Shown here: positions 1 to 64,000 of the stretch, in pieces | Numbering within the stretch: the first letter of the stretch is position 1 | Layout: every line of letters begins with the position of its first letter | Source of the DNA: an uncultured Verrucomicrobiae bacterium | GTDB lineage: Bacteria > Verrucomicrobiota > Verrucomicrobiia > Limisphaerales > JAFGQR01 | DNA length: 64,000 bases | Reading direction: 5' to 3' | NCBI GenBank assembly: GCA_963788655.1 | Contig: CAWBHS010000057.1 | Location: 1-64,000 of the forward strand | Notes under the pieces: generated by a model | Seen by the model: only the letters and a program-made list of their open reading frames with translations | Database searches by the model: none | What the model was told of the DNA's origin: nothing | Program-made: the position numbers and the translations under genes

Positions 1-169
1 GCCAAACCTACGCCGTGGATTACAAGGTAACCTGAACGCGCCAGCGTGGACTCCGCTTTGGACCAACACCGCGTCCGGCAATACGCTTTCGTTTACCAAT
101 GCAACCCACACTGGCGCCCAGCGGTTCTTCCGCATTCGCGCTGGTTTGAGTCCGGCCGATGCGCCATGA
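1..169 (+). CDS. 3' end of a secreted protein carrying a Verrucomicrobia-type C-terminal domain (partial, one frameshift)
   Basis: Manual translation: QTYAVDYK/NLNAPAWTPLWTNTASGNTLSFTNATHTGAQRFFRIRAGLSPADAP*, TGA at 167-169. Matches the C-termini of other secreted proteins in the window. Confidence 0.6.
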   Translation, partial: PNLRRGLQGNLNAPAWTPLWTNTASGNTLSFTNATHTGAQRFFRIRAGLSPADAP

Positions 170-260
170 AGCAGCAACAGCGAACATTCTTTTCCGCCTG
201 CGCTCGCAGTCACGGAAGTCGGTCAACCTCAAGTAAACCTCAACCAATGAACCAAAACCT

Positions 261-3200
261 ATGCAAAACCCCAATGACAACCAATTCGGCCGGTCCTGGT
301 GGCGGCGCAGCCGTTCGGGATCGGGTTTGTTTCTGGCCATCGGCTTGTTCCTGCTGACGGCCCTCGGGGCGCTGGCTCAACCGACGCCGCTCGCCGACCT
401 TTCGTTTAGCGAAGGCAATGTTCTCACGACCACCAACGCCGGATCGCTGGGCGGCCTCGGCGCGTTGGTCCAACAAAGTGGTTTCCCCATCCTCGCGCCC
501 AATGCGCCGGCCGGGCTCTCAGCCCCGGCCGGAAATAGTGGCGCCATTGACTTCGGCACCATCAGCGAATCCAACGATGGTGGGCGCGCGGTGGATTTGC
601 CGGGGGCGCTCGGTGCATTCGACGGGTTCACGGTGTGTGGCTGGGTGAATTGCCGCGATCTGACCGTGGGCTATGGCGGCAATCGCATCGTCTTTGCCTT
701 GGTGGCGCCCAACGAGCTCCGGCTTCGATCTTGTCCAACTCGCCGATGGCTCGCTGCGCCTGGGAGTCAATCAGTGGCCGGACGACGGCAGCGGCGGCCC
801 GATCAGTTCCACGGGCAGAATCACCGCCGATCCCACCACCGGCGCCGCCAATTGGGTCTTCTTCGCCGTCACCTACGACGGCACCTTGGCGAACGGCCAG
901 GCGAACTTTTACTTCGGCAACGCGGACACGCCCGCGGCGCTGGACGTAACGCGCGACTACAACCGCGGCACGCTTCCCGATGCCGGCCCCCTGACCGTCG
1001 GCAACTTTGGTCCCGTCGCGACCGCGCGCAACGAAACCGGCCCGGGCGGCGGCAGCCGTTGTTTCCGGGGCTTGCTGGACGAGATCAAAGTGTTTGGTGA
1101 AGTGCTGACCCTGGAACAAATTCAAGCCGCGCAAACCAGCGCGCCGTTGCCGCCTGGGGAATTGGCTTTTGTCAGCGAACCGGTCGATGCCCAAGTGCTC
1201 GCCGGCCGCGACGCCACGTTCACCGTTTCCGTGACGGGCGGATTTCCCATCACCTATCAATGGCAGCGCGACGAGGAAGACATTCTCGACGCGACCAATG
1301 ACAGTTACACGGTGATGGCTCCCTCGGTTGCTGACGATGGCGCGCAGTTCCGCGTGCGCGTTACCAATCCGGTCAGCGAACTTGTCAGCAGCAATGCGAC
1401 GCTGTCTGTGCAAAGCGACGGCACGCCACCCACGGTGATTGCGGTCACGTCGCCAAGTGTGACGAACATTCTGGTGACCTTCTCCGAACCGGGGGGGACC
1501 GGTTCCGCGCAAGAACCAGGCAATTACCTTTTGGATGGCGGCGATCTCAACACGCTCAGCGCGGTGCAACAGGCGAATCTGGCGGACGTGCTGTTGACGA
1601 CCGATGAGATGACGCCGGCAGCGGAATACACGCTCACGATTCAATTCGTGCTCGACCGGGCCGTGCCGGTGCCGAACATGATGGTGGAAACCAACTGGAT
1701 GTTCACCGCCTACAATCCGCCGCCGCTGCCCACGCCCATTATCAGTGTCAGCCTGAATGAAGGCTCCGGCACCACCACCGCTAACGGCGGTTCAGCGGCG
1801 GCGCTCAACCTCAGCGCGCCCGTGCCGGCCTGGACCAGCCAGGCGCCGCTCGGGATTGGCGCCAGCAGCAGCGTCGATTTCGGCACGACCACCGGCAATT
1901 ACTACGTCGAGAGCCCGGCCAACTACCCCGAGTTGACGGGATTGACGCGGTTCACCATTGCCGGGTGGGTCAACAATCGCAGCAGCGTGGAAGGCGGCGG
2001 CGGCAACCGGGTCGTTACCTGGATCAACGCCGGCGGCAACGGTGTGGACCTCGTGTACAAGAACGATGGCAGTCTGCAAATGGGCATCAATCAATGGCCC
2101 GATGCCGGCGGCGGCGCCACCCAGCCCCGCAGTTCAGCCGGCCGGATCACCACCGACGCCAACGCCGGCATCGACAACTGGCGGTTCTTCGCGGTGACTT
2201 ACGACTCAATGCTGGCCAGCGAACAGGTGAAATTCTACTTCGGCAGCAACGATGACGATGCCGCGTTGGACGTGGCCCGGGATTACGCCCAGGGGGCCCT
2301 GGGCGCCAACATCAGCCGCTTGTGCATCGGCGCGTTCAACATCGCCACGCGCGGTTCGAGCACTGTACGACCGCATGTTCCGCGGCTTGATCGACGAGGT
2401 GCAAGTCTGGGGCGAAGCCCTGACGCCGGAACAGGTCGTCCTCGCGCAACGCGGCACCGGTACGGCGGTACCGGCGGGGTTTACGCTCGAGCCGGCCAGC
2501 CAGGTCATTCTACAGGGCCAACCCGTGACCTTCAGCGTGATCGTTACGGGTACGCCGCCGCTCACGATCCAATGGCAGCGTGACGAGATCGACATCGACG
2601 GCGCGACGGGGCTCGAGTACACGATCCCCGCTGTGGTTCCGGGCGACGATGGATCGGCATTCCGGGCCATCGTTTCGAACGCGCTGGGTCCCGTCGCCAG
2701 CAGCAACGCCATCCTGACCGTGGTGAACGACATCGTGCCGCCCACGGTAGTGGCCGTGAGCCCGCATGCGAACTTGACCAATCTCACCATGAGCTTCTCT
2801 GAACCCGTGGAACAGGATTCGGCGACGGATTTGTTTAACTTCCAATTGGACAACGGCGGCGTGAGTGTGCGCGGCGCGGAATTGCAGCCCGATCTCACGA
2901 ACATCGTGTTAACCACCGATCTGATGACCGCGGGCCAAACCTACACGCTGGCCATTGAAGGCGTGCGGGATCAGCGCCGTGCCGCTTCCCAACAGCATGG
3001 CGCCAACGAATTGGATGTTCACCGCCTACACGCCGCCCCCGCGCACCTTGCCGATGATCGAGGCGCGCTTCGAGGAAGGCAGCGGCAGCAGCGTGACCAA
3101 CAGCGGTTGGGCCGGCGGCATCGGTACGATCGACTTCGGCAGTTCGGTGACCACGTTGCCGGGCTTTACCAACAACGTGCCGGCGGGCCCGTATGCGCCG

Positions 3201-4078
3201 GCCGATAACAATTATTCACTCTCCTTCGGCGCCGGCAGCGGCCACAGCCAATATGCTGGCAAGGCGGTCGATTTCCCGAACGACGTCCGGGCGAACACCG
3301 TGGGGCTGGAACAGTTCACGGTCGCCGGCTGGATCAATGTCACCGACGGCACGATTGGCAACGGCGGCAACCGCATTTTCACCACCTGGCCGCAGAACGT
3401 CGATGGCATTGATGCCAATCGTCTGACCGGCGCGGAAGTGGTGGTAGCGGGCAATGGCACGCTGCGGATGAGTGTGAACCAGGCGCCGGATTATCCGACC
3501 CCACCGGGCAACATCGGACCGTCGAGTTCCAACAACCGCGTTTCCCTCAGCCCCAATGCCGATCCGGCCAATTGGGTGTTCTTTGCCGTGACGTACGACG
3601 CACCCGGCCCGATGGACAACAGCAAGTTTTATTTCGGCGATGGCCAAACCCCCGCGGCCTTGGACATCGTGTCGAACTACAACCGGGGCGCGATCGTCGA
3701 TTGCACTGCACCAGTCACGTTGACGCTGGGCAATTTCATGGCCAGCGCGCCCTTGGCCAGCACGCGCGACAGCACATCCAACTCGCGGGCTTTCCGCGGC
3801 TTGATGGACGAAATCCAATTCTTCGGCTACGCGCTGACGCTGGAGGAAATCCAGCAACTCCAAACGGCGTGCAATCGCCCGCGCTGTCCGTCGAGCTTGG
3901 AAGCCGGCCAGGCCGTGATCACATGGACGAGTTCAACGCTGTTCCAATTGCTGTACAAGATTCATTGGCGGCCGGCGACTGGACTCCGGTTGCGGAAACC
4001 CCAGACGTCGCCGGCAACCAATACACCGTGCGCATCACCGCCGGTACCGGCATGCGGTTCTTCCGTTTGCGGCAATGA
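261..4078 (+). CDS. Secreted protein with three LamG/ConA-like jelly-roll domains and Ig/Big_5-like domains (split by several frameshifts)
   Basis: Signal peptide (LFLAIGLFLLTALGALA-Q). Three LamG-like units (FT[VI]xGW[VI]N...GGNR[IV]...W.FFAVTYD...FRGL.DE), Ig motifs (YQWQRD) and PPTV.AV...[VM].FSEP motifs run across ORFs 261-1100, 673-2583, 2252-3208, 2955-4358 and 3572-4078. Ends MRFFRLRQ*. Confidence 0.8.
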
Positions 4079-4106
4079 CGCGCAACGGTGCCCGTCAGAA
4101 TTTCGG

Positions 4107-4316
4107 AGCGCGGATACCCTTATCCGCGCTTCGATCCGCTCCCGTTGTTCGACCGCGCGGCGCCAGGCGATGGAGGCGCGAAGGGTTGGATGCTTTCGCT
4201 CCGGCCGCCATTCGTTCCGCCCGCTTTACGGGCGGGGGACGCCGCAGCGCGGCATCCCCCACCAGCCGCCGCGCAGGTTTTCCGACTTGCCGTATCGCCG
4301 ATTTCCCCGTCGGCAG
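4107..4316. repeat. Cluster of REP-like palindromes in an intergenic region
   Basis: Perfect hairpin AGCGCGGATA-ccct-TATCCGCGCT (4107-4130), hairpin GGGGGACGCCGC-agc-GCGGCATCCCCC (4234-4260) and a third palindromic unit at 4271-4316. Confidence 0.6.
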
Positions 4317-4411
4317 CCGTCTGCGCGCCGGGCGCACCAGGCGAATTGGAACCTGTGATTGTCCATTGCACATTGAACGGCACTGCGGATACAAACCGCT
4401 TAGCGAAAACC

Positions 4412-6321
4412 ATGAAAACGAATAACTATTCAACCGTCTCTCGCCGCCGGCCATTTGCCGCGCTCTCACTTTGGCTCATCGCAATCGTCTGTTGGATCGC
4501 TTCGGGGGTTGCCTTTGCCGCCGAACCGAAACCGCGCCTGGTGGTCATGACCGATATTGGCGGCGACCCGGACGACCAGCAGTCGCATCGTGCGGTTTCT
4601 GCTGTACGCCTGCGATTCGAGGTGGAAGGCTTGTGTACGGGATTCGGCCACGGGCACTACAAGGTCACCCACCCGAACTGCTCCGGAAGGCGGTGGATGC
4701 ATACGGCCGGGTGCTGCCCAACTGCGGCAGCATCGGCCGGATTACCCGTCCCACGCGTTTGAGCGGCCTTGATCAAGGATGGTTCCAATGGCGACCCGAA
4801 CACCGTCGGACCGGGGCGGGACTCCTAAGCTCGACTGGATCATCCCGGGTCCTGGACCGCGACGATCCGCGGCCTGTGTGGTTCTCGATTTGGGGAGGGC
4901 CGCGCGAGTTGGCGCAAGCGCTCTGGAAGGTGCAGCAGACACGCACCGCCGACGAGCTGGCGGCGTTCAAGCACAGGATCCGCGTGGTGTCCATTAACGA
5001 CCAGGACCGCACCGCCGGATGGGTCAAGCAGCATCATCCGGACGTCTTCTGGATATTTTCCGAATGACCAGTTCCGCGGGATCTGGCAGGGAGACAACCA
5101 GGCGATGGTTTCATCCAATGGCTCGAGCAAAACGTGCGCACCGGTCACGGGCCGCTGGGCCGGCTGCTATCCCGCCAAAGCCTCGGGGAAAGCGGGCGTC
5201 AAAGAGGGCGATACCCCCTCCTTCCTGTATGTTCTGCCCAACGGCCTGAGCGACCCGGAACACCCGGACTGGGGCAACTGGGGTGGACGTTTCACGCACC
5301 GGACGCGGAACGAATTCATGCCCGCCAACGATCTTCCCGGCAGCCGGACTTGTTCTACCCGATTCAGCGCTGGCGCCCGGCGTATCAAAATGCGTTCGCA
5401 GCGCGCATGGACTGGTGCGTCCGACCGTACGACCAGGCCAATCACGATCCGGTGGCCGTGCTCAACGGCGACCCGACGCGGCGGGGGTTGGAAATCGAAA
5501 CCGATCCCCAGGCCGCACTACCAGCTCTGGCAACGGGTTCGTCCGATCCGGATGGCCAGGCGCTAAACTATCGTTGGTGGACTTATGTCGAAGCCGGCAC
5601 CTATTGGGCGGAGCCGGATATCCAAAACGCCGATCACGCCGAAGCCACCGTCGCCATTCCGGCCGATGCTTCGGGCCGAACCATCCACGTGGTTCTGGAA
5701 GTGCAGGCACCCGGTCAACCACCGCTTACGGCGTACCGTCGGGCGATGCTGAAAGTGCGCGGCGAACCGGTGCCGCCGCCACCCGATGCCTTGGCCCTCC
5801 GCGTCGCCCCGGTCAAGGCCGATCTCACCACTCCCATTCGCCGCCTCGAAGGCCCGCCCGCGCGCACGAGGCCGTGGCAATTCTATCGGGGCCTGAATCT
5901 CAACGGCCCCGCCCTCGAGATCGACGGCAATCCTTGGGCAGGCGACGAGGCGCCGAACTTCATCTGCCAGGACCGTCCGTTGAACAGTCCGCAAGTAACA
6001 TTGCTCCCGCCGACCGATGCCAGCCGCGCGAAGATGATTCACTCATTCCGCTGGAGCCAGCAACCCAGTCTGACCGTGACGGGCATGCCGGACGGCACTT
6101 ATGCGGTCTATGCCTACGTCTGGGAGGAAACCCAACCGGAGACCTTCACCGTGCGCATCAATGGAAAGGTCGTCGCGCCCCAGGTCCATTCCGGGCCGAA
6201 GGGCTATTGGCAACGATTGGGGCCGTGGACCGTCGAACCCCGTGCTGGCCGGCTATCCATTACAGCGTCCGGTGGCGCGGCCAATTTCAGCGGCCTCGAA
6301 ATCTGGCGGCGCGCCAAATAA
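4412..6321 (+). CDS. Secreted DUF1593 (nucleoside-hydrolase-like, Sde182-type) protein with a C-terminal CBM-like domain (frameshifted)
   Basis: Signal peptide, then [72 protein letters not shown] and SSDPDG..L.YRWW.Y.EAG motifs. Confidence 0.85.
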
Positions 6322-6368
6322 TTGGCCTGACCGGTTCTCCGGCCGTTCGCGAAGACAGAACAAATACC

Positions 6369-7424
6369 ATGAGTTCAGACAACTTGCGTTTTGCCATTCT
6401 GGGCACCGGTTTCTGGGCGCGATACCAGCTATCCGCCTGGCGGGAATTGCCGAGGGTCCATTGTGTCGCGCTTTACAATCGCACCCGGGCCAAGGCCGAA
6501 GCGCTGGCCAAGGAGTTCGGCGTGCCGGCGGTCTATGGCGACCCGGAGGAACTGGTTCGTTCCGAGAAGCCTGATTTCATCGACATCATCACGGACGTCG
6601 GCACGCACAGCCGGTTGGTCCACTTGGCCGCCGATCATCGCATCCCGGTCATTTGTCAAAAGCCCCTGGCGCCCACGTTGGACGAAGCGGAGCGCATGGT
6701 GGCGGCGTGTCGTCAAGCCGGCGTGCCGTTGTTCGTGCATGAGAACTGGCGCTGGCAAACGCCCCTCCGCGCATTGAAACAGGTTCTGGACGAGGGGCGC
6801 CTCGGCTGCGTTTTTCGGTCGCGCGTGACATACGCCAACAGTTTTCCCGTCTTCGACAACCAGCCGTTCCTCAAGACGCTGGAGCAGTTCATCCTCACCG
6901 ACATCGGCACCCATATCCTGGATACGACGCGGATGCTGTTCGGCGAGGCCGACACGCTCTTTTGCCGCACCGCCCGCGTGCATGGCGACATCCGTGGCGA
7001 AGACGTGGCCACGGTCATGCTCGGCATGGCTTCGGGCGCGACGGTCACGTGTGAAATGAGCTACGCCAGTCGCCTCGAACACGACCGGTTTCCGGAGACG
7101 TTCATTCACCTCGAAGCCGAGCGCGGTTCCGCCGAGCTGGGCCCGGACTACTGGCTGCGCGTGACCACGGCGGAAGGCACGATGGCGCGGAGAGTGCCCC
7201 CTCCGTTTTACCCGTGGGCCGAAGCCCGCTATGCCCTGGCCCAGGTGGCGGGAGTGGCCTGCAACGCCAATCTCCTCGGCGCGTTGCGGGGCGAACATCC
7301 GGCGGAGACCACGGGCGACGACAACCTCAAAACCCTGGAACTGGTCTTCGGCGCGTACGAATCCGCCCGAAGCGGACAAGCCGTCCGCCCTCACCAGCGA
7401 AGTTCCAACGTGACGCAATCCTGA
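6369..7424 (+). CDS. apsD: Gfo/Idh/MocA oxidoreductase, probable D-apiose dehydrogenase
   Basis: MSSDNLRFAILGTGFWA Rossmann start, VICQKPLA, HENWRW. Sits in a cluster with apnO- and apnL-like genes. Confidence 0.7.
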   Translation: MSSDNLRFAILGTGFWARYQLSAWRELPRVHCVALYNRTRAKAEALAKEFGVPAVYGDPEELVRSEKPDFIDIITDVGTHSRLVHLAADHRIPVICQKPLAPTLDEAERMVAACRQAGVPLFVHENWRWQTPLRALKQVLDEGRLGCVFRSRVTYANSFPVFDNQPFLKTLEQFILTDIGTHILDTTRMLFGEADTLFCRTARVHGDIRGEDVATVMLGMASGATVTCEMSYASRLEHDRFPETFIHLEAERGSAELGPDYWLRVTTAEGTMARRVPPPFYPWAEARYALAQVAGVACNANLLGALRGEHPAETTGDDNLKTLELVFGAYESARSGQAVRPHQRSSNVTQS

Positions 7425-7448
7425 ATCAATGAACAACCTAACCCGCTT

Positions 7449-8305
7449 ATGACGACTATTTCGCTTCTGGGTGCCGGCGGCAAAATGGGCTGCCGCATCA
7501 TCGATCACCTGAAAGACCATCCAGTGTACCGTCTGCTTTGCGTCGAAGTCGGCGAGGCGGGCCTGCAAAACCTGGTCCAACGCGGTCTGCCTCCCACCCC
7601 CATGCCAGCGGCGCTGCCGCAGGCGGACGTGGTGATCCTGGCGCTGCCGGACCGTGTGCTCGGTCGCGTGGCGCGCGAGGTGGTGCCGCAGCTCGGGTCG
7701 GGAACCCTGGTCATCACCCTGGATCCGGCGGCGGCGCACGCGGGAGAGTTTCCGATGCGTCCGGACATCAGCTATTTTGTCACGCATCCATGCCATCCCG
7801 GCGTGTTTGACTACGAGGACGACGCCGAGGCGCGGGCGGATTTTTTGGCGGCACCAAGGCGCGAATGCCCATCGTGTGCGCGCTCATGCAAGGCCCCGAG
7901 GCGCACTATGCGTTGGGCGAGAAACTGGCCCGCGAATTCTTTGCGCCAGTCACGCGCGCCCATCGCATCAGCGTCGAGCAAATGGCCTTGTTGGAGCCGG
8001 CCATGGCGGAGACGGTTGGCATCGCCTTGATCACTGCGTTGCGCGAGGCGCTGGAGGAAGTCGTCAAACGCGGCGTGCCCCGGGCGGCGGCCGAAGATTT
8101 TCTTTACGGCCACATCAAAGTGCCGCTCGGCATCGCCTTCAATCGCGTGGATTTCCCCTTCTCCGACGGGGCCAAGCTGATCGGTGAGTACGGACGTCAG
8201 CGCGTGTTGAAGAGGGACTGGAAAAGGGTGTTCGAACCGGACAGCGTGAAGGAGCAGGTCCGAGTCATTGTGTCCGGCGAATTGCCGCCCTCACCCCAAG
8301 GCTGA
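7449..8305 (+). CDS. apnO: D-apionate oxidoisomerase (one frameshift near 7845)
   Basis: ISLLGAGGKMG.R, LDPAAA.AG, YFVTHPCHP, IVCALMQGPE..Y, EQMALLEP, A.DFL.GH, FSDG motifs. Confidence 0.8.
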
Positions 8306-8308
8306 ACG

Positions 8309-9184
8309 ATGCGACTCGGGATCGGAAGCTACACGTTGACCTGGGCCGTCGGGGTGCCCGGCACTCCGCCCACTCGGCCGCTGAGCGCGTTGGACCTGAT
8401 CGAGACGGCGGCACAACTCGGCGTGCCGGTCGTTCAATTTTGCGAAAACCTGCCGTTGGTGAATCTGCCGGAGCCGGAGTTGGAACACTTCCATCAACGC
8501 GTGCGAGAACTGGGGTTGGAGGTGGAATTAGGCACCCGCGGTCTCGAACCCGAGCACCTCCGCGCTCATCTGCGCCTGGTACAACGGTTCGGAGGACGCT
8601 TTCTGCGCGTGGTCATCGACCGTCCCGGCGACGAGCCTTCGGCGGAAGAAGCGGTGGCTCGGTTGCACCTGATTCTGCCCGAGTTCGAAGCGGCCGGGGT
8701 GCGTGTGGCCCTCGAGAACCATGACCGATTTCGCAGCACGACGCTGGCGCGGATGGTCGAGCAACTGGGCCACCAGCGCGTCGGAATCTGTCTCGATACC
8801 GTGAATTCGTTCGGAGCGATGGAAGGGCCGGAAGTCGTCGTCGAGAACCTCGGCGAGTTCACGCTCTGTCTGCACGTGAAGGATTTCACCATTCGCCGCG
8901 TGAGCCACCAGATGGGCTTTGTCGTGGAAGGATGTCCGGCGGGTCGGGGCCGCCTCAATGTGCCTTGGCTGCTCGAGGCGCTAACGAAGAGTCCGCATCC
9001 GTTCAACGCGGTTCTTGAAAATTGGGTTGTGCCCGGCAATTCTGTGGAGGAAACCATCCGCCGCGAACGCGCCTGGACCGAAGAGGGCCTGCGCTATTTG
9101 CGCGGGCTGATCCGCGAGCGCGATCCATCCGTCGATGGGCCGGCTGGACGCGGGAACCGGTTGCGATGCGAGAAGTCATTATGA
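8309..9184 (+). CDS. oiaC: Xylose-isomerase-like TIM-barrel protein, probable 3-oxo-isoapionate decarboxylase
   Basis: LGIGSYT..WA.G, ELGTRG, ALENHDRF, GICLDTVNSFG..EG, LHVKDF motifs. Directly follows apnO. Confidence 0.65.
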   Translation: MRLGIGSYTLTWAVGVPGTPPTRPLSALDLIETAAQLGVPVVQFCENLPLVNLPEPELEHFHQRVRELGLEVELGTRGLEPEHLRAHLRLVQRFGGRFLRVVIDRPGDEPSAEEAVARLHLILPEFEAAGVRVALENHDRFRSTTLARMVEQLGHQRVGICLDTVNSFGAMEGPEVVVENLGEFTLCLHVKDFTIRRVSHQMGFVVEGCPAGRGRLNVPWLLEALTKSPHPFNAVLENWVVPGNSVEETIRRERAWTEEGLRYLRGLIRERDPSVDGPAGRGNRLRCEKSL

Positions 9185-10199
9185 ATCGAATGATAAAGAA
9201 ACTTCTGCGGGGCGGCTGTTTGTCGCTCGCCTTCGTCCTCACCTGGGCCGGTTGCAGCCCGTCCGGCAACTCCTCGGGCGGCAGCAGCGGCGCTCCGCAA
9301 ATGACAGTAGGCGTGGCGTTCGAGACCCTGCAAACGGAGTTCTGGGTGGCGGCGCTGGGCGCGTTCCGGGATGAACTGGGCAAACGCCATATCAAAATGA
9401 TTGAAGCCATCGCCGACGGCGACGCCAACCGCCAACTCGAACAGGTGAGGAATTTCATCACCCGCAAGGTGGACGGCATCGTCGTGGTCCCCAAAGACGC
9501 CAAGACCATCATTCCCGCCATCAAGGCGGCCAACCAGGCCAACATCCCCATCGTCTCTTCAACCGTCCGCCCGGACAAGAGCGAGCGCGCGTCCGTGACG
9601 GTGGTGGCGGACAACTACGCCATCACCAAGGCCACGGTCGAGTACATGGTCCAGCAGGCCCGGAAGACCGGCCGCAAGCACAAGGCGCATGATTCTCATC
9701 GGCGACTTGGGTGACATCAACGCCATCGGCCGGCGCGACGGTTTTGAGGACGTGGTGAAGCAACATCCCGACATCATCGACGTGGTGGCCCGTGTGCCAA
9801 CGGAATGGAACCAGGAGAAGGCCCAGGCGGGCGTGGTCAACGCGCTCCAGGCCAATCCCGACATCAGTTTCATCTTCACGTCGTCGGACTTCCTTTTCCC
9901 GTCGATCGTCTCGGCGCTCAAGGCGGCCGGCAAATACAAGAAGATCGGCGAGCCCGGCCACGTGTTGCTGGGCGGCTTCGACGGCGACGCGACGGCCTAC
10001 CAGATGTTGGTGGACGGATACCTCGACGCGACGGCGTGCAGGATGTGTATTTCGAGGCCGAGGCAGCGTGCAGGCGCTGCTGGATTTGAAGGCCGGCAAA
10101 CCGGTGGCCGAGCGATCGAAGACCCAGGCTTCGTCATTCAACAAGGCGAACCTGAAGCAAATGGCGCCGCGCATGTGGGGCGCGAAGGTGAAGCAATAG
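9181..10199 (+). CDS. Sugar ABC transporter substrate-binding lipoprotein (frameshifted)
   Basis: Lipobox LTWAGC and RbsB-like motifs (DGIVVVP, AIKAANQANIPIV, NAIGRRDGF, GGFDG). Confidence 0.85.
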
Positions 10200-10242
10200 C
10201 CGATCCGACCCGACTCGCCAACGCTTACCGCAACCCATTTGC

Positions 10243-11246
10243 ATGACCGCCGATGGCCATCACGAAACGACCGCTCCGAACCGGCGAATGGCTTCGTCCG
10301 GTTGTTGCTCTCGGAATACCTCGTTCTGGTGCCTGAGCGCGGCTTGGTTTTCTGCGTCCCTGCCGTTTACCCCCGGATTCGCCTCGCCGGAAAACCTGGG
10401 CAACATCTGTGCCAGCATGTTGCCGTTGCTGGTCGTGGCGATGGGGCAGACGCTTCGTCTTGATCATCCGGGGGGATCGATCTGTCCGTCACTTCGACCA
10501 TTGCGTCTGGCCAGCGTGGTGGGCGCGCAGGTGATGACCGGCGACACCGGTTGGCTGGCCGGAAGCCCTGGGCCGCGCCGGCGGGATCGTCGCGATGCTC
10601 GCGGTCGGCGCCGCGGTGGGCGCGTTCAACGGGGCAGCGGTCACGCGCCTCCGGATGCCGCCGTTCATTGTCACGCTCACCACGATGATGTTCGTCAGCG
10701 GCTTTGCCATCTGGCTCACGCAGTCGAAGAACATCAGCGACTGCCCACCGCCTTCATCGCTCATCGGCAGTAACAACGGCCGTGGGCTTTGCTGGTGACG
10801 CGGGACCGTCGCCGTGTCGCGCATACGTTGTTCTGAGCCGGACCCTCTATGGGCGCTGGCTTGTACGCCACCGGCCACAACGCCCGGACCGCCCTCATCT
10901 CCGGAGTGCCGGTGCGGCGGGTCACGTGCCTGGTCTATATCGTCTGCGGTCTCTGCGCGGCGGTGGCATCGGTTCTTTACACCGGCCGTCTCGAAACCGG
11001 GTCGCCGGTCATGGCCAGCGCATCCTCCTCGACGTCATCGGCGCCACCGTTATCGGCGGCACCAGTCTCTTCGGGGGGAAAGGCAAAATCCTGTGGACCA
11101 TCTTCGGCGTCCTGTTTCTGGCCTTGATCGACAACAGCCTCAACCTGCTCAACATCTCCTATTTCACCATCATGATGGTCAAGGGAGGAGTCATTCTGCT
11201 GGCGGCGGTGATGGACTCGCTCCGCAATCAACTGGTGGCGCGATGA
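10243..11246 (+). CDS. Sugar ABC transporter permease (frameshifted)
   Basis: RbsC-like motifs: [45 protein letters not shown]. Confidence 0.85.
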
Positions 11247-11295
11247 CCCTTGAGACGCTCCATCCCGCCGGACCGCGCGCTTGCAGAATCGTGTC

Positions 11296-12828
11296 ATGAG
11301 TTCTCCCAACTCCATTCTTCAGTTTGAGCGCGTGACGAAGCGCTTCTTTGGCGTCCCGGCTCTCCAGGATGTCAGCTTTGCCGTCGAACGCGGGCACACG
11401 CTCGGAATGGTGGGTGAAAACGGAGCGGGGAAATCCACGCTCATGAACATCCTGGGCGGCAATCTCCAGCCGGACGCGGGAGCAATGCAATTGAACGCGC
11501 AGCCTTACGCCCCGCGTCACCCGCCAGACGCCGCCCGGCACGGTGTGGCGTTCATTCACCAGGAGCTCAACCTGTTTGGCAATCTCAGCATCGCCGAAAA
11601 CCTGTTCCTGACCGCCTTCCCCCGGCTGGCCGGTTTGCCCGTCGTCCACCGCAAGGCGCTCCACCGGCGGGCCGCCTCGTTGCTCGAGCAGGTGGGATTG
11701 GACATTCCGCCGCAGACCCTCGTCGAGAAACTGTCCGCCGGTGAACAACAACTGGTCGAAATCGCCAAGGCCCTCGGCCTCGAGGCGCGCCTCATCATTT
11801 TCGACGAACCCACCACCTCGCTCACCAGCCCGCGAAACGGACCGGCTCTTCGCGTTGATCGACCAACTCCGGCACCGCGGGCTGTCGCTCATCTACATCT
11901 CCCACAACCTCGACGACGTGCTGCGGCTGTGCGACGACATCGTCATTCTCCGCGACGGTGAAGTGGTGGGCCGCGGTCCGCGTTCCGAATTCACGCTCGA
12001 CCGGTTGGTGTCGCTCATGGTCGGCCGCAGCATCACGCAGCTCTTTCCCCCGCGCGCCACGGTTCCCGGTCACGAACGCTTTGCTGGAAGTGCGGGGGCT
12101 CTCGCAGCCCGGATGGTCAAGGACATGAGTCTCACGCTCCATCGAAAGCGAAGTGCTGGGCTTGTCCGGCCTGATGGGCTCGGGCCGTTCCGAACTGGCG
12201 CGCATCGTGTTCGGTCTCGATCCCTTCGGGCGCGGGGAGGTCCTGTTGAAAGGCAAGCCCATCGCGCCCGCACCGCGACGCAACATCCAACGCGGCCTGG
12301 CCTTCCTGACCGAGAACCGCCGCGAAGAAGGTCTGTGTCTGGAAGCCGCCATTGCCGAGAACATCGCCCTGGTGACCCTGCCCAATCACGCCGGAAACGC
12401 CGTGGGTTGGCTCGACCGCCTGGGGCTGCGGCAGGCGGTGCATCGAATTCGTCAAGCCGTGCGGCTGACGCCGGCGTGCCCGCAATAACGCGCCCGTCAA
12501 GACCCTCAGCGGCGGCAATCAGCAAAAGGTGGTGCTGGCCAAGTGGCTGTTGGCCAAGCCTGCGGTCTTCATCCTGGACGAACCGACGCGCGGCATCGAC
12601 GTCGGCGCCAAGTCCGAGATTTACCAACTCATCAATGAACTGTCCGAGCGGGGCGCCGGCGTGCTGGTCATCTCGTCGGAGATCGAGGAACTGATCGGCC
12701 TCTGCGACCGCATCCTCGTGATGAGCCACGGAGAAATTCGCGATGAAATCCCGCGTGCCCAATTCGACCGCGAACGAATCTTGCGCGTCGGCCCTGCACG
12801 AACGCCCCTCGTCTCCGCCGCTTCGTGA
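11296..12828 (+). CDS. Sugar ABC transporter ATP-binding protein, two ABC domains (frameshifted)
   Basis: [50 protein letters not shown]. Confidence 0.9.
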
Positions 12829-13832
12829 AGACCTCCCGCGCCCATCGGCTTTTGCTGGCGCTGAACAGCGCGCCGTTGCTCTTGTTTGTCGGCGTCTTCC
12901 TGATGTTCGGCGCGCTGTCGTCCCGCTTCCTCGAGCCGCAGAATCTCGTCAACATTCTCGATCCAATCCTCCTCCATCGGCATCGTGGCCATTGGCATGA
13001 CGTTTGTGCTGCTGACCGCCGGCGTGGACCTTTCGGTCGGGGCCATCATGTTCGTGGCGGCCGCCATTGCCGGCAAATTGACCTTGCACGGCGCGCCCTG
13101 GGGTTGGCCCTGGCGGTGATCATCCTCGTCGGCCTGGCTTGCGGCCTGATCAACGCCTTCTTCATCACGCGGCTGCGGATCGTGGCGTTCGTGGTCACGC
13201 TGGCCACGCTTTACCTGGGACGCGGCTTCGCGCTCTGGCTCACCCAAACCCGGGCGATGAATCTGCCGGAGAGTTTTCTGCGGATGGGCACCACCCGCCT
13301 GCTCGGCATGCCGCTGCCGATCGTGATTCTCGGCGGGCATCCTGCTCGTTGCGCACTGGTGCTGACGCGCACGCCGTTCGGACGGCAGATTTATGCCGTC
13401 GGTCAAAACCTGGAAGCCGCCCGCAAAGCCGGCATTCAACACAGGCCGCATTTTAGTGGCGGTCTATGTCATCAGCGGCTTCTGCGCGGCAGTCGGCGGC
13501 ATTGTGTCGCTGGCCCAGCTCGGCGCGGTGTCGCCCACCTTTGGCATCAACAAGGAATTCAGCGCCATCGCCGCGGCGGTGCTGGGCGGCACCAGCCTGT
13601 TCGGCGGACGCGGTCAACGTGTTTCCCGGCACGTTGCTCGGCGCGGTGCTGATCCAAACCGTCGAAAACGGCTTGGTGATTCTGAACGCCGATCCCTACC
13701 TCTATCCGCTCATCACCAGCGCCATCATTTTCCTGGCGGTGCTGATCGACAGCATGCGCATCGAGCCTCCTGGCCAAGTGGAGCCGGCGGCGAATTCGCG
13801 TCGAGGAATCCGAAACCATTGCCTCATCATGA
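12825..13832 (+). CDS. Second sugar ABC transporter permease (frameshifted)
   Basis: [50 protein letters not shown]. Its stop overlaps the next start (ATGA, 13829-13832). Confidence 0.85.
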
Positions 13833-15837
13833 AGGACCCGCATCGGATCGCCACTTCCTGGCTCGTGTTTGGCAGTCCCACGCCGCCCGTTCCACCGCTC
13901 GCGTTGCGCGCCGGGCGCCTCGAACTTCTCTTCGCGAACCGCCACCGGCTTTGTTCGCCACATCGCGTTGGGACGCCACGAAATCCTGCGCGGCATTTAC
14001 GCGGCCGTGCGGGACCGCCATTGGGGGACCATCCCTCCGCGTCTTTCGAATCTGAAAGTGGACCGATCCGACCAAGCCTTCCGGCTGGCGTTCGACGTTG
14101 AGCATCGCCAGGGCGAAATCGACTTTGTTTGGCGAGGATCGGTGCGCGGAGGCACTGATGGCGTTCTCACGTATGAATTCGATGGCCAAGCCCGCTCGAG
14201 TTTTCTCCGTAATCGTATCGGCTTTTGTGTGCTGCATCCCATTCGTGAATGCGCCGGCGCGCTGGCGCGGCAAACGCGGGTTGATGGGACGGTGATCGAA
14301 GCAAGATTTCCTCAGACGATCGAACCGCAGCTCGTCGGGCAAAGCAGCTTTCGCGACATGCGAGCCGTGGCTCATGAAGTCGCGCCGGGCCTCTGGGCCG
14401 AAGTCGAATTCGACGGCGACGTGTTCGAGATGGAAGACCAGCGCAACTGGACCGACGCCAGCTTCAAAACGTACTGCACGCCGCTGGCCCTGCCGGCCCC
14501 GGTCGAAATTCAGGCCGGCACCCGGATTCGGCAAAGCGTGACGTTGCGGCTGGCGGGAACGATTCCCGAGGAGATTCGGCCGAGTGTCGAAACGACCAAC
14601 GAGAAGCCGGAAAGCATCACCATGACCGTTCCAGACACGCCCACGGCGCGCCTGCCGCAAATCGGTCTGGGCATGGCGAGTCACGGAGAGCCGCTGACGG
14701 AAACGGAGATCGCCCGTTTGCGCCGCTTGCCCCTGACTCACTTGCGCGCCGAGGTGCGGCTATCATCGCCGGACTGGCCGTCCGTCTGGCGGCGCGCGGG
14801 GCGGGAGGCCGGGCAATTGGGAGTCAGCCTCGAACTGGCCCTGCACTTGCCGCGTGAAGGTCGGACAGACTGGCAGGAGTTTCAGCGCCTGCTTCGGGCG
14901 GAACCAGCTCCACTGGCCCGCGTGCTGGCCCTCCGCGACGGCGAAGCCGCGACCACCGCGCAAACCCTTCGGCAAGTGCGTCAGGCGCTGGATGGCTTCG
15001 AGGTTCCCATCGGCGTCGGAAGCGACGCCAACTTCTGCGAACTGAACCGCGAACAGGCGTTGGGACAGGTCCCGCTGGCGGACGCGGATTTCGTCTTCTG
15101 GTCCCTCAATCCGCAAGTCCATGCTTGCGACACTCCTTCCATCGTTGAGAACCCTCGAAGCGCAGTTCGACACGGTGAAGACCGCGCGCGCATTTGCCGG
15201 CGGCAAACCGTTGCTGATTTCACCGGTGACCCTCCGGCCGCGCTTCAACGCCGTGGCTACGAGCGCTTCCGCGCCGTTGCCTTCGGAGGGATTCCCGCCG
15301 TCGGTGGACCCGCGCCAGCTCAGTCTGTTCGCGGCAGCCTGGACGTTGGGCAGCCTGGCCACGCTGGCTCATGCCGGCCTCGAGAGCGTGACGTTTTACG
15401 AAACGACCGGCTGGCGTGGTCTGATGGAACGTCCGCCTGGTTCGCTACTGCCGGACAAGTTTCCTTCCTTGCCGGGCGGGGTCTTTCCAATGTTCCACTT
15501 GTTCGCCGCGCTGGCTCACTGCGACCGATTTGCTTCCAGCCAGGTGAATTTCCCATTCCGAGTCGCCGCCCTCACCGCCGGGGATGCTGACGGACGTTGC
15601 CATCTGCTGCTGGGTAACTTGACCCCCCAAACCCAGCGCGTTCATCTGCTGCCCCCGGCGGTGGCAGCCCGGTTGTATGTCCTGAATGCCGACAATGTGC
15701 TCGCCGCGCTCTGGGAGCCAGAATCCGTGTGCTCTCAAGCCGGCGAGTGCCTGCCGGCACGCAATGGAGCCATTGAACTGGTAATGCCGCCGTATGCATT
15801 CGCTCGCCTCGAAGAGGCAACTGCTTCTCGACAGTAG
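13829..15837 (+). CDS. apnL: D-apionate lactonase (frameshifted)
   Basis: LRAG.L, EILRGIY.AVRD..WGT, F.RNRIGFCVLHP, FEMEDQRNWTDASFKTY, NF.ELNR, DPRQ.SLFAAAWT motifs. Confidence 0.8.
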
Positions 15838-15931
15838 TATCCAATGGCGAGGGGAACCGTCGGCTCCCGCCGTTCGACGGCCGTCAATCCTCCGGCACGG
15901 TCAGACTCTGGGAATGCTCCGGCCCCGCCGA

Positions 15932-16330
15932 TTAACCTCCGCCGCCCAATTCCTGGTATTGCGCCTTAAAGCAGTGCGAGCACAGGTGCGCGCCATCCAG
16001 AGACAGCGCGGTCAACACGGGCGCCGCGCAGGAAGCGCAACGTTGCTCCTGGTGCTGTCGGGTGTGGAAACCAAGCACCAGCAGGTCGTGGGGCACGTCG
16101 CCCGCCCCCATCGCCTGGTCGCGCAGCACGGCTTCCTCCTCGAACCCCAACCGTTTGAACAGACGCTGCGCGCCGGTTTGATCGGGCGTCATGCGGGCAA
16201 TAACTTTCGTCACGCCTTCCTTGAAGACCATTTCAAATACCAACTCCATAACAGTCGCCCCAACTCGATGCTGCGCGCCGTTTCCGCCACCACCACGCGC
16301 AGTTCGGCCACGTGACGGGTCCAGCGCAGG
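15932..16330 (-). pseudogene. 5'-truncated GNAT acetyltransferase with a C-terminal CxxC...CxxC zinc ribbon
   Basis: WTRHVAELRVVV..AR...LGR.L, frameshift, then K.IARMTPDQ.GA...F..LGFEEEAVLRD...CASC...LCSHC. N-terminus is absent. Confidence 0.6.
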
Positions 16331-16470
16331 TTGCCGCGGTCAAACGTGCCATCGACGCAAATGTCCTTGATGCGATCCGGCGAAACACGGGTGGGATCAG
16401 CCGACAACATCACGAAATCCGCCAACTTGCCCGGCTCAATGGAGCCCTGGTGTTTCTCGGCGAACGCGGC
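16331..16470 (-). pseudogene. C-terminal fragment of an amidohydrolase_3 family gene
   Basis: AAFAEKHQGSIEPGKLADFVMLSADP..V.PDRIKDI.V..T signature over only ~45 codons, joined in frame to the GNAT fragment. Confidence 0.7.
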
Positions 16471-17252
16471 ACTCCCCCATCCAGCGTCCACACCCAGCCC
16501 AGTTTGGTTTCAATCGCCCTACCCGTGAGGTGCTTTCTGACGAACTCCAAATCTTCGTCTCTTATCGGCTGCTCATAGAGCGCTGGGGGCAGCAACCACG
16601 GTGAGATTCCATCGCTCCCGCCGTTAGCCGACTGATTCAAGCGTTCGCAGGCTTCGTCGGCCAGCGTGCTACTTCGATGCCCGATCAAGACCCGCGTCCC
16701 ATGCTCGCCATGAAACCATCCCGCTGGCATTCCAGCCAATCCCGCCTTGGGATGAAATCGGCACCACAACAGCCGCACCAGCGCCCGGTGGAGGTGCATT
16801 ACCTGCGCACCTAAAGGTCCAGCGAGTTTCCAACCGGGCTCCAATGAATCCAGAACGGCCAATTCCAATCCAACGGGCTGCGTCCTCCACGCCAGAAAGC
16901 GCTTTGGTCCCTGCCAGACTCCGGCCCGATTGAATCGTGGCTTCAGCGTCAGCAATAGTTCAGCTTCCCGCCGAATGGCGGCCGATTCATCAGCGCACTC
17001 CTCCCAAGCGATGCGCTCAACCAAAGACAGCAAACGCAGCGTCCGACGTTTCATCCGTTCTGGATTCGCAACCCGATAGCTCCCCAGACGATGGCGGAGA
17101 CTTTTCGCTTTGCCCACATACAGCACGTTATTGGTTGCCCCATGCATGAGGTAAACGCCCGGCGCTTCCGGCAACTGCCGGAAAAAGTCCCGGCCCAACC
17201 GCTCGACCAGTGGTTGCGGATCAGGCCAAAGGCGTTGCTGCTGCGCTCGCAC
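16410..17252 (-). CDS. GIY-YIG nuclease family protein (UvrC N-terminal/Cho-like domain)
   Basis: LPEAPGVYLM....VLYVGKAKSLR.RL.SY...E..A..REAELL...KPRFN. The 3' end reads into the amidohydrolase fragment. Confidence 0.85.
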   Translation of the reverse strand: MRAQQQRLWPDPQPLVERLGRDFFRQLPEAPGVYLMHGATNNVLYVGKAKSLRHRLGSYRVANPERMKRRTLRLLSLVERIAWEECADESAAIRREAELLLTLKPRFNRAGVWQGPKRFLAWRTQPVGLELAVLDSLEPGWKLAGPLGAQVMHLHRALVRLLWCRFHPKAGLAGMPAGWFHGEHGTRVLIGHRSSTLADEACERLNQSANGGSDGISPWLLPPALYEQPIRDEDLEFVRKHLTGRAIETKLGWVWTLDGGVPRSPRNTRAPLSRASWRIS

Positions 17253-17369
17253 GGTCTTGCGTCATAGGAAAGTGAATATCCCCCAGATGATGAAAGGGGT
17301 AGATGCGATGGCCGCCCTGTGGCAGCAAGGCCGGTCGGCTCCACCTCGGCCCCGTCCACCGGATAGGTC

Positions 17370-17570
17370 TGGAGACAGTGCCTCCACCTGCCCGACCACA
17401 GGTGTCAATTGCGTGCTGAATGGCGGCGGACGGATTGGCGGTTCCGGTTTCACCGCTCAACAGAGGATTAGCCAGCCCGAAGGCGGACGCCGTCAGGGCT
17501 AGGTTGCGCAGTGCTTTCCGCAGGGAAAACTGGACAGAAGGCCGGCGCAACAGCAACGGACAGTTCATCA
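17370..17570 (-). pseudogene. N-terminal remnant of a secreted GH28/pectate-lyase-fold enzyme
   Basis: Signal-like segment followed by AAIQHAIDTCGRAGGGTV, the usual start of the beta-helix, after which homology is lost. Confidence 0.5.
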
Positions 17571-17634
17571 AGCGGTGATCCATAACGCCGGAAGCCTAAC
17601 CCAGATGGGACCGCGCCGCGATCAAAATTCGTGC

Positions 17635-18000
17635 TCAGTGCCCACCAGTGACCGGATAACCTTCACGGCGCAAATCCTCCGCCAAATCGATCTCCATTTG
17701 CACCGCCGCTTCAAAGGGCATTGGATTCAAGTGGTCGTAAAGTCCCGGCTCCAAACGAACGCCGTACCGCTGCACAACCGATGCAGCTTTGATCCCCGCT
17801 TTGTGATTGGCGAAGCGTTCTTCCGGGGTCCGCCCGGTCATCCCAACATAAGCACTGGGCTTCTCGGGATCGGCATTGGGATTGGCCAGACGGACAGAAC
17901 GAAGGCGGCCAGCGGCGAGTTGGAGTAGCACGGCGTAAACGTTGTGGTGAAGGTCAGGAGGGCTCTTTGGCAGATGGAGCTTGTGCAGTCGTCGTTTCAT
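17635..18000 (-). CDS. Small stand-alone GIY-YIG-like nuclease
   Basis: HHNVYAVLL...YVGMTGRTPEERFANHKAG...A..ME..LA..LRREGY.V.GGH. Start ATG at 18000 overlaps the upstream stop (ATGA). Confidence 0.75.
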   Translation of the reverse strand: MKRRLHKLHLPKSPPDLHHNVYAVLLQLAAGRLRSVRLANPNADPEKPSAYVGMTGRTPEERFANHKAGIKAASVVQRYGVRLEPGLYDHLNPMPFEAAVQMEIDLAEDLRREGYPVTGGH

Positions 18001-18215
18001 GGTTCTGATTTCGCCCGCTGCGACCACCGGTACGCCGTCTTGCTACTCAGGTTAAAAACCCGTTCCTCTGCCGCCCGGCCTTGGACTGTGGCGAGCGGAG
18101 CGAACCGTGAGCTTACCGGCCAATTGCTCGCATAAATGAGCCGCTCCGGGCCAAACATCTCCCGCATCGCAGCTAGCACTGGGCGGTAAAACTCCATGAG
18201 CCGGTGCGTCGCGTT
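17997..18215 (-). pseudogene. C-terminal fragment of an amidohydrolase_2 family gene
   Basis: FYRPVL....EMFGPERLIYASNWPVS...VF...K.AYRW. The N-terminal ~250 aa are missing and there appears to be an internal deletion after TVQG. Confidence 0.65.
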
Positions 18216-18347
18216 CGAATGGATCCCGGATCAAGGCAGCGCTTGGGTCCGGCTCAAGGCGCGCCGCACGTTCCTGTGGCGCATTCGTTGCTCGATAGTG
18301 GCGGTTGTTGACTGGTCCGGCCGCCAGTTGACCGCACAAGGCCACTG

Positions 18348-19166
18348 GTGGAGGTCATCTTGAAAAAAATGACTACTTTGTGGAACGGCCAACCCTCCGG
18401 GCCCCCTGGCGAGCCCGTCACGATCCAGGCATCGAAAAAGCCCGCGCCCAAACTCACGCCGGAGCAGCACGGCTCGCCTGGCGAAAAGTTCGCCGGCACC
18501 GATCGAGAACCGCTTCAGCGCGAGAAAGAGCCCTTGTCCGCCGAAGCCCGGCGGGAACTGCGCGAGCAGGACAATGCGCTCAAGGCCATGACCGGCCCGA
18601 CGCCGCCCTCGACCGGAGTAAAATTCGTCATGGTTGAGGCCGCCTTCGTTAAGTTGATCTGCGCCGGCCACGAGCCGGAGATTGTCACCGAATCTGAGCG
18701 TTCGACGCTGCGGCAGCTTCAGGGCGACTATTCGCGCCTTGAAAAGGAACTGATGAGACACGTCGGCTCCAGCGCGTCGGTGGCTTTCCAAGAGCAGCAA
18801 GCTTTGATTGCCGCGGCGGCGAAGGCCGGCGAGGAGGCTCCAGCCGGCGCTTGGGATCTGGAAGATTTTCGCGCAGACCATTGGCAGCGGCGAAAAGCAC
18901 TGGCGTCTGAAATGCGAGCCGTCGCCGCCAGCGCGATTCCGATTGCCGCCGCCGTGGCAGAACGCATCGCGAGCCTGGCCGGAAAACTGGCAGCCACAGT
19001 CGAAGAGCAAGAGCGTAAACACTTCGAGCGGTTCGGGATGCCCGTGGAATACACCCTCATTGCCAAAAAGCTGCGCTCCCTTGAAGTCCATTGGCGACAA
19101 CTAGTGCCTTCCAGTGGAGGCACACCGCCGAGCAAAATTCTACTATTCTCCGGTCTGGCGGTTTAA
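18348..19166 (+). CDS. Hypothetical alpha-helical protein upstream of the capsid gene (possible scaffold); start may be TTG 18360 or ATG 18369
   Basis: Intact 272-codon ORF with GGAGG before TTG 18360. Pro-rich N-terminus and A/E/R-rich helical body. Ends 21 nt before the capsid gene. Confidence 0.7.
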   Translation: MEVILKKMTTLWNGQPSGPPGEPVTIQASKKPAPKLTPEQHGSPGEKFAGTDREPLQREKEPLSAEARRELREQDNALKAMTGPTPPSTGVKFVMVEAAFVKLICAGHEPEIVTESERSTLRQLQGDYSRLEKELMRHVGSSASVAFQEQQALIAAAAKAGEEAPAGAWDLEDFRADHWQRRKALASEMRAVAASAIPIAAAVAERIASLAGKLAATVEEQERKHFERFGMPVEYTLIAKKLRSLEVHWRQLVPSSGGTPPSKILLFSGLAV

Positions 19167-19187
19167 CAGTTCAACCTCACCATTTTT

Positions 19188-20294
19188 ATGAAAAATTCAT
19201 CCATCATTTCTGAAAGTCCGCGTTCCGTCATCTCCGCCCTCGAGCGCACCAACGGGCCACTGAAAGCGTGGCGCGCAGGTTCGCGGATCGATCCGCAAAC
19301 CATTGCCGATTGCGCAATCGAGCGAGCCAATATCATCTCGGCAAACCGTCCGATTTTGGAGAGCATCTGGAACACGAACACGATTGACGCGACACTCAAA
19401 CAGGATGTCATTCTCCAGGACATCATCCGCGATTTCGCGAACATTCTGCTGCCGCTGAGAGCCTTCTCGACGGTGTTTCAGAATGTGCCACTGGCGGGGA
19501 CGAAAACCGTGCAGGTTCCCTTCTATGATCTCGACACGACTGCGAGCACGGCATTCGTGGCCGGCACCGGTTACACGACCATCGGCAACACCACCGTGGA
19601 CATCCGACCTATCATAGTAGGATTGGGCGCCACCAACGGCGGGCGCTACTTCCAGGCGCTGTCCTTCACGTCGGAGGAACTGAACTTCCAGCCCTACTTC
19701 AACACTGTTCAAGCGGCCAGGCTGAAGGCCGAAGCCCTGGCGACTGACATCATCGCAGATGTGCTAAGCGTGGTGACTGAGGAAAATTTTGGAGGCGCCG
19801 CGCTGACCAAAGCCGCCAGCATCATCGAAAGCGATGACATCGCCGGATTGGTTGACGATTGTAAATCTTGGCCGCGCGCTGGGCGTAGTCTGTTCGTGGA
19901 TACGGCCGTCCATGCCAGCCTATTGAAAGACCCCTACATCAAATCCGCGATGAACTCGGGCGATCAACAGGCCATCCGGGAAGGTGTGATTCCGCGAATT
20001 CATGGTTTCGACTATTACGAGAATCCGAACATCCCCAGCAACTCCGAGAACCTGATCGGGTTCGCGTCCTTCGTGTCCGCGATCCTGTTCGCCTCGGCCC
20101 CGTGTCCACCCATCGATGAAGTGCGCAAAGCCGGCACGATGTATCAGGTGGTGGTCGATCCCCAAACCGGCATTGCCTTCGAGTACCGTTCGTTTGGGGA
20201 CAACGTCACCGACGCCGCCACGCGGGTGATCGAATGCAGTTACGGCTGGGCCAAGGGCAATGGCAGCGCCCTGAAGCGCATCGTCAGCTCGTAG
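19188..20294 (+). CDS. Phage major capsid protein (HK97 fold, P22-coat-like family)
   Basis: G.KTVQVP E-loop pattern, WP..GRSL.VD...HA.LLKD, AIREG.I.RIHGFD.YE.P.IP, DP.TG...EYR, EC.YG.A motifs. Followed by an intrinsic terminator. Confidence 0.8.
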   Translation: MKNSSIISESPRSVISALERTNGPLKAWRAGSRIDPQTIADCAIERANIISANRPILESIWNTNTIDATLKQDVILQDIIRDFANILLPLRAFSTVFQNVPLAGTKTVQVPFYDLDTTASTAFVAGTGYTTIGNTTVDIRPIIVGLGATNGGRYFQALSFTSEELNFQPYFNTVQAARLKAEALATDIIADVLSVVTEENFGGAALTKAASIIESDDIAGLVDDCKSWPRAGRSLFVDTAVHASLLKDPYIKSAMNSGDQQAIREGVIPRIHGFDYYENPNIPSNSENLIGFASFVSAILFASAPCPPIDEVRKAGTMYQVVVDPQTGIAFEYRSFGDNVTDAATRVIECSYGWAKGNGSALKRIVSS

Positions 20295-20315
20295 ATTTTT
20301 GGGTTGGTAAGTTGG

Positions 20316-20345
20316 CCCGGCAGGCAAGTGTCTGCCGGGTTTTTT
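20316..20345 (+). terminator. Rho-independent terminator after the capsid gene
   Basis: CCCGGCAG-gcaagtgt-CTGCCGGG-TTTTTT. Confidence 0.85.
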
Positions 20346-20357
20346 CAGGAAACAATT

Positions 20358-21654
20358 ATGCAAAAAGAACTAAAAGTTGTCCTCGGACTCAACCAGAAAG
20401 GTTTTGCGGCGGGGCTGAACAATGCGCAGAACAAGCCGCGCAAATTCGCGGGCGAACTTGGACGATCAACCTTCGGACAATTCTTGGGAGCGACCGGCGT
20501 AATCCGGGTATTTGATTTTTTAAAAGCTCAACTCGTTTCCATGATAGCGGAGGCCAAAGAGCTAACGAATCTGAACGAAATTTTCGGCGGCGGAAGCAAC
20601 TGGATTCAGCAGACAAAAATGGATGCTGAGGATGCAGGAGTGAGCCTCAACGAACTGCGTTCGTCCTTCGGTGCGCTGTCAGCCAGCGCGCAAAAGGCGA
20701 TGGCCGGCGGACCTGAAGGAGAAAAGTTCATCGATGCTTTGCGAGGATTCGGTTTGACGCTTGGCGACATCCAGGCCATGCGGCCCTACCAAATATTTCG
20801 AACGCATCAGAACGTCAATAGTCGCCACGGGCGGTGCGCTTGCAATGAGCACCGAGCAAATTGCGAAATACAAGCGACTCGGTTTTCTGGTCGCCCAATT
20901 GCCCCTGTTCGCCCGGCCAGAGGGCCAGAATGCGTTCTATGCCGACCCGCCCGATCTAATTGAACGTCGTGCCCAAACCGAGGGATTCTTCACCGGATTG
21001 TGGCGTGGCACCAAAGCCATCTTCAGCAATGCTGCTGACTGGTGGGATCAATCCATTGCGAGTATTGGAAACACGAAATTCATGCAGCGACTCCTGCCCG
21101 AGCAACCCGGATTGCTGGAACCGATGCCCGCCGATTTCACCAAGGAACAGGCACGACTCAACGCGGAGCGAGCCGCCCGCCAGGCAGAGCTTGACCGTCG
21201 CAAGGCCGAAGGAAACGCCAATGCCGCCGAACTCGCAAAGCTGGAGTTGTTGGTGCAAGAGATCGACGCCCAGGAAAAACTCCTGCTGCCCGTCGAAAAG
21301 CGGATCGAATTGCTGAAGGAAGAAATCCAACTGCTCAAGGAGAAGCCGACCAGCACCGTGGAGGAAACGCTTAAGAACGATCTGGCCGCCGTAAAACTCC
21401 AGGTGCAACTCCAGGCGATGACCAAGGCCACCGACGCGACCGCGAAGCAAGTGCCGATGACCTACCCGAACATCGGCAGCCTCTCACAGATCGGAGGATT
21501 CATCGGTGGTTCACTCAGTATGATTAATCCGAATCTGCGCGTCTCCGAGAACCAACTGGCGGAGTTGCGCCGGATCAATGATGGAATCGGTCGGGTTGTC
21601 GAGAACACCCGCCCGCGCAACGACTCGGGTTTTGATCCTTCAGGCTGGCTTTAG
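20358..21654 (+). CDS. Short tail tape-measure-like protein (~430 aa, one frameshift near 20795)
   Basis: N-terminus MQKELKVVLGLNQKGFAAGL resembles tape-measure starts. Contains AEDAGVSL..L, F..LRGFGLTL.DIQ.M.P.QIF, a long coiled coil and a C-terminal SL.QIGG...QL.ELRRI. Confidence 0.6.
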
Positions 21655-21833
21655 TCCTCGGTCATGCCCATTTTTTGACGGTAAGCTTGCACCTCAGACG
21701 CGCGATAAAGAATGAGCCGCGCATTGTGCCGGACTGGCCGCAGCCCGAACCGTTCCTCATTTCGGCGCACGGTTTCCACAGACACCTCAAGGATCTGCGA
21801 TACTTCCTGGCGGGTGATATATTTTCGAGCCAT
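21651..21833 (-). CDS. Small helix-turn-helix DNA-binding protein (excisionase/MerR-like)
   Basis: YITRQEVSQILEVSVETVRRNE...R.ILYR.SEV, 60 aa. Confidence 0.75.
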   Translation of the reverse strand: MARKYITRQEVSQILEVSVETVRRNEERFGLRPVRHNARLILYRASEVQAYRQKMGMTED

Positions 21834-21987
21834 GGTGAATTTTTACCCGAGCCCGCCGCAGACGCAACCATTCGCGGACGCAAAAAAAGCCCCGCTCGTT
21901 TTGCCCCACAACGCGCCGGAAGTCCGGGATGTATCAGCTTTACACCACCCCAGGCAGAATCGTGGCGTGGCGTTGCACGTGGGCACG

Positions 21988-22014
21988 AAAAAGCCCCGGC
22001 TTGATGGCCGGGGC
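21988..22014 (-). terminator. Rho-independent terminator downstream of higA
   Basis: Minus strand GCCCCGGC-catcaa-GCCGGGGC-TTTTT. Confidence 0.85.
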
Positions 22015-22038
22015 GTAAGTAATTGAGTGCTGCAATCT

Positions 22039-22365
22039 CTAAGCTACCGCCAATTCCGGCAGAGGTTTCACCTGCCGTTCAATTTCATCCTCACTGCGTA
22101 GCCGCGCAGTTTCCAGATCGTAATCCGCCTGGATACCCATCCATAATTCTGGCGAAACGTTGAAAAGGCGTCCCAGCTTCAACGCCATCTCCGCACTTAC
22201 GGACCGTTTGCATCGACAAATCTGGCTAATCGCAATGGGAGTGCTTCCTGTCGCCTTAGCTACCGCGTAATAGCTGAGCCCCAATGGTTCCATGAAATCT
22301 TCTCGTAACACATCTCCTGGATGCACAGGATTAAGTCGATCTTTGCGTCTGCTCATAACATTCAA
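22039..22365 (-). CDS. higA: HigA family antitoxin
   Basis: PVHPGDVLREDFMEPLGLS...KRSVSAEMALKLGRLF..SPELWMGIQ..YDL. Confidence 0.95.
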   Translation of the reverse strand: MNVMSRRKDRLNPVHPGDVLREDFMEPLGLSYYAVAKATGSTPIAISQICRCKRSVSAEMALKLGRLFNVSPELWMGIQADYDLETARLRSEDEIERQVKPLPELAVA

Positions 22366-22643
22366 TGGTAGTCCACGATTTCAACTTGCACCGCGTTGCC
22401 GTCTTCCCAGCGAAAGCAAATGCGCCACTGGTTATTGATGCGGATGCTATGCTGACCCTTACGGTTGCCCTTCAGGGCTTCCAAGCGGTTGCCAGGCGGC
22501 ATCTTCAAATCGTCTATGACACAGGCCCGGTGCAAATACTCTAATTTCCGACGGGCAGTGTTCTGAATTCCAGGCGGCAATCTCCGGGAACGCTCGCCCC
22601 GGAAGATTCGCTCTGTCTCCGCACACGCGAAGCTCGTAATCAC
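22362..22643 (-). CDS. higB: HigB (RelE/ParE family) toxin
   Basis: ITSF...ETERIF.G...PPGNRLEALKGNRKGQHSIRINNQWRICFRW....A..VEIVDYH. Confidence 0.95.
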   Translation of the reverse strand: MITSFACAETERIFRGERSRRLPPGIQNTARRKLEYLHRACVIDDLKMPPGNRLEALKGNRKGQHSIRINNQWRICFRWEDGNAVQVEIVDYH

Positions 22644-22649
22644 AAAGCC

Positions 22650-22677
22650 ATAGTATCGCGTCGCGATAATAATGCAA
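22650..22677 (-). promoter_or_regulatory. Sigma-70 promoter of higBA with an overlapping palindromic operator; probably leaderless
   Basis: Minus strand TTGCAT-16-TACTAT, then 6 nt, then the GTG start. Palindrome TATCGCG-N-CGCGATA at 22654-22668. Confidence 0.8.
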
Positions 22678-22885
22678 GTATAAAATGCACATTAATTGCG
22701 TATTGACTGCGCATCACGTCATTCCTGTTTTTGCGGCCCCGGCGCCGGATGCAAGCTGCCCCACAGCGCGCCGGCAGTCCGGGACGTGTCAATATGCGTT
22801 CCCAAGGCGGAGCATGCGAATGGATGCAAGCACGACTTTGCCCCCACGCGCGCCCGGACGGTTGGAATTGGCGAGGCGGACCCGC

Positions 22886-22914
22886 ATGGCCAAAAGTGGC
22901 CCATAAGTGGCCCA
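22886..22914. repeat. Tandem direct repeats resembling integrase arm-type sites
   Basis: AAGTGGCCCA at 22894-22903 and 22905-22914, preceded by a degenerate ATGGCCAA, about 90 bp from the tRNA 3' end. Confidence 0.6.
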
Positions 22915-23000
22915 GACATGATTTTCTCAAGGAAATTTTCACCCTGTTTTTCAGCGTCATAAAACGCTCTAAAGCATTGATTTTATTGGATTTCTTGAAG

Positions 23001-23076
23001 TGGTGGGCCCAGACGGATTTGAACCGCCGACCAAGCGATTATGAGTCGCCTGCTCTAACCGCTGAGCTATGGGCCC
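23001..23076 (-). tRNA. tRNA-Ile2 (CAT anticodon, lysidine type)
   Basis: GGGCCCATAGCTCAGCGGTTAGAGCAGGCGACTCATAATCGCTTGGTCGGCGGTTCAAATCCGTCTGGGCCCACCA: full cloverleaf, encoded CCA, GGGCCC acceptor stem and CTCATAA loop. Confidence 0.93.
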
Positions 23077-23087
23077 ATGTGCTGCGT

Positions 23088-23116
23088 AGCTTAAACAGTT
23101 TCCGAGGCGATGTCCA
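23088..23116 (-). promoter_or_regulatory. Sigma-70 promoter for the tRNA
   Basis: Minus strand TGGACA-17-TAAGCT, ending 11 nt before the tRNA. Confidence 0.6.
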
Positions 23117-23223
23117 CCGGCTTGAATACCGCTTAAACACCGACTCCGTCGCCAGGGAAAGTGCGTTCGTTGGGGGCCATTGCCAAGCTTGGTTCGACAA
23201 TTGCTTTTCCTGAGCACCGGTAT

Positions 23224-23637
23224 ATGAAGCAACACATCCTGGTGGTCGATGATGAGGTGCAAATTCGAGAATTGCTGGCCATTTATTTGTCCAAGCAAGG
23301 CTACCAAGTTTCGACGGCGGCCACCTCCGGCGAGACATGGTCAATCGTGGACCAGAATCCAGTGGATCTGGTGGTTTTGGACATTGGTCTGGCGGAAGAG
23401 GACGGGCTGCAACTTTTGCCCAAACTCAAATCCAGGCATCCCCAGGTCCGGGTGGTCATTCTGACCGGGATGGGTTTCGTAGAAGATTTACTCCAAGAGG
23501 CCCAACAGCAAGGCGCCGACGGTTATGTGAGCAAAGTGCTGCCTTTGGATGAGTTACTCATGGCTATTCAGCGCATCTTGAAGCCAGTCAAACCGGAAAT
23601 GGAGTGTTGTGGCGGGTGCAACAGTCATCACGGCTGA
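23224..23637 (+). CDS. Single-domain response regulator (CheY-like receiver)
   Basis: HILVVDDE...DLVVLDIGL..EDG...VVILTG...GADGYVSK. Confidence 0.9.
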   Translation: MKQHILVVDDEVQIRELLAIYLSKQGYQVSTAATSGETWSIVDQNPVDLVVLDIGLAEEDGLQLLPKLKSRHPQVRVVILTGMGFVEDLLQEAQQQGADGYVSKVLPLDELLMAIQRILKPVKPEMECCGGCNSHHG

Positions 23638-23917
23638 GGTTCAAATTGGAACGGATTCAACCGGGCACTGAAACAGAAAAGGGCAGTTTCACAGCCGCGC
23701 AATTCACAGTTCGGCGCGGAGCCATGAACGCTTGGTAATCCTCCCGCACCGGCCGGTCCCGTTTCGGGATCCGCGGCCAGATCGAGCCAGCCGGTGACGA
23801 ACAGTTTCTCGCGCGTGCTGGGCCGGCCAAAGAAATGCCTGGCAAAGCAAAAAACGCCTTGCCAGGCAGGCAGATGTTTCCAGTGGGACGGTTCTGCGTG
23901 GCGCTCCTGCTGAATCC

Positions 23918-25823
23918 TTAAACCGCTTTTTCAGTTTCCAGAAATCCCTGCAACTGGCGAATGCGCGTCGGGTGCCGCATTTTGCGCAAGGCTTTGGCTT
24001 CGATTTGGCGGATGCGTTCGCGGGTGACTTTGAACTGCTTGCCCACTTCCTCCAGGGTGCGTGAATAGCCGTCGCCCAGATCCGAAGCGCAATTCGAGAA
24101 CCTTGCGCTCGCGCTCCGTAAGGCTCGACAGCACATCGCTCAGTTTCTCTTTGAGCAGGCTGTAAGCTGGTCATGTCCGAGGGGTTCTCGGCGCCCTTGT
24201 CCTCGATGAAATCGCCGAAATTGGTATCTTCGCTGTCGCCCACCGGGCGATTGCAGGGAGATGGGCTGCTGGGCCATTTTCGAGACGGCCCGCACGCGGT
24301 CGACCGGCAACTGCATTTCGTCGGCGATTTCCTCCGGGGTGGCTTCGCGGCCGAAGTCCTGCGACGAGCTGTTTTTGCACCCGCATGAGCTTGTTGATCG
24401 TCTCGATCATATGCACCGGGATGCGGATCGTGCGCGCCTGGTCGGCGATGGAGCGGGTAATGGCCTGGCGAATCCACCAGGTGGCGTAGGTGGAGAACTT
24501 GTAGCCGCGGCGGTATTCGAATTTTTCCACCGCCTTCATCAGCCCCATGTTGCCTTCCTGGATGAGGTCGAGGAAGGAAAGGCCGCGGTTGGTGTATTTT
24601 TTGGCGATGGAAATGACCAGGCGGAGGTTGGCTTCCACCATTTCCGTCTTGGCCTGCAGCGCCTTGGCGGCAAAATGCTTCAACTGGTCGTAGCGTCGTA
24701 GATACTCGTCGGTACGGCATGCGCACGAATTGCTTCCAAGGCCGTGATCTTCTTCTCCTCGCTGACTGATAACGGCCTGCTGTTGCGGTGCTTTTGCGCT
24801 GCGCTTTCCATTCTTGATGGTGCGCAGTGCTCAGTTGGATTTTGTCGTGGATATTCTCCGCCACCAGGGCCATTTCTTCGATGACCTTCTGTTTGAAGTA
24901 GAATTTGGAAAAGCTTTCCTGGAGTTTGCGATCCACCTTTTTGAAGGCGCTTGATTTCCCGCTCCTGCGCTTTGCCGCTGGGAGCCGTACTGCCATTTCG
25001 CGTATTTATCATCGACCTGCGCATCCAGCGTGCGCACGGTCTTGACCAACTTGCGCAGATCACGCAGGTGTTCCTCGCGGCTTTCGATCTTCTTGTCCAC
25101 GATCACCCGATCAAACCGTTCTTTGGGCGGCTCGGAAATGAGTTTTTCGGCCAGGGCAATGTGCTCCTTGCCGGCAAAGCCGAAACTGTAAATGATTCGT
25201 TTCAGTTCGTTCTCTGCGCTTTCGATACGTTTGGAGATTTCGACTTCCTGTTCGCGCGTCAGCAAAGGGACCTGGCCCATTTGCTTGAGGTACATGCGCA
25301 CCGGATCGTCGAGAATATCCAGGCGGCTTTTGTCCTCTTCTTCCTCGCGTTCCGGTTGTTTGACCCGGTCCACTTCGGCTTGGTCGACGATCTCGACCTC
25401 CAGATTGCGGAGTTTGATATAGATCTCATCGAGATCATCTGCCGTCACAATATTTTCGGGCAGCGCGTCGTTAATATCGTTATAGGTCAAATAGCCCTGC
25501 TCCCGGGCCAACCGTAACAATTCTTTAACTTTCTCGTCGAGCTCAAGGCTGACTGCGGGTTTGTGGTCGCTGCGGACGGGTTCCGCGCGCGCCACCTCAT
25601 GCTTGGGTTTGGGCATCTGTTTTTTTGTTGTCCTGCTAAATTTTTTGGTCGTTCGTGGCGCTGGCTGCGGACGGCGTTTCACCGGAAGCTTGGCCACCGG
25701 GGACTGGGTACGCTTGCGAACGCGTTTCCCGGCGGTCTTGCGGCTGGCTTGTTTCGCTGCCCTTAAAATGGTTGGTCGGCCGGACTGGTGAACGGCCGAC
25801 TTTCTAACCTTCGATTTAGCCAT
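23918..25823 (-). CDS. rpoD: RNA polymerase primary sigma factor (multiple frameshifts, likely sequencing errors)
   Basis: [13 protein letters not shown] (region 1.1), [67 protein letters not shown]. Confidence 0.95.
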
Positions 25824-25871
25824 ATAAAATCAGTGATGCGATCCTGCGCAACGTTGCTAAATGAGCCGGGA

Positions 25872-25900
25872 AATATGGTTGGGCTCAATAGCTGAGTCAA
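25872..25900 (-). promoter_or_regulatory. Sigma-70 promoter of rpoD
   Basis: Minus strand TTGACT-17-CATATT, about 50 nt upstream of the ATG. Confidence 0.55.
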
Positions 25901-26070
25901 GCCGCGTTGCAAAACTTTTTGGTTTAATAACTCACTTCCTCCGGAAATAAAAACAATTCTTTTGAAATAACTGGGCGGCTCGCGAACGCGCCGACGCAAA
26001 ATCCTTTGCAAGCGGATTGCAAGAGCTACAATTCAGCGTTCACAAACTAATTTTGCAAATGGATTGAGCA

Positions 26071-28377
26071 ATGAAATTCATGATACTTTCCTGGTTGATC
26101 CTGGGACTGGGGAGCGGTCAGTTGCTGGCCCAGAACAATGATATTCCTGCTTCCGGAATCAAGCTGCCGTCGCCATCTTCCAACCTCGAGCTATGGTGGG
26201 CCTGGTCCAGCGCCGCCAAAATTCGGCCGGACCAACGTCCGCCGCTGTCAACAGGAACGTCCATCCAGATAAGCTGCGCCCGCAATGAATCTGAAGCGGT
26301 GCAGCTTGTTCTGCGATCACGTGCGCCCTTGGCAGATTTTCAAGTTCATTGCGGCGCGCTGACGGGCCCCGCCAATGCACGAATCGCCGCCGGGAATATT
26401 GAGATTCTTCAGGTGCAGTATCTTGATGTCACCGTACCCACGGACCGCAGTTCCCAGCCGGGCCTTTGGCCGGATCCGCTCCCGCCGGTCAATGGGCCGC
26501 TGAAATTGTCGCCGGATTTTAATCATGCCTTTTGGCTTCGCCTGAAGGTGCCGTCCGATTCGCCGGCCGGCCGCTACCAGGGCGTCGTGAAACTGGACGC
26601 CAAAGAACTGCACACCGAGATTCCGCTCGAACTCACAGTGTATGATTTCGCGCTCCCGGACCGAATGACTTGCACCACGGCTTTCGGGTTTTCGCCCGGA
26701 AATGTTTTCCGATACCAGGGCTTGAAAGCGGAAGCGGACAAACGGTTGGTGCTGGAAAAGTATTGGGCTAATTTGGCCGCCCACCACATTTCCCCATACG
26801 ATCCGGCACCGATGGATCCGATCCGGGTTAAATGGCCGGACATTCACCCACCAAAAACCGCGGCCGATGATTGGACCGGCTTGCGGATCGTCAGCAACGA
26901 AGTTCACCGGGGAAACGGTGCGTTGCTGATTTACGATGACAAACCCGACGAAAACGTTACCGTCAGCTACAATCCGTTGATCAAAATCCCGGCCAAAGGA
27001 CTCCGTGTGCAATGCTGGTATCGCACCGCCATTCCAGGGCATCGGTTCTTGGTTTCGCTGAATCATTACGACGCCAACCGCCAGTGGATGTCCGGTCATA
27101 ACAACGACTTCACGTTGGTCGGCAGCGGCAAATGGCAAAACATCGACGAATTGCTGACGAGTTTTCCGGCCGGCGCCGAGTATGTACAATTGCACGCCCG
27201 GGCCACCCGCTGGACGGATGCCGGCGAAGAAATGGGGCTGGTCTGGTTTGATGACATTTCAATCACCGACCCGGACACCGGCGAGGAGTTGGTGAAGGGC
27301 GGCGATTTCGAACGGCAACCGCGCACGGAAACCGTCGTGCCACCGGACCAACTGAAGGCGCAATTCGACTTCACCGCCTGGGACCGGGCGATGACCCAGG
27401 CGATTGATCGCAATCATTTTAATTCGTTCGGGCTCGGCATTCCCGGAATCGGGGGCGGCACATTTCACGCCATCACACCACCCAGCTTGTTGGGCTTTGG
27501 CGAGGATACGCCTGAATATCCCCTGCTCTTCGATTCGTATTGCCGCCAATTGGAAGCCCACTTGCGCGACCAGGGCTGGCTCGACGAAGCCTACGTCTAT
27601 TGGTTCGACGAGCCGAGCGCGGACCAGTATCCGTTCGTCATGAATGGATTTGCCAAGTTGAAACGTTCCTGCCCCGGCATCGCCCGCATGCTTACCGAAC
27701 AGGTGGAACCAGCTCTCATCGGCGGGCCGGATATATGGTGCAGCATCAGCAACAATTACGATCATGACCGGGCCGAAGAACGCCGCCAGCACGGCGAGAA
27801 GTTTTGGTGGTATGTTTGCACCGGTCCCAAGGCCCCTTGCACCGGTTTGTTCATTGACCACCCGGCACCGGAAATGCGTCTGTGGCTATGGCAGACTTTC
27901 CAGCGCAACATTGAAGGGATTCTGGTCTGGGAGTGCAATTACTGGACCAGCAGTGCGGCGTATCCCGATGCGCAACACCCCCAAAATCCCTACACCGATC
28001 CCATGAGCTGGACCTCCGGTTACAGCACCCCCGCCGGCGACCGGCGTCCCTGGGGCAACGGGGACGGACGGTTCATTTACCCGCCCGCGGACGCCGCGGA
28101 CGCCACCAGCGAGAAGCCGATGCTTGCGGGGCCGGTGGATTCCATTCGCTGGGAGCAATTGCGCGATGGTATCGAAGATTATGAATACCTTTGCATTTTG
28201 CGGAAGCGCTTGGCCGCACGCCGGAATTCATTGGCGCCGGAGAAATACCAAGAATTTGCACGCTTGCTCGAAGTGCCGCCGGCGATCACACGGAGCCTCA
28301 CCGAGTTCGCGGCCGATGGGAAGCCTCTCGAAGCGCGGCGTCAGCAAGTGGCCCTGGCCATTGAAGCGTTACGCTGA
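26071..28377 (+). CDS. Secreted DUF4091 / GH123-like glycoside hydrolase with an inserted CBM4/9-like domain
   Basis: Signal peptide, ARNESEAVQLVL, WPDPL, Y.FDEP, WWYVC, GNGDGRFIYP, SIRWE.LRDGIEDYEYL. Confidence 0.85.
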   Translation: MKFMILSWLILGLGSGQLLAQNNDIPASGIKLPSPSSNLELWWAWSSAAKIRPDQRPPLSTGTSIQISCARNESEAVQLVLRSRAPLADFQVHCGALTGPANARIAAGNIEILQVQYLDVTVPTDRSSQPGLWPDPLPPVNGPLKLSPDFNHAFWLRLKVPSDSPAGRYQGVVKLDAKELHTEIPLELTVYDFALPDRMTCTTAFGFSPGNVFRYQGLKAEADKRLVLEKYWANLAAHHISPYDPAPMDPIRVKWPDIHPPKTAADDWTGLRIVSNEVHRGNGALLIYDDKPDENVTVSYNPLIKIPAKGLRVQCWYRTAIPGHRFLVSLNHYDANRQWMSGHNNDFTLVGSGKWQNIDELLTSFPAGAEYVQLHARATRWTDAGEEMGLVWFDDISITDPDTGEELVKGGDFERQPRTETVVPPDQLKAQFDFTAWDRAMTQAIDRNHFNSFGLGIPGIGGGTFHAITPPSLLGFGEDTPEYPLLFDSYCRQLEAHLRDQGWLDEAYVYWFDEPSADQYPFVMNGFAKLKRSCPGIARMLTEQVEPALIGGPDIWCSISNNYDHDRAEERRQHGEKFWWYVCTGPKAPCTGLFIDHPAPEMRLWLWQTFQRNIEGILVWECNYWTSSAAYPDAQHPQNPYTDPMSWTSGYSTPAGDRRPWGNGDGRFIYPPADAADATSEKPMLAGPVDSIRWEQLRDGIEDYEYLCILRKRLAARRNSLAPEKYQEFARLLEVPPAITRSLTEFAADGKPLEARRQQVALAIEALR

Positions 28378-28680
28378 AACTGTAAGCAACGGCCTCGAAA
28401 ATTCGCTCGAACGGGGCAGCGTCAGGCTCGGAGTCCCGCTTTCGGACTGTCTGGACGCCGTACCGCCCATCGCATCGGAAAACATAGCAGCGGACGTGAG
28501 TCTGCACCGACTTTCTCGGAGGTGCAAATATTGAGCGGACTCACATCCGCTGCTACCGATTGGCAAGTGTCGCTGCAATGCGAAAAAACGTTCGCCGGCA
28601 AAAGGCCGAGGCGTTGTCCTCGATCCTTTTGCCGGCTACAGCCAACCCTAACTCAGATACATTTCCGATTTGCTGCCAAG

Positions 28681-31600
28681 CTACTCCTGGTTCAGCAGTT
28701 CAACTTCCGGCACCACCCGGAAGAACCGGTGCGCGGCGTTCGTTTGCACATCATCCACAAAATGCACTTCATCCTCGGTGACGGCGTTGCTGATGACGGG
28801 CTCCCAATCGATCAAGTTGGTGGAAACTTCCAGCCGGTACGGCAAGCCGTCAGGCAACGCCATATAGACATGGAGCCGGCCATCGACTAATTCCCGTGTT
28901 GGCGGCGGCGGGGCGTCGTTATCGACGATTATGGCGCCGGCAGATTCCGGCTGACCGATTTCGTAGAGCGTGGCATCCACAGGTTGCAGGTGGAGCAGCA
29001 CCGTTTCGATCGGTTCCGCAATGCCATCATCGAGGGCGTGAATGCGAATCCGCGCGGCGTGATGTCCTTCCGGAATTGTCACGGTGTTCGGGATGCGATC
29101 ATAGTCCACGCCGTTTTGCGCCGAGCCTTCAATGCGATAATTGACCGTCAGCGGGGCATTCGTAGCGCCCACGCGGAACACCAAGAAGGCGGCGTTGTTA
29201 TCCGTCCCCTCGCGCGCCAAACCATCCACGGCCACGATGGCCACGACGGGCGGGTGGTTCGCTTCGAGCACTTTAATCTTGATCGGCCGTGAACGGGTGC
29301 CGGCACCCAGGTTGTCCGTGGCTACAGCGGTCAGTTCATAACCGCCCGCGGTGACACCCGTCCAATTCAGGACGAACGGATTCGGCACCGGCACCGGCAA
29401 TGGCTGGGTGTTCGACAGAATGGCACCCTGGAGATCCGGCAAACGCACCGGCTCGACAATCCAGGGGCGGTTGGTGACCACGCCCAGACTGTGGTCGTTG
29501 GCAAAGAATTCCACGGTAGCCACCCATCCATCGGGATCGTCGGCTGCCGCTACCAACCGAATATCCGCCGGCGCGGTGAACACCGCACCATTCGGAGGAT
29601 TGACGATGGCCACCGTGGGAGGACGATTGGGCAGGGAGTCGTCGTCGCGAATATAAGCGACATCCCGGCCGGGTTGACCGACGATGTAACACCCATCCAC
29701 GAACGTCTCGTCGGTCGTCACGCAGCGAAGTTGCTCCAATGCGATCACGACACTCTCAGTGCCTTCAACGAGTTTGTCGTCAATGACGTCGATCACGATG
29801 GGCGCCGTGGCCGAGTTCTCTGGGATATCCACTTCGCCCGAAAGCTTCATGTAGTCCACGCCGTTTTCCGCGGTACCGCTGACGTTGTAGTACACGCGGA
29901 GAGGCTGGCTCAAATCACCTGACCGCTTGACGGTGAACACCGCGGGATCCGGAATGCGGTCCAGCCGTGGATCGATTTCCGAGCCCACCGGATCGGTGGC
30001 CTGAATCGTCACCACCGGCAGCGGTGGGATGTTCACTACCTTGATCCGAACCGGATCGGACGCCGATTGGCCGCCGAGATTATCATAAGCCCGCGCGGTG
30101 AGCACGTAATTGCCGACTGGCACGTTGGTCCACGTCATCGAGAACTTCTGTACCTGGCCCGGTGGCGGGGCGACGAAGAAATAGATTTCCTGGAAACCAA
30201 TCAGCCGGTTGCCCTCGTAGAACTCCACGCGATGCACCCAACCGTCGGGATCGCGCGTCACCACGTCAATTTCAATGTCCGCCGGGGCGCGGAATACCGC
30301 GTCGTTGGCCGGGCTGACGATTTCCACTTTCGGCGATTGGTTGAAGTCGTTGTCGCGAATGTAGGCCTGGGCTTTGCCAGGATCGCCCACCACATAGCAA
30401 TCCAGCGGCGGCGGCAGGATCTTTTCGCAAGCCACGGGCTCCAGCGCGACCGCGACTGTTTCGGTCGGTTCCACGAGATTGTCATCCACCGGGAACACCA
30501 CGATGTTCGCCCACCATGCGCCCTGCGGAATGGTAACCTTGCCGGGCAGTTCGCGATAATCCTCCCCGTTCTTGGCCGTGCCGCTCACCGAATAGTAAAC
30601 GATGAGATCCACGTTGGTCCCGGTGCTGCGTCGTACCGTAAACGTGGCTGTGTTCGGCCGGAGCGCAATGGGCGGTCCAATCAACGCCGGGTTGCCGTCG
30701 GCGGTATTCGGATCCAGCGGCACCGGCCAGGGATCGATGTCGCCTTCGGAGGCATACGGATCCGTCGCCACAATAGTAACCACGGGCGGCAGCGGAAACT
30801 CGAGGACGCGAATGCGAACCGGATTGGATTTTGTCGCCGCCCCCTCGTTGTCGGTAGCCACCGCGGTCATAGTATAACCGCCAGGTGGCACGTTGCTCCA
30901 GACCAACCGGAAGAGCTGGTCCAGGCTGGCCTCAATACTGGTGAGACTGTTGGCGTCGGTGCCATTCATCTGACGCAGATGATTTGTGACAATGCCCAAG
31001 CTGTGATCGTTGGCGAAGAATTCCACCGTGCGCACCCAACCGTCCGCGTCGGCCGCGGTGGCATAAATGGGAAGGTCGGAATATGGTTTGAACACTTCGC
31101 CCTCGACGGGCCGGACGATGGCCACTTTGGGCGGCAGGTTGGCGGGTGGTTCGTCGTTATCACGAATTACCACCCGCGCTGCGCCGGGATTGCCCACCAC
31201 ATAATAGCAATCCGTTGGCGGCGGATACACCGCGATACAAAGGGGCGGTTCGAGTTTCAGGACGACCGACTCAGGACCTTCAACCAGTGTATCGTCAAGC
31301 GGGTCAATCACGATTTCGGCGGTCGCGGATCCGCTGGGAATAATGACTTGTCCGGAAATCCTTCGGTAATCCACCCCATTGTCCGCCGTGCCGCCAATGC
31401 GGTATTGCACCAGCAGGCGCTCGCCCGTGTTGCCGGTTCGATGCACCGTGAAAGTGGCGGTGTCAATCACCGTCAGCACGCCGGGTTCGCTGGCGATTGG
31501 GTCCGTGGCTTCGATGGTCACGACTGGCGGCAGCGGCCGGGGGACCACTTTGATCTCGACTGGCTTCGAGCGTCCGTGGGCGCCCTCGTTGTCGGTGGCC

Positions 31601-33144
31601 ACGGCGGTCAGCACGTAATGGCCCAACGGAACGTTTGACCAAGTCAGCGAAAACGGCGGGCGCACGGCCGACAGCGCCAGCGGATTGTTGGTCACCACGC
31701 CGAGGCTGTTGGTGCCTTCGAAGAACTCCACCGACACCACGCGGCCATCATAATCCCAGGCCACCGCCGCAATTTGGATGTTGACCGGCGCGATAAACAC
31801 CGTGCCGTCCAACGGGCGCACAATCTCCGCCACCGGCGGGCGATTGGGCGGCAGGTCATTGTCATGGATGACGGCCCGCGCCGAATCCGGCTGGCCGACG
31901 CGGTAACAATCGCGCGGCGGCGGATAGATGGCGATACATACCGGCGGCACAATCGTCAGCACCACAGATTCGTCGCCTTCGACGAGGTTGTCATCGATTG
32001 GTTCCACCACCACGTCCACCGTGCGCTCGCCTTCCGGAATCGTGACCGACAGGGGCAGTTCCTGGTAATCCTCACCGTTCACGGCGGTGCCACTCAAGCG
32101 ATACCAGACAGTCATCGGGAAATCATTGCTGCCCGTCCGATAAATGGTGAACGCAGCCGTGTCCAGCCGCGTGCCGGAGGGATCCGGCTCCGTGGCTTCA
32201 GGATCCGTGGCGCGCACTCGCACGATGGGTTGCGGCGGGGCTTCGAGGACTTTGATCTCGACCGGCTCCGAGGTGGCGGTGGCTCCGTGATTGTCAGTGG
32301 CCACGGCGGTTAACTCGTACGCGCCGGGTTGCACATTGTCCCATACCAAGCGGAAGAGGTTGATGGGAATCGGAATTGGAATCGGAAGAGGATCGGGGAT
32401 TGCAGATGAATTCGCTGCCAATTCCAAATCAGGATATACGTCGGGCGCCATCGTCACCAGATTGGCGGGATCAGTCACCGCAATCGGCTCGGGGCGAATG
32501 ATCGGCGGGCGGTTGGTGACGATGCCCAGGCTGGTGCCATTCGCGAAGAACTCGACCGTTAACACCCGGCCATCCGGATCGTCCGCGCGGGCCACCAGCG
32601 CGAGGTCCACCGGTGCGGTGAACACGGCGCCATCGGGCGGATTGGTGATCTTGACGACTGGCGGCTGGTTCGTCGGTTCCGCATCGTTGTCTTCGATATA
32701 GGCCACGGCGATGCTGGGCCAACTCACGATGTAAGGCGGTGGCCAACTCGGTGGCTGATCCAACGCCGCCACTACCGTTTCGCCACCTTCGATTGAAAAG
32801 TCATCGATGGGCGTTACGGTGATCGGCGCCAGATAAGCTCCTTCGGGAATGGTAACGGTGCCAGGGAGGGCTTCGTAGTCAGTTCCATTCTCCGCCGTGC
32901 CACCCAAGACATAAGAAACCGTCAGTGGCACATTGGTCGGTCCAAGCCGCAACACGTAAAACGTGGCGGGATCCGATCCTTCCTCCGCAGCATCGGGATC
33001 AATGGCCAGGATGTGAACTACCGGTGGCCAGTCCGCGGGATCGCCGGGCGGATCATCCGCAGCCAGGAGTTTGGGAGAAATGCCGGCAAACGCCAGTAGC
33101 GCGAGCAGCAGGATAAAAGATTCAAACGGACGTTTCGCATTCAT
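28681..33144 (-). CDS. Secreted protein with alternating Calx-beta and bacterial Ig-like domains
   Basis: Signal peptide, five Calx-beta units (V.I.A.DP.A.E...GTA.NG.DY...DD..VEG.E.V) alternating with Ig-like units (PP.V.I..P.DG..F..P...VEFF...LTA.ATDN.G). C-terminus RFFRV. Confidence 0.9.
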   Translation of the reverse strand: MNAKRPFESFILLLALLAFAGISPKLLAADDPPGDPADWPPVVHILAIDPDAAEEGSDPATFYVLRLGPTNVPLTVSYVLGGTAENGTDYEALPGTVTIPEGAYLAPITVTPIDDFSIEGGETVVAALDQPPSWPPPYIVSWPSIAVAYIEDNDAEPTNQPPVVKITNPPDGAVFTAPVDLALVARADDPDGRVLTVEFFANGTSLGIVTNRPPIIRPEPIAVTDPANLVTMAPDVYPDLELAANSSAIPDPLPIPIPIPINLFRLVWDNVQPGAYELTAVATDNHGATATSEPVEIKVLEAPPQPIVRVRATDPEATEPDPSGTRLDTAAFTIYRTGSNDFPMTVWYRLSGTAVNGEDYQELPLSVTIPEGERTVDVVVEPIDDNLVEGDESVVLTIVPPVCIAIYPPPRDCYRVGQPDSARAVIHDNDLPPNRPPVAEIVRPLDGTVFIAPVNIQIAAVAWDYDGRVVSVEFFEGTNSLGVVTNNPLALSAVRPPFSLTWSNVPLGHYVLTAVATDNEGAHGRSKPVEIKVVPRPLPPVVTIEATDPIASEPGVLTVIDTATFTVHRTGNTGERLLVQYRIGGTADNGVDYRRISGQVIIPSGSATAEIVIDPLDDTLVEGPESVVLKLEPPLCIAVYPPPTDCYYVVGNPGAARVVIRDNDEPPANLPPKVAIVRPVEGEVFKPYSDLPIYATAADADGWVRTVEFFANDHSLGIVTNHLRQMNGTDANSLTSIEASLDQLFRLVWSNVPPGGYTMTAVATDNEGAATKSNPVRIRVLEFPLPPVVTIVATDPYASEGDIDPWPVPLDPNTADGNPALIGPPIALRPNTATFTVRRSTGTNVDLIVYYSVSGTAKNGEDYRELPGKVTIPQGAWWANIVVFPVDDNLVEPTETVAVALEPVACEKILPPPLDCYVVGDPGKAQAYIRDNDFNQSPKVEIVSPANDAVFRAPADIEIDVVTRDPDGWVHRVEFYEGNRLIGFQEIYFFVAPPPGQVQKFSMTWTNVPVGNYVLTARAYDNLGGQSASDPVRIKVVNIPPLPVVTIQATDPVGSEIDPRLDRIPDPAVFTVKRSGDLSQPLRVYYNVSGTAENGVDYMKLSGEVDIPENSATAPIVIDVIDDKLVEGTESVVIALEQLRCVTTDETFVDGCYIVGQPGRDVAYIRDDDSLPNRPPTVAIVNPPNGAVFTAPADIRLVAAADDPDGWVATVEFFANDHSLGVVTNRPWIVEPVRLPDLQGAILSNTQPLPVPVPNPFVLNWTGVTAGGYELTAVATDNLGAGTRSRPIKIKVLEANHPPVVAIVAVDGLAREGTDNNAAFLVFRVGATNAPLTVNYRIEGSAQNGVDYDRIPNTVTIPEGHHAARIRIHALDDGIAEPIETVLLHLQPVDATLYEIGQPESAGAIIVDNDAPPPPTRELVDGRLHVYMALPDGLPYRLEVSTNLIDWEPVISNAVTEDEVHFVDDVQTNAAHRFFRVVPEVELLNQE

Positions 33145-33186
33145 AGACGAGTTGTGTTTCGGTTTTAACAGAGTTCATTTCCAATT

Positions 33187-33201
33187 GCTAGATACGTGCC
33201 A
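33187..33201 (-). promoter_or_regulatory. Sigma-54 (-24/-12) promoter of the Calx-beta/Ig gene
   Basis: Minus strand TGGCACGTATCTAGC with exact GG-N10-GC spacing, 42 nt before the ATG. Confidence 0.7.
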
Positions 33202-33276
33202 GTTTGTAGATTTGCTCGGACGCAGTTGATGATCAACGGATTAACTGCGGAGTTGATGAGAAGGGCGCGAGGAGTT

Positions 33277-33292
33277 TGGGTCATATTCCCCA
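33277..33292. promoter_or_regulatory. Candidate enhancer (UAS) palindrome TGGG-N8-CCCA
   Basis: TGGGTCATATTCCCCA, with a degenerate partner AGGG-N8-CCCA at 33310-33325. The same pattern occurs upstream of the second sigma-54 promoter. Confidence 0.5.
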
Positions 33293-33389
33293 GCAAATGA
33301 GACTTTGGCAGGGGGGAGGCACCCAACTCAGAGGATGCCAGATGCCGGATACCGGATGCCGGAAGGCAAATGAGTCATGCCCGAAGGAA

Positions 33390-33585
33390 TGGGGAGCACA
33401 GGCGCCTCGCCTGTCGGTCGGTGCGCCTCGCGCCGACCGCGAATGGAGAAAGGGGTTACGAATAAACACCAGCGCCCGTCAAATGTCGGCAATTGTAAAA
33501 CCACTGAATAGTAAATGGAACCGATGCGGTTGAACACTGGTTGGCGAGGCGCCAACCAAAACGCCCGAGGCGGGCGTGCTCCCCA
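33390..33585. repeat. REP/MITE-like element with inverted ends
   Basis: TGGGGAGCAC (33390-33399) and GTGCTCCCCA (33576-33585), each end carrying internal hairpins. Preceded by GATGCC[AG] heptamers at about 33334-33361. Confidence 0.65.
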
Positions 33586-33588
33586 ACG

Positions 33589-35871
33589 TCATTCCGCCTT
33601 GAGGGTCGCGCGGTAAAACTCCGTTTCCGGCTGATTGGTGCCGCTGACGGTTTCCACGTAATAAAGCACGCCGGACGGATCAAAGATTTCGAAGGGCGGA
33701 CCGACCGACCAGATTCTCGGCTCAACATCGCCCGCTCGATCCAAGGTAAACTGTTGGTCCGTTTTGCCGCCAAAAAGAAACAAGTTCTCGAACGTCGTCC
33801 CATTGGTTTCGGCCAGCCGGGAATAGGCCAGGATTTGCACCGGCGTCAGATCGGGAATGATTTGACTGCGGAGGATCACGCCCTCCACGCCTACGGTCGC
33901 CAGTTGTTTGGAGTCGGTAGCCACACCATACAGGGATTTGTTCTTGGTCAACGTGCCCCGGTTTTCCCAATCGTTGAGGTTGGTGCTAGTCAGAACGGTG
34001 CCGAACGTCCCCACGACGAACCACGTGTCGTCAACGAAAGTCACGTCATTCAGCCAATACGCCGTGCCGCTGTTTCGGGACGTCCAATCGCTGCCGTTCG
34101 TACTGGTGAGGAGGGTCCCGTTTTGTCCGACCGCCACCAAGATTCCATTCAAATAGCGGACACGATACAGCCAGTTGGTAGTGCCCGACGCGCGCAATGT
34201 CCAACGGGCACCGTCCGCGCTGGTAATGATCGCGCCATCATCGCCACTGGCCACCAAGCCGCCCGGCCATTCGGTCAGGCCCGAAAGAAACTTCGTGGTC
34301 GGCGTGGTCCGGACAGTCCAATTCGTACCATCGACACTGGTCAGGATGGTGCCGTATGCGCCGGAAACCACATACACGCTATTGCTGAGCGCGGCCACTC
34401 CCTGCAAATCAAACGTGGTCGGAACGCCTGGAACCGGATACCACAGCACTCCCAGGGAACTGACCGACTGGGTCACGGCACCGCCCGTCGCGTTCGTCAC
34501 CACAATGTTCGACAGGATGTTTGGGCTCGCAATCATGCTGCCGCCGTCGCCAACGGCCAGGAGCAGATTCGTCGTACCTCCGACACCCAGAAAGGTCGTA
34601 TTCGTGGCTTGCGTCGGCACCACTTCCAACGACCAACTCACTCCGTTGCCGCTGGTCATCACGGTGCCGAAGTCGCCAACCGTCACATAAAGGAACGAGG
34701 CGTAGGTCACATCCCAGAGCCAGTTGCGCACGGAATCGTATGGGGTCAGCCAAAAATAGGGTGTGCCGTTGGTCTGATAGCCTTCGGATTGCATGCCCGA
34801 CTGGCCGGCGATCAGGAAAAAGCCGGATTGCCCGATGCAACTGTAATAGGTCCAATCCGGTGGCCCATTCGTTTTGGCCAATTCATCGCCCCACACCGAA
34901 TCGTCCTTCAGCCGCACTTCGTGGTAACCGGCGACAATTTGGTCCGCGCCGCCGGCACAAGTGTTTTCCAGGCCGTTCGCGGCACCGGTGTTTTCGGGAT
35001 ACCACGTCACGCCGGCGTTGGTGCTGATCAAGGCAACGCCGGCGTCGCCCACCGCCACAAATCGGTTTGCGGCATAACGAACGCGATTCAAGTGATTGGT
35101 GACACCGCTGACTTGGGCCACCCAATTCGTACCGTTCGTACTGCGGAGAATGGTCCCCTCACGACCAACCGCGACAAACGCTCCACTGCCATACGATACT
35201 CCGCGCAACCATTCGGAAGTGCCGCTGTCCTGCCGTTTCCAGATGATGCCGTCCGGGCTGGTGTACAGCGCACCGAAGTCGCCAACCGCCACCACCAGCG
35301 AAGCGGACGCCATGGCCGCTTCCAGCCAATCGTCCGTGGGTCCATCCACCAAGGTGCCGAATTGGAAGTCGCTCACGTCATCGGCGTAAAGCACCCGGCC
35401 GCTCTCGCCGGTAATCACAATACGACTGCCAAAGAACGTCACCGCCCGCAACGAATCCGTGGTGTGGCTTTCACGCGGCAGCCACAGACTCAAATCGTCA
35501 CTGGTATAAATCTGGCCGCGTTCGGCGACTTGTACGCCGAGAAAGAGGCTCGATGAGTAGGCCATATCAACCACGTTGCCTCCGTGCGGCAGTGGATTCG
35601 ACCAATGCCAACGAAGCGGGTAAGTGACGGCCGACAGATTCGATCCCAAAAACAGCAGCAGGCTGAAGACCAAGCGCAACAACCGGCCGCATCCCCGCGA
35701 GGTTTTGGAGTGCGGCAGTCCTCTGCCGCTTTGCGCGCGCGGGCCAACCGTAGAAAGTGGCAGAGGACTGCCGCACTCCAAGACGCTGTCGCGCCTTATG
35801 AAGGCTCTACGTAAGGCTGCATCCGCAGCGCGCAATTGTTTTGGCGCGATGGTCGGTTGCCTAAAACACAT
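33589..35871 (-). CDS. Secreted BNR/Asp-box (beta-propeller) repeat protein; start uncertain
   Basis: Repeated L..V.Y....FVAVG..GTILTS.DG..W units after a signal peptide (RLLRLVFSLLLFLGSNLSA). C-terminus EFYRA. Confidence 0.85.
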   Translation of the reverse strand: MCFRQPTIAPKQLRAADAALRRAFIRRDSVLECGSPLPLSTVGPRAQSGRGLPHSKTSRGCGRLLRLVFSLLLFLGSNLSAVTYPLRWHWSNPLPHGGNVVDMAYSSSLFLGVQVAERGQIYTSDDLSLWLPRESHTTDSLRAVTFFGSRIVITGESGRVLYADDVSDFQFGTLVDGPTDDWLEAAMASASLVVAVGDFGALYTSPDGIIWKRQDSGTSEWLRGVSYGSGAFVAVGREGTILRSTNGTNWVAQVSGVTNHLNRVRYAANRFVAVGDAGVALISTNAGVTWYPENTGAANGLENTCAGGADQIVAGYHEVRLKDDSVWGDELAKTNGPPDWTYYSCIGQSGFFLIAGQSGMQSEGYQTNGTPYFWLTPYDSVRNWLWDVTYASFLYVTVGDFGTVMTSGNGVSWSLEVVPTQATNTTFLGVGGTTNLLLAVGDGGSMIASPNILSNIVVTNATGGAVTQSVSSLGVLWYPVPGVPTTFDLQGVAALSNSVYVVSGAYGTILTSVDGTNWTVRTTPTTKFLSGLTEWPGGLVASGDDGAIITSADGARWTLRASGTTNWLYRVRYLNGILVAVGQNGTLLTSTNGSDWTSRNSGTAYWLNDVTFVDDTWFVVGTFGTVLTSTNLNDWENRGTLTKNKSLYGVATDSKQLATVGVEGVILRSQIIPDLTPVQILAYSRLAETNGTTFENLFLFGGKTDQQFTLDRAGDVEPRIWSVGPPFEIFDPSGVLYYVETVSGTNQPETEFYRATLKAE
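35705..35781. repeat. REP-like element with 28-bp inverted arms
   Basis: TTGGAGTGCGGCAGTCCTCTGCCGCTTT (35705-35732), 21-nt loop, AAAGTGGCAGAGGACTGCCGCACTCCAA (35754-35781); one mismatch. Confidence 0.9.
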
Positions 35872-35892
35872 GTTTTCGAGTCGGCTATCTGA

Positions 35893-37383
35893 TTATCTGA
35901 TTACGGAAACCGACGTTTCTTCTGCGGTTTCCGGGTGCTGGGTCACTGGCAAAGTTAGCACAAAAACGCATCCGTGCGGATGGCAATTCTTCAACGCCAA
36001 TTCGGCCCCGAGGTGATGGGCCAGTTGCTGGCTCAATGCCAAACCAATCCCGCAACCGCCTTCCTTGGTGGTTCGGCACGGTGCAAATGGCGTGAGGTCT
36101 TCGGGAAAGCCCGGGCCTTCATCCTTCACCTCGAACCGGAGCTGCTCGTCCGCACTCGTGATTGCCAAAGTGACCGTTCCACCGGCCGGGGTCGCTTGGA
36201 GGGCGTTCTGCACCAGATTGACGAGAATGAGAGCCACCAACTGCGCAGGCCGATTGGGAAGTTCATCGTCCACGTCGCTTTCCGTCATCAATCGAACCTG
36301 CGTTTCATCGGCCGCCGCCGCCACCCGTTGCCGGATCATTCCAATGAGTTCGCTGATGGAGATTTCGTAGTTGGTTCCCGTTTGTTCCTCGCGCAACACG
36401 CTGACCACCTGGCCGATCATGGCCTGCATGCGGCGCGTAGAAGTCACGGCTTGCTGCCAATCCGCCGCTTCCTCATCGCCCGGTCCGCTGCCGCGTGCTG
36501 TCATGTAGCTTTGCAAACCGGCGAGCGGATTCTTCAATCCGTGGATCAAATGGGCGGTCACAGATCCCAAGGCCGTGGTCTTGACCGCCAGGGCCAATTC
36601 CTGGTTCGCGCGCAGCAAATTCTCGCTGCGCTCGGCGAGCAGAAGCTGGGTTTGCCGCAAGCGGTGGAAGGCCCAGCCAATCGCGAGCACCAGCATCCCA
36701 CCGCCGGCCACGAACACCAACAACGCCTGCAATGCCAATTGCCGGTCCAGCCGGATGTATTCAGCGGCAATGCTTTGACCTTCGATCAGAAACTGCGCAA
36801 CACCGGCCAATTGCCGCACCTGCCGACTGTGCAACGGGACGTTCACTTCCAGCATGGGAAGAGTGCGTTCGCCAGTTTGGCGATCACCCTTCTCCGGATG
36901 GAACAGTGCGTCCGAGCGCATCTCACCCCGGAATCGGCTGACCGGCTGGAGTCGTTGCAGTTCGGGCAGATCGCCTCGGTCCAATCCGCCTTCCAATACG
37001 TAAGGCGGAAATGCCCCCACGAAACGGCCGGAGGCGTCAAACAGACGAATCCCCAGCACACCGGCCAGTTGCGAACTCTTCAGCACCACGCCCAATTGGC
37101 TGCCCACGTCACTGATCGGCCCGGCAATTCCCTGGGCCAGGTCATTCTCGTATTCCATCAATACGACCGCGTGCAGCACCTCCGCATCCCGTTGGGCCAT
37201 CTGCCGCCGGATGCCGCCGCGCACCTGCCAAGTCGTGAGTGCGATCGCGCCGCCAAGGATCAACAAGGTCAGCCCCATGACCAGCCTGGGCAACCGCTTC
37301 GAGCGGAGCATCATTTGCCGGAGTTGGACGACTTTTTCCACGGATGGTCTCGTTGCGGTTTGGGGCGGTGCTAGAATTCCCAA
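35893..37383 (-). CDS. Membrane sensor histidine kinase (likely start ATG 37314)
   Basis: Two TM segments around a periplasmic domain. H box AHLIHGLKNPL, N box NLVQNALQA, DEGPG, G.GIGLA. Confidence 0.9.
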   Translation of the reverse strand: MGILAPPQTATRPSVEKVVQLRQMMLRSKRLPRLVMGLTLLILGGAIALTTWQVRGGIRRQMAQRDAEVLHAVVLMEYENDLAQGIAGPISDVGSQLGVVLKSSQLAGVLGIRLFDASGRFVGAFPPYVLEGGLDRGDLPELQRLQPVSRFRGEMRSDALFHPEKGDRQTGERTLPMLEVNVPLHSRQVRQLAGVAQFLIEGQSIAAEYIRLDRQLALQALLVFVAGGGMLVLAIGWAFHRLRQTQLLLAERSENLLRANQELALAVKTTALGSVTAHLIHGLKNPLAGLQSYMTARGSGPGDEEAADWQQAVTSTRRMQAMIGQVVSVLREEQTGTNYEISISELIGMIRQRVAAAADETQVRLMTESDVDDELPNRPAQLVALILVNLVQNALQATPAGGTVTLAITSADEQLRFEVKDEGPGFPEDLTPFAPCRTTKEGGCGIGLALSQQLAHHLGAELALKNCHPHGCVFVLTLPVTQHPETAEETSVSVIR

Positions 37384-38510
37384 TCCATCCCGGCGTTGAA
37401 ACTGTTCACGGTGTACGATTCCAACTCCAGGTTGGACACCGTGCGTTCATACTCGTAGCCGGCCACCAGCCGAAGCGATTTAGCCAGGCGCCGTTCACAG
37501 CCGGCGGACAGGCCGATCTCGGTACGCTCGCGGTGCCGGAGGTCGGTGAGGCTGACGGTCTGCACGGGATACCGATAATAAGCAACGCGCACGCGCGCGC
37601 TCAGTTCCCAAACCTGGGTGCGGTAACGTAGTTCTTCGGAGCCGGAAAGACGGTCGTAATCGAAATACCTGCCGCCATTGTCGCGATTGACTTTCAAGCC
37701 CAGCTTGGTGGTGGTCCGCCAGTGGCGGGCTGCATCCCAGTAATGCCGCCAAGTCACGCGCCCCTCGTGCGCCAGAAACCGGCGGTGCGTTCCGGTCATC
37801 GTCGTCCCCTCGCTGTCCAACGCCGGGTCATTGTCGTACGCGCGCCATGCCGCTTGGTAGCTCAGGGTCAAGTAGGATTGGTGGCCATAGTCCAATCCCA
37901 GTTCCGCCCGCGGGCCGCCTTCCCAGTAATCATCCAGCGGCGCAACCAACAACTGCCGAGTCAACGGCGTACTCAAGGCCAGCCAAGTGGGACCCAGGAG
38001 ATTAAGCCGCAGTCCGGGACGCGCCGTCAGCGTGTGGCCGCGGACCAGCACGGCCTGGCGATTGGTTTCGCTGATCGAAACGTCGAGCACCTGGTTTTGA
38101 AAGATATACTCCGCCGCCAACGAAGCTTGACCGTGATCGTGAATCGGGAGCTTCAATTCGGCCGTCCCAAACACGAGGTCTTCGTTGTCCACCGAGGGCG
38201 CTGAAAAGTACTGCCGATGCTCGCCGGACACGAAGGCCTGGAACTGCGGACCGTCGGGATTCAGATTGAAGACCATCGCGTCGGCGCCCAGCTTGACAAA
38301 CGAACTGCCTTCTGGGTCGGTGTGGGCGAGGGTGGGGTTGTCCTTGTAACCGCCGGCAGCGTGCAAAACGATCAAGTGATCCCATTTAGGCAGCAAGGGC
38401 AGCACGTCATTGGTTTGCGCCAACGCGTTCAGTCCGGAGCATCCGAGAAGGGTAGCGGCCATCATTCGGTTCCATTTTACTGCGGGCCGCCCTAAGATGC
38501 CAAATCCCAT
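37371..38510 (-). CDS. Putative outer-membrane beta-barrel protein
   Basis: Signal peptide, GY.DN near the N-terminus, alternating amphipathic strands rich in Y/W/R, and terminal AGMDWEF beta-signal-like end. Confidence 0.7.
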   Translation of the reverse strand: MGFGILGRPAVKWNRMMAATLLGCSGLNALAQTNDVLPLLPKWDHLIVLHAAGGYKDNPTLAHTDPEGSSFVKLGADAMVFNLNPDGPQFQAFVSGEHRQYFSAPSVDNEDLVFGTAELKLPIHDHGQASLAAEYIFQNQVLDVSISETNRQAVLVRGHTLTARPGLRLNLLGPTWLALSTPLTRQLLVAPLDDYWEGGPRAELGLDYGHQSYLTLSYQAAWRAYDNDPALDSEGTTMTGTHRRFLAHEGRVTWRHYWDAARHWRTTTKLGLKVNRDNGGRYFDYDRLSGSEELRYRTQVWELSARVRVAYYRYPVQTVSLTDLRHRERTEIGLSAGCERRLAKSLRLVAGYEYERTVSNLELESYTVNSFNAGMDWEF

Positions 38511-38573
38511 GGGATCGGTAATTTGCTGGGCGACTATGGGGTCATTTTGGTCCTGGTTAGTCTCTCAAAATCG

Positions 38574-39173
38574 TCAACGCTCCCGTCCTTCCTGGTTGAG
38601 CTGGTCGCGAAGTTCCTTGATCTGATCGCGCGCCTGCTCTTTGGCATTGTCGAGCGCATTTTGACGGGCGTCCTTGAGCGTGCTGCGCAGAACTTCGTTG
38701 TAGTCTTCGGTCAGCTTCGGTCGTAATTCCCGTACGCGCTCTTCCATTTGTTCGCGACGCTCGATGGTTTTTTCCCACCATCGCTTGCGCAACTCCTCCA
38801 TCTTTTCCCGGACTTTGGCGCGTTCTTCATCCGTGGCGGCGAGCAGTTTCTTGCGTAAGGCTTCCTCCTGCTCCAAGTAGGCCCGGAGATATTTGTCAAA
38901 CCGATCCAGGCCCGCCTTCACCGCCGGCGACAATTCCTGCCGCTCGGGACGCACCGGCCGGACCAAATCGGTTCCGACTGCGGTTGGATCCAAGTCGGTC
39001 GATTTGACGGGCGTGACCACCCGACCCTCAACCGTGTTCTTGGTCGAGTCCACGGGTTGCGTGCTCGGCAAGTTGGTTTGCGCCCAGGCCCCCGAGCCTT
39101 TCCCGAGCAAACTCAACAATCCTAACACCAAAATGTATCGGCAAATTTTCATAGCAAACCTGGCGCACATCAC
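38574..39173 (-). CDS. Exported charged coiled-coil protein (resembles Spy/CpxP/ZraP in character)
   Basis: Signal peptide ending AWA-Q, a T/P-rich linker, then an E/K/R-rich helical region. Confidence 0.75.
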   Translation of the reverse strand: MMCARFAMKICRYILVLGLLSLLGKGSGAWAQTNLPSTQPVDSTKNTVEGRVVTPVKSTDLDPTAVGTDLVRPVRPERQELSPAVKAGLDRFDKYLRAYLEQEEALRKKLLAATDEERAKVREKMEELRKRWWEKTIERREQMEERVRELRPKLTEDYNEVLRSTLKDARQNALDNAKEQARDQIKELRDQLNQEGRER

Positions 39174-39234
39174 TGCGATTTGGAACGGCTACATCATTCT
39201 ATAATGCACCAAGCCCATTGCTTCAAATCTAAAG

Positions 39235-39249
39235 GCACGTGCTGTGCCA
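39235..39249 (-). promoter_or_regulatory. Sigma-54 (-24/-12) promoter of the coiled-coil/barrel/kinase unit
   Basis: Minus strand TGGCACAGCACGTGC with exact GG-N10-GC spacing. Confidence 0.7.
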
Positions 39250-39347
39250 CTTGCACGGCGGTTAAGGCAGGAACGGCATCTTTTTGCGCCTGATGCCCTT
39301 ACGGCTAGTAGCGCAGCATTGACCGGTCCAGTTCCACGCCTCGGGCC

Positions 39348-39404
39348 TGGGTGAATGTGCCAAATCCTTCGGCTGCGAGGTGCGGTTCTGGGGCTTATTT
39401 CCCA
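39348..39404. promoter_or_regulatory. Pair of candidate enhancer palindromes
   Basis: TGGGTGAATGTGCCAA (39348-39363) and TGGGGCTTATTTCCCA (39389-39404), starts 41 bp apart. Confidence 0.5.
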
Positions 39405-39407
39405 GGA

Positions 39408-42400
39408 CTACGGCTCGACCCGATAATCTTCCAGCAACAAACCGCCGAACGTATCGCCCCGCTGCAATGGCGCGGAACAAGACGTATGCATTTGGATGCT
39501 CTGCACCAGCGTGGCTCCGTCGTAGAGGTAAAAATATAAGTTCGCGCCGAAATCCTTTTTGCCAGCGGTGGCCGCGAAGACCTCGAAGGTCTGTCCCAAC
39601 GCCACCACGTCGTCAAAGAATATTTTATCTTTGGCGGACGGTGGCATGGAACGGTCCGTGACCACAACCCGCACCCACGGCGCGCCGGCCGGGTCGCCCG
39701 CACAAGCCGTCTTGTCCTTGAAGGCCATTTGCGAATTGGCTGCCATTTCGCAGCTCAGGCCTTCATACATCAAGGTCAGCACATTGGGCTTCCCAACCGT
39801 ATCGCAATTGGGAATATCAGCCGCCTTCACACAGTTCTTGTCGTTCTTGTTGGCCGCTTCGAACAGTTTCTTCAACTCGTCTTGCAATGCATTGTCGCCC
39901 GAAGCCAGCGCCGTGTTTACCCCCAGGACGATTTCTACGGACGAGAAAGGATAGGCAACGTCGGGCGAAGCCGCATTGAGCAAGCCAGCCACCCCTTCTT
40001 TCAAAATGTCTTTGACCTTGCCACCGCCGGCCTTGCCTTTCACGGCTTCCAGCAACGTCTTGCTGGCGACCTCCGGCAAGACCGCAGCCTGATCGAAGAC
40101 ACTCAACACAGTTTGATCCGGCGTGTACTCCGACGGCCAGACGCTCGGAGTCTTGCCCCAGTCAGGCGCTTTGGTCGGACAGTTGCCAGCCACCGGAGTC
40201 TCGCTGCCGAGGCAAATCACGGTGGCCGCTTTCCGGGTCAACAGGACGTTCCCGGCATGGGCCGTGGCAATCGCCAGATTGGTCACACAACCACCGCAGG
40301 GCGCGGGCCGTTTGATCGAAATCTTGGCCGGTGAATTGTGCTGATCTTTTAGGGTTACGCTGCCAAAGCCAAATGGCTCGAACGCCTGCCGATCGACCAC
40401 CACCGAGTAAATCACTCGGTCTTGCCAAGCAGCGAGGTTGGGATCGTCGGGAGCGGGCGAGTCCACTGTGTATTGTGCCAGGCGCTCCAGGAACGGCGGC
40501 TGGTTCAAGTTCTCGGTCAGCGACGTCCCCACCTGCAAGATGCTGGCGGCCTCGCCCTGCTTGACTTTGCCGTCGCCGCCGCTTACGCCCAGCGTGCCAT
40601 AGCCGGACGGAAAGGCCGGTGATTTGCTCAAGTAGTCCACGGTAAACTCCAGAACCGTTCGGCCAAAGGTATCGGTGAAAAGGAAGCCCGCCTTGTCACT
40701 GCCCACCAGGTCATTGAACTTATGGGCTTTCTTCCCCCAACCCTGCGCGTTGATCCCATAAGTGTTGTCGCTGACGCTCGGCGACTCGAGGAACGTCACC
40801 TGGATGTTGCCATCGGGCAGCACCATGGAAATCAACCGTCCGCTTTCGAGGCCGCTGGTGTTGTCGCAGTAGGTGATGGGAGGAATCGCTTCGACCATGA
40901 ACTCGTACGCGCCACCCGGCGGCAGGCTGGCCAGACTGCCCACCAACCGGTCATCCGCAGGATAGTCCGGTGTGCCATTATCATCGACGACCACCAGATC
41001 TGTCAGCGTGACCGCGCCATCATTGGTCACGGCGTAGAAATAGGCCGTTCGGCTGCCAGGTTCGACCGTGGCGCTGGCCGCTTCCCCGGACAAAAGAAAC
41101 GCCGGCTCGGCTTCGCACTCGATCCGTCCCGCGCCTTGGCCCGTGACCACCACGGGAGCGCCGGCAAAGTCATACCCGCAAACATCCCCAGTTGCTTCGG
41201 CGGTCACGTTTACATTGGCGGTAATCGCACCCGGGCAAGCCACTTCAAGGGTGCATTGGTTAGTGCCGCATTCGCCGGTCGCCAATGCTGGAATGGTCAA
41301 GCTGTTCCCAACACAGTCCTCTAACTCGGCCGACTGGATCAGGACATTGGCCAGGTCGATCGCTCCAGAATTGCAGACGATCACCTTAAACGTCACTGGG
41401 TACGGCCCGCCGAAATGCGGCAGCCGGACTTGGTTGTCGGCGCCATTACCGTCTGTGTCGGCGGGTGACGTCACTGTGACCTGGGTGGCGATTCTACCGA
41501 CCAGCACCCGAGCAATGGAACTGTCATGGTTGGCAACCGAACGACCGTCGAGGACCGACTGGCCGGAAGCGGTGACGGTGTTGGTCGTATCCTGGCTCCA
41601 AGCCATCTTGAGGTATCGGGTAACGGATTCATTCGGCGCCAGGACCGCGTTCGATGCCGGAAAGAACTCACCGGTAAGATCGCCCATTTGATCATCCAAC
41701 ACTGACAGGTTGTTGATCGGAACCGCTCCACAATTCTGCACGGTGATGCGATAACAGAAACCCGGATCACGATCCCCTCTGATCCCGGAGGCCATCTCGG
41801 CAAACGTCCCGCAATTGTCGTCCGGCAGCAGACATGCAACGGCAGATGCCATGGCAAGGCAAGGTTGCGGACAGCAATTGATGGTGATCATCTGCCTGCA
41901 GACTGCGAGATTGCCGCTGGCATCCGTGGCCGTCCATTCTCGCATAATCCGTTTCGCCACGGGGCACTCGCCCGGCGACTCAACGTCTGTCCAGGTAATA
42001 ACCGGATTGGGATCGCAGGCGTCAAGGGCGCTTGCCTGGTCAAAGACAATGGGTGCGTCACACGCAAACGTCCGGTCGGACGGACACACAATCGCGGGCG
42101 GCGCGGTATCCACCACGGTGACGGTTTGCGAGCAAGTTGCCCGATTGCCGCAGGCATCAGTAGCAGCCCAGGTGCGAGTTACCGTGAACACTGCCTCCGG
42201 AATTATGGCTGGACTTGCCAATCGGGAAACGGTTGGCACGAATCGGGACGCCGGCAGTGATTCCGGCGTCAGTACCGGAAGTTCACGAACCGACGGTGGC
42301 GCAGTTTTGTTTGGATTGCGACGCGCCAAAACATCTTCGACAGCCGTCAAGGTCTGTGGCTGATTGGTGGCCGTGCTCACGACTTCAATCACCACGGTGG

Positions 42401-45400
42401 TGCCACTGCCGGCGTCGGTGGCTGTGGGCGCGTCAAAAGTCCACGCCGTGCCGCACTCCACAACTTTGTTCTCCTGGCAGACGATAAGCGGTGCGGTGGT
42501 ATCCCTGACCGTTACCGTCTGACTACAAGTCGCGCGATTACCGGCAGCGTCCTCGGCCTGCCACGTTCGTATGACTTGATACGTTCCCGAACAGAAGCCG
42601 GTGGAGTTGGTGACTGTGCCGATGACAACAACATTACCCACCGCCCCAGCGCATGCATCCGTGGCGGTAGGTTCATCAAACGCCCAAGCTGCACCGCTCT
42701 CCACCACCTTGTCCGCTTGGCAATGTATTACTGGCGGGGTGGTGTCCGCCGCCGTGAGCTTGACGACGCAATTCGCGGCGTTACCGGCAGCATCGGCAAC
42801 AGTGACCGTGACCGGCGTGGCCACCCCCACAACCAAAGCAGTGCCGGCCGGTGGATTCTGAGACTTCCGCAAATCACCGGCGGGCGTGCAGTTGTCACTG
42901 ACCACCGTGCTGCTGATCAAATTGGGAACTACGGCGTCACAAGTTGCATTCACAGCGATGGTCTGATCAGACGGACAAACGGCAATCACTGGCGCGGTTT
43001 CATCCTTTACGGTGATGAGGACGGCACAGCTCGCTTCATTGCCGGCGGCATCGGCCATGGTGATTGTTACCGAGGTGACGGAATCCAATGCCAAGGCAGT
43101 ACCGGCCAGCGGATTCTGTGTTTTCATCAGGTTGCCGGCGGGGGTGCAGTTGTCCGTGGCAATAGCGGCGCTTAACAAGTTGGGCACCGTTGCTCCACAT
43201 ATTGTGTCTGCAGTAATCGTGCGGTCAGCCGGACAATCCGTGAATGTGGGGGCGGTTTGATCGGCCACGAACACGTTCACCGTGCAAGTGGCGGCATTGC
43301 CGGCAAGGTCACGAACGGTGATGGTGACTGGGGTGGTCAATCCTGGCGTCAAGGCCGTGCCGGCAGCCGGATTCTGGGTCGTGACCAACGCACCATCAAT
43401 TGTGCAGTTGTCGGTAGCCGCAGTGTCGCTCGTTAGGTCGGGAACTATTGCCTCACAGTCGTCATCTACGGCAATGGTCCTATCAGTCGGACAGCCGGTG
43501 ATCAGCGGAGGCGCAGTGTCCGCAACCGTGACTGTTTGCTGGCAAGTGGCCTGGTTGCCGCACGCGTCGCTTGCCACCCAGGTCCGCGTCACGATGAATA
43601 CTGCTGATGGAGAGGTGGCCGGGCTTTCCATCGTGACGGTCATGGACAGCGAGCGGGACACAGAAGGCGAATCCTGCGTTCGCGCCGAGTAGTCTCGAGC
43701 TGTCGCCGGTACCGGCTTGTTCGAGGATAGGCGTAGGGGCTCACTCATGGCAGACACAATGCGGTTTTCCGATGAGACTTGAGCCTCCTGACGTCGGCTG
43801 CTACGCGGTAGCTGGCGTTTTGAAGATCGCTCCAGGAGGGCATTGGCTGAGTTGTCTGCGGCGGCGCTCAAGAACGCCTCGGCAGCTCCGGCAGTCGCTG
43901 CTCGCCTGATGACTGACGGAGCGGACCTCGCTGGATTGATGCGAGTTTCCAAAGCTCGAACAACGGAGACGACCGGAACTGGATCGCGAAGAATCGATTC
44001 CCGGTCGGAAACCGCCAGATCCTGCAATTGGTTGGTGACGGTGCTCACGACGGTAACCGAGACATTGGTTCCGCTGCCGGCATCCGAAGCCATGGGCTCC
44101 TCGAAATTCCAGACCGTGCCGCATTCAACGATCTTGTCCGCTTGGCACTGGAGGATTGGTGCCGTGGTGTCCACGACCGTCACCGTCTGACTGCAGCTCG
44201 CGCTGTTGCCGGCAGCATCCATGGCCCTCCACGTGCGCGTGGTTTGATACGTGCCGAAGCAGAAGCCGGCTGAATTGGTGACCGTATCGCTCACCGTAAT
44301 GGTTACGTCCGTCCCATCACACGCATCCGTGGCGGTCGGTTCATCAAACGTCCAAGCGACTCCGCTTTCCACCACCTTATCAGCCACATAACTCACCACC
44401 GGTGGGGTGACATCTACCGCCGTGAGGTTGACACGGCAATTAGCGGCATTACCCGAAGCGTCCATCACCGTGATCGTGACTGGAGTACTCGAGTTCAAGG
44501 CCAGTGCGGTGCCGGCCGGTGGGTTTTGGGTCATCACCATATTCCCGGCAGCGGTGCAGTTGTCGGCAACTTCCACGCTGCTGCTCAAATCAGGTACCGT
44601 TGCTTGGCAGGCAACATCCGCTGCCAGCGTGCTATCCGGCGGGCAAGTCGTAATGACCGGTGAGGTCTGGTCGGTTGCAATGACGTTAACAGTGCAGGTT
44701 GCCTGATTACCGTTGGCATCGGCAACCGCCACGGCAACCGGCGTAATTACTCCCAATGCCAGGATGGAGCCGGGCGGCGGGCTTTGCGACCTCACCAAAT
44801 CCGCGGTGGCGGTGCAGTTGTCGGTAGCCGTAATGCCGCTCGTGAAGTCAGGCATCGCTGCTTTGCAGGCAGCGTCCACAGCAATCATCCGATCCGGCGG
44901 GCATGCGGTGACCGCCGGCGGGGTTTGATCGGTCACCGTGACCATGGCGATGCACGTCGCCTCATTGCCGGCAGCGTCAGCGATGGTGACGGTGACCGGC
45001 GTGACCGAGTCCAAGGCCAGTGTCGTGCCAGCCGCCGGATACTGAGTTGTCACCAAAGCGCCGGCGGCCGTGCAGTTATCGGTCGCTACCGAGGCGCTCG
45101 TTAAGTCGGGGACCGTCGCCTGACAGGCCGCATCCGCGGCGAGCGTTCGGTCCGGGGGGCAAGTGGTAATTACCGGTGCAGTTTGATCGGCCACCACTAA
45201 GTTGACGGTGCAAGTGGACTCATTGCCGGCAGTGTCGGCAATGATGATTGTTACGGGGGTAATCGTCGCCAATGTCACCTCGGTGCCGGCGGGCGGATTT
45301 TGTGTTTTCACCAAAACCTCAGTAGGCGTGCAGTTGTCGGTGGCGGCTGCAATGCTTGCCAGGTCGGGAATCGTCGCAGCACAAGCCGCATCAGCCGCGA

Positions 45401-48400
45401 GCGTCTGGTTAGGCGGACAAGTTGTGATCTCTGGGGCAGATTGATCGGTCGCCGTAACGTTGACAACGCACGTGGCCTTGTTACCGGTAGCATCGGCAAT
45501 CGTGATCGTGATCTGGGTAATCGAGTTCACAGCCAGCACACTTCCGGCAGCCGGGCTTTGAGTTTTCGCCAAATCACCGCTGGGGGTGCAGTTGTCGGTG
45601 GCAGCGGTGCTGCTGGTCAAGTCGGGCACTACTGATTCGCAGGCAGCGTCCACCGCGAGCGTGCGATCTGGAGGGCAGGCCGTAATTAGCGGCGCGGACT
45701 GATCGGCCGTCGTGACGGTCACCGTGCAAGTGGTCTCATTACCCGCAGCGTCGGCAATGGTAATCGTAACCGGCGTGACCGCGCCTAACATCACCACCGT
45801 CCCGGCGGGCGGATGCTGTGTTTTCACCAAATCACCGCTGGCGGTGCAGTTGTCGGTGGCCGCGGTGCTGCTCGCCAAGTCAGGAATCGCCGCGACGCAA
45901 AGAGCATCCACGCCAAGCGTCAGGTCAGACGGACAGCCAGAAATTACCGGAGGAGTGGTGTCGGCGACGGTGATGGTTTGCTGGCAAGTGGCCTGATTGC
46001 CACATCCATCGGTCGCGACCCAGGTCCGGGTTACAGTGAGCATTGCTGGCGGGGAGACGGTTGGGCTTGTGGCGTTGGCCGTTGGCAATAACGGGGAGAC
46101 GGGAACCGATTTCTGCGTCTGTGCTGAGCGAGTGCGAACGGTCGCGGGTGCTGGCTTGTTGGGAGGCCGGCGGTTGAGCAGACCTGATCTGGCTTCCACA
46201 ATTCGGGCCACCGAAACGACTGGAACGGGTTCACGCGGGGCGGAAGCGCGATCATAGGCCGTCAACGCTCGCATCTGGTTGGTGACGGTGCTCACGATTT
46301 CAAGCAACACATTAGTCCCGCTGCCGGCATCCGTGGCCGCAGGTTCATCGAAGCTCCAGACACTCCCGCACTCCACGACTTTGTCCGCTCGGCACTGGAG
46401 GATCGGTGCTTGGGTGTCCACGACCAACACCGTCTGACTACAAGTCGCGCTGTTGCCGTCGGCATCCATGGCTCTCCATGTGCGTGTGGCTTGAAATGTG
46501 CCGAGGCAGAAACCGGTCGCGTTGGTTACCGTGTCGATAACCGCAATGGTTACTCCCGTGCCGGTGCAAGAATCCGAGGCGCTCGGTTCATCAAACGTCC
46601 AAGTGTCACTGCTCTCCACCACCTTGTCCGCCAGACAATGAATCAACGGCGGCGTGATGTCCACCGCCGTAAGATGGACAACACAGTCGGCCGCATTCCC
46701 AGCCGCGTCTGACACGGTCACCGTAACGGAAGTGGGCGTTCCCAAACCAATGGCAGTGCCAGCCGACGGATTCTGGATCATCCGCAAATCACCGGTAGCA
46801 GTGCAATTATCCCTCGCGGTAATGGCACTCGTCAGGTCGGGCACCAACGTTTCGCAAGCAGCATCCGCCGCCAGCGTGCGGTCCGGTGGGCAAGTCGCAA
46901 TAACCGGCGCGGTTTGATCAGTTACGGTGACGTTTACCGTACATGCTGTCGCATTGCCGGCAGCATCTCTGACGGTGATGGTGACCGGCGTCGTTGCGTC
47001 CACGGCGAGGATCATCCCGGCGGCCGGATCTTGCGTCTTCACCAACTCGCCGGGGGAACTGCAATTGTCAGCAGCCGTAACGGCGCTCGTCATGTCGGGT
47101 ACGGTCGCGGCACAACCAGCATCCGCCGCTATCGTTCGATCCGGTGGGCAACTCGTGATCACTGGCGCGGTTTGATCGGTCACGGTGAGGTTCGCCGTGC
47201 AGGTCGCGGTATTTCCCGAAGTATCTCTGATGGTGACGATGATTGGCGTGCTCGATTTCAAGGCCAATGGCGTGCCCACGGGCGGATTCTGGGTGATGAC
47301 CAAATCACCGGCGGGCGTGCAGTTGTCTGTCGCCGCCGTGGCAATCACCAAATCAGGAACCGTTGCTCCACAAGCCGCATCGGCGGCCAACGTCTGATCC
47401 GGCGGGCAAATGGCAATGACCGGCGCGGTTTGATCGGTTGCCGTGAGGTTGACGATGCACGTAGCCTCATTACCGGAGGCGTCGGCGATGGTGACCGTAA
47501 CGGGAATGACCGAGTTCAAGGCCAACACTGTGCCGGCAGCCGGATTCTGTGTCTTCACCAAATCACCAGCGGACGTGCAGTTGTCCGTGGCGGCGGTGCT
47601 GCTCGCCAAGTCGGGAATCGTCGCGGCACACGCAGCGTCCGCGGCAAGCGTTCGATCGGCCGGGCAACTCACAATCGCCGGAGCGGTTTGGTCAGTTGCC
47701 ATAATGTTGACCGTGCAGGTGGCTTGGTTACCCGCGGCATCGGCGACCGTAACTGTGACCGGGGTAACCACACCCAACGCCAAGACCGTTCCGGGCGGCG
47801 GGCTTTGCGTCTTCAGCAAGTCGCCGGGCGCCGTGCAGTTGTCTGTCGCCACAGTACTGCTCATCAAATCGGGCAACGTCGCCTCACAAGCAGCATCCAC
47901 CGCAAGTGTTCGATCGGGTGGGCAAGCCATGATCACGGGCGGGGTTTGATCAGCCACCGTAACGGAGGTGGTGCAAGTCGCTTGATTGCCGGCGCCATCG
48001 GTGATGGTGATCGTGACCGGGGTAACTGAGTCCACCGTCAAAACCGCACCGGCAGCCGGAATCTGCGTTTTCACCAAATCACCGGCTGCGGTGCAATTGT
48101 CCGTTGCCGTGGTGGTAATCGTCAAATCCGGAAGCGTTGCGCCGCAAGCGGCATCCGCGGCGATGGTCTGGTCCGGCGCACAGGCAGTAATCGTGGGGGC
48201 AGTCTGCTCCGGCCGCGGTGAGGTTGACCACGCACATGGCTTCGTTGCCGGCGGCATCGGCGATTGTCATCGTGACGGGCGTCCGTGAGCCCACGGTCAG
48301 TGCCGTGCCGGCGAGCGGATCTTGCCGCTTCACCAATTCACCGACCGGCGTGCAATTGTCGGTCGCCAGGGTGTCGCTCAACAAGTCGGGCACCGTCGCC

Positions 48401-51400
48401 CGACAGGCGGCGTCCACGGCAACGGTTCGGTCTGGCGGACACGTGGTAATTGTTGGAGCGGTTTGATCCGTTACTGTGACATTCGCCGTGCAAGTGGCCT
48501 GATTGCCGGCAGCGTCGGCCACTGAGATTAAAACCGAAGTGACCGCCCCCAACGTCACCACTGTGCCAGCCGGTGGATTTTGCGTCTTTGTCAAGTCACC
48601 CGCGGCCGTGCAGTTGTCGGTGGCAGCAGTGAGGCTCGCTAAGTCGGGAAGCGTTGTCACACAAGCATTATCGGCGGCAAGCGTTCGATCCGGCGGACAA
48701 GCCGTGATCACGGGGACCATCTGATCGACGACGGTGACATTTGCCGTGCAGGCAGCGGCATTGCCCGAAGTGTCTCTGACCGTGACGATGATGGGCGTGG
48801 TCGAGTTCAAGGCCAGTGGCGTGCCAACAGCCGGATCTTGTGTGGTAATCAAATCATCCGTGGATGTGCAGTTATCTGACGCCTCCGTAGCATCCACCAA
48901 ATCAGGCACCGTTGCTCCGCAGACTGCGTCCGCCGCAAGCGTCCGATCCGGCGGACAAGTCGTAATTAGCGGTGCGGTCTGATCGGTTACGGTTACGGTG
49001 ACGCTGCACTTGGCTTCATTACCGGCGGTGTCCGCGATGGTAATTGTAACCGGTGTGAACGAGTTAAAAGCCAGCACTGTGCCGGCAGCCGGATTCTGCG
49101 TCCTCATCAAGTTACCAGCGGGCGTACAATTGTCCGTAGCGGCGGTGCTGCTCGCCAAGTCAGGAATCGTCGCGGCACAAGCAGCGTCCGCGGCAAGCGT
49201 CCGGTCCGATGGGCAACTCGTAATCACTGGCGCGGTTTGATCGGTCACCGTGACGTTGACGATACAAGTCGCCTTGTTCCCAGCGATGTCAGCGACAGTA
49301 ATGGTGACCGGCGTGATTGTACCCAACAGCAAGTCCGTTCCGGGCGATGGGTTTTGCGTTGTCACTAAATCGCCCGGCGCCGTGCAGTTGTCCGTAGCGG
49401 CGGTGCTGCTTGCCAAGTCGGGAATCGTCGCGGCACAAGCAGCGTCCGCGGCAAGCGTCCGGTCCGATGGGCAACTCGTAATCACTGGCGCGGTTTGATC
49501 GGTCACCGTGACGTTGACGATACAAGTCGCCTTGTTCCCAGCGATGTCGGCGACAGTAATGGTGACCGGCGTGATTGTACCCCACAGCAAGTCCGTTCCG
49601 GGCGATGGGTTTTGCGTTGTCACTAAATCGCCCGGCGCCGTGCAGTTGTCCGTAGCGGCGGTGCTGCTTGCCAAATCGGGAAGCGTTGCGGCACAAGCAG
49701 CATCGGCCGCAACCGTTTGATCCGGTGGACATGACATAATCACCGGCGCCACCTGATCGACAACCGTGAGGTTAACCGTGCAGGTGGTGGTGTTCCCCGA
49801 AAGGTCCATTACCGTGAGGGTGATCGGCGTGGTCGAGCCCAAGGTTAATGCCGTGCCGGCAGGCGGATTTTGCGTCTTCGCCAAGTCACCAGGGGAGGTG
49901 CAGTTGTCGATCGCGGCCGTGCTGCTCGTCAGATCCGGGACCGTCGCTTTACAAGCGGCATCTGCGGCCAGCGTCCGATCCGGCGGGCAAACCGAAATCA
50001 TCGGTGACGTCTGATCGGTTGCGGTAAAGTTGACCGTGCATGTCGTCGCGTTCCCGGCCGTGTCGGTCACGGTCAAGGTGACGGGCGTAGTTGTCCCCAA
50101 TGCAAGGGCCATTCCGGCAGATGGATTCTGAGTCTTCAGCAACTGGCCGGCAGCCGTGCAGTTGTCCGCAGCCAAAGTGGCACTGGTCAAATCCGGCACG
50201 ACGGCTTCACAGGCGGCATCCGCCGCGAGGGTCCGGCCTGGGGGGCAAAACGTAACCACTGGTGCGGCTTGGTCGGTCACGGTGACGGTTGCAACGCACG
50301 TCACTAAATTGCCGGCGGCATCAGCGATGGTGATCGTGACCGGCGTGGCGATCCCCAAAGCAATCACGGTGCCCGATGGTGGATTTTGGGTCTTCAGCAA
50401 CCCACTCACGGTCGTGCAATTGTCCGTGGCGGCGGTGCTGCTCGCCAAATCGGGAAGCGTTGCGGCACAAGCAGCATCTGCTGCGATCGTTTGATCCGAC
50501 GGACAACTCGTGATAACCGGCGCAGTTTGATCGGTCACAGTGACCGCGGCGGTGCAGGTGGCTTCATTGCCGGCGGCATCCCGAACCGTAATGATAATCG
50601 GCGTAACCGAATCCAAAACCAGCGTCGTTCCGGCAACCGGATTCTGAGTCTTGACCAAATCATCCGCGGCCGAGCAGTTGTCGGTGGCCGTGGTAAGGCT
50701 CGCTAAGTCAGGAAGCGTTGCGCCGCAAGCGGCATCCGCGGCGATGGTCTGGTCCGGCGCACAGGCGGTAATCGTGGGGGCAGTCTGCTCCGCCGCGGTG
50801 AGGTTGACCACGCACATGGCTTCGTTGCCGGCGGCATCGGCGATCGTAATCGTGACGGGCGTCCGTGAGCCCACGGTCAGTGCCGTGCCGGCGGGCGGAG
50901 CTTGCCGCTTCACCAATTCACCGACCGGCGTGCAATTGTCGGTCGCCAGGATGGCGCTCAGCAAGTCGGGCACCGTCGCCTGACAATCGGCGTCCACGGC
51001 AACTGTTCGGTCTGGCGGACACGTGGTAATTGCCGGGGCGGTTTGATCCGTTACCGTGACGTTCACCGTGCAAGTGGCCTCATTGCCGGCAGTGTCGGCG
51101 ACTGTGATTGTAACCGGCGTGACCGCCCCCAACGTCACCACTGTGCCAGCCGGTGGATTTTGCGTTTTCACCAAGCCACCCACGGCCGTGCAGTTGTCGG
51201 TGGCAGCAGCGAGGCTCGCTAAGTCGGGAATCCTCGTCGCACAAGCATTGTCGGCGGCAAGCATTCGATCCGGCGGGCAAGCCGTGATCACGGGGGCCAT
51301 CTGATCGACGACGGTGACATTTGCCGTGCAGGTGGCGGCATTGCCCGAAGTGTCCCTGACCGTAACGATGATTGGCGTGGTCGAGTTCAAGGCCAGTGGC

Positions 51401-54400
51401 GTGCCCACGGGTGGATCCTGTGTGGTGATTAGCTCCTCAGCAGGCGCGCAGTTATCTGACGCCTCCGTAGCATCCACCAAATCAGGCACCGTTGCTCCGC
51501 AGACTGCGTCCGCCGCAAGCGTCCGGTCCGGCGGACAACTCATAATCAGCGGTGCGGTCTGATCGGTCACGGTGACGTTGACGCTGCACATGGCTTCATT
51601 ACCGGCGGTGTCCGCGATGGTGATGGTGACCGGCGTGATCGTTCCCGAAGTCACCACCGTGCCAGCGAGTGGACTTTGCGTCTTCACCAAGCCTCCAGCC
51701 GGGGTGCAATTATCGGTGGCGAGTGCGCTGCTCGCCAAGTCAGGGATCGTCGCGGCGCAAGCAGCGTCCGCGGCAAGCGTCCGGTCCGATGGGCAACTCG
51801 TAATCACTGGCGCGGTTTGATCGGTCGCGGTGACGTTCACGATGCACGTAGCTTGGTTTCCGCTAGTGTCAGCGACGGTAATCGTGACCGGTGTGACTGC
51901 CGCCAACGCCAAAGCCGTTCCAGGCGGTGGGCTTTGCGTCTTTACCAAGTCGCCGGGCGGCGTGCAGTTGTCCGTGGCCGCAGTGCTGTTCGCCAAGTCG
52001 GGAAGCGTCGCCCCACAGGCAGCATCCACGGCAAGCGTCCGGGCAGGCGGGCACGTCGTGATCACCGGGGCCGTTTGGTCGTCCATCGTGACCATAGCAG
52101 TGCAGGTCGTCTCATTGCCGGCAGCATCGGTGATCATGATGGTAACCGGGGTAATCGAGTTCAAGATCAGCATGGTGCCGGCAGCCGGATTCTGCGTTTT
52201 CACCAAATCATCTGCGGCCGAGCAGTTGTCGGTGGCCGTGGTAAGGCTCGCTAAGTCAGGAAGCGTTGCGCCGCAAGCAGCATCAGCAGCGATAGTTTGG
52301 TCCGGCGCACAAGAAGTTATCGTGGGGGCAGTCTGCTCGGCCGCGGTGAGGTTGACCACGCACGTGGCTTCGTTGCCGGCGGCATCGGCGATCGTAATCA
52401 TGACAGGCGTCCTTGAATCCAGAGTCAGCGCCGTGCCGGCAACCGGATCCTGCGTCTTCACCAATTCACCGACCGGCATGCAATTGTCGGTGGCCAGGGT
52501 GGCGCTCAGCAAGTCGGGCACCGTCGCCCGACAATCGGCGTCCACGGCAACGGTTCGGTCTGGCGGACACGTGGTAATTGTTGGGGCGGTTTGATCCGTT
52601 ACTGTGACATTCGCCGTGCAGTTGGCCTCATTGCCGGCAGCGTCGGCCACCGTAATCGTAACCGGCGTGGCCAGCCCCAACGTCACCACTGTGCCAGCCG
52701 GCGGGTTTTGCGTTTTCACCAGAGCACCAGCAGCCGTGCAGTTGTCGGTAGCCGTTGTGATGCCGGTCAAATCAGGAACTCTTGCCTCACAAGCAGCCTC
52801 GGCCGCAACCGTTCGATCCGGCGGACAACTCGTGATCACAGGCGCCATCAGGTCGGTTGCGGTGAGGTTCGCCGTGCATGTGGATGCATTGCCCGAAGGA
52901 TCCGTGACGGTGATGATGATCGGCGTGGTCGAGTTCAAGGTCAATGGCGTGCCCGCCGGTGGATTTTGGGTTTTGATCAGATCGCCGCGTGGTGCGCAGT
53001 TATCGGACGCCGTGGTGGCACTTGTCAAATCGGGAACCGTTGCTCCACAAGCCACATCCGCCGCCAGAGTCTGGTCCGGGGGGCAACGCGTAATTGCGGG
53101 CGCAGTTTGATCCGTCACCATAACGTTGACAGCACAAGCGACCTTGTTGCCGGCGGTGTCGGTAACGACGATCGTAACCGGCGTGGTCGTTCCCAGAGTC
53201 ACGTCCGTGCCGGCCGGCGGGTTCTGCGTTTTGACCAAATCGCCCGGCGCGGTGCAATGATCGGCAGCGCCTGTGAGACTCGCCAAGTCGGGAATCATTG
53301 CGGAACAAACTTCGTCGGCAGCCACCGTTTGATCGACCGGACAATTCGTGATCACCGGCGCGGTTTGATCGGCCACCGTGACGTTGACAGTGCAGGAGGC
53401 TTGGTTGCCAGCGGCGTCGGCGACAGTAATTGTGACCGGCGTAACCACATCCAGGGTCAAGGTGGTGCCGGGAGAAGGATTTTGCGTCTTCTCCAAGTTA
53501 TCGGAAGCCGTGCAGTTGTCTGTCGCCAGGGTGCCGACTGTCAAATCAGGCATCGTTGCTTCACAAGCAGCATTGACTGCAAGCGTCCGGTCCGAGGGGC
53601 AACTCGTGATCACGGGTGGAGTCTGATCGGTTACCGCAATGTTAACCAAGCAGGTGGCTTCGTTGCCCGAAGCATCGGTCACCGTAACGAGAACCGAAGT
53701 GGCTGAGCCTAACGCCATGCTGGCGCCTGCAGGTGGATTTTGAGTCATCAGCAAATCACCCACGGGCGTGCAGTTGTCGGTGGCGGCGGTAAGGCTCGTG
53801 AGGTCGGGAACGGTCGCCGCACAGGAAGCGTCTGCTGCCAGATTTTGAGCGGGCGGACAAGTCGTAATCACCGGCGCGATTGTCTCGGTCACGGTGAGGT
53901 TGACGGTGCAGGTCGCTTCGTTGCCGGCCTCGTCGGCCACGGTGATGGCGACCGGCGTGGTCTGCCCTGCGGCGACTGCGGTCCCGGCCGGCGGGCTTTG
54001 CGTTTTGACCAGATTGGCGGCGGGCGTGCAGTTGTCGGTCGCCGCGGTGAACTTCGTCAAATCGGGCACCAAGGCTTCACAGGCAGCCTCGGCGGCGACT
54101 GTTCGGTCGGCGGGGCAGTTTCTGATATTCGGGGCTCGTGTCATCCCCTACGGTAACAACCGTAGCGCAGGCATTCACATTGCCGGCTGTGTCAATGACC
54201 ATGATAGTAACGAGAATCACGGCCCCATTGGGGAAGGTTTCCCCAGCCGAAGGGAATTGAGAGATGACAAGATCGTCGTAGGCCGTGCAATTATCCACCA
54301 CCACCAACTCCTCCGGGGTCGTCAAATCCGGCACGGTTCCGCGGCAATTGATCCCCGCCTCGATGGACCGGCTCGCCGGACAACTCTCAATCACCGGGAA

Positions 54401-54748
54401 CGTTGTGTCTTCGATGGTGAAGGTCTGGGTGCAGTTCACGGAGGCGCCTGAATTGTCCAGGAGGTTGTGGGTGCGAATCAAGGTCGCTCCTGAAGGGCCG
54501 CGCACCAGCGGGCCGTCGGAAGACGAGTAACTGGCGGAGCAGTCCCCGGTCACTGAACCGCCGGCGGCCAGGAATTCTTCGAAGTCCCGCGGGCGGGGAG
54601 GAATTTCCGTCGCGCATTGCACGTTCAAATCGGCCGGACACCGAATCACGCAGGACGTCGCGACTGTGCCAGGCCCAGGCGAGGCCGGCCAAGCCAGCGG
54701 CACGCTCAACAGCAAGACGCTGATGGCCGCAGAAATTATGTTTCGCAT
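39408..54748 (-). CDS. Giant (~5,100 aa) Cys-rich HYR-type repeat surface protein, split by frameshifts near 54147 and 48211
   Basis: Signal peptide at 54748, then roughly 40 86-aa units (AP.IT.CP.D.T.A.DA.C.A..PDL.....ATDNC......TQ.P.AG......T.VT.TV.D..GN...C). C-terminal DUF11-like domains and an HTSCS.PL domain. Confidence 0.9.
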
Positions 54749-54931
54749 GGTCCGATAGCTGAGTTGGGTTGTGTCCGCGGCGATTGTCTAGCCGCAGAAC
54801 AATTGCTTGTCATTTCAAGACCCAGCCCTGATTTGACCGGGCCGGCCGGCAAGCACGCGGGAGCCGGCGACTGACTTCCTTGTCATTTCTCGAGGATCAT
54901 CCCCTATGAGCCCCGGCGCGTCAATGATCGG

Positions 54932-56381
54932 TTATTGGCCGGCCAGGTGGCAGTAGATTTCTTCGTAGAGCTGGGTTGTGCGTTCCCAGGAGAAGTCGGC
55001 CTGCATGGCGTTGCGGCGGAACTGCTGGAGCAATTCAGGGCATTCGTATAACGCCATTGCTTTCTGCATCGCCTTGACCAAGGCCGGCACGGCATAGCGG
55101 GTGAACTTGATGCCGGTGGCCCGGTCCAGATCTTCCCGCAAGTCAATCACGGTATCGTCCAGGCCGCCGGTTTTGCGCACGACGGGGATGGTGCCGTAGC
55201 GCAAGCTGTACATCTGGTTCAAACCGCACGGTTCGAACTGCGACGGCATCAGGAAGAAATCCGCGCCCGCTTCGATGCGGTGCGAAAGGCCCTGGTCAAA
55301 GGCAATATTCACCGACGCTTTGTCCGGGTGCCGCGCCGCCAGTTGACGAAAAGCTTCTTCATAGGCGGACAATCCGGTTCCCAACAGCACAAATTGGAAA
55401 TCGGCCGTCAGCATTTCCTCCAACGCCTCCAGCAGGATGTCGATCCCTTTCTGCTCGGCAAGCCGGGTTATGCTGGCGAAGAGGGGCACATTGGGTTTGA
55501 TGGGGAGTTTAAGTTCCGCCTGCAAGCGCGCTTTCTCCGCTTGCTTGCCACTCAGATCGTCAGCGTCGTAGGCGTTTTGAAGATAGGGATTGTTGCGGGT
55601 GTTCCACTCGTCGTAGTCCACGCCATTCAGCACGCCGCGGATGATCCCGTTGCGCCGCAGCAACACACCGTGCAGGCCGCAACCCAACAGCGGGGTGGTG
55701 ATTTCGACGGCGTAACGCGGGCTGACGGTTGTGACCATGTCGGCGAACACCAGGCCGGTTTTCAGCAGGCTGAATTGACCGTAGAATTCCGCGCCTTCGG
55801 GGTGCAAATACGCCGGCGGCAGATTCGTCAACCCGTAGTCCGCGCGCGGGCAGTTGCCCTGGAAGGTGAGATTGTGAATGGTGCAACAGGTGGCGGGCGA
55901 CCCTGGCCACGACTCACAGGTTCGCTGGTGGTGAATCAGCAAGGGAACCAGCCCGGTCTGCCAGTCGTGGATGTGGACAATCTCCGGCTGCAACGGCAAA
56001 TAGCGCGCGAGGTGGACGACGCACTTCGAGAAGAAGATGAAGCGACGGGCATTGTCGGGATAGTCCACGTCGTGCTCGGTATAGATCGCCGCGCGGTCGA
56101 AGAATTCCGGTTGGTCGATGAAATAGACCGTGACGCCCGGAGAGGGTTGCAGAATAAATACGTCGGCCGGCACGGATTGCGAGCCCAGCGGTATCTCGAG
56201 CTTCCAATCGAACGATCTGCAAACTGGCAAACCGTTCGCGAATGCCCCGGTACAACGGCGTCACAATGCCCACCGTATGCCCGGACCGGCCGAGGAACTT
56301 GGCCAGCGCGGCGGCCATGTCCGCCAGCCCCCCGGTCTTGGAGTAGGGATGCACTTCGCTGCTGGCCAGGAGAATTCTCAT
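54932..56381 (-). CDS. glgA: Glycogen synthase (one frameshift near 56230)
   Basis: [73 protein letters not shown]. Confidence 0.95.
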
Positions 56382-56461
56382 GGAAGGGGGAACGGCGTGG
56401 GGTTGCGGGGAACGGCACCGAGCGCGAGCCTGGACGCTAGCTTGGAAATTTGCCTCCCGTG

Positions 56462-56532
56462 GTTGCCGCCGACGGGAGAAGCCGGTTCCAAAACACCGCG
56501 GCTGTGGTCCGCCTCCTTACGTCGGCGGCTAC
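56462..56532. repeat. REP-like inverted pair between serS and glgA
   Basis: GTTGCCGCCGACGGGAGAAGCCGG paired imperfectly with TCCGCCTCCTTACGTCGGCGGCTAC (56508-56532). Confidence 0.65.
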
Positions 56533-56600
56533 TGCCTGTCGGTGTTTTAATCAGGGAGTGAAACATCTGGGCTGGGAGATCGGCTTCGAGCTAAGCGGCT

Positions 56601-57902
56601 TCACGCGGTGATTCGATTAGTTCGCACGTACGGTTGCAATGGTTCCGGTATCGCAATGCTGCCGTCGGGTTGTTGATGCGTTTCCACCAGGGCCACAAAC
56701 AAACGGGCCAGGGCCGTACCGCTCCCGTTGAGCAGGTGCGGGAAACGGTTTTCACCGGAGCCGGTCTTGTAGCGCAGGTTCATGCGACGCGCCTGGAACT
56801 CCTCGCAATTCGAACAACTGGACACCTCCAGATAGGTCCCCTGCCCCGGCGCCCAGACTTCGAGGTCATACGTTTTGGCGCTGGCAAAACCCATGTCGCC
56901 AGTGCAGAGCAGCACCACCCGATAGTGTAGGCCGAGGAGTTGCAGAATGCGTTCGGCGTAAGTTACCATTTGTTCGAGTTCGTCATAACCGGTTTCGGGT
57001 TTGACGATCTTGATCATCTCCACCTTGTCGAACTGATGCACGCGGATCATCCCGCGCGTGCCCACGCCGGCCGCCCCCGCCTCCGCGCGGAAACAGGGAC
57101 TGTAGGCGCAGTAGTTAACCGGTAACTGGCTTTCCGGCAGGATCTCCTCCCGGTGAATGTTCGCCACCGGCGCTTCGGCGGTGGGAATGAGGTAGAGTTT
57201 GCCCAAGGTTTCCCCGTCCAGTCCTTCCTGCACCGCGTAGGCCTGGTCTTCGAACTTGGGGAACTGGCCCACGCCCACCATGCACTCGCGGCTGATGATG
57301 AACGGCGGCGAAACTTCGGTGAAGCCGTGTTCCTGCGTGTGGAGATCGAGCATGAACTGGGTCAACGCCCGCTCCAGTTTGGCGCCCCAACGGGTGTAGA
57401 GCATGAAGCCGCTGCCTGATAATTTCGCGCCGCGTTCGAAATCCACCAGGCCGAGATCGCGGCACAATTCCGTGTGCGGGCGGGGTTCGAAAGTGAACGA
57501 CGGCTTTTGGCCCCATTCGCGAATGACCGGATTGTCCTCCGCGTTCTTACCCACGGGAACGCTGCGGTGCGGCAGGTTGGGAATGCGCAGGAGCAAGGTT
57601 TCGAGTGACGCTTCGGTGGCGGCCACTTGACGGTCGAGTTCCGTAATGCGATCACCCATCGTGCGCGTTTCGGCTTTCTTGGCTTCGGCTTCCTCGAGGT
57701 TCTTTTGTCCCATCAAGGCGCCGATGTCCTTGGAAATCCGTTTGCGCGCCGCCTTCAACTGCTCCACCTCGGCCAGACACTTCCGGCGTTGTTGGTCCAA
57801 CGCCAGCAGCTCCGCGACCCGGTCCTCGTCGCCGGCGCCGCGGGTGGCCAACCGCTCGCGCACACGTTCCGGGTTTTCGCGTATCAGTTTTATGTCTAGC
57901 AT
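56601..57902 (-). CDS. serS: Serine--tRNA ligase
   Basis: MLDIKLIRENP, LIPTAE, CFRAEAG..G..TRGMIRVHQFDKVE, EVSSCSNC..FQARR, LNGSG.A..R. Confidence 0.98.
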   Translation of the reverse strand: MLDIKLIRENPERVRERLATRGAGDEDRVAELLALDQQRRKCLAEVEQLKAARKRISKDIGALMGQKNLEEAEAKKAETRTMGDRITELDRQVAATEASLETLLLRIPNLPHRSVPVGKNAEDNPVIREWGQKPSFTFEPRPHTELCRDLGLVDFERGAKLSGSGFMLYTRWGAKLERALTQFMLDLHTQEHGFTEVSPPFIISRECMVGVGQFPKFEDQAYAVQEGLDGETLGKLYLIPTAEAPVANIHREEILPESQLPVNYCAYSPCFRAEAGAAGVGTRGMIRVHQFDKVEMIKIVKPETGYDELEQMVTYAERILQLLGLHYRVVLLCTGDMGFASAKTYDLEVWAPGQGTYLEVSSCSNCEEFQARRMNLRYKTGSGENRFPHLLNGSGTALARLFVALVETHQQPDGSIAIPEPLQPYVRTNRITA

Positions 57903-57908
57903 CGGCGG

Positions 57909-57936
57909 ATTATAAAAATCGCCGGGCCGAGGGCAA
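57909..57936 (-). promoter_or_regulatory. Sigma-70 promoter of serS, probably leaderless
   Basis: Minus strand TTGCCC-16-TATAAT, then 6 nt, then ATG. No Shine-Dalgarno sequence. Confidence 0.7.
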
Positions 57937-57949
57937 GGCGGAAGGGCAA

Positions 57950-58087
57950 CCAGTTATGAATGACCAAGGACCAATGGCCAATGGCCAGAGAATGACCAGT
58001 TAATCAGCCGAGGGCCGATCAAAACAGGACTGGGGCCCAGGGATTGGGTCATTCGCGGGTCATTGGACCTTGAGCATTGGAAATTTT
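57950..58087. repeat. Inverted arrays of degenerate heptamers
   Basis: Left arm AATGACC AAGGACC AATGGCC AATGGCC..AATGACC; right arm GGTCATT..GGTCATT..GAGCATT GGAAATT. Confidence 0.7.
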
Positions 58088-58141
58088 CGCGCGGGCGGTT
58101 CCAAACTGCCCGCAGGAGGCCGGCAGCACCTTCGAACCGGC

Positions 58142-61100
58142 TTACTCGGGTACCATGGGAGTGATGATGCGATAGTAACGGCCGCCGTTCATACCCGCGC
58201 TGGGATCACTCACCTGGATGATGTTGGTGCCGGCGGTCGGCGGGAGGTTGGTCCAGTTCACCCACACGGCGTCGCCAAGCTGGTTCACATACTGAATCGT
58301 ATAACCGACCTCCGGCATGGAAGTGAACTCGAGGATGGCTTCGCCGTTGCCGCCATCGGCCAGGCGGACCTTCAGCACGCTGAGCGCATCCTGCGGATCA
58401 GTGTTGGCGAGGAACTCCTGTTCGTTGCTCAGGCCATCCATGTCCGCATCGAGACTGCTGTCGGCGGGATCGGTCGGATCCAAACCGTTCGCCAATTCCC
58501 ATTGGTCCGGCAGGCCGTCGCCATCACAGTCGCCCCAGACGAAGGAGAGCGTGGCCAGTAAGCTCGTGATGGAGCCCATGCCATTGGTAATCACGGCGTG
58601 ATAGCTTCCAGCTTGTTCCGGTTGGGCGGGCGTGAGCACCAAGGTGGCGTTGGTGGCCTCGGCCAGCACATTGGTTTCATTGAAGAACCACTGGTAACTA
58701 TACGGCCCGCCGCCAGCGACGGCCACGGTGAACTCCGCCGCGGGTTCGCAGACGGTCACCTCGACATTGGTCGGTTGCGTGATCACCGAGGGCATCTGGC
58801 GGAGCATCAAGGTCGCCACGTCGCTGGTGACGGCCCCGTAGAGATTGGTGACCACCAGGGTGTAAGCGCCCTCGTTCACTTCTGAAACGCCGCCAATCGA
58901 CAGGTTAGGTGACGTTTCGCCGGTCAGCGGGTTGATCTCGTTGAAGAACCATTGGTAGCTCAACGGGGCCGTGCCGACGGCCACCGGAGTAAAGGTGGCT
59001 GCACCGCCAGGATTCACCACCTGGGCGGCCGGTTGCTGGATGAAGTAAGGCGGTTGCAATACGGTCAGGTTCGCGGCCGGAGGAAAGCCGACCACCGTTC
59101 CGGCGTCGTTCACGATCACAATATCCCATCGGCCCGCGTGCAGATTGGATACCACGTTCGGAATGAGCAGCGTGGACTCGTGCGCGTAGAGCAACATATT
59201 GGTGTAATCGCTGCCATTTCGGCGCCAACGATAGCTGATGGGCAACGTGGCCACGTTGGACACGCCCACGGTAAAGGACACACTGTCACCCGCTACGACG
59301 GTTTGGTTCACCGGGCGGAGGGTCAGGTAAGGTCGGACCAGCACGTCGAGCGCGGCGGGAGCACTCACCACCGCGCCGATGTCATCCGTAATGCGAACCG
59401 AGTACGTGCCGTCGTCCGCCGGGCGCACATGCGCAACGGTCAGGCTGTCGGTGGTGGCGTCGGGAATGTCCGCTCCGTCCTTGAGCCATTGGAAGCTGAT
59501 GGGGCCATTGCCCAACGCGCTCACGTTGAACGTCACGTTCACGTCCGGCGTAATGCTCGTCGGCGTAATGTTCAGGATCACGCTTTGCCCGGCGGGATTG
59601 CTCAGAAGGTTTACCGTTTGTTGAACGGTCAGCATTGCGGCATCGCTGTCCACCGAACCGGCCGGACTCAACACGACCACTTGATAGGCCCCGTCACGCA
59701 CCGATTGAACTGCGGGCAGCAGCAACATGGCATTGGTTTCACCAGGGAGATTGCTGCCGTTGAACCGCCATTGATACGTCAACGGTTCGTCGCCCGTCGC
59801 TGCCACGGTAAACGTGGCGGGCAATCCGGCCACTATGGTCTGGTCCGCCGGCTGCGTGACGATCACCGGCGCCGCCCCACTGGTGTTGGCTTCGGCAGGC
59901 GTCGGTGCCCCATCGGTCCAATTGATTGGATCGTTGCCGTATTGGGTCGCGTCCAGCCGCTGCAAAGAACGCCCAATTCCATCGGCGGCCAATGGCCAAG
60001 GGGCTTGATCCAGGTAATCCACTTTGTCCACCAGGATGTATTCCGGCACCAAGGTATCCAGATCGGGCCGGCCGGGTTTCTTCAGTTCCACGTTGTCCTT
60101 GTCATTGGCAAGCTTGCCGCGGTAGGGCCCCACAATGGGCGCGGCCATGGGCAGATTATACTGCGCCCGGAAGGCGGCTAACAGATCCGCGTCCACGGCC
60201 GGATCAAAACTCACCACCAGCAGGTAACCTTGCGCGGGAATCTCCGTGGCCGGCGCAAAGTCAAAGTCCACGGCATCGCGCAGACGCCAGGCATTGGCCG
60301 GGTAAGCCGGGTCATAAAGCGCCGCCGGCTGGTCGGTAATGTTCTTGAGCTCGACGAACTCGAAATCCTGATTGTCGATGCCACCCGGATAATCCGGCGG
60401 ATGATACATGATTTCATTGATCACCACCGGTCCCACCTTGGGGCCGCTGTTGGTTTGGCCCAAAGTAGCCGAGGCCTGCGCGACGAAGTGTTCCTCGCCG
60501 GTACTGATGACGTAACGACCAAAGGTGACGTTGTCCTCGGCGGGGCCGAACGCGAAACCATGGTAGTAGCCGGTCAGCTCGCCGGCGGCGTCGGCCGAGA
60601 ACAAGTAAATCTCCTCGCCCTCGGCACGCAGCGCAAAACTGGTGGGACTTCCGGGGATGGCATTGAAGTCACTTTCATCCAACACCAGAAATCCGCCGGC
60701 AGCGATGGTGGTGTTCATCGGGAAACGGTATTTTTTGGGCGTGTTAAAATTGTCGGACAAATACCAACCGCCGATATTTGCATCCTGGCTGGAGGGATTG
60801 TGCAGTTCCACTTCGTCCGACGTTGCGGGGATGGTGACGGGCAAGGCTTCGTTGATGACCACCGGCACAAACACCGGCGGCGTGGTTTCGGCCTGCCCGG
60901 GCGAACCGCCCTGGGCGCTGCTCATGCTCCAATTGGCCGAATCATTCCACGCCGCGGACATCGCCGTCGGGTCGTTGAAAACGAGCGAGAATCCTTCACC
61001 ATCCGTTAATGGATACCAGCCATCCCGGTAAGTAAAATCCAGGATGGGTGCGCCCCACGATGACGTAAGCAGGAGGTGCTCGCCGCTATTGGCCAGGGAG

Positions 61101-64000
61101 CCGGTGTATTCGCCGGCGATCCGAAACTCCGTACCATAACGCGACTCAAAGGCGTCCTGATTCTTGACCACCATGATCCGCTCGCCTGGGTCGAGCCAAT
61201 TGGGGCCGTAAGTTTCGAATTGGGCCAACACATTTTCCACGTCGATGTCCAGGTTCAAACCGCCGGAGTGGCCCGCGAATTCGACCCGCGCATCGGCTGG
61301 CGCCAGTCCGGGAATGAACAGATTCGAGACCACATTCAACGGCGTGCCGGGCGTGCCGAAAATGTCCGGCGTCACCACTACGGAAGCCATGCTGCCTTCG
61401 CTGACGTGCGTGAGTTGCAGATGGACGTGATGAAATACGCCGTTATCCAGATCGAGCACCGCCGGCGGAATGAACGCGTTGCCGATGAGCGTCTGGTCCC
61501 AGAACACCCCAACGTCGTTGATGAAGTCCGCGCTGTGGACTTCCAGATTCAAGGCGAACACATGGCTCAGGCGGGGCTGGCCGACAAAATCGCTGAGCGT
61601 CGAACCGGCCCCGCTGGCGCCGAATTGGTTCACCGGCAGGAGGAGCATCGACAATCCGCCGGCCGGGACCAGGTCATTGAGGTACTCTACGTGGATGTTG
61701 TCCAAATCCTGTACCGCCGACGAACCGCCGGTGCGGGCCCCGAACGCCAACCGGTTCTCGAACATGCCCAGCCCCGAAAGCTGGTATTCATCGAACAGCG
61801 TCTCGGCGGTCGTGTTACCGCTGTGAACGTCGGGAGTAATTTTGACGGTCACGTAGAGATTGCCGCCGGAGAAGTTGAACACGATTTCGGCCCGATGGAA
61901 TTGTCCCGACGCCAGGCTGAACGTCGGAGTCGCATCCGCCACCTTGGCCCCGTTACGGTGCAGCGAAATGTGGTTCGCATTGGGATCCATCGGGGAGCCG
62001 TTATTGTAAATGTCGAAGCCGATCCCCAGGCTGCCAGGCAAGGCGACTTCCTCGCCGAAACCGGTCGCCGCCGCCCCGGTAATGCCGTAGGTGGAAGTGC
62101 TTAACAGTGCCAGCCCCATTCCGTCAGCCGCCCCGTCAATGCGAAAGTCAAAATTAATCCGGATGTACGAAGCCGGTCCGGGATTGGCCCGGTCGAAGAA
62201 GAGGCCGGCCGATTCGTCATTGGTGGCCGTGGTCAACCGCAAGAAACTGCCGTCGGAACCGCTGTCGGCCGGCAGCACGGCCGCCGGGACTTCACCCGAA
62301 TAGTTGGTCAAAACATACGTTGAGCCAGGTTGATCAAAGTCCAGGTCCAACGGCGCGCCAACCGTCGGCGGCGCGGAGGCATTGTTGACCCGAAAATCAA
62401 AATCGGCGGTAACCACGTCGAAGGCGCCGGTAGCGGTCTGATCAAACGCAATCCGATCGCGATTGGTGCCGGTGTCTTGTTGCACCAACCGTAGGAAATC
62501 GCCCGCCGGCCCGCCATTCGTCACCATCGCGCCCGGACCTTCGCCCAGCGTCGAAAGCGCAAAGGCGGTTCCGGCCTCGTCGAAGTTATTCGTCGTCAGC
62601 TCGCCAATCTCCACGGGCGGACCCGCCGGGAAGTTGAAATACACGCCATCGGCCAGACGCATCCCGGTCAGATCGATCGGATCCGTACCCGGATTCATAA
62701 ACTCGAGGAATTCATAATCTTCTTCCGTGTAATTGGTGTCGCTCGAACCGGCCGGATGATACATCAGTTCGGTCAGCGCCAGCAGCGGCGCGTAGTCCCC
62801 AAATTTGGCCTTGGTCGGCGGGCTCCAATCACTGGTCTGCCACGCGCGGGCGACGATGCGCGCGTCCGGCGCCGGCACGAAACTGCCCGCGTAGGCGATG
62901 GCGTGGGGTGAAAGTTCGCCGCCGGGCAAACGCGGGTCGCTGCCGTCGGTCGTGTAATAGATCGTTCCTGCCAACGCGCTCATGCTGAGCGGCACGTCCG
63001 TTCGCCCTCCGTTTCGGCTGAAATCAGGTGCGTGTAAAAACTGGCTGTCAATCCAGGCATAGCGGCCTGTGATGAACTTTTTCAACTCGCCGATGATGCC
63101 CGCATACGTGGTGGGATTCTGGTAATCCACACTCCAGCCGCTGGCCGCGCCATTGGGATTGGGCCAGACGTAAGTGCCGAGCCGCGGCCAGCGCGCAAAA
63201 TCGCGGGCCTGGGCTTCATTCAGGTAGTTGGTGATTTCATCCACTCGCGCCAGGAGATTGGAGGGCTGGAACAACCCCGTCCGCAATTCGCCCCAGCGAT
63301 CGATGATCTTCTGTTTGAAATCCGGATCACCGGGCCCGTCGTTAACCGACGCAGCATCGATGTTAGGCTGACCGTAAATCAACCGGCGCAACCAGATATG
63401 TTCGGCGGGGCCGATGCCTTCATTCTGGGGATTGTCGGGGCCCAAGTTCCAATACCAGCCGTTGGTCATGCCGCCGCGCAAGTAATTCGCATTGCCGAAG
63501 CTCAGGTTCCAATCCCAAACCGGCTCCATCTTGATTTTGCCTTCGCGGTCCTTGCTCATGTAATTGCTAAGCCGGTAGCCGTCAATCTGTTTGGGAAACT
63601 CAACCAGCCAGTGGTAATCGACAAAGGAATCAACATCAATGTACTGCGCGTAACCGTTGACGGGATCGCGCCAATTCGCGCCGTACAGCGTCCGCTCGAA
63701 GGCGTCGAGATAATTGACCAGCCATTGGCGTTGCGGAATGGTAAGAGATACGTCGGGATCATGATACTTGAGCGCCTCGGCGGGAAAACCGTTGCCGCCC
63801 ACGGTGGAGAAATTGATGTCGCCCGGACTGTCTTTGTCCTTCTTCCAAATATAGCCCCCGGAGATTTTGGGTTCGGTGTCGTCTTCCGGTTGCAACCGCG
63901 CCAGATCCACCCGGTCGGGACCAATCTTGATCTTCTCGAGCAGCACGTAGATACCGGCGTAGTCGTTGGTGCCTACTTTTCCCGAAGGATCGGGGGTGCC
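58142..64000 (-). CDS. CotH-kinase / lamin-tail / lectin / Ig multidomain surface protein (5' end outside the window)
   Basis: GIYVLLEKIK, IDVDSF.DY, DGYRLS.Y, WDWNLSFGNA (CotH); IYYTTDGSDPR; three lamin-tail domains (ELMYHP, VVINE); Ig repeats (YQW..NG); DGDGLPD.WE..NG; C-terminus RYYRI. Confidence 0.9.
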   Translation of the reverse strand, partial: GTPDPSGKVGTNDYAGIYVLLEKIKIGPDRVDLARLQPEDDTEPKISGGYIWKKDKDSPGDINFSTVGGNGFPAEALKYHDPDVSLTIPQRQWLVNYLDAFERTLYGANWRDPVNGYAQYIDVDSFVDYHWLVEFPKQIDGYRLSNYMSKDREGKIKMEPVWDWNLSFGNANYLRGGMTNGWYWNLGPDNPQNEGIGPAEHIWLRRLIYGQPNIDAASVNDGPGDPDFKQKIIDRWGELRTGLFQPSNLLARVDEITNYLNEAQARDFARWPRLGTYVWPNPNGAASGWSVDYQNPTTYAGIIGELKKFITGRYAWIDSQFLHAPDFSRNGGRTDVPLSMSALAGTIYYTTDGSDPRLPGGELSPHAIAYAGSFVPAPDARIVARAWQTSDWSPPTKAKFGDYAPLLALTELMYHPAGSSDTNYTEEDYEFLEFMNPGTDPIDLTGMRLADGVYFNFPAGPPVEIGELTTNNFDEAGTAFALSTLGEGPGAMVTNGGPAGDFLRLVQQDTGTNRDRIAFDQTATGAFDVVTADFDFRVNNASAPPTVGAPLDLDFDQPGSTYVLTNYSGEVPAAVLPADSGSDGSFLRLTTATNDESAGLFFDRANPGPASYIRINFDFRIDGAADGMGLALLSTSTYGITGAAATGFGEEVALPGSLGIGFDIYNNGSPMDPNANHISLHRNGAKVADATPTFSLASGQFHRAEIVFNFSGGNLYVTVKITPDVHSGNTTAETLFDEYQLSGLGMFENRLAFGARTGGSSAVQDLDNIHVEYLNDLVPAGGLSMLLLPVNQFGASGAGSTLSDFVGQPRLSHVFALNLEVHSADFINDVGVFWDQTLIGNAFIPPAVLDLDNGVFHHVHLQLTHVSEGSMASVVVTPDIFGTPGTPLNVVSNLFIPGLAPADARVEFAGHSGGLNLDIDVENVLAQFETYGPNWLDPGERIMVVKNQDAFESRYGTEFRIAGEYTGSLANSGEHLLLTSSWGAPILDFTYRDGWYPLTDGEGFSLVFNDPTAMSAAWNDSANWSMSSAQGGSPGQAETTPPVFVPVVINEALPVTIPATSDEVELHNPSSQDANIGGWYLSDNFNTPKKYRFPMNTTIAAGGFLVLDESDFNAIPGSPTSFALRAEGEEIYLFSADAAGELTGYYHGFAFGPAEDNVTFGRYVISTGEEHFVAQASATLGQTNSGPKVGPVVINEIMYHPPDYPGGIDNQDFEFVELKNITDQPAALYDPAYPANAWRLRDAVDFDFAPATEIPAQGYLLVVSFDPAVDADLLAAFRAQYNLPMAAPIVGPYRGKLANDKDNVELKKPGRPDLDTLVPEYILVDKVDYLDQAPWPLAADGIGRSLQRLDATQYGNDPINWTDGAPTPAEANTSGAAPVIVTQPADQTIVAGLPATFTVAATGDEPLTYQWRFNGSNLPGETNAMLLLPAVQSVRDGAYQVVVLSPAGSVDSDAAMLTVQQTVNLLSNPAGQSVILNITPTSITPDVNVTFNVSALGNGPISFQWLKDGADIPDATTDSLTVAHVRPADDGTYSVRITDDIGAVVSAPAALDVLVRPYLTLRPVNQTVVAGDSVSFTVGVSNVATLPISYRWRRNGSDYTNMLLYAHESTLLIPNVVSNLHAGRWDIVIVNDAGTVVGFPPAANLTVLQPPYFIQQPAAQVVNPGGAATFTPVAVGTAPLSYQWFFNEINPLTGETSPNLSIGGVSEVNEGAYTLVVTNLYGAVTSDVATLMLRQMPSVITQPTNVEVTVCEPAAEFTVAVAGGGPYSYQWFFNETNVLAEATNATLVLTPAQPEQAGSYHAVITNGMGSITSLLATLSFVWGDCDGDGLPDQWELANGLDPTDPADSSLDADMDGLSNEQEFLANTDPQDALSVLKVRLADGGNGEAILEFTSMPEVGYTIQYVNQLGDAVWVNWTNLPPTAGTNIIQVSDPSAGMNGGRYYRIITPMVPE

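Follow-up and report, generated by a model that had tools for sequence, protein, structure and literature searches.

A compact capsid and tape-measure gene unit beside tRNA-Ile2 in a Verrucomicrobiae genome, possibly the remnant of a small satellite-like element

The window (the whole 64,000-nucleotide stretch analysed, from an uncultured Verrucomicrobiae bacterium) contains a 4.7-kb phage-like stretch that extends from a truncated host gene (~18231) to the 3′ end of a tRNA-Ile2 gene (23001). The locus comprises a gene for a helical protein, here called X, an HK97-fold capsid gene, a terminator hairpin, a tape-measure gene, a convergent helix-turn-helix (HTH) gene, a higBA pair, a repeat in two copies and the tRNA(CAU) gene. 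The host gene is a C-terminal Amidohydro_2 fragment (18000..18230, minus strand; PF04909, E = 1.8e-6) that matches only positions 224–266 of the 289 in the profile. It stops at the start of the phage-like DNA, with the left junction at about 18231–18347, and rightward of it the Pfam scan gave no further amidohydrolase match. The neighbourhood is strewn with gene fragments (Amidohydro_2, Amidohydro_3 and GNAT). The Pfam scan covered 67 stop-to-stop pieces at 13.4–19.2 kb and the PHROGs scan 55 pieces at 13.8–19.2 kb and 21.7–23.2 kb; these scans detected no integrase, terminase or portal in the 13.4–23.2 kb region of the window, in agreement with a first-pass annotation that had described the element as lacking packaging and integration machinery.

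Protein X (18369..19166, plus strand) is 265 aa in length, with GGAGG before its ATG at 18369, or 272 aa if read from a GTG at 18348. Its base composition is of the coding type (GC1/2/3 = 0.68/0.49/0.68), and in the AlphaFold2 model residues 58–245 are all helices (mean pLDDT 64), as expected of the helical protein that had been proposed upstream of the capsid gene. Sequence search found no homologue besides X itself, Pfam gave no match, Foldseek gave none at E ≤ 1e-3, and the single weak PHROG match (phrog_28721, E = 1.1e-3) is to a family with no function assigned there. X can be aligned, however, with the ORF preceding the capsid gene in three of the related loci discussed below, L005, L013 and L012 (hhalign probability 62%, E = 7.4e-5, 141 columns), and with the X family of L005 and L013 it aligns through to the C-terminus (phmmer E = 2e-4). 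X is scaffold-like by position only.

The gene that follows (19188..20294, plus strand) is intact and encodes a 368-aa protein matching phrog_283, "major head protein" (E = 2.1e-15), and secondarily phrog_267 (1.5e-9), with no Pfam family at E ≤ 0.01. Its AlphaFold2 model (pLDDT 86, pTM 0.83) has 364 Foldseek matches in the PDB at E ≤ 1e-3, phage capsids ranking first, and its best match in BFVD is "Major capsid protein Gp5" (TM 0.82, rmsd 3.2 Å). On both its predicted fold and its sequence family, the product is identified as an HK97-fold major capsid protein, the assignment also made at first pass. The protein has 39 homologues, the best at 55% identity, and retains 48 of 52 family-conserved positions; its terminal branch in the capsid tree (0.34) is inside the family range. 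In this tree the window protein falls within a separate clade of 11 rows, of which the other 10 are proteins without known genomic context, and L005 and L013 group with the full phage L015 in a trio that shows no resolved branching order. The window capsid corresponds to the C-terminal 366 residues of protease-scaffold-capsid fusions found in the full phages L002 and L015.

The window protein could also be imagined as the shell of an encapsulin-like compartment, for which X would serve as cargo or partner. One encapsulin is found among the weaker Foldseek PDB matches (9fy6, E = 4.7e-9), and small portal-less elements with HK97-fold proteins sharing encapsulin domains are described in PMC13669383. 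Yet phage capsids account for all of the top matches by sequence and by fold, there is no Pfam encapsulin match, a tape-measure gene lies downstream, and 15 of the 19 related loci place the capsid gene within a phage head module. An encapsulin-like role is consequently very improbable.

Between the capsid gene and the next gene lies an intrinsic-terminator-like hairpin (20314..20345, plus strand) of 12 pairs with a loop of 4 and a U6 run. Its folding energy (ΔG −25.2 kcal/mol, z −3.48) was equalled in 2 of 200 shuffles, which bears out the terminator annotated after the capsid gene; the hairpin is absent from the output of a simple consensus terminator scan. The capsid stop (20294) and the next ATG (20358) are 63 nt apart, exactly the spacing first noted.

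The gene beginning at this ATG (20358..21654, plus strand) is assigned as a tape-measure gene from homologues of its N-terminal domain and from collinearity, and would encode about 431 aa if read through. It consists of two overlapping ORFs in different frames (20358–20963 and 20761–21654), the frame being broken by a single extra base near 20799–20800. In this stretch of the assembly rpoD and an ABC transporter are likewise each distributed over many frames, with their residues still conserved, and given these nearby cases the frameshift may be an assembly error. The read-through protein is collinear over its full length, in both halves, with homologues of 395–549 aa (P0044–P0046 included). 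The N-terminal half has 56 relatives at E ≤ 1e-3 (HMMER), with a median length of 429 aa; when the window piece and 49 of the 56 relatives were scanned, 44 of these 50 proteins matched tape-measure PHROGs, although the window piece itself has no PHROG match. The first-pass annotation had described a tape-measure-like gene of about 430 aa: the length and the similarity hold, but the gene is not a single ORF. The accompanying suggestion that it encodes a miniature tape measure, or ruler, is rejected, since its length is at the family median. Among the related loci its best match is the tape measure of the full prophage L017, which itself scores 9.6e-19 against phrog_9483; in a small database the N-terminal domain reaches E = 1e-6 against L017 and a weaker E = 0.002 against L005. 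A C-terminal motif is common to the window, L005, L013 and L017 tape measures. The position of the gene is atypical, with the capsid gene before it, a convergent HTH gene after it, and no tube, chaperone or distal tail genes flanking it.

The HTH gene (21651..21833, minus strand) overlaps the tape-measure stop. Its 60-aa product belongs to the MerR/HTH_17 type (MerR_1, 1.1e-4; HTH_17, 6.4e-5) and matches phrog_66, "excisionase" (1.3e-4), so that its description as a convergent excisionase-like HTH was well founded; it also has a weak PADLOC match to mad1 (3.7e-5). Beyond it lies a higBA pair on the minus strand, made up of the higB toxin gene (22362..22643; PF05015, 1.3e-20; phrog_3066, 1.1e-34) and the higA antitoxin gene of HTH_3 type (22039..22365; PF01381, 4.8e-8; phrog_1381, 1.7e-20). 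The toxin gene comes first and overlaps the HTH antitoxin gene by 4 nt, as in HigBA type II toxin-antitoxin systems, and higA is followed by a terminator-like hairpin found in the consensus scan (21993..22014, minus strand; 8 GC pairs and a T-run). A repeat with a 29-nt core, containing a short palindrome, occurs about 70 nt upstream of the HTH gene (21904..21932, plus strand) and again about 115 nt upstream of higB (22759..22787, plus strand), both copies thus sitting upstream of minus-strand genes. With flanks the repeat spans about 37 nt at 33/37 identity, and the pattern has two matches in the window and two matches in none of the shuffles. The "arm-type-like repeats" of the first pass are therefore real as a repeat, but they number just two, and an integrase that could bind them is missing. 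The tRNA gene (23001..23076, minus strand; ARAGORN; Rfam tRNA, 71 bits) has the anticodon CAU (CAT) and is Ile2-like, its best E. coli matches being annotated tRNA-Ile at 88% identity over the full length. Its 3′ end points toward the phage-like element, and its identification, like that of higBA, agrees with the earlier one. The 32-nt tRNA end is not repeated elsewhere in the 64 kb, with up to 3 mismatches allowed. The sole 14-nt exact match to the tRNA end was rejected as an att site, as it falls inside an ABC ATPase coding sequence.

It is possible that this unit functions as it is, either as a still-mobilised minimal satellite or as a domesticated module, held in place by higBA, whose capsid and tape-measure proteins would poison the assembly of infecting phages. 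The X and capsid genes are intact, the tape measure is full length but for one extra base that could be an assembly error, and a toxin-antitoxin pair is adjacent. GC3 is mostly within the host range, at 0.68–0.73 for X, the capsid gene and the C-terminal half of the tape measure and 0.57 for its N-terminal half, compared with 0.68–0.77 in host genes. Gene intactness, however, is by itself no proof of function. Neither an integrase nor an att repeat was detected, no replication gene, small terminase or recognisable packaging signal was found at the locus, and none of the three proteins (X, capsid and tape measure) matches a PADLOC defence model. The higBA pair, moreover, is followed by a terminator of its own and preceded by a region that bears the repeat, and may be an unrelated insertion. 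We consider a unit that is functional as it stands improbable.

Relatives of the capsid gene provide a basis for comparison. The 15 loci mentioned above represent the head modules of ordinary prophages, in which terminase, portal and/or protease genes accompany the capsid gene, and no homologue of X was found in any of them. In the 10 prophage loci in which both genes were mapped, 1.3–7.2 kb separate the capsid and tape-measure genes, versus 63 nt in the window, 757 nt in L005 and 785 nt in L013. Of the 19 loci, only L005 and L013 are compact, with X followed by the capsid gene, a single small ORF and the tape-measure gene. In L005 these are X (8885–9541), the capsid gene (9569–10888), a 127-aa ORF and the tape-measure gene (11645–13135); in L013 they are X (4858–5379), the capsid gene (5413–6834), a 214-aa ORF and the tape-measure gene (7619–9097). 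The order of helical ORF, capsid and tape measure without portal or terminase therefore recurs outside the window, and relatives are not confined to full prophages.

L005 is an intact element of 11,035 bp bounded by perfect 29-nt direct repeats, of which one lies at the tRNA-Glu 3′ end. A tyrosine integrase (PF00589; phrog_1, 1e-23) adjoins this att repeat, and an HTH gene is found at the opposite end. No terminase, portal, protease or tail tube was detected in L005 with PHROGs and Pfam. Its capsid protein carries its own N-terminal scaffold-like stretch, and its tape measure (~490 aa) is encoded between genes for proteins of 127 and 933 aa, neither of which has a family match; from their position alone one might guess a chaperone and a hub, respectively. 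L013 has host genes immediately upstream of its compact unit, in which no portal or terminase is present. One of the two compact loci sits on a 9.3-kb contig. L005 and L013 have diverged from each other, with 65% identity in the capsid, 33% in X (E = 3.7e-18) and a phmmer E-value of 3e-35 for the tape measure, and the window capsid is 41–42% identical to both. In the window and L005 alike, the structural genes run toward a tRNA gene whose 3′ end faces the element. An integrase and a far-boundary direct repeat of the tRNA end are found in L005 and in neither case in the window, which also lacks the 127-aa and 933-aa genes and has its HTH gene in a different place from that of L005, with no similarity between the two.

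We put at about even the chance that the window copy is the immobilised remnant of a small, tRNA-integrating, phage-derived satellite-like element of the L005 kind. Such an origin is supported by the compact synteny of L005 and L013, the similarity of X, the shared orientation and the short capsid-to-tape-measure gap. It is weakened by the distance of the link to L005 and L013, as seen in the capsid identities, the hhalign probability for X and the tape-measure E-value given above, by the grouping of L005 and L013 in one trio with the full phage L015, and by there being only two compact loci against 15 of 19 relatives with ordinary head modules. The window further differs in that no small ORF separates its capsid and tape-measure genes, in lacking the 933-aa gene and in a differently placed HTH gene; and since its 10 clade-mates are without known context, the compact state may not extend to its own capsid lineage.

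Gene content suggests that an element of the L005 type could spread only by borrowing the terminase, portal, protease and tube of a co-resident phage, and would in this sense be satellite-like. By analogy with cf-PICIs, EPIPs and PLEs (see below), it would excise through its own integrase; X and its own capsid protein would build a shell on the helper portal, the helper terminase would fill this shell, and its own tape measure would be placed into helper tails. All that would then be left in the window is X, the genes for capsid and tape measure and an unrelated HTH gene, the integrase end having been lost and its place now being occupied by the higBA pair, while a deletion removing the far end may also have clipped the host amidohydrolase gene. 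The earlier reading of the locus as a minimal satellite thus gains from the existence of compact relatives, but the window copy looks like a stranded piece rather than a working element, given the missing integrase and att repeat, the missing 127-aa and 933-aa genes, the truncated host gene and the frameshift.

The same losses could instead have befallen an ordinary full tailed prophage at tRNA-Ile2, eroded by several deletions that took the integrase, the terminase-portal-protease block, the head-tail and tube genes and the distal tail genes and left capsid and tape measure adjacent by chance. The prevalence of normal head modules among the relatives, the match of the tape measure to the full prophage L017, the correspondence of the capsid to the C-terminal part of the L002 and L015 fusions, the fragment-rich neighbourhood, the absence of integrase and att repeat and the tape-measure frameshift all fit this history. 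It would nevertheless require at least two clean-ended internal deletions, one of which left two complete genes, the capsid gene with its terminator and the tape-measure gene, 63 nt apart. The gene preceding the capsid is X and no piece of a protease or portal; X resembles the ORF that holds this position in the compact elements, no homologue of it was found among the 15 prophage loci, and the capsid is undecayed in both its conserved sites and its branch length. We therefore regard the doubly deleted full prophage as unlikely, and less likely than the satellite-like remnant.

A broader and rather speculative proposal, to which we give little weight, is that Verrucomicrobiota and Acidobacteriota harbour a new family of ~11-kb tRNA-integrating satellites, whose only virion genes, for a private scaffold-like X, a protease-free capsid and a tape-measure module, would serve to rebuild the head shell and tail interior of an L015-type helper, the window copy being an immobile member kept beside higBA for the interference of its capsid and tape-measure proteins with that helper. 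Satellites encoding their own capsid or tape measure are already published (EPIPs and PLEs); in the sources cited below they come from Vibrio (tape measure) and, in a preprint, from Mycobacteriaceae (both genes). If L005-type elements are real satellites, such satellites would reach two environmentally dominant, poorly studied phyla, in a leaner design without portal, adaptor or terminase genes. This would raise the question of how a foreign capsid protein assembles on a helper portal, and would provide an annotation signature (X, capsid and tape measure beside a tRNA) for loci now read as defective prophages. The window copy alone, as a stranded piece, carries lesser weight.

The closest isolated phage for the window capsid is Verrucomicrobia phage P8625 (NC_029047), whose gp11, annotated with a P22 coat domain, is 29.8% identical to it (E = 2e-13). 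The tape measure of P8625 is likewise short (521 aa), but the 32.9-kb genome of P8625 is that of a complete phage, encoding terminase, portal and a Clp-like protease, and ~3.3 kb and seven genes separate its capsid and tape-measure genes. Portal-less "mini" HK97-fold elements of ~8.75 kb from metagenomes (Nat Commun 2026, PMC13669383) are described as having an integrase, regulators and, as sole structural genes, capsid and scaffold; they have neither terminase nor portal nor tail genes, and that paper discusses whether they could be satellites. Compared by that description, they differ in coming mostly from the human gut and in their encapsulin-type capsid domains, with no more than a single ORF among them annotated as a tape measure. 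The cf-PICIs (NAR 2023, PMC10085698) are likewise integrating satellites, which supply their own capsids and obtain further virion components from a helper. As defined in that account, however, the cf-PICI core in SatelliteFinder includes portal, head-tail adaptor, connector and large and small terminase, with tail genes "forbidden", whereas neither the window nor L005 showed any of these core genes, and both carry a tail gene in the form of the tape measure.

The EPIPs (Extracellular Prophage-Inducing Particles), satellites of Mycolicibacterium phage HerbertWM (bioRxiv Dec 2025, PMC12822802), resemble L005 in gene content in that they encode both their own shell and their own ruler. The gene set given in the preprint includes small terminase, head-to-tail adaptor, stopper, serine integrase, scaffold, capsid, tape measure and HTH. 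The first four were undetected in L005, which has a tyrosine-type integrase, and in the window, where only the capsid, the tape measure, an HTH gene and the scaffold-like X are present; the EPIP host also belongs to a different phylum. The PLEs of Vibrio cholerae, which form chimeric tails (10.1101/2025.01.29.635557, bioRxiv Jan 2025), differ in that an own capsid protein is not reported for them in that preprint. They do show, in the same account, an earlier case of a tape measure encoded by a satellite and of the L005 order of small ORF, tape measure and large protein.

The capsid gene (368 aa, 19188-20294, plus strand) lies directly downstream of ORF X, which begins at 18348 or 18369 and ends at 19166 on the same strand, and directly upstream of the tape-measure gene, whose ATG at 20358 (plus strand) opens a frame running to 20963 that is overlapped by a second frame at 20761-21654. 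The capsid stop codon is separated from the next ATG by 63 nt, as the first-pass annotation had counted and as was confirmed on the sequence, and a hairpin with a U-run lies within this interval (20314-20345). On the minus strand follow a convergent ORF of 60 aa (the HTH gene, 21651-21833), higA (22039-22365), higB (22362-22643) and a tRNA gene with a CAT anticodon (23001-23076), the 3′ end of which faces the X, capsid, tape-measure, HTH and higBA genes.

To the left of X lie host gene fragments, comprising C-terminal pieces of Amidohydro_2 and Amidohydro_3 genes, a GNAT piece and two GIY-YIG-like ORFs. This minus-strand stretch (15935-18230) holds the GNAT and Amidohydro_3 pieces, a GIY-YIG protein of 280 aa, a weakly GIY-YIG-like ORF of 130 aa and the Amidohydro_2 piece, which was recognized by Pfam at 18000-18230 (minus strand) and ends where X starts. 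No integrase, terminase, portal, protease or tail tube was matched, either by Pfam among 67 stop-to-stop pieces from 13.4-19.2 kb or by PHROGs among 55 pieces from 13.8-19.2 and 21.7-23.2 kb. The remainder of the window is chromosomal, encoding giant HYR-domain proteins, a starch synthase, a seryl-tRNA synthetase and a histidine kinase, and no helper prophage was seen within the 64 kb. Three giant surface-type proteins are encoded on the minus strand at 39408-54144 and 58142-63946; HYR and PASTA domains occur in two of them (2,949 and 2,021 aa), and the third (1,934 aa) combines CotH, lamin-tail and Ig domains. GC content was rejected as a marker of the element boundary: it offers no contrast, host genes at 22-28 kb being equally low in GC.

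The 368-aa gene product, a major capsid protein, matches phrog_283 (2.1e-15) and also phrog_267, with nothing in Pfam at E<=0.01, and its AlphaFold2 model, built from 26 sequences (pLDDT 86, pTM 0.83), retrieves phage HK97-fold capsids as the top Foldseek matches in both the PDB and BFVD. Among isolated phages, Verrucomicrobia phage P8625 comes closest (29.8% identity), and in the capsid tree the protein falls in a separate clade of 11 rows whose other members are metagenome proteins. For the nearest capsid relatives (P0002-P0010) the longest contigs measure 1.3-26.8 kb. The gene shows no sign of decay: it retains 48 of 52 positions conserved by 85% or more of 50 other members of the family, a count from which five rows were excluded as partial or long-branched. 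This is mid-range for the family (65-100%), and the terminal branch of 0.34 is inside the family range (median 0.21). The nearest relatives with DNA available share 34-46% protein identity, a distance at which synonymous sites would be saturated.

A capsid alignment served for a pattern scan across 185,579 species-representative genomes, which yielded 19 related loci, 15 of them labelled as coming from Verrucomicrobiota MAGs. In 15 of the 19 (L002-L004, L007-L011, L014-L020), terminase, portal and/or head protease genes are found beside the capsid homologue, and in the ten prophage-type loci with both genes located the capsid lies 1.3-7.2 kb from the tape measure, the "tape measure" of L002 in this count being a 1,541-aa ORF without a family match. 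Protease, scaffold segment and capsid form a single ORF of 584-740 aa in L002 (4447-6669), L015 (8912-11110) and L003 (27-1781). The main rival to the reading we favor, in which a full prophage was worn down by several deletions, draws on this prophage context of most relatives and on the gene debris around the window locus; an undecayed capsid gene and a clean 63-nt junction with a terminator speak against it, and we regard it as possible though rather unlikely.

Two other loci, L006 and L012, are on contigs of under 2 kb. On the 1.9-kb contig of L012 a helicase-C-like ORF (1270-1953) overlaps the capsid 3′ end and the capsid ORF extends to 507 aa, an overlap that may reflect a chimeric or frameshifted assembly.

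The last two loci, L005 and L013, are compact. The contig that carries L005 is 135 kb long and belongs to a Candidatus Angelobacter MAG (Acidobacteriota in the NCBI taxonomy). The edges of the element are formed by direct repeats of 29 nt, perfect and spaced 11,035 bp apart, the right repeat being the 3′ end of a tRNA-Glu gene. A tyrosine integrase gene adjoins the tRNA and an HTH_17 gene is located at the far end. A 218-aa ORF immediately precedes the gene for a 439-aa capsid; then come a 127-aa ORF, a 496-aa protein with weak matches to tape-measure PHROGs and a 933-aa protein without a match among PDB sequences. There are in addition a few small ORFs and six tandem 12-nt repeats (7796-7890), which fall within an ORF of 167 aa close to the HTH end and could be origin iterons or encode a repetitive peptide. 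No terminase, portal, protease or tube was matched inside the element, which is flanked by host two-component genes and xseA; PHROG matches of a primase/helicase-like kind at 2720-5008 were discarded, Pfam identifying a hybrid histidine kinase, a host gene. L013, on a 9.3-kb contig of a Verrucomicrobiia MAG, has host genes followed by a 173-aa homologue of the 218-aa ORF, a 473-aa capsid, a 214-aa ORF and a 492-aa tape-measure homologue. The two loci share 65% identity in the capsid and 33% in the upstream ORF, and their tape measures match at 3e-35 (phmmer); given this divergence, the compact order has been kept over a long time. In the protease-scaffold-capsid fusion of L015, the counterpart of both capsids is residues 287-732, the part that remains once the protease is taken away.

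ORF X has base periodicity of the coding type, and its model (pLDDT 64) is disordered over the first 55 residues and entirely helical thereafter. In a word-indexed search X had no match but itself among 5.8 billion proteins, the ESM Atlas yielded nothing usable, Foldseek of the model against BFVD gave 0 matches at E<=1e-3, and neither Pfam nor PADLOC matched; the single PHROGs match was weak (phrog_28721, function unknown, E 1.1e-3). Against a profile of the ORFs upstream of the capsid in L005, L013 and L012, X was aligned by hhalign over 141 columns, reaching both C-termini, with a probability of 62% and E 7.4e-5, and phmmer against the ORFs of the related loci gave E 2e-4. A short motif near the C-terminal end, Ser-Gly...Pro-Pro-Lys, is common to X and the L005, L013 and L012 ORFs. 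By tblastn no ORF of this type was detected in the 15 prophage-type loci, and the presence of X in the window speaks against an eroded prophage.

The X and capsid ORFs share a reading frame in three of four loci (window 18348-20294; L005 8885-10888; L013 4858-6834), L012 being the exception. One stop codon plus 7-11 codons intervene where the ORFs are in frame, and the estimated chance of three in four is ~0.1. Readthrough giving a putative X-capsid fusion is conceivable.

The third gene is, judging from its relatives, a tape-measure gene. Its first 147 residues and last ~285 residues are in different frames, and three relatives (395, 530 and 549 aa) are collinear with both parts, implying one surplus base near 20799-20800. 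The length of ~430 aa first proposed therefore stands (~431 aa), while the single ORF gives way to two frames. With the N-terminal piece as query, a full HMMER scan found 56 proteins at E<=1e-3, which are 132-730 aa long (median 429 aa); ~431 aa is thus normal for the family, and the description "miniature" was dropped. Matches to tape-measure PHROGs were found for 44 of 50 scanned proteins, the window piece itself matching none; the 50 are the window piece and 49 of the 56 relatives, with P0050, P0073, P0074, P0078, P0080, P0084 and P0097 left out as short or matched outside the N-terminal region. A C-terminal motif is common to the tape measures of the window, L005, L013 and L017, a locus of full-prophage type. 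The C-terminal half retrieved only itself in the word-indexed search, and neither the two window halves (50,697 phage records) nor the L005 tape measure had a tblastn match among phage records. Matches of the family profile among PDB sequences were restricted to designed helical repeat proteins and were taken as chance.

The same part of the window also holds rpoD (23.7-25.8 kb) and, at 9-14 kb, a sugar ABC transporter, both fragmented over many frames even though their residues are highly conserved; at 28-64 kb, by contrast, unbroken ORFs of 1,487 to 2,949 aa occur. The split genes occupy 9000-14100 (the sugar ABC operon of binding protein, ATPase and permease) and 23700-25830 (rpoD). That these genes are split but conserved points to assembly indels over evolutionary decay, and the two regions look like a locally indel-rich assembly stretch rather than pseudogenes. 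The tape-measure frameshift may be either real decay or an assembly indel.

The tRNA gene is labelled Met by ARAGORN from its CAT anticodon. Among 5,426 E. coli genomes it is matched best by annotated tRNA-Ile genes (88% identity, full length), which supports the original assignment to tRNA-Ile2. No second copy of the 32-nt tRNA 3′ end was found at <=3 mismatches in the 64 kb. A 14-nt exact match to the tRNA end at 11959, which would bound an "island" of 11,037 bp (11,035 bp in L005), was dismissed as chance: it lies in frame inside the ABC-transporter ATPase gene and has no similarity beyond the 14 nt.

Two copies of a repeat with a 29-nt core (21904-21932 and 22759-22787; ~37 nt at 33/37), each containing a 5-bp inverted repeat, precede minus-strand units: one is ~70 nt ahead of the HTH gene, the other ~115 nt ahead of higB. 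First described as arm-type-like, the pair looks more like a shared operator or duplicated promoter region than integrase arm sites. The higBA terminator sits between higA and the left repeat copy. That higBA has a terminator of its own argues against a unit active as it stands, be it a minimal satellite or a domesticated interference module, as does the lack of PADLOC matches for X, the capsid and the tape measure, and we consider such a unit improbable.

The window and L005 have in common the gene order, the orientation towards a tRNA 3′ end and the near-adjacent capsid and tape measure. Points against the link are a capsid only 41-42% identical to those of L005 and L013 and placed in a different clade, a tape-measure N-domain that matches the tape measure of the full prophage L017 (1e-6) better than that of L005 (0.002), and an HTH protein neither similar to that of L005 nor in a like position. 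On balance we give an even chance to the window locus being a stranded piece of an L005-like integrative element, in which the structural core and the tRNA-side position would have survived. The integrase and att sites would have been lost, as would both neighbors of the tape measure, a small ORF on its upstream side and a large gene on its downstream side, and a deletion on the left side would also have taken part of the host amidohydrolase gene. An intact element of this kind might be excised by its own integrase and HTH protein, and its own capsid, together with X and the retained scaffold stretch, could assemble a shell on the portal of a helper. The helper terminase would then carry out packaging, and the element's own tape measure would enter helper tails.

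Precedents for several of these features exist among published satellites. The PLEs of Vibrio cholerae are reported as satellites encoding a tape measure (10.1101/2025.01.29.635557), and the EPIPs of Mycobacteriaceae are described with scaffold, capsid, tape measure, HTH and integrase genes, and further with a small terminase, adaptor, stopper and serine integrase (PMC12822802). The definition of the cf-PICIs, which make capsids of their own, includes portal, adaptor, connector and terminases and excludes tail genes (PMC10085698), and portal-less elements of ~8.75 kb from metagenomes are presented with capsid and scaffold genes only (PMC13669383). In the account of marine VEIMEs we found no mention of satellite-encoded capsid or tail genes, and the term "capsid protein" is absent from the main text (PMC9618062). 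Within the literature on capsid and tape-measure satellites and on Verrucomicrobia satellites, supplements aside, we found no published account of a gene set like that of L005. This design is thus a new variation on a known type of satellite, and the window copy is at best a degraded member of it.
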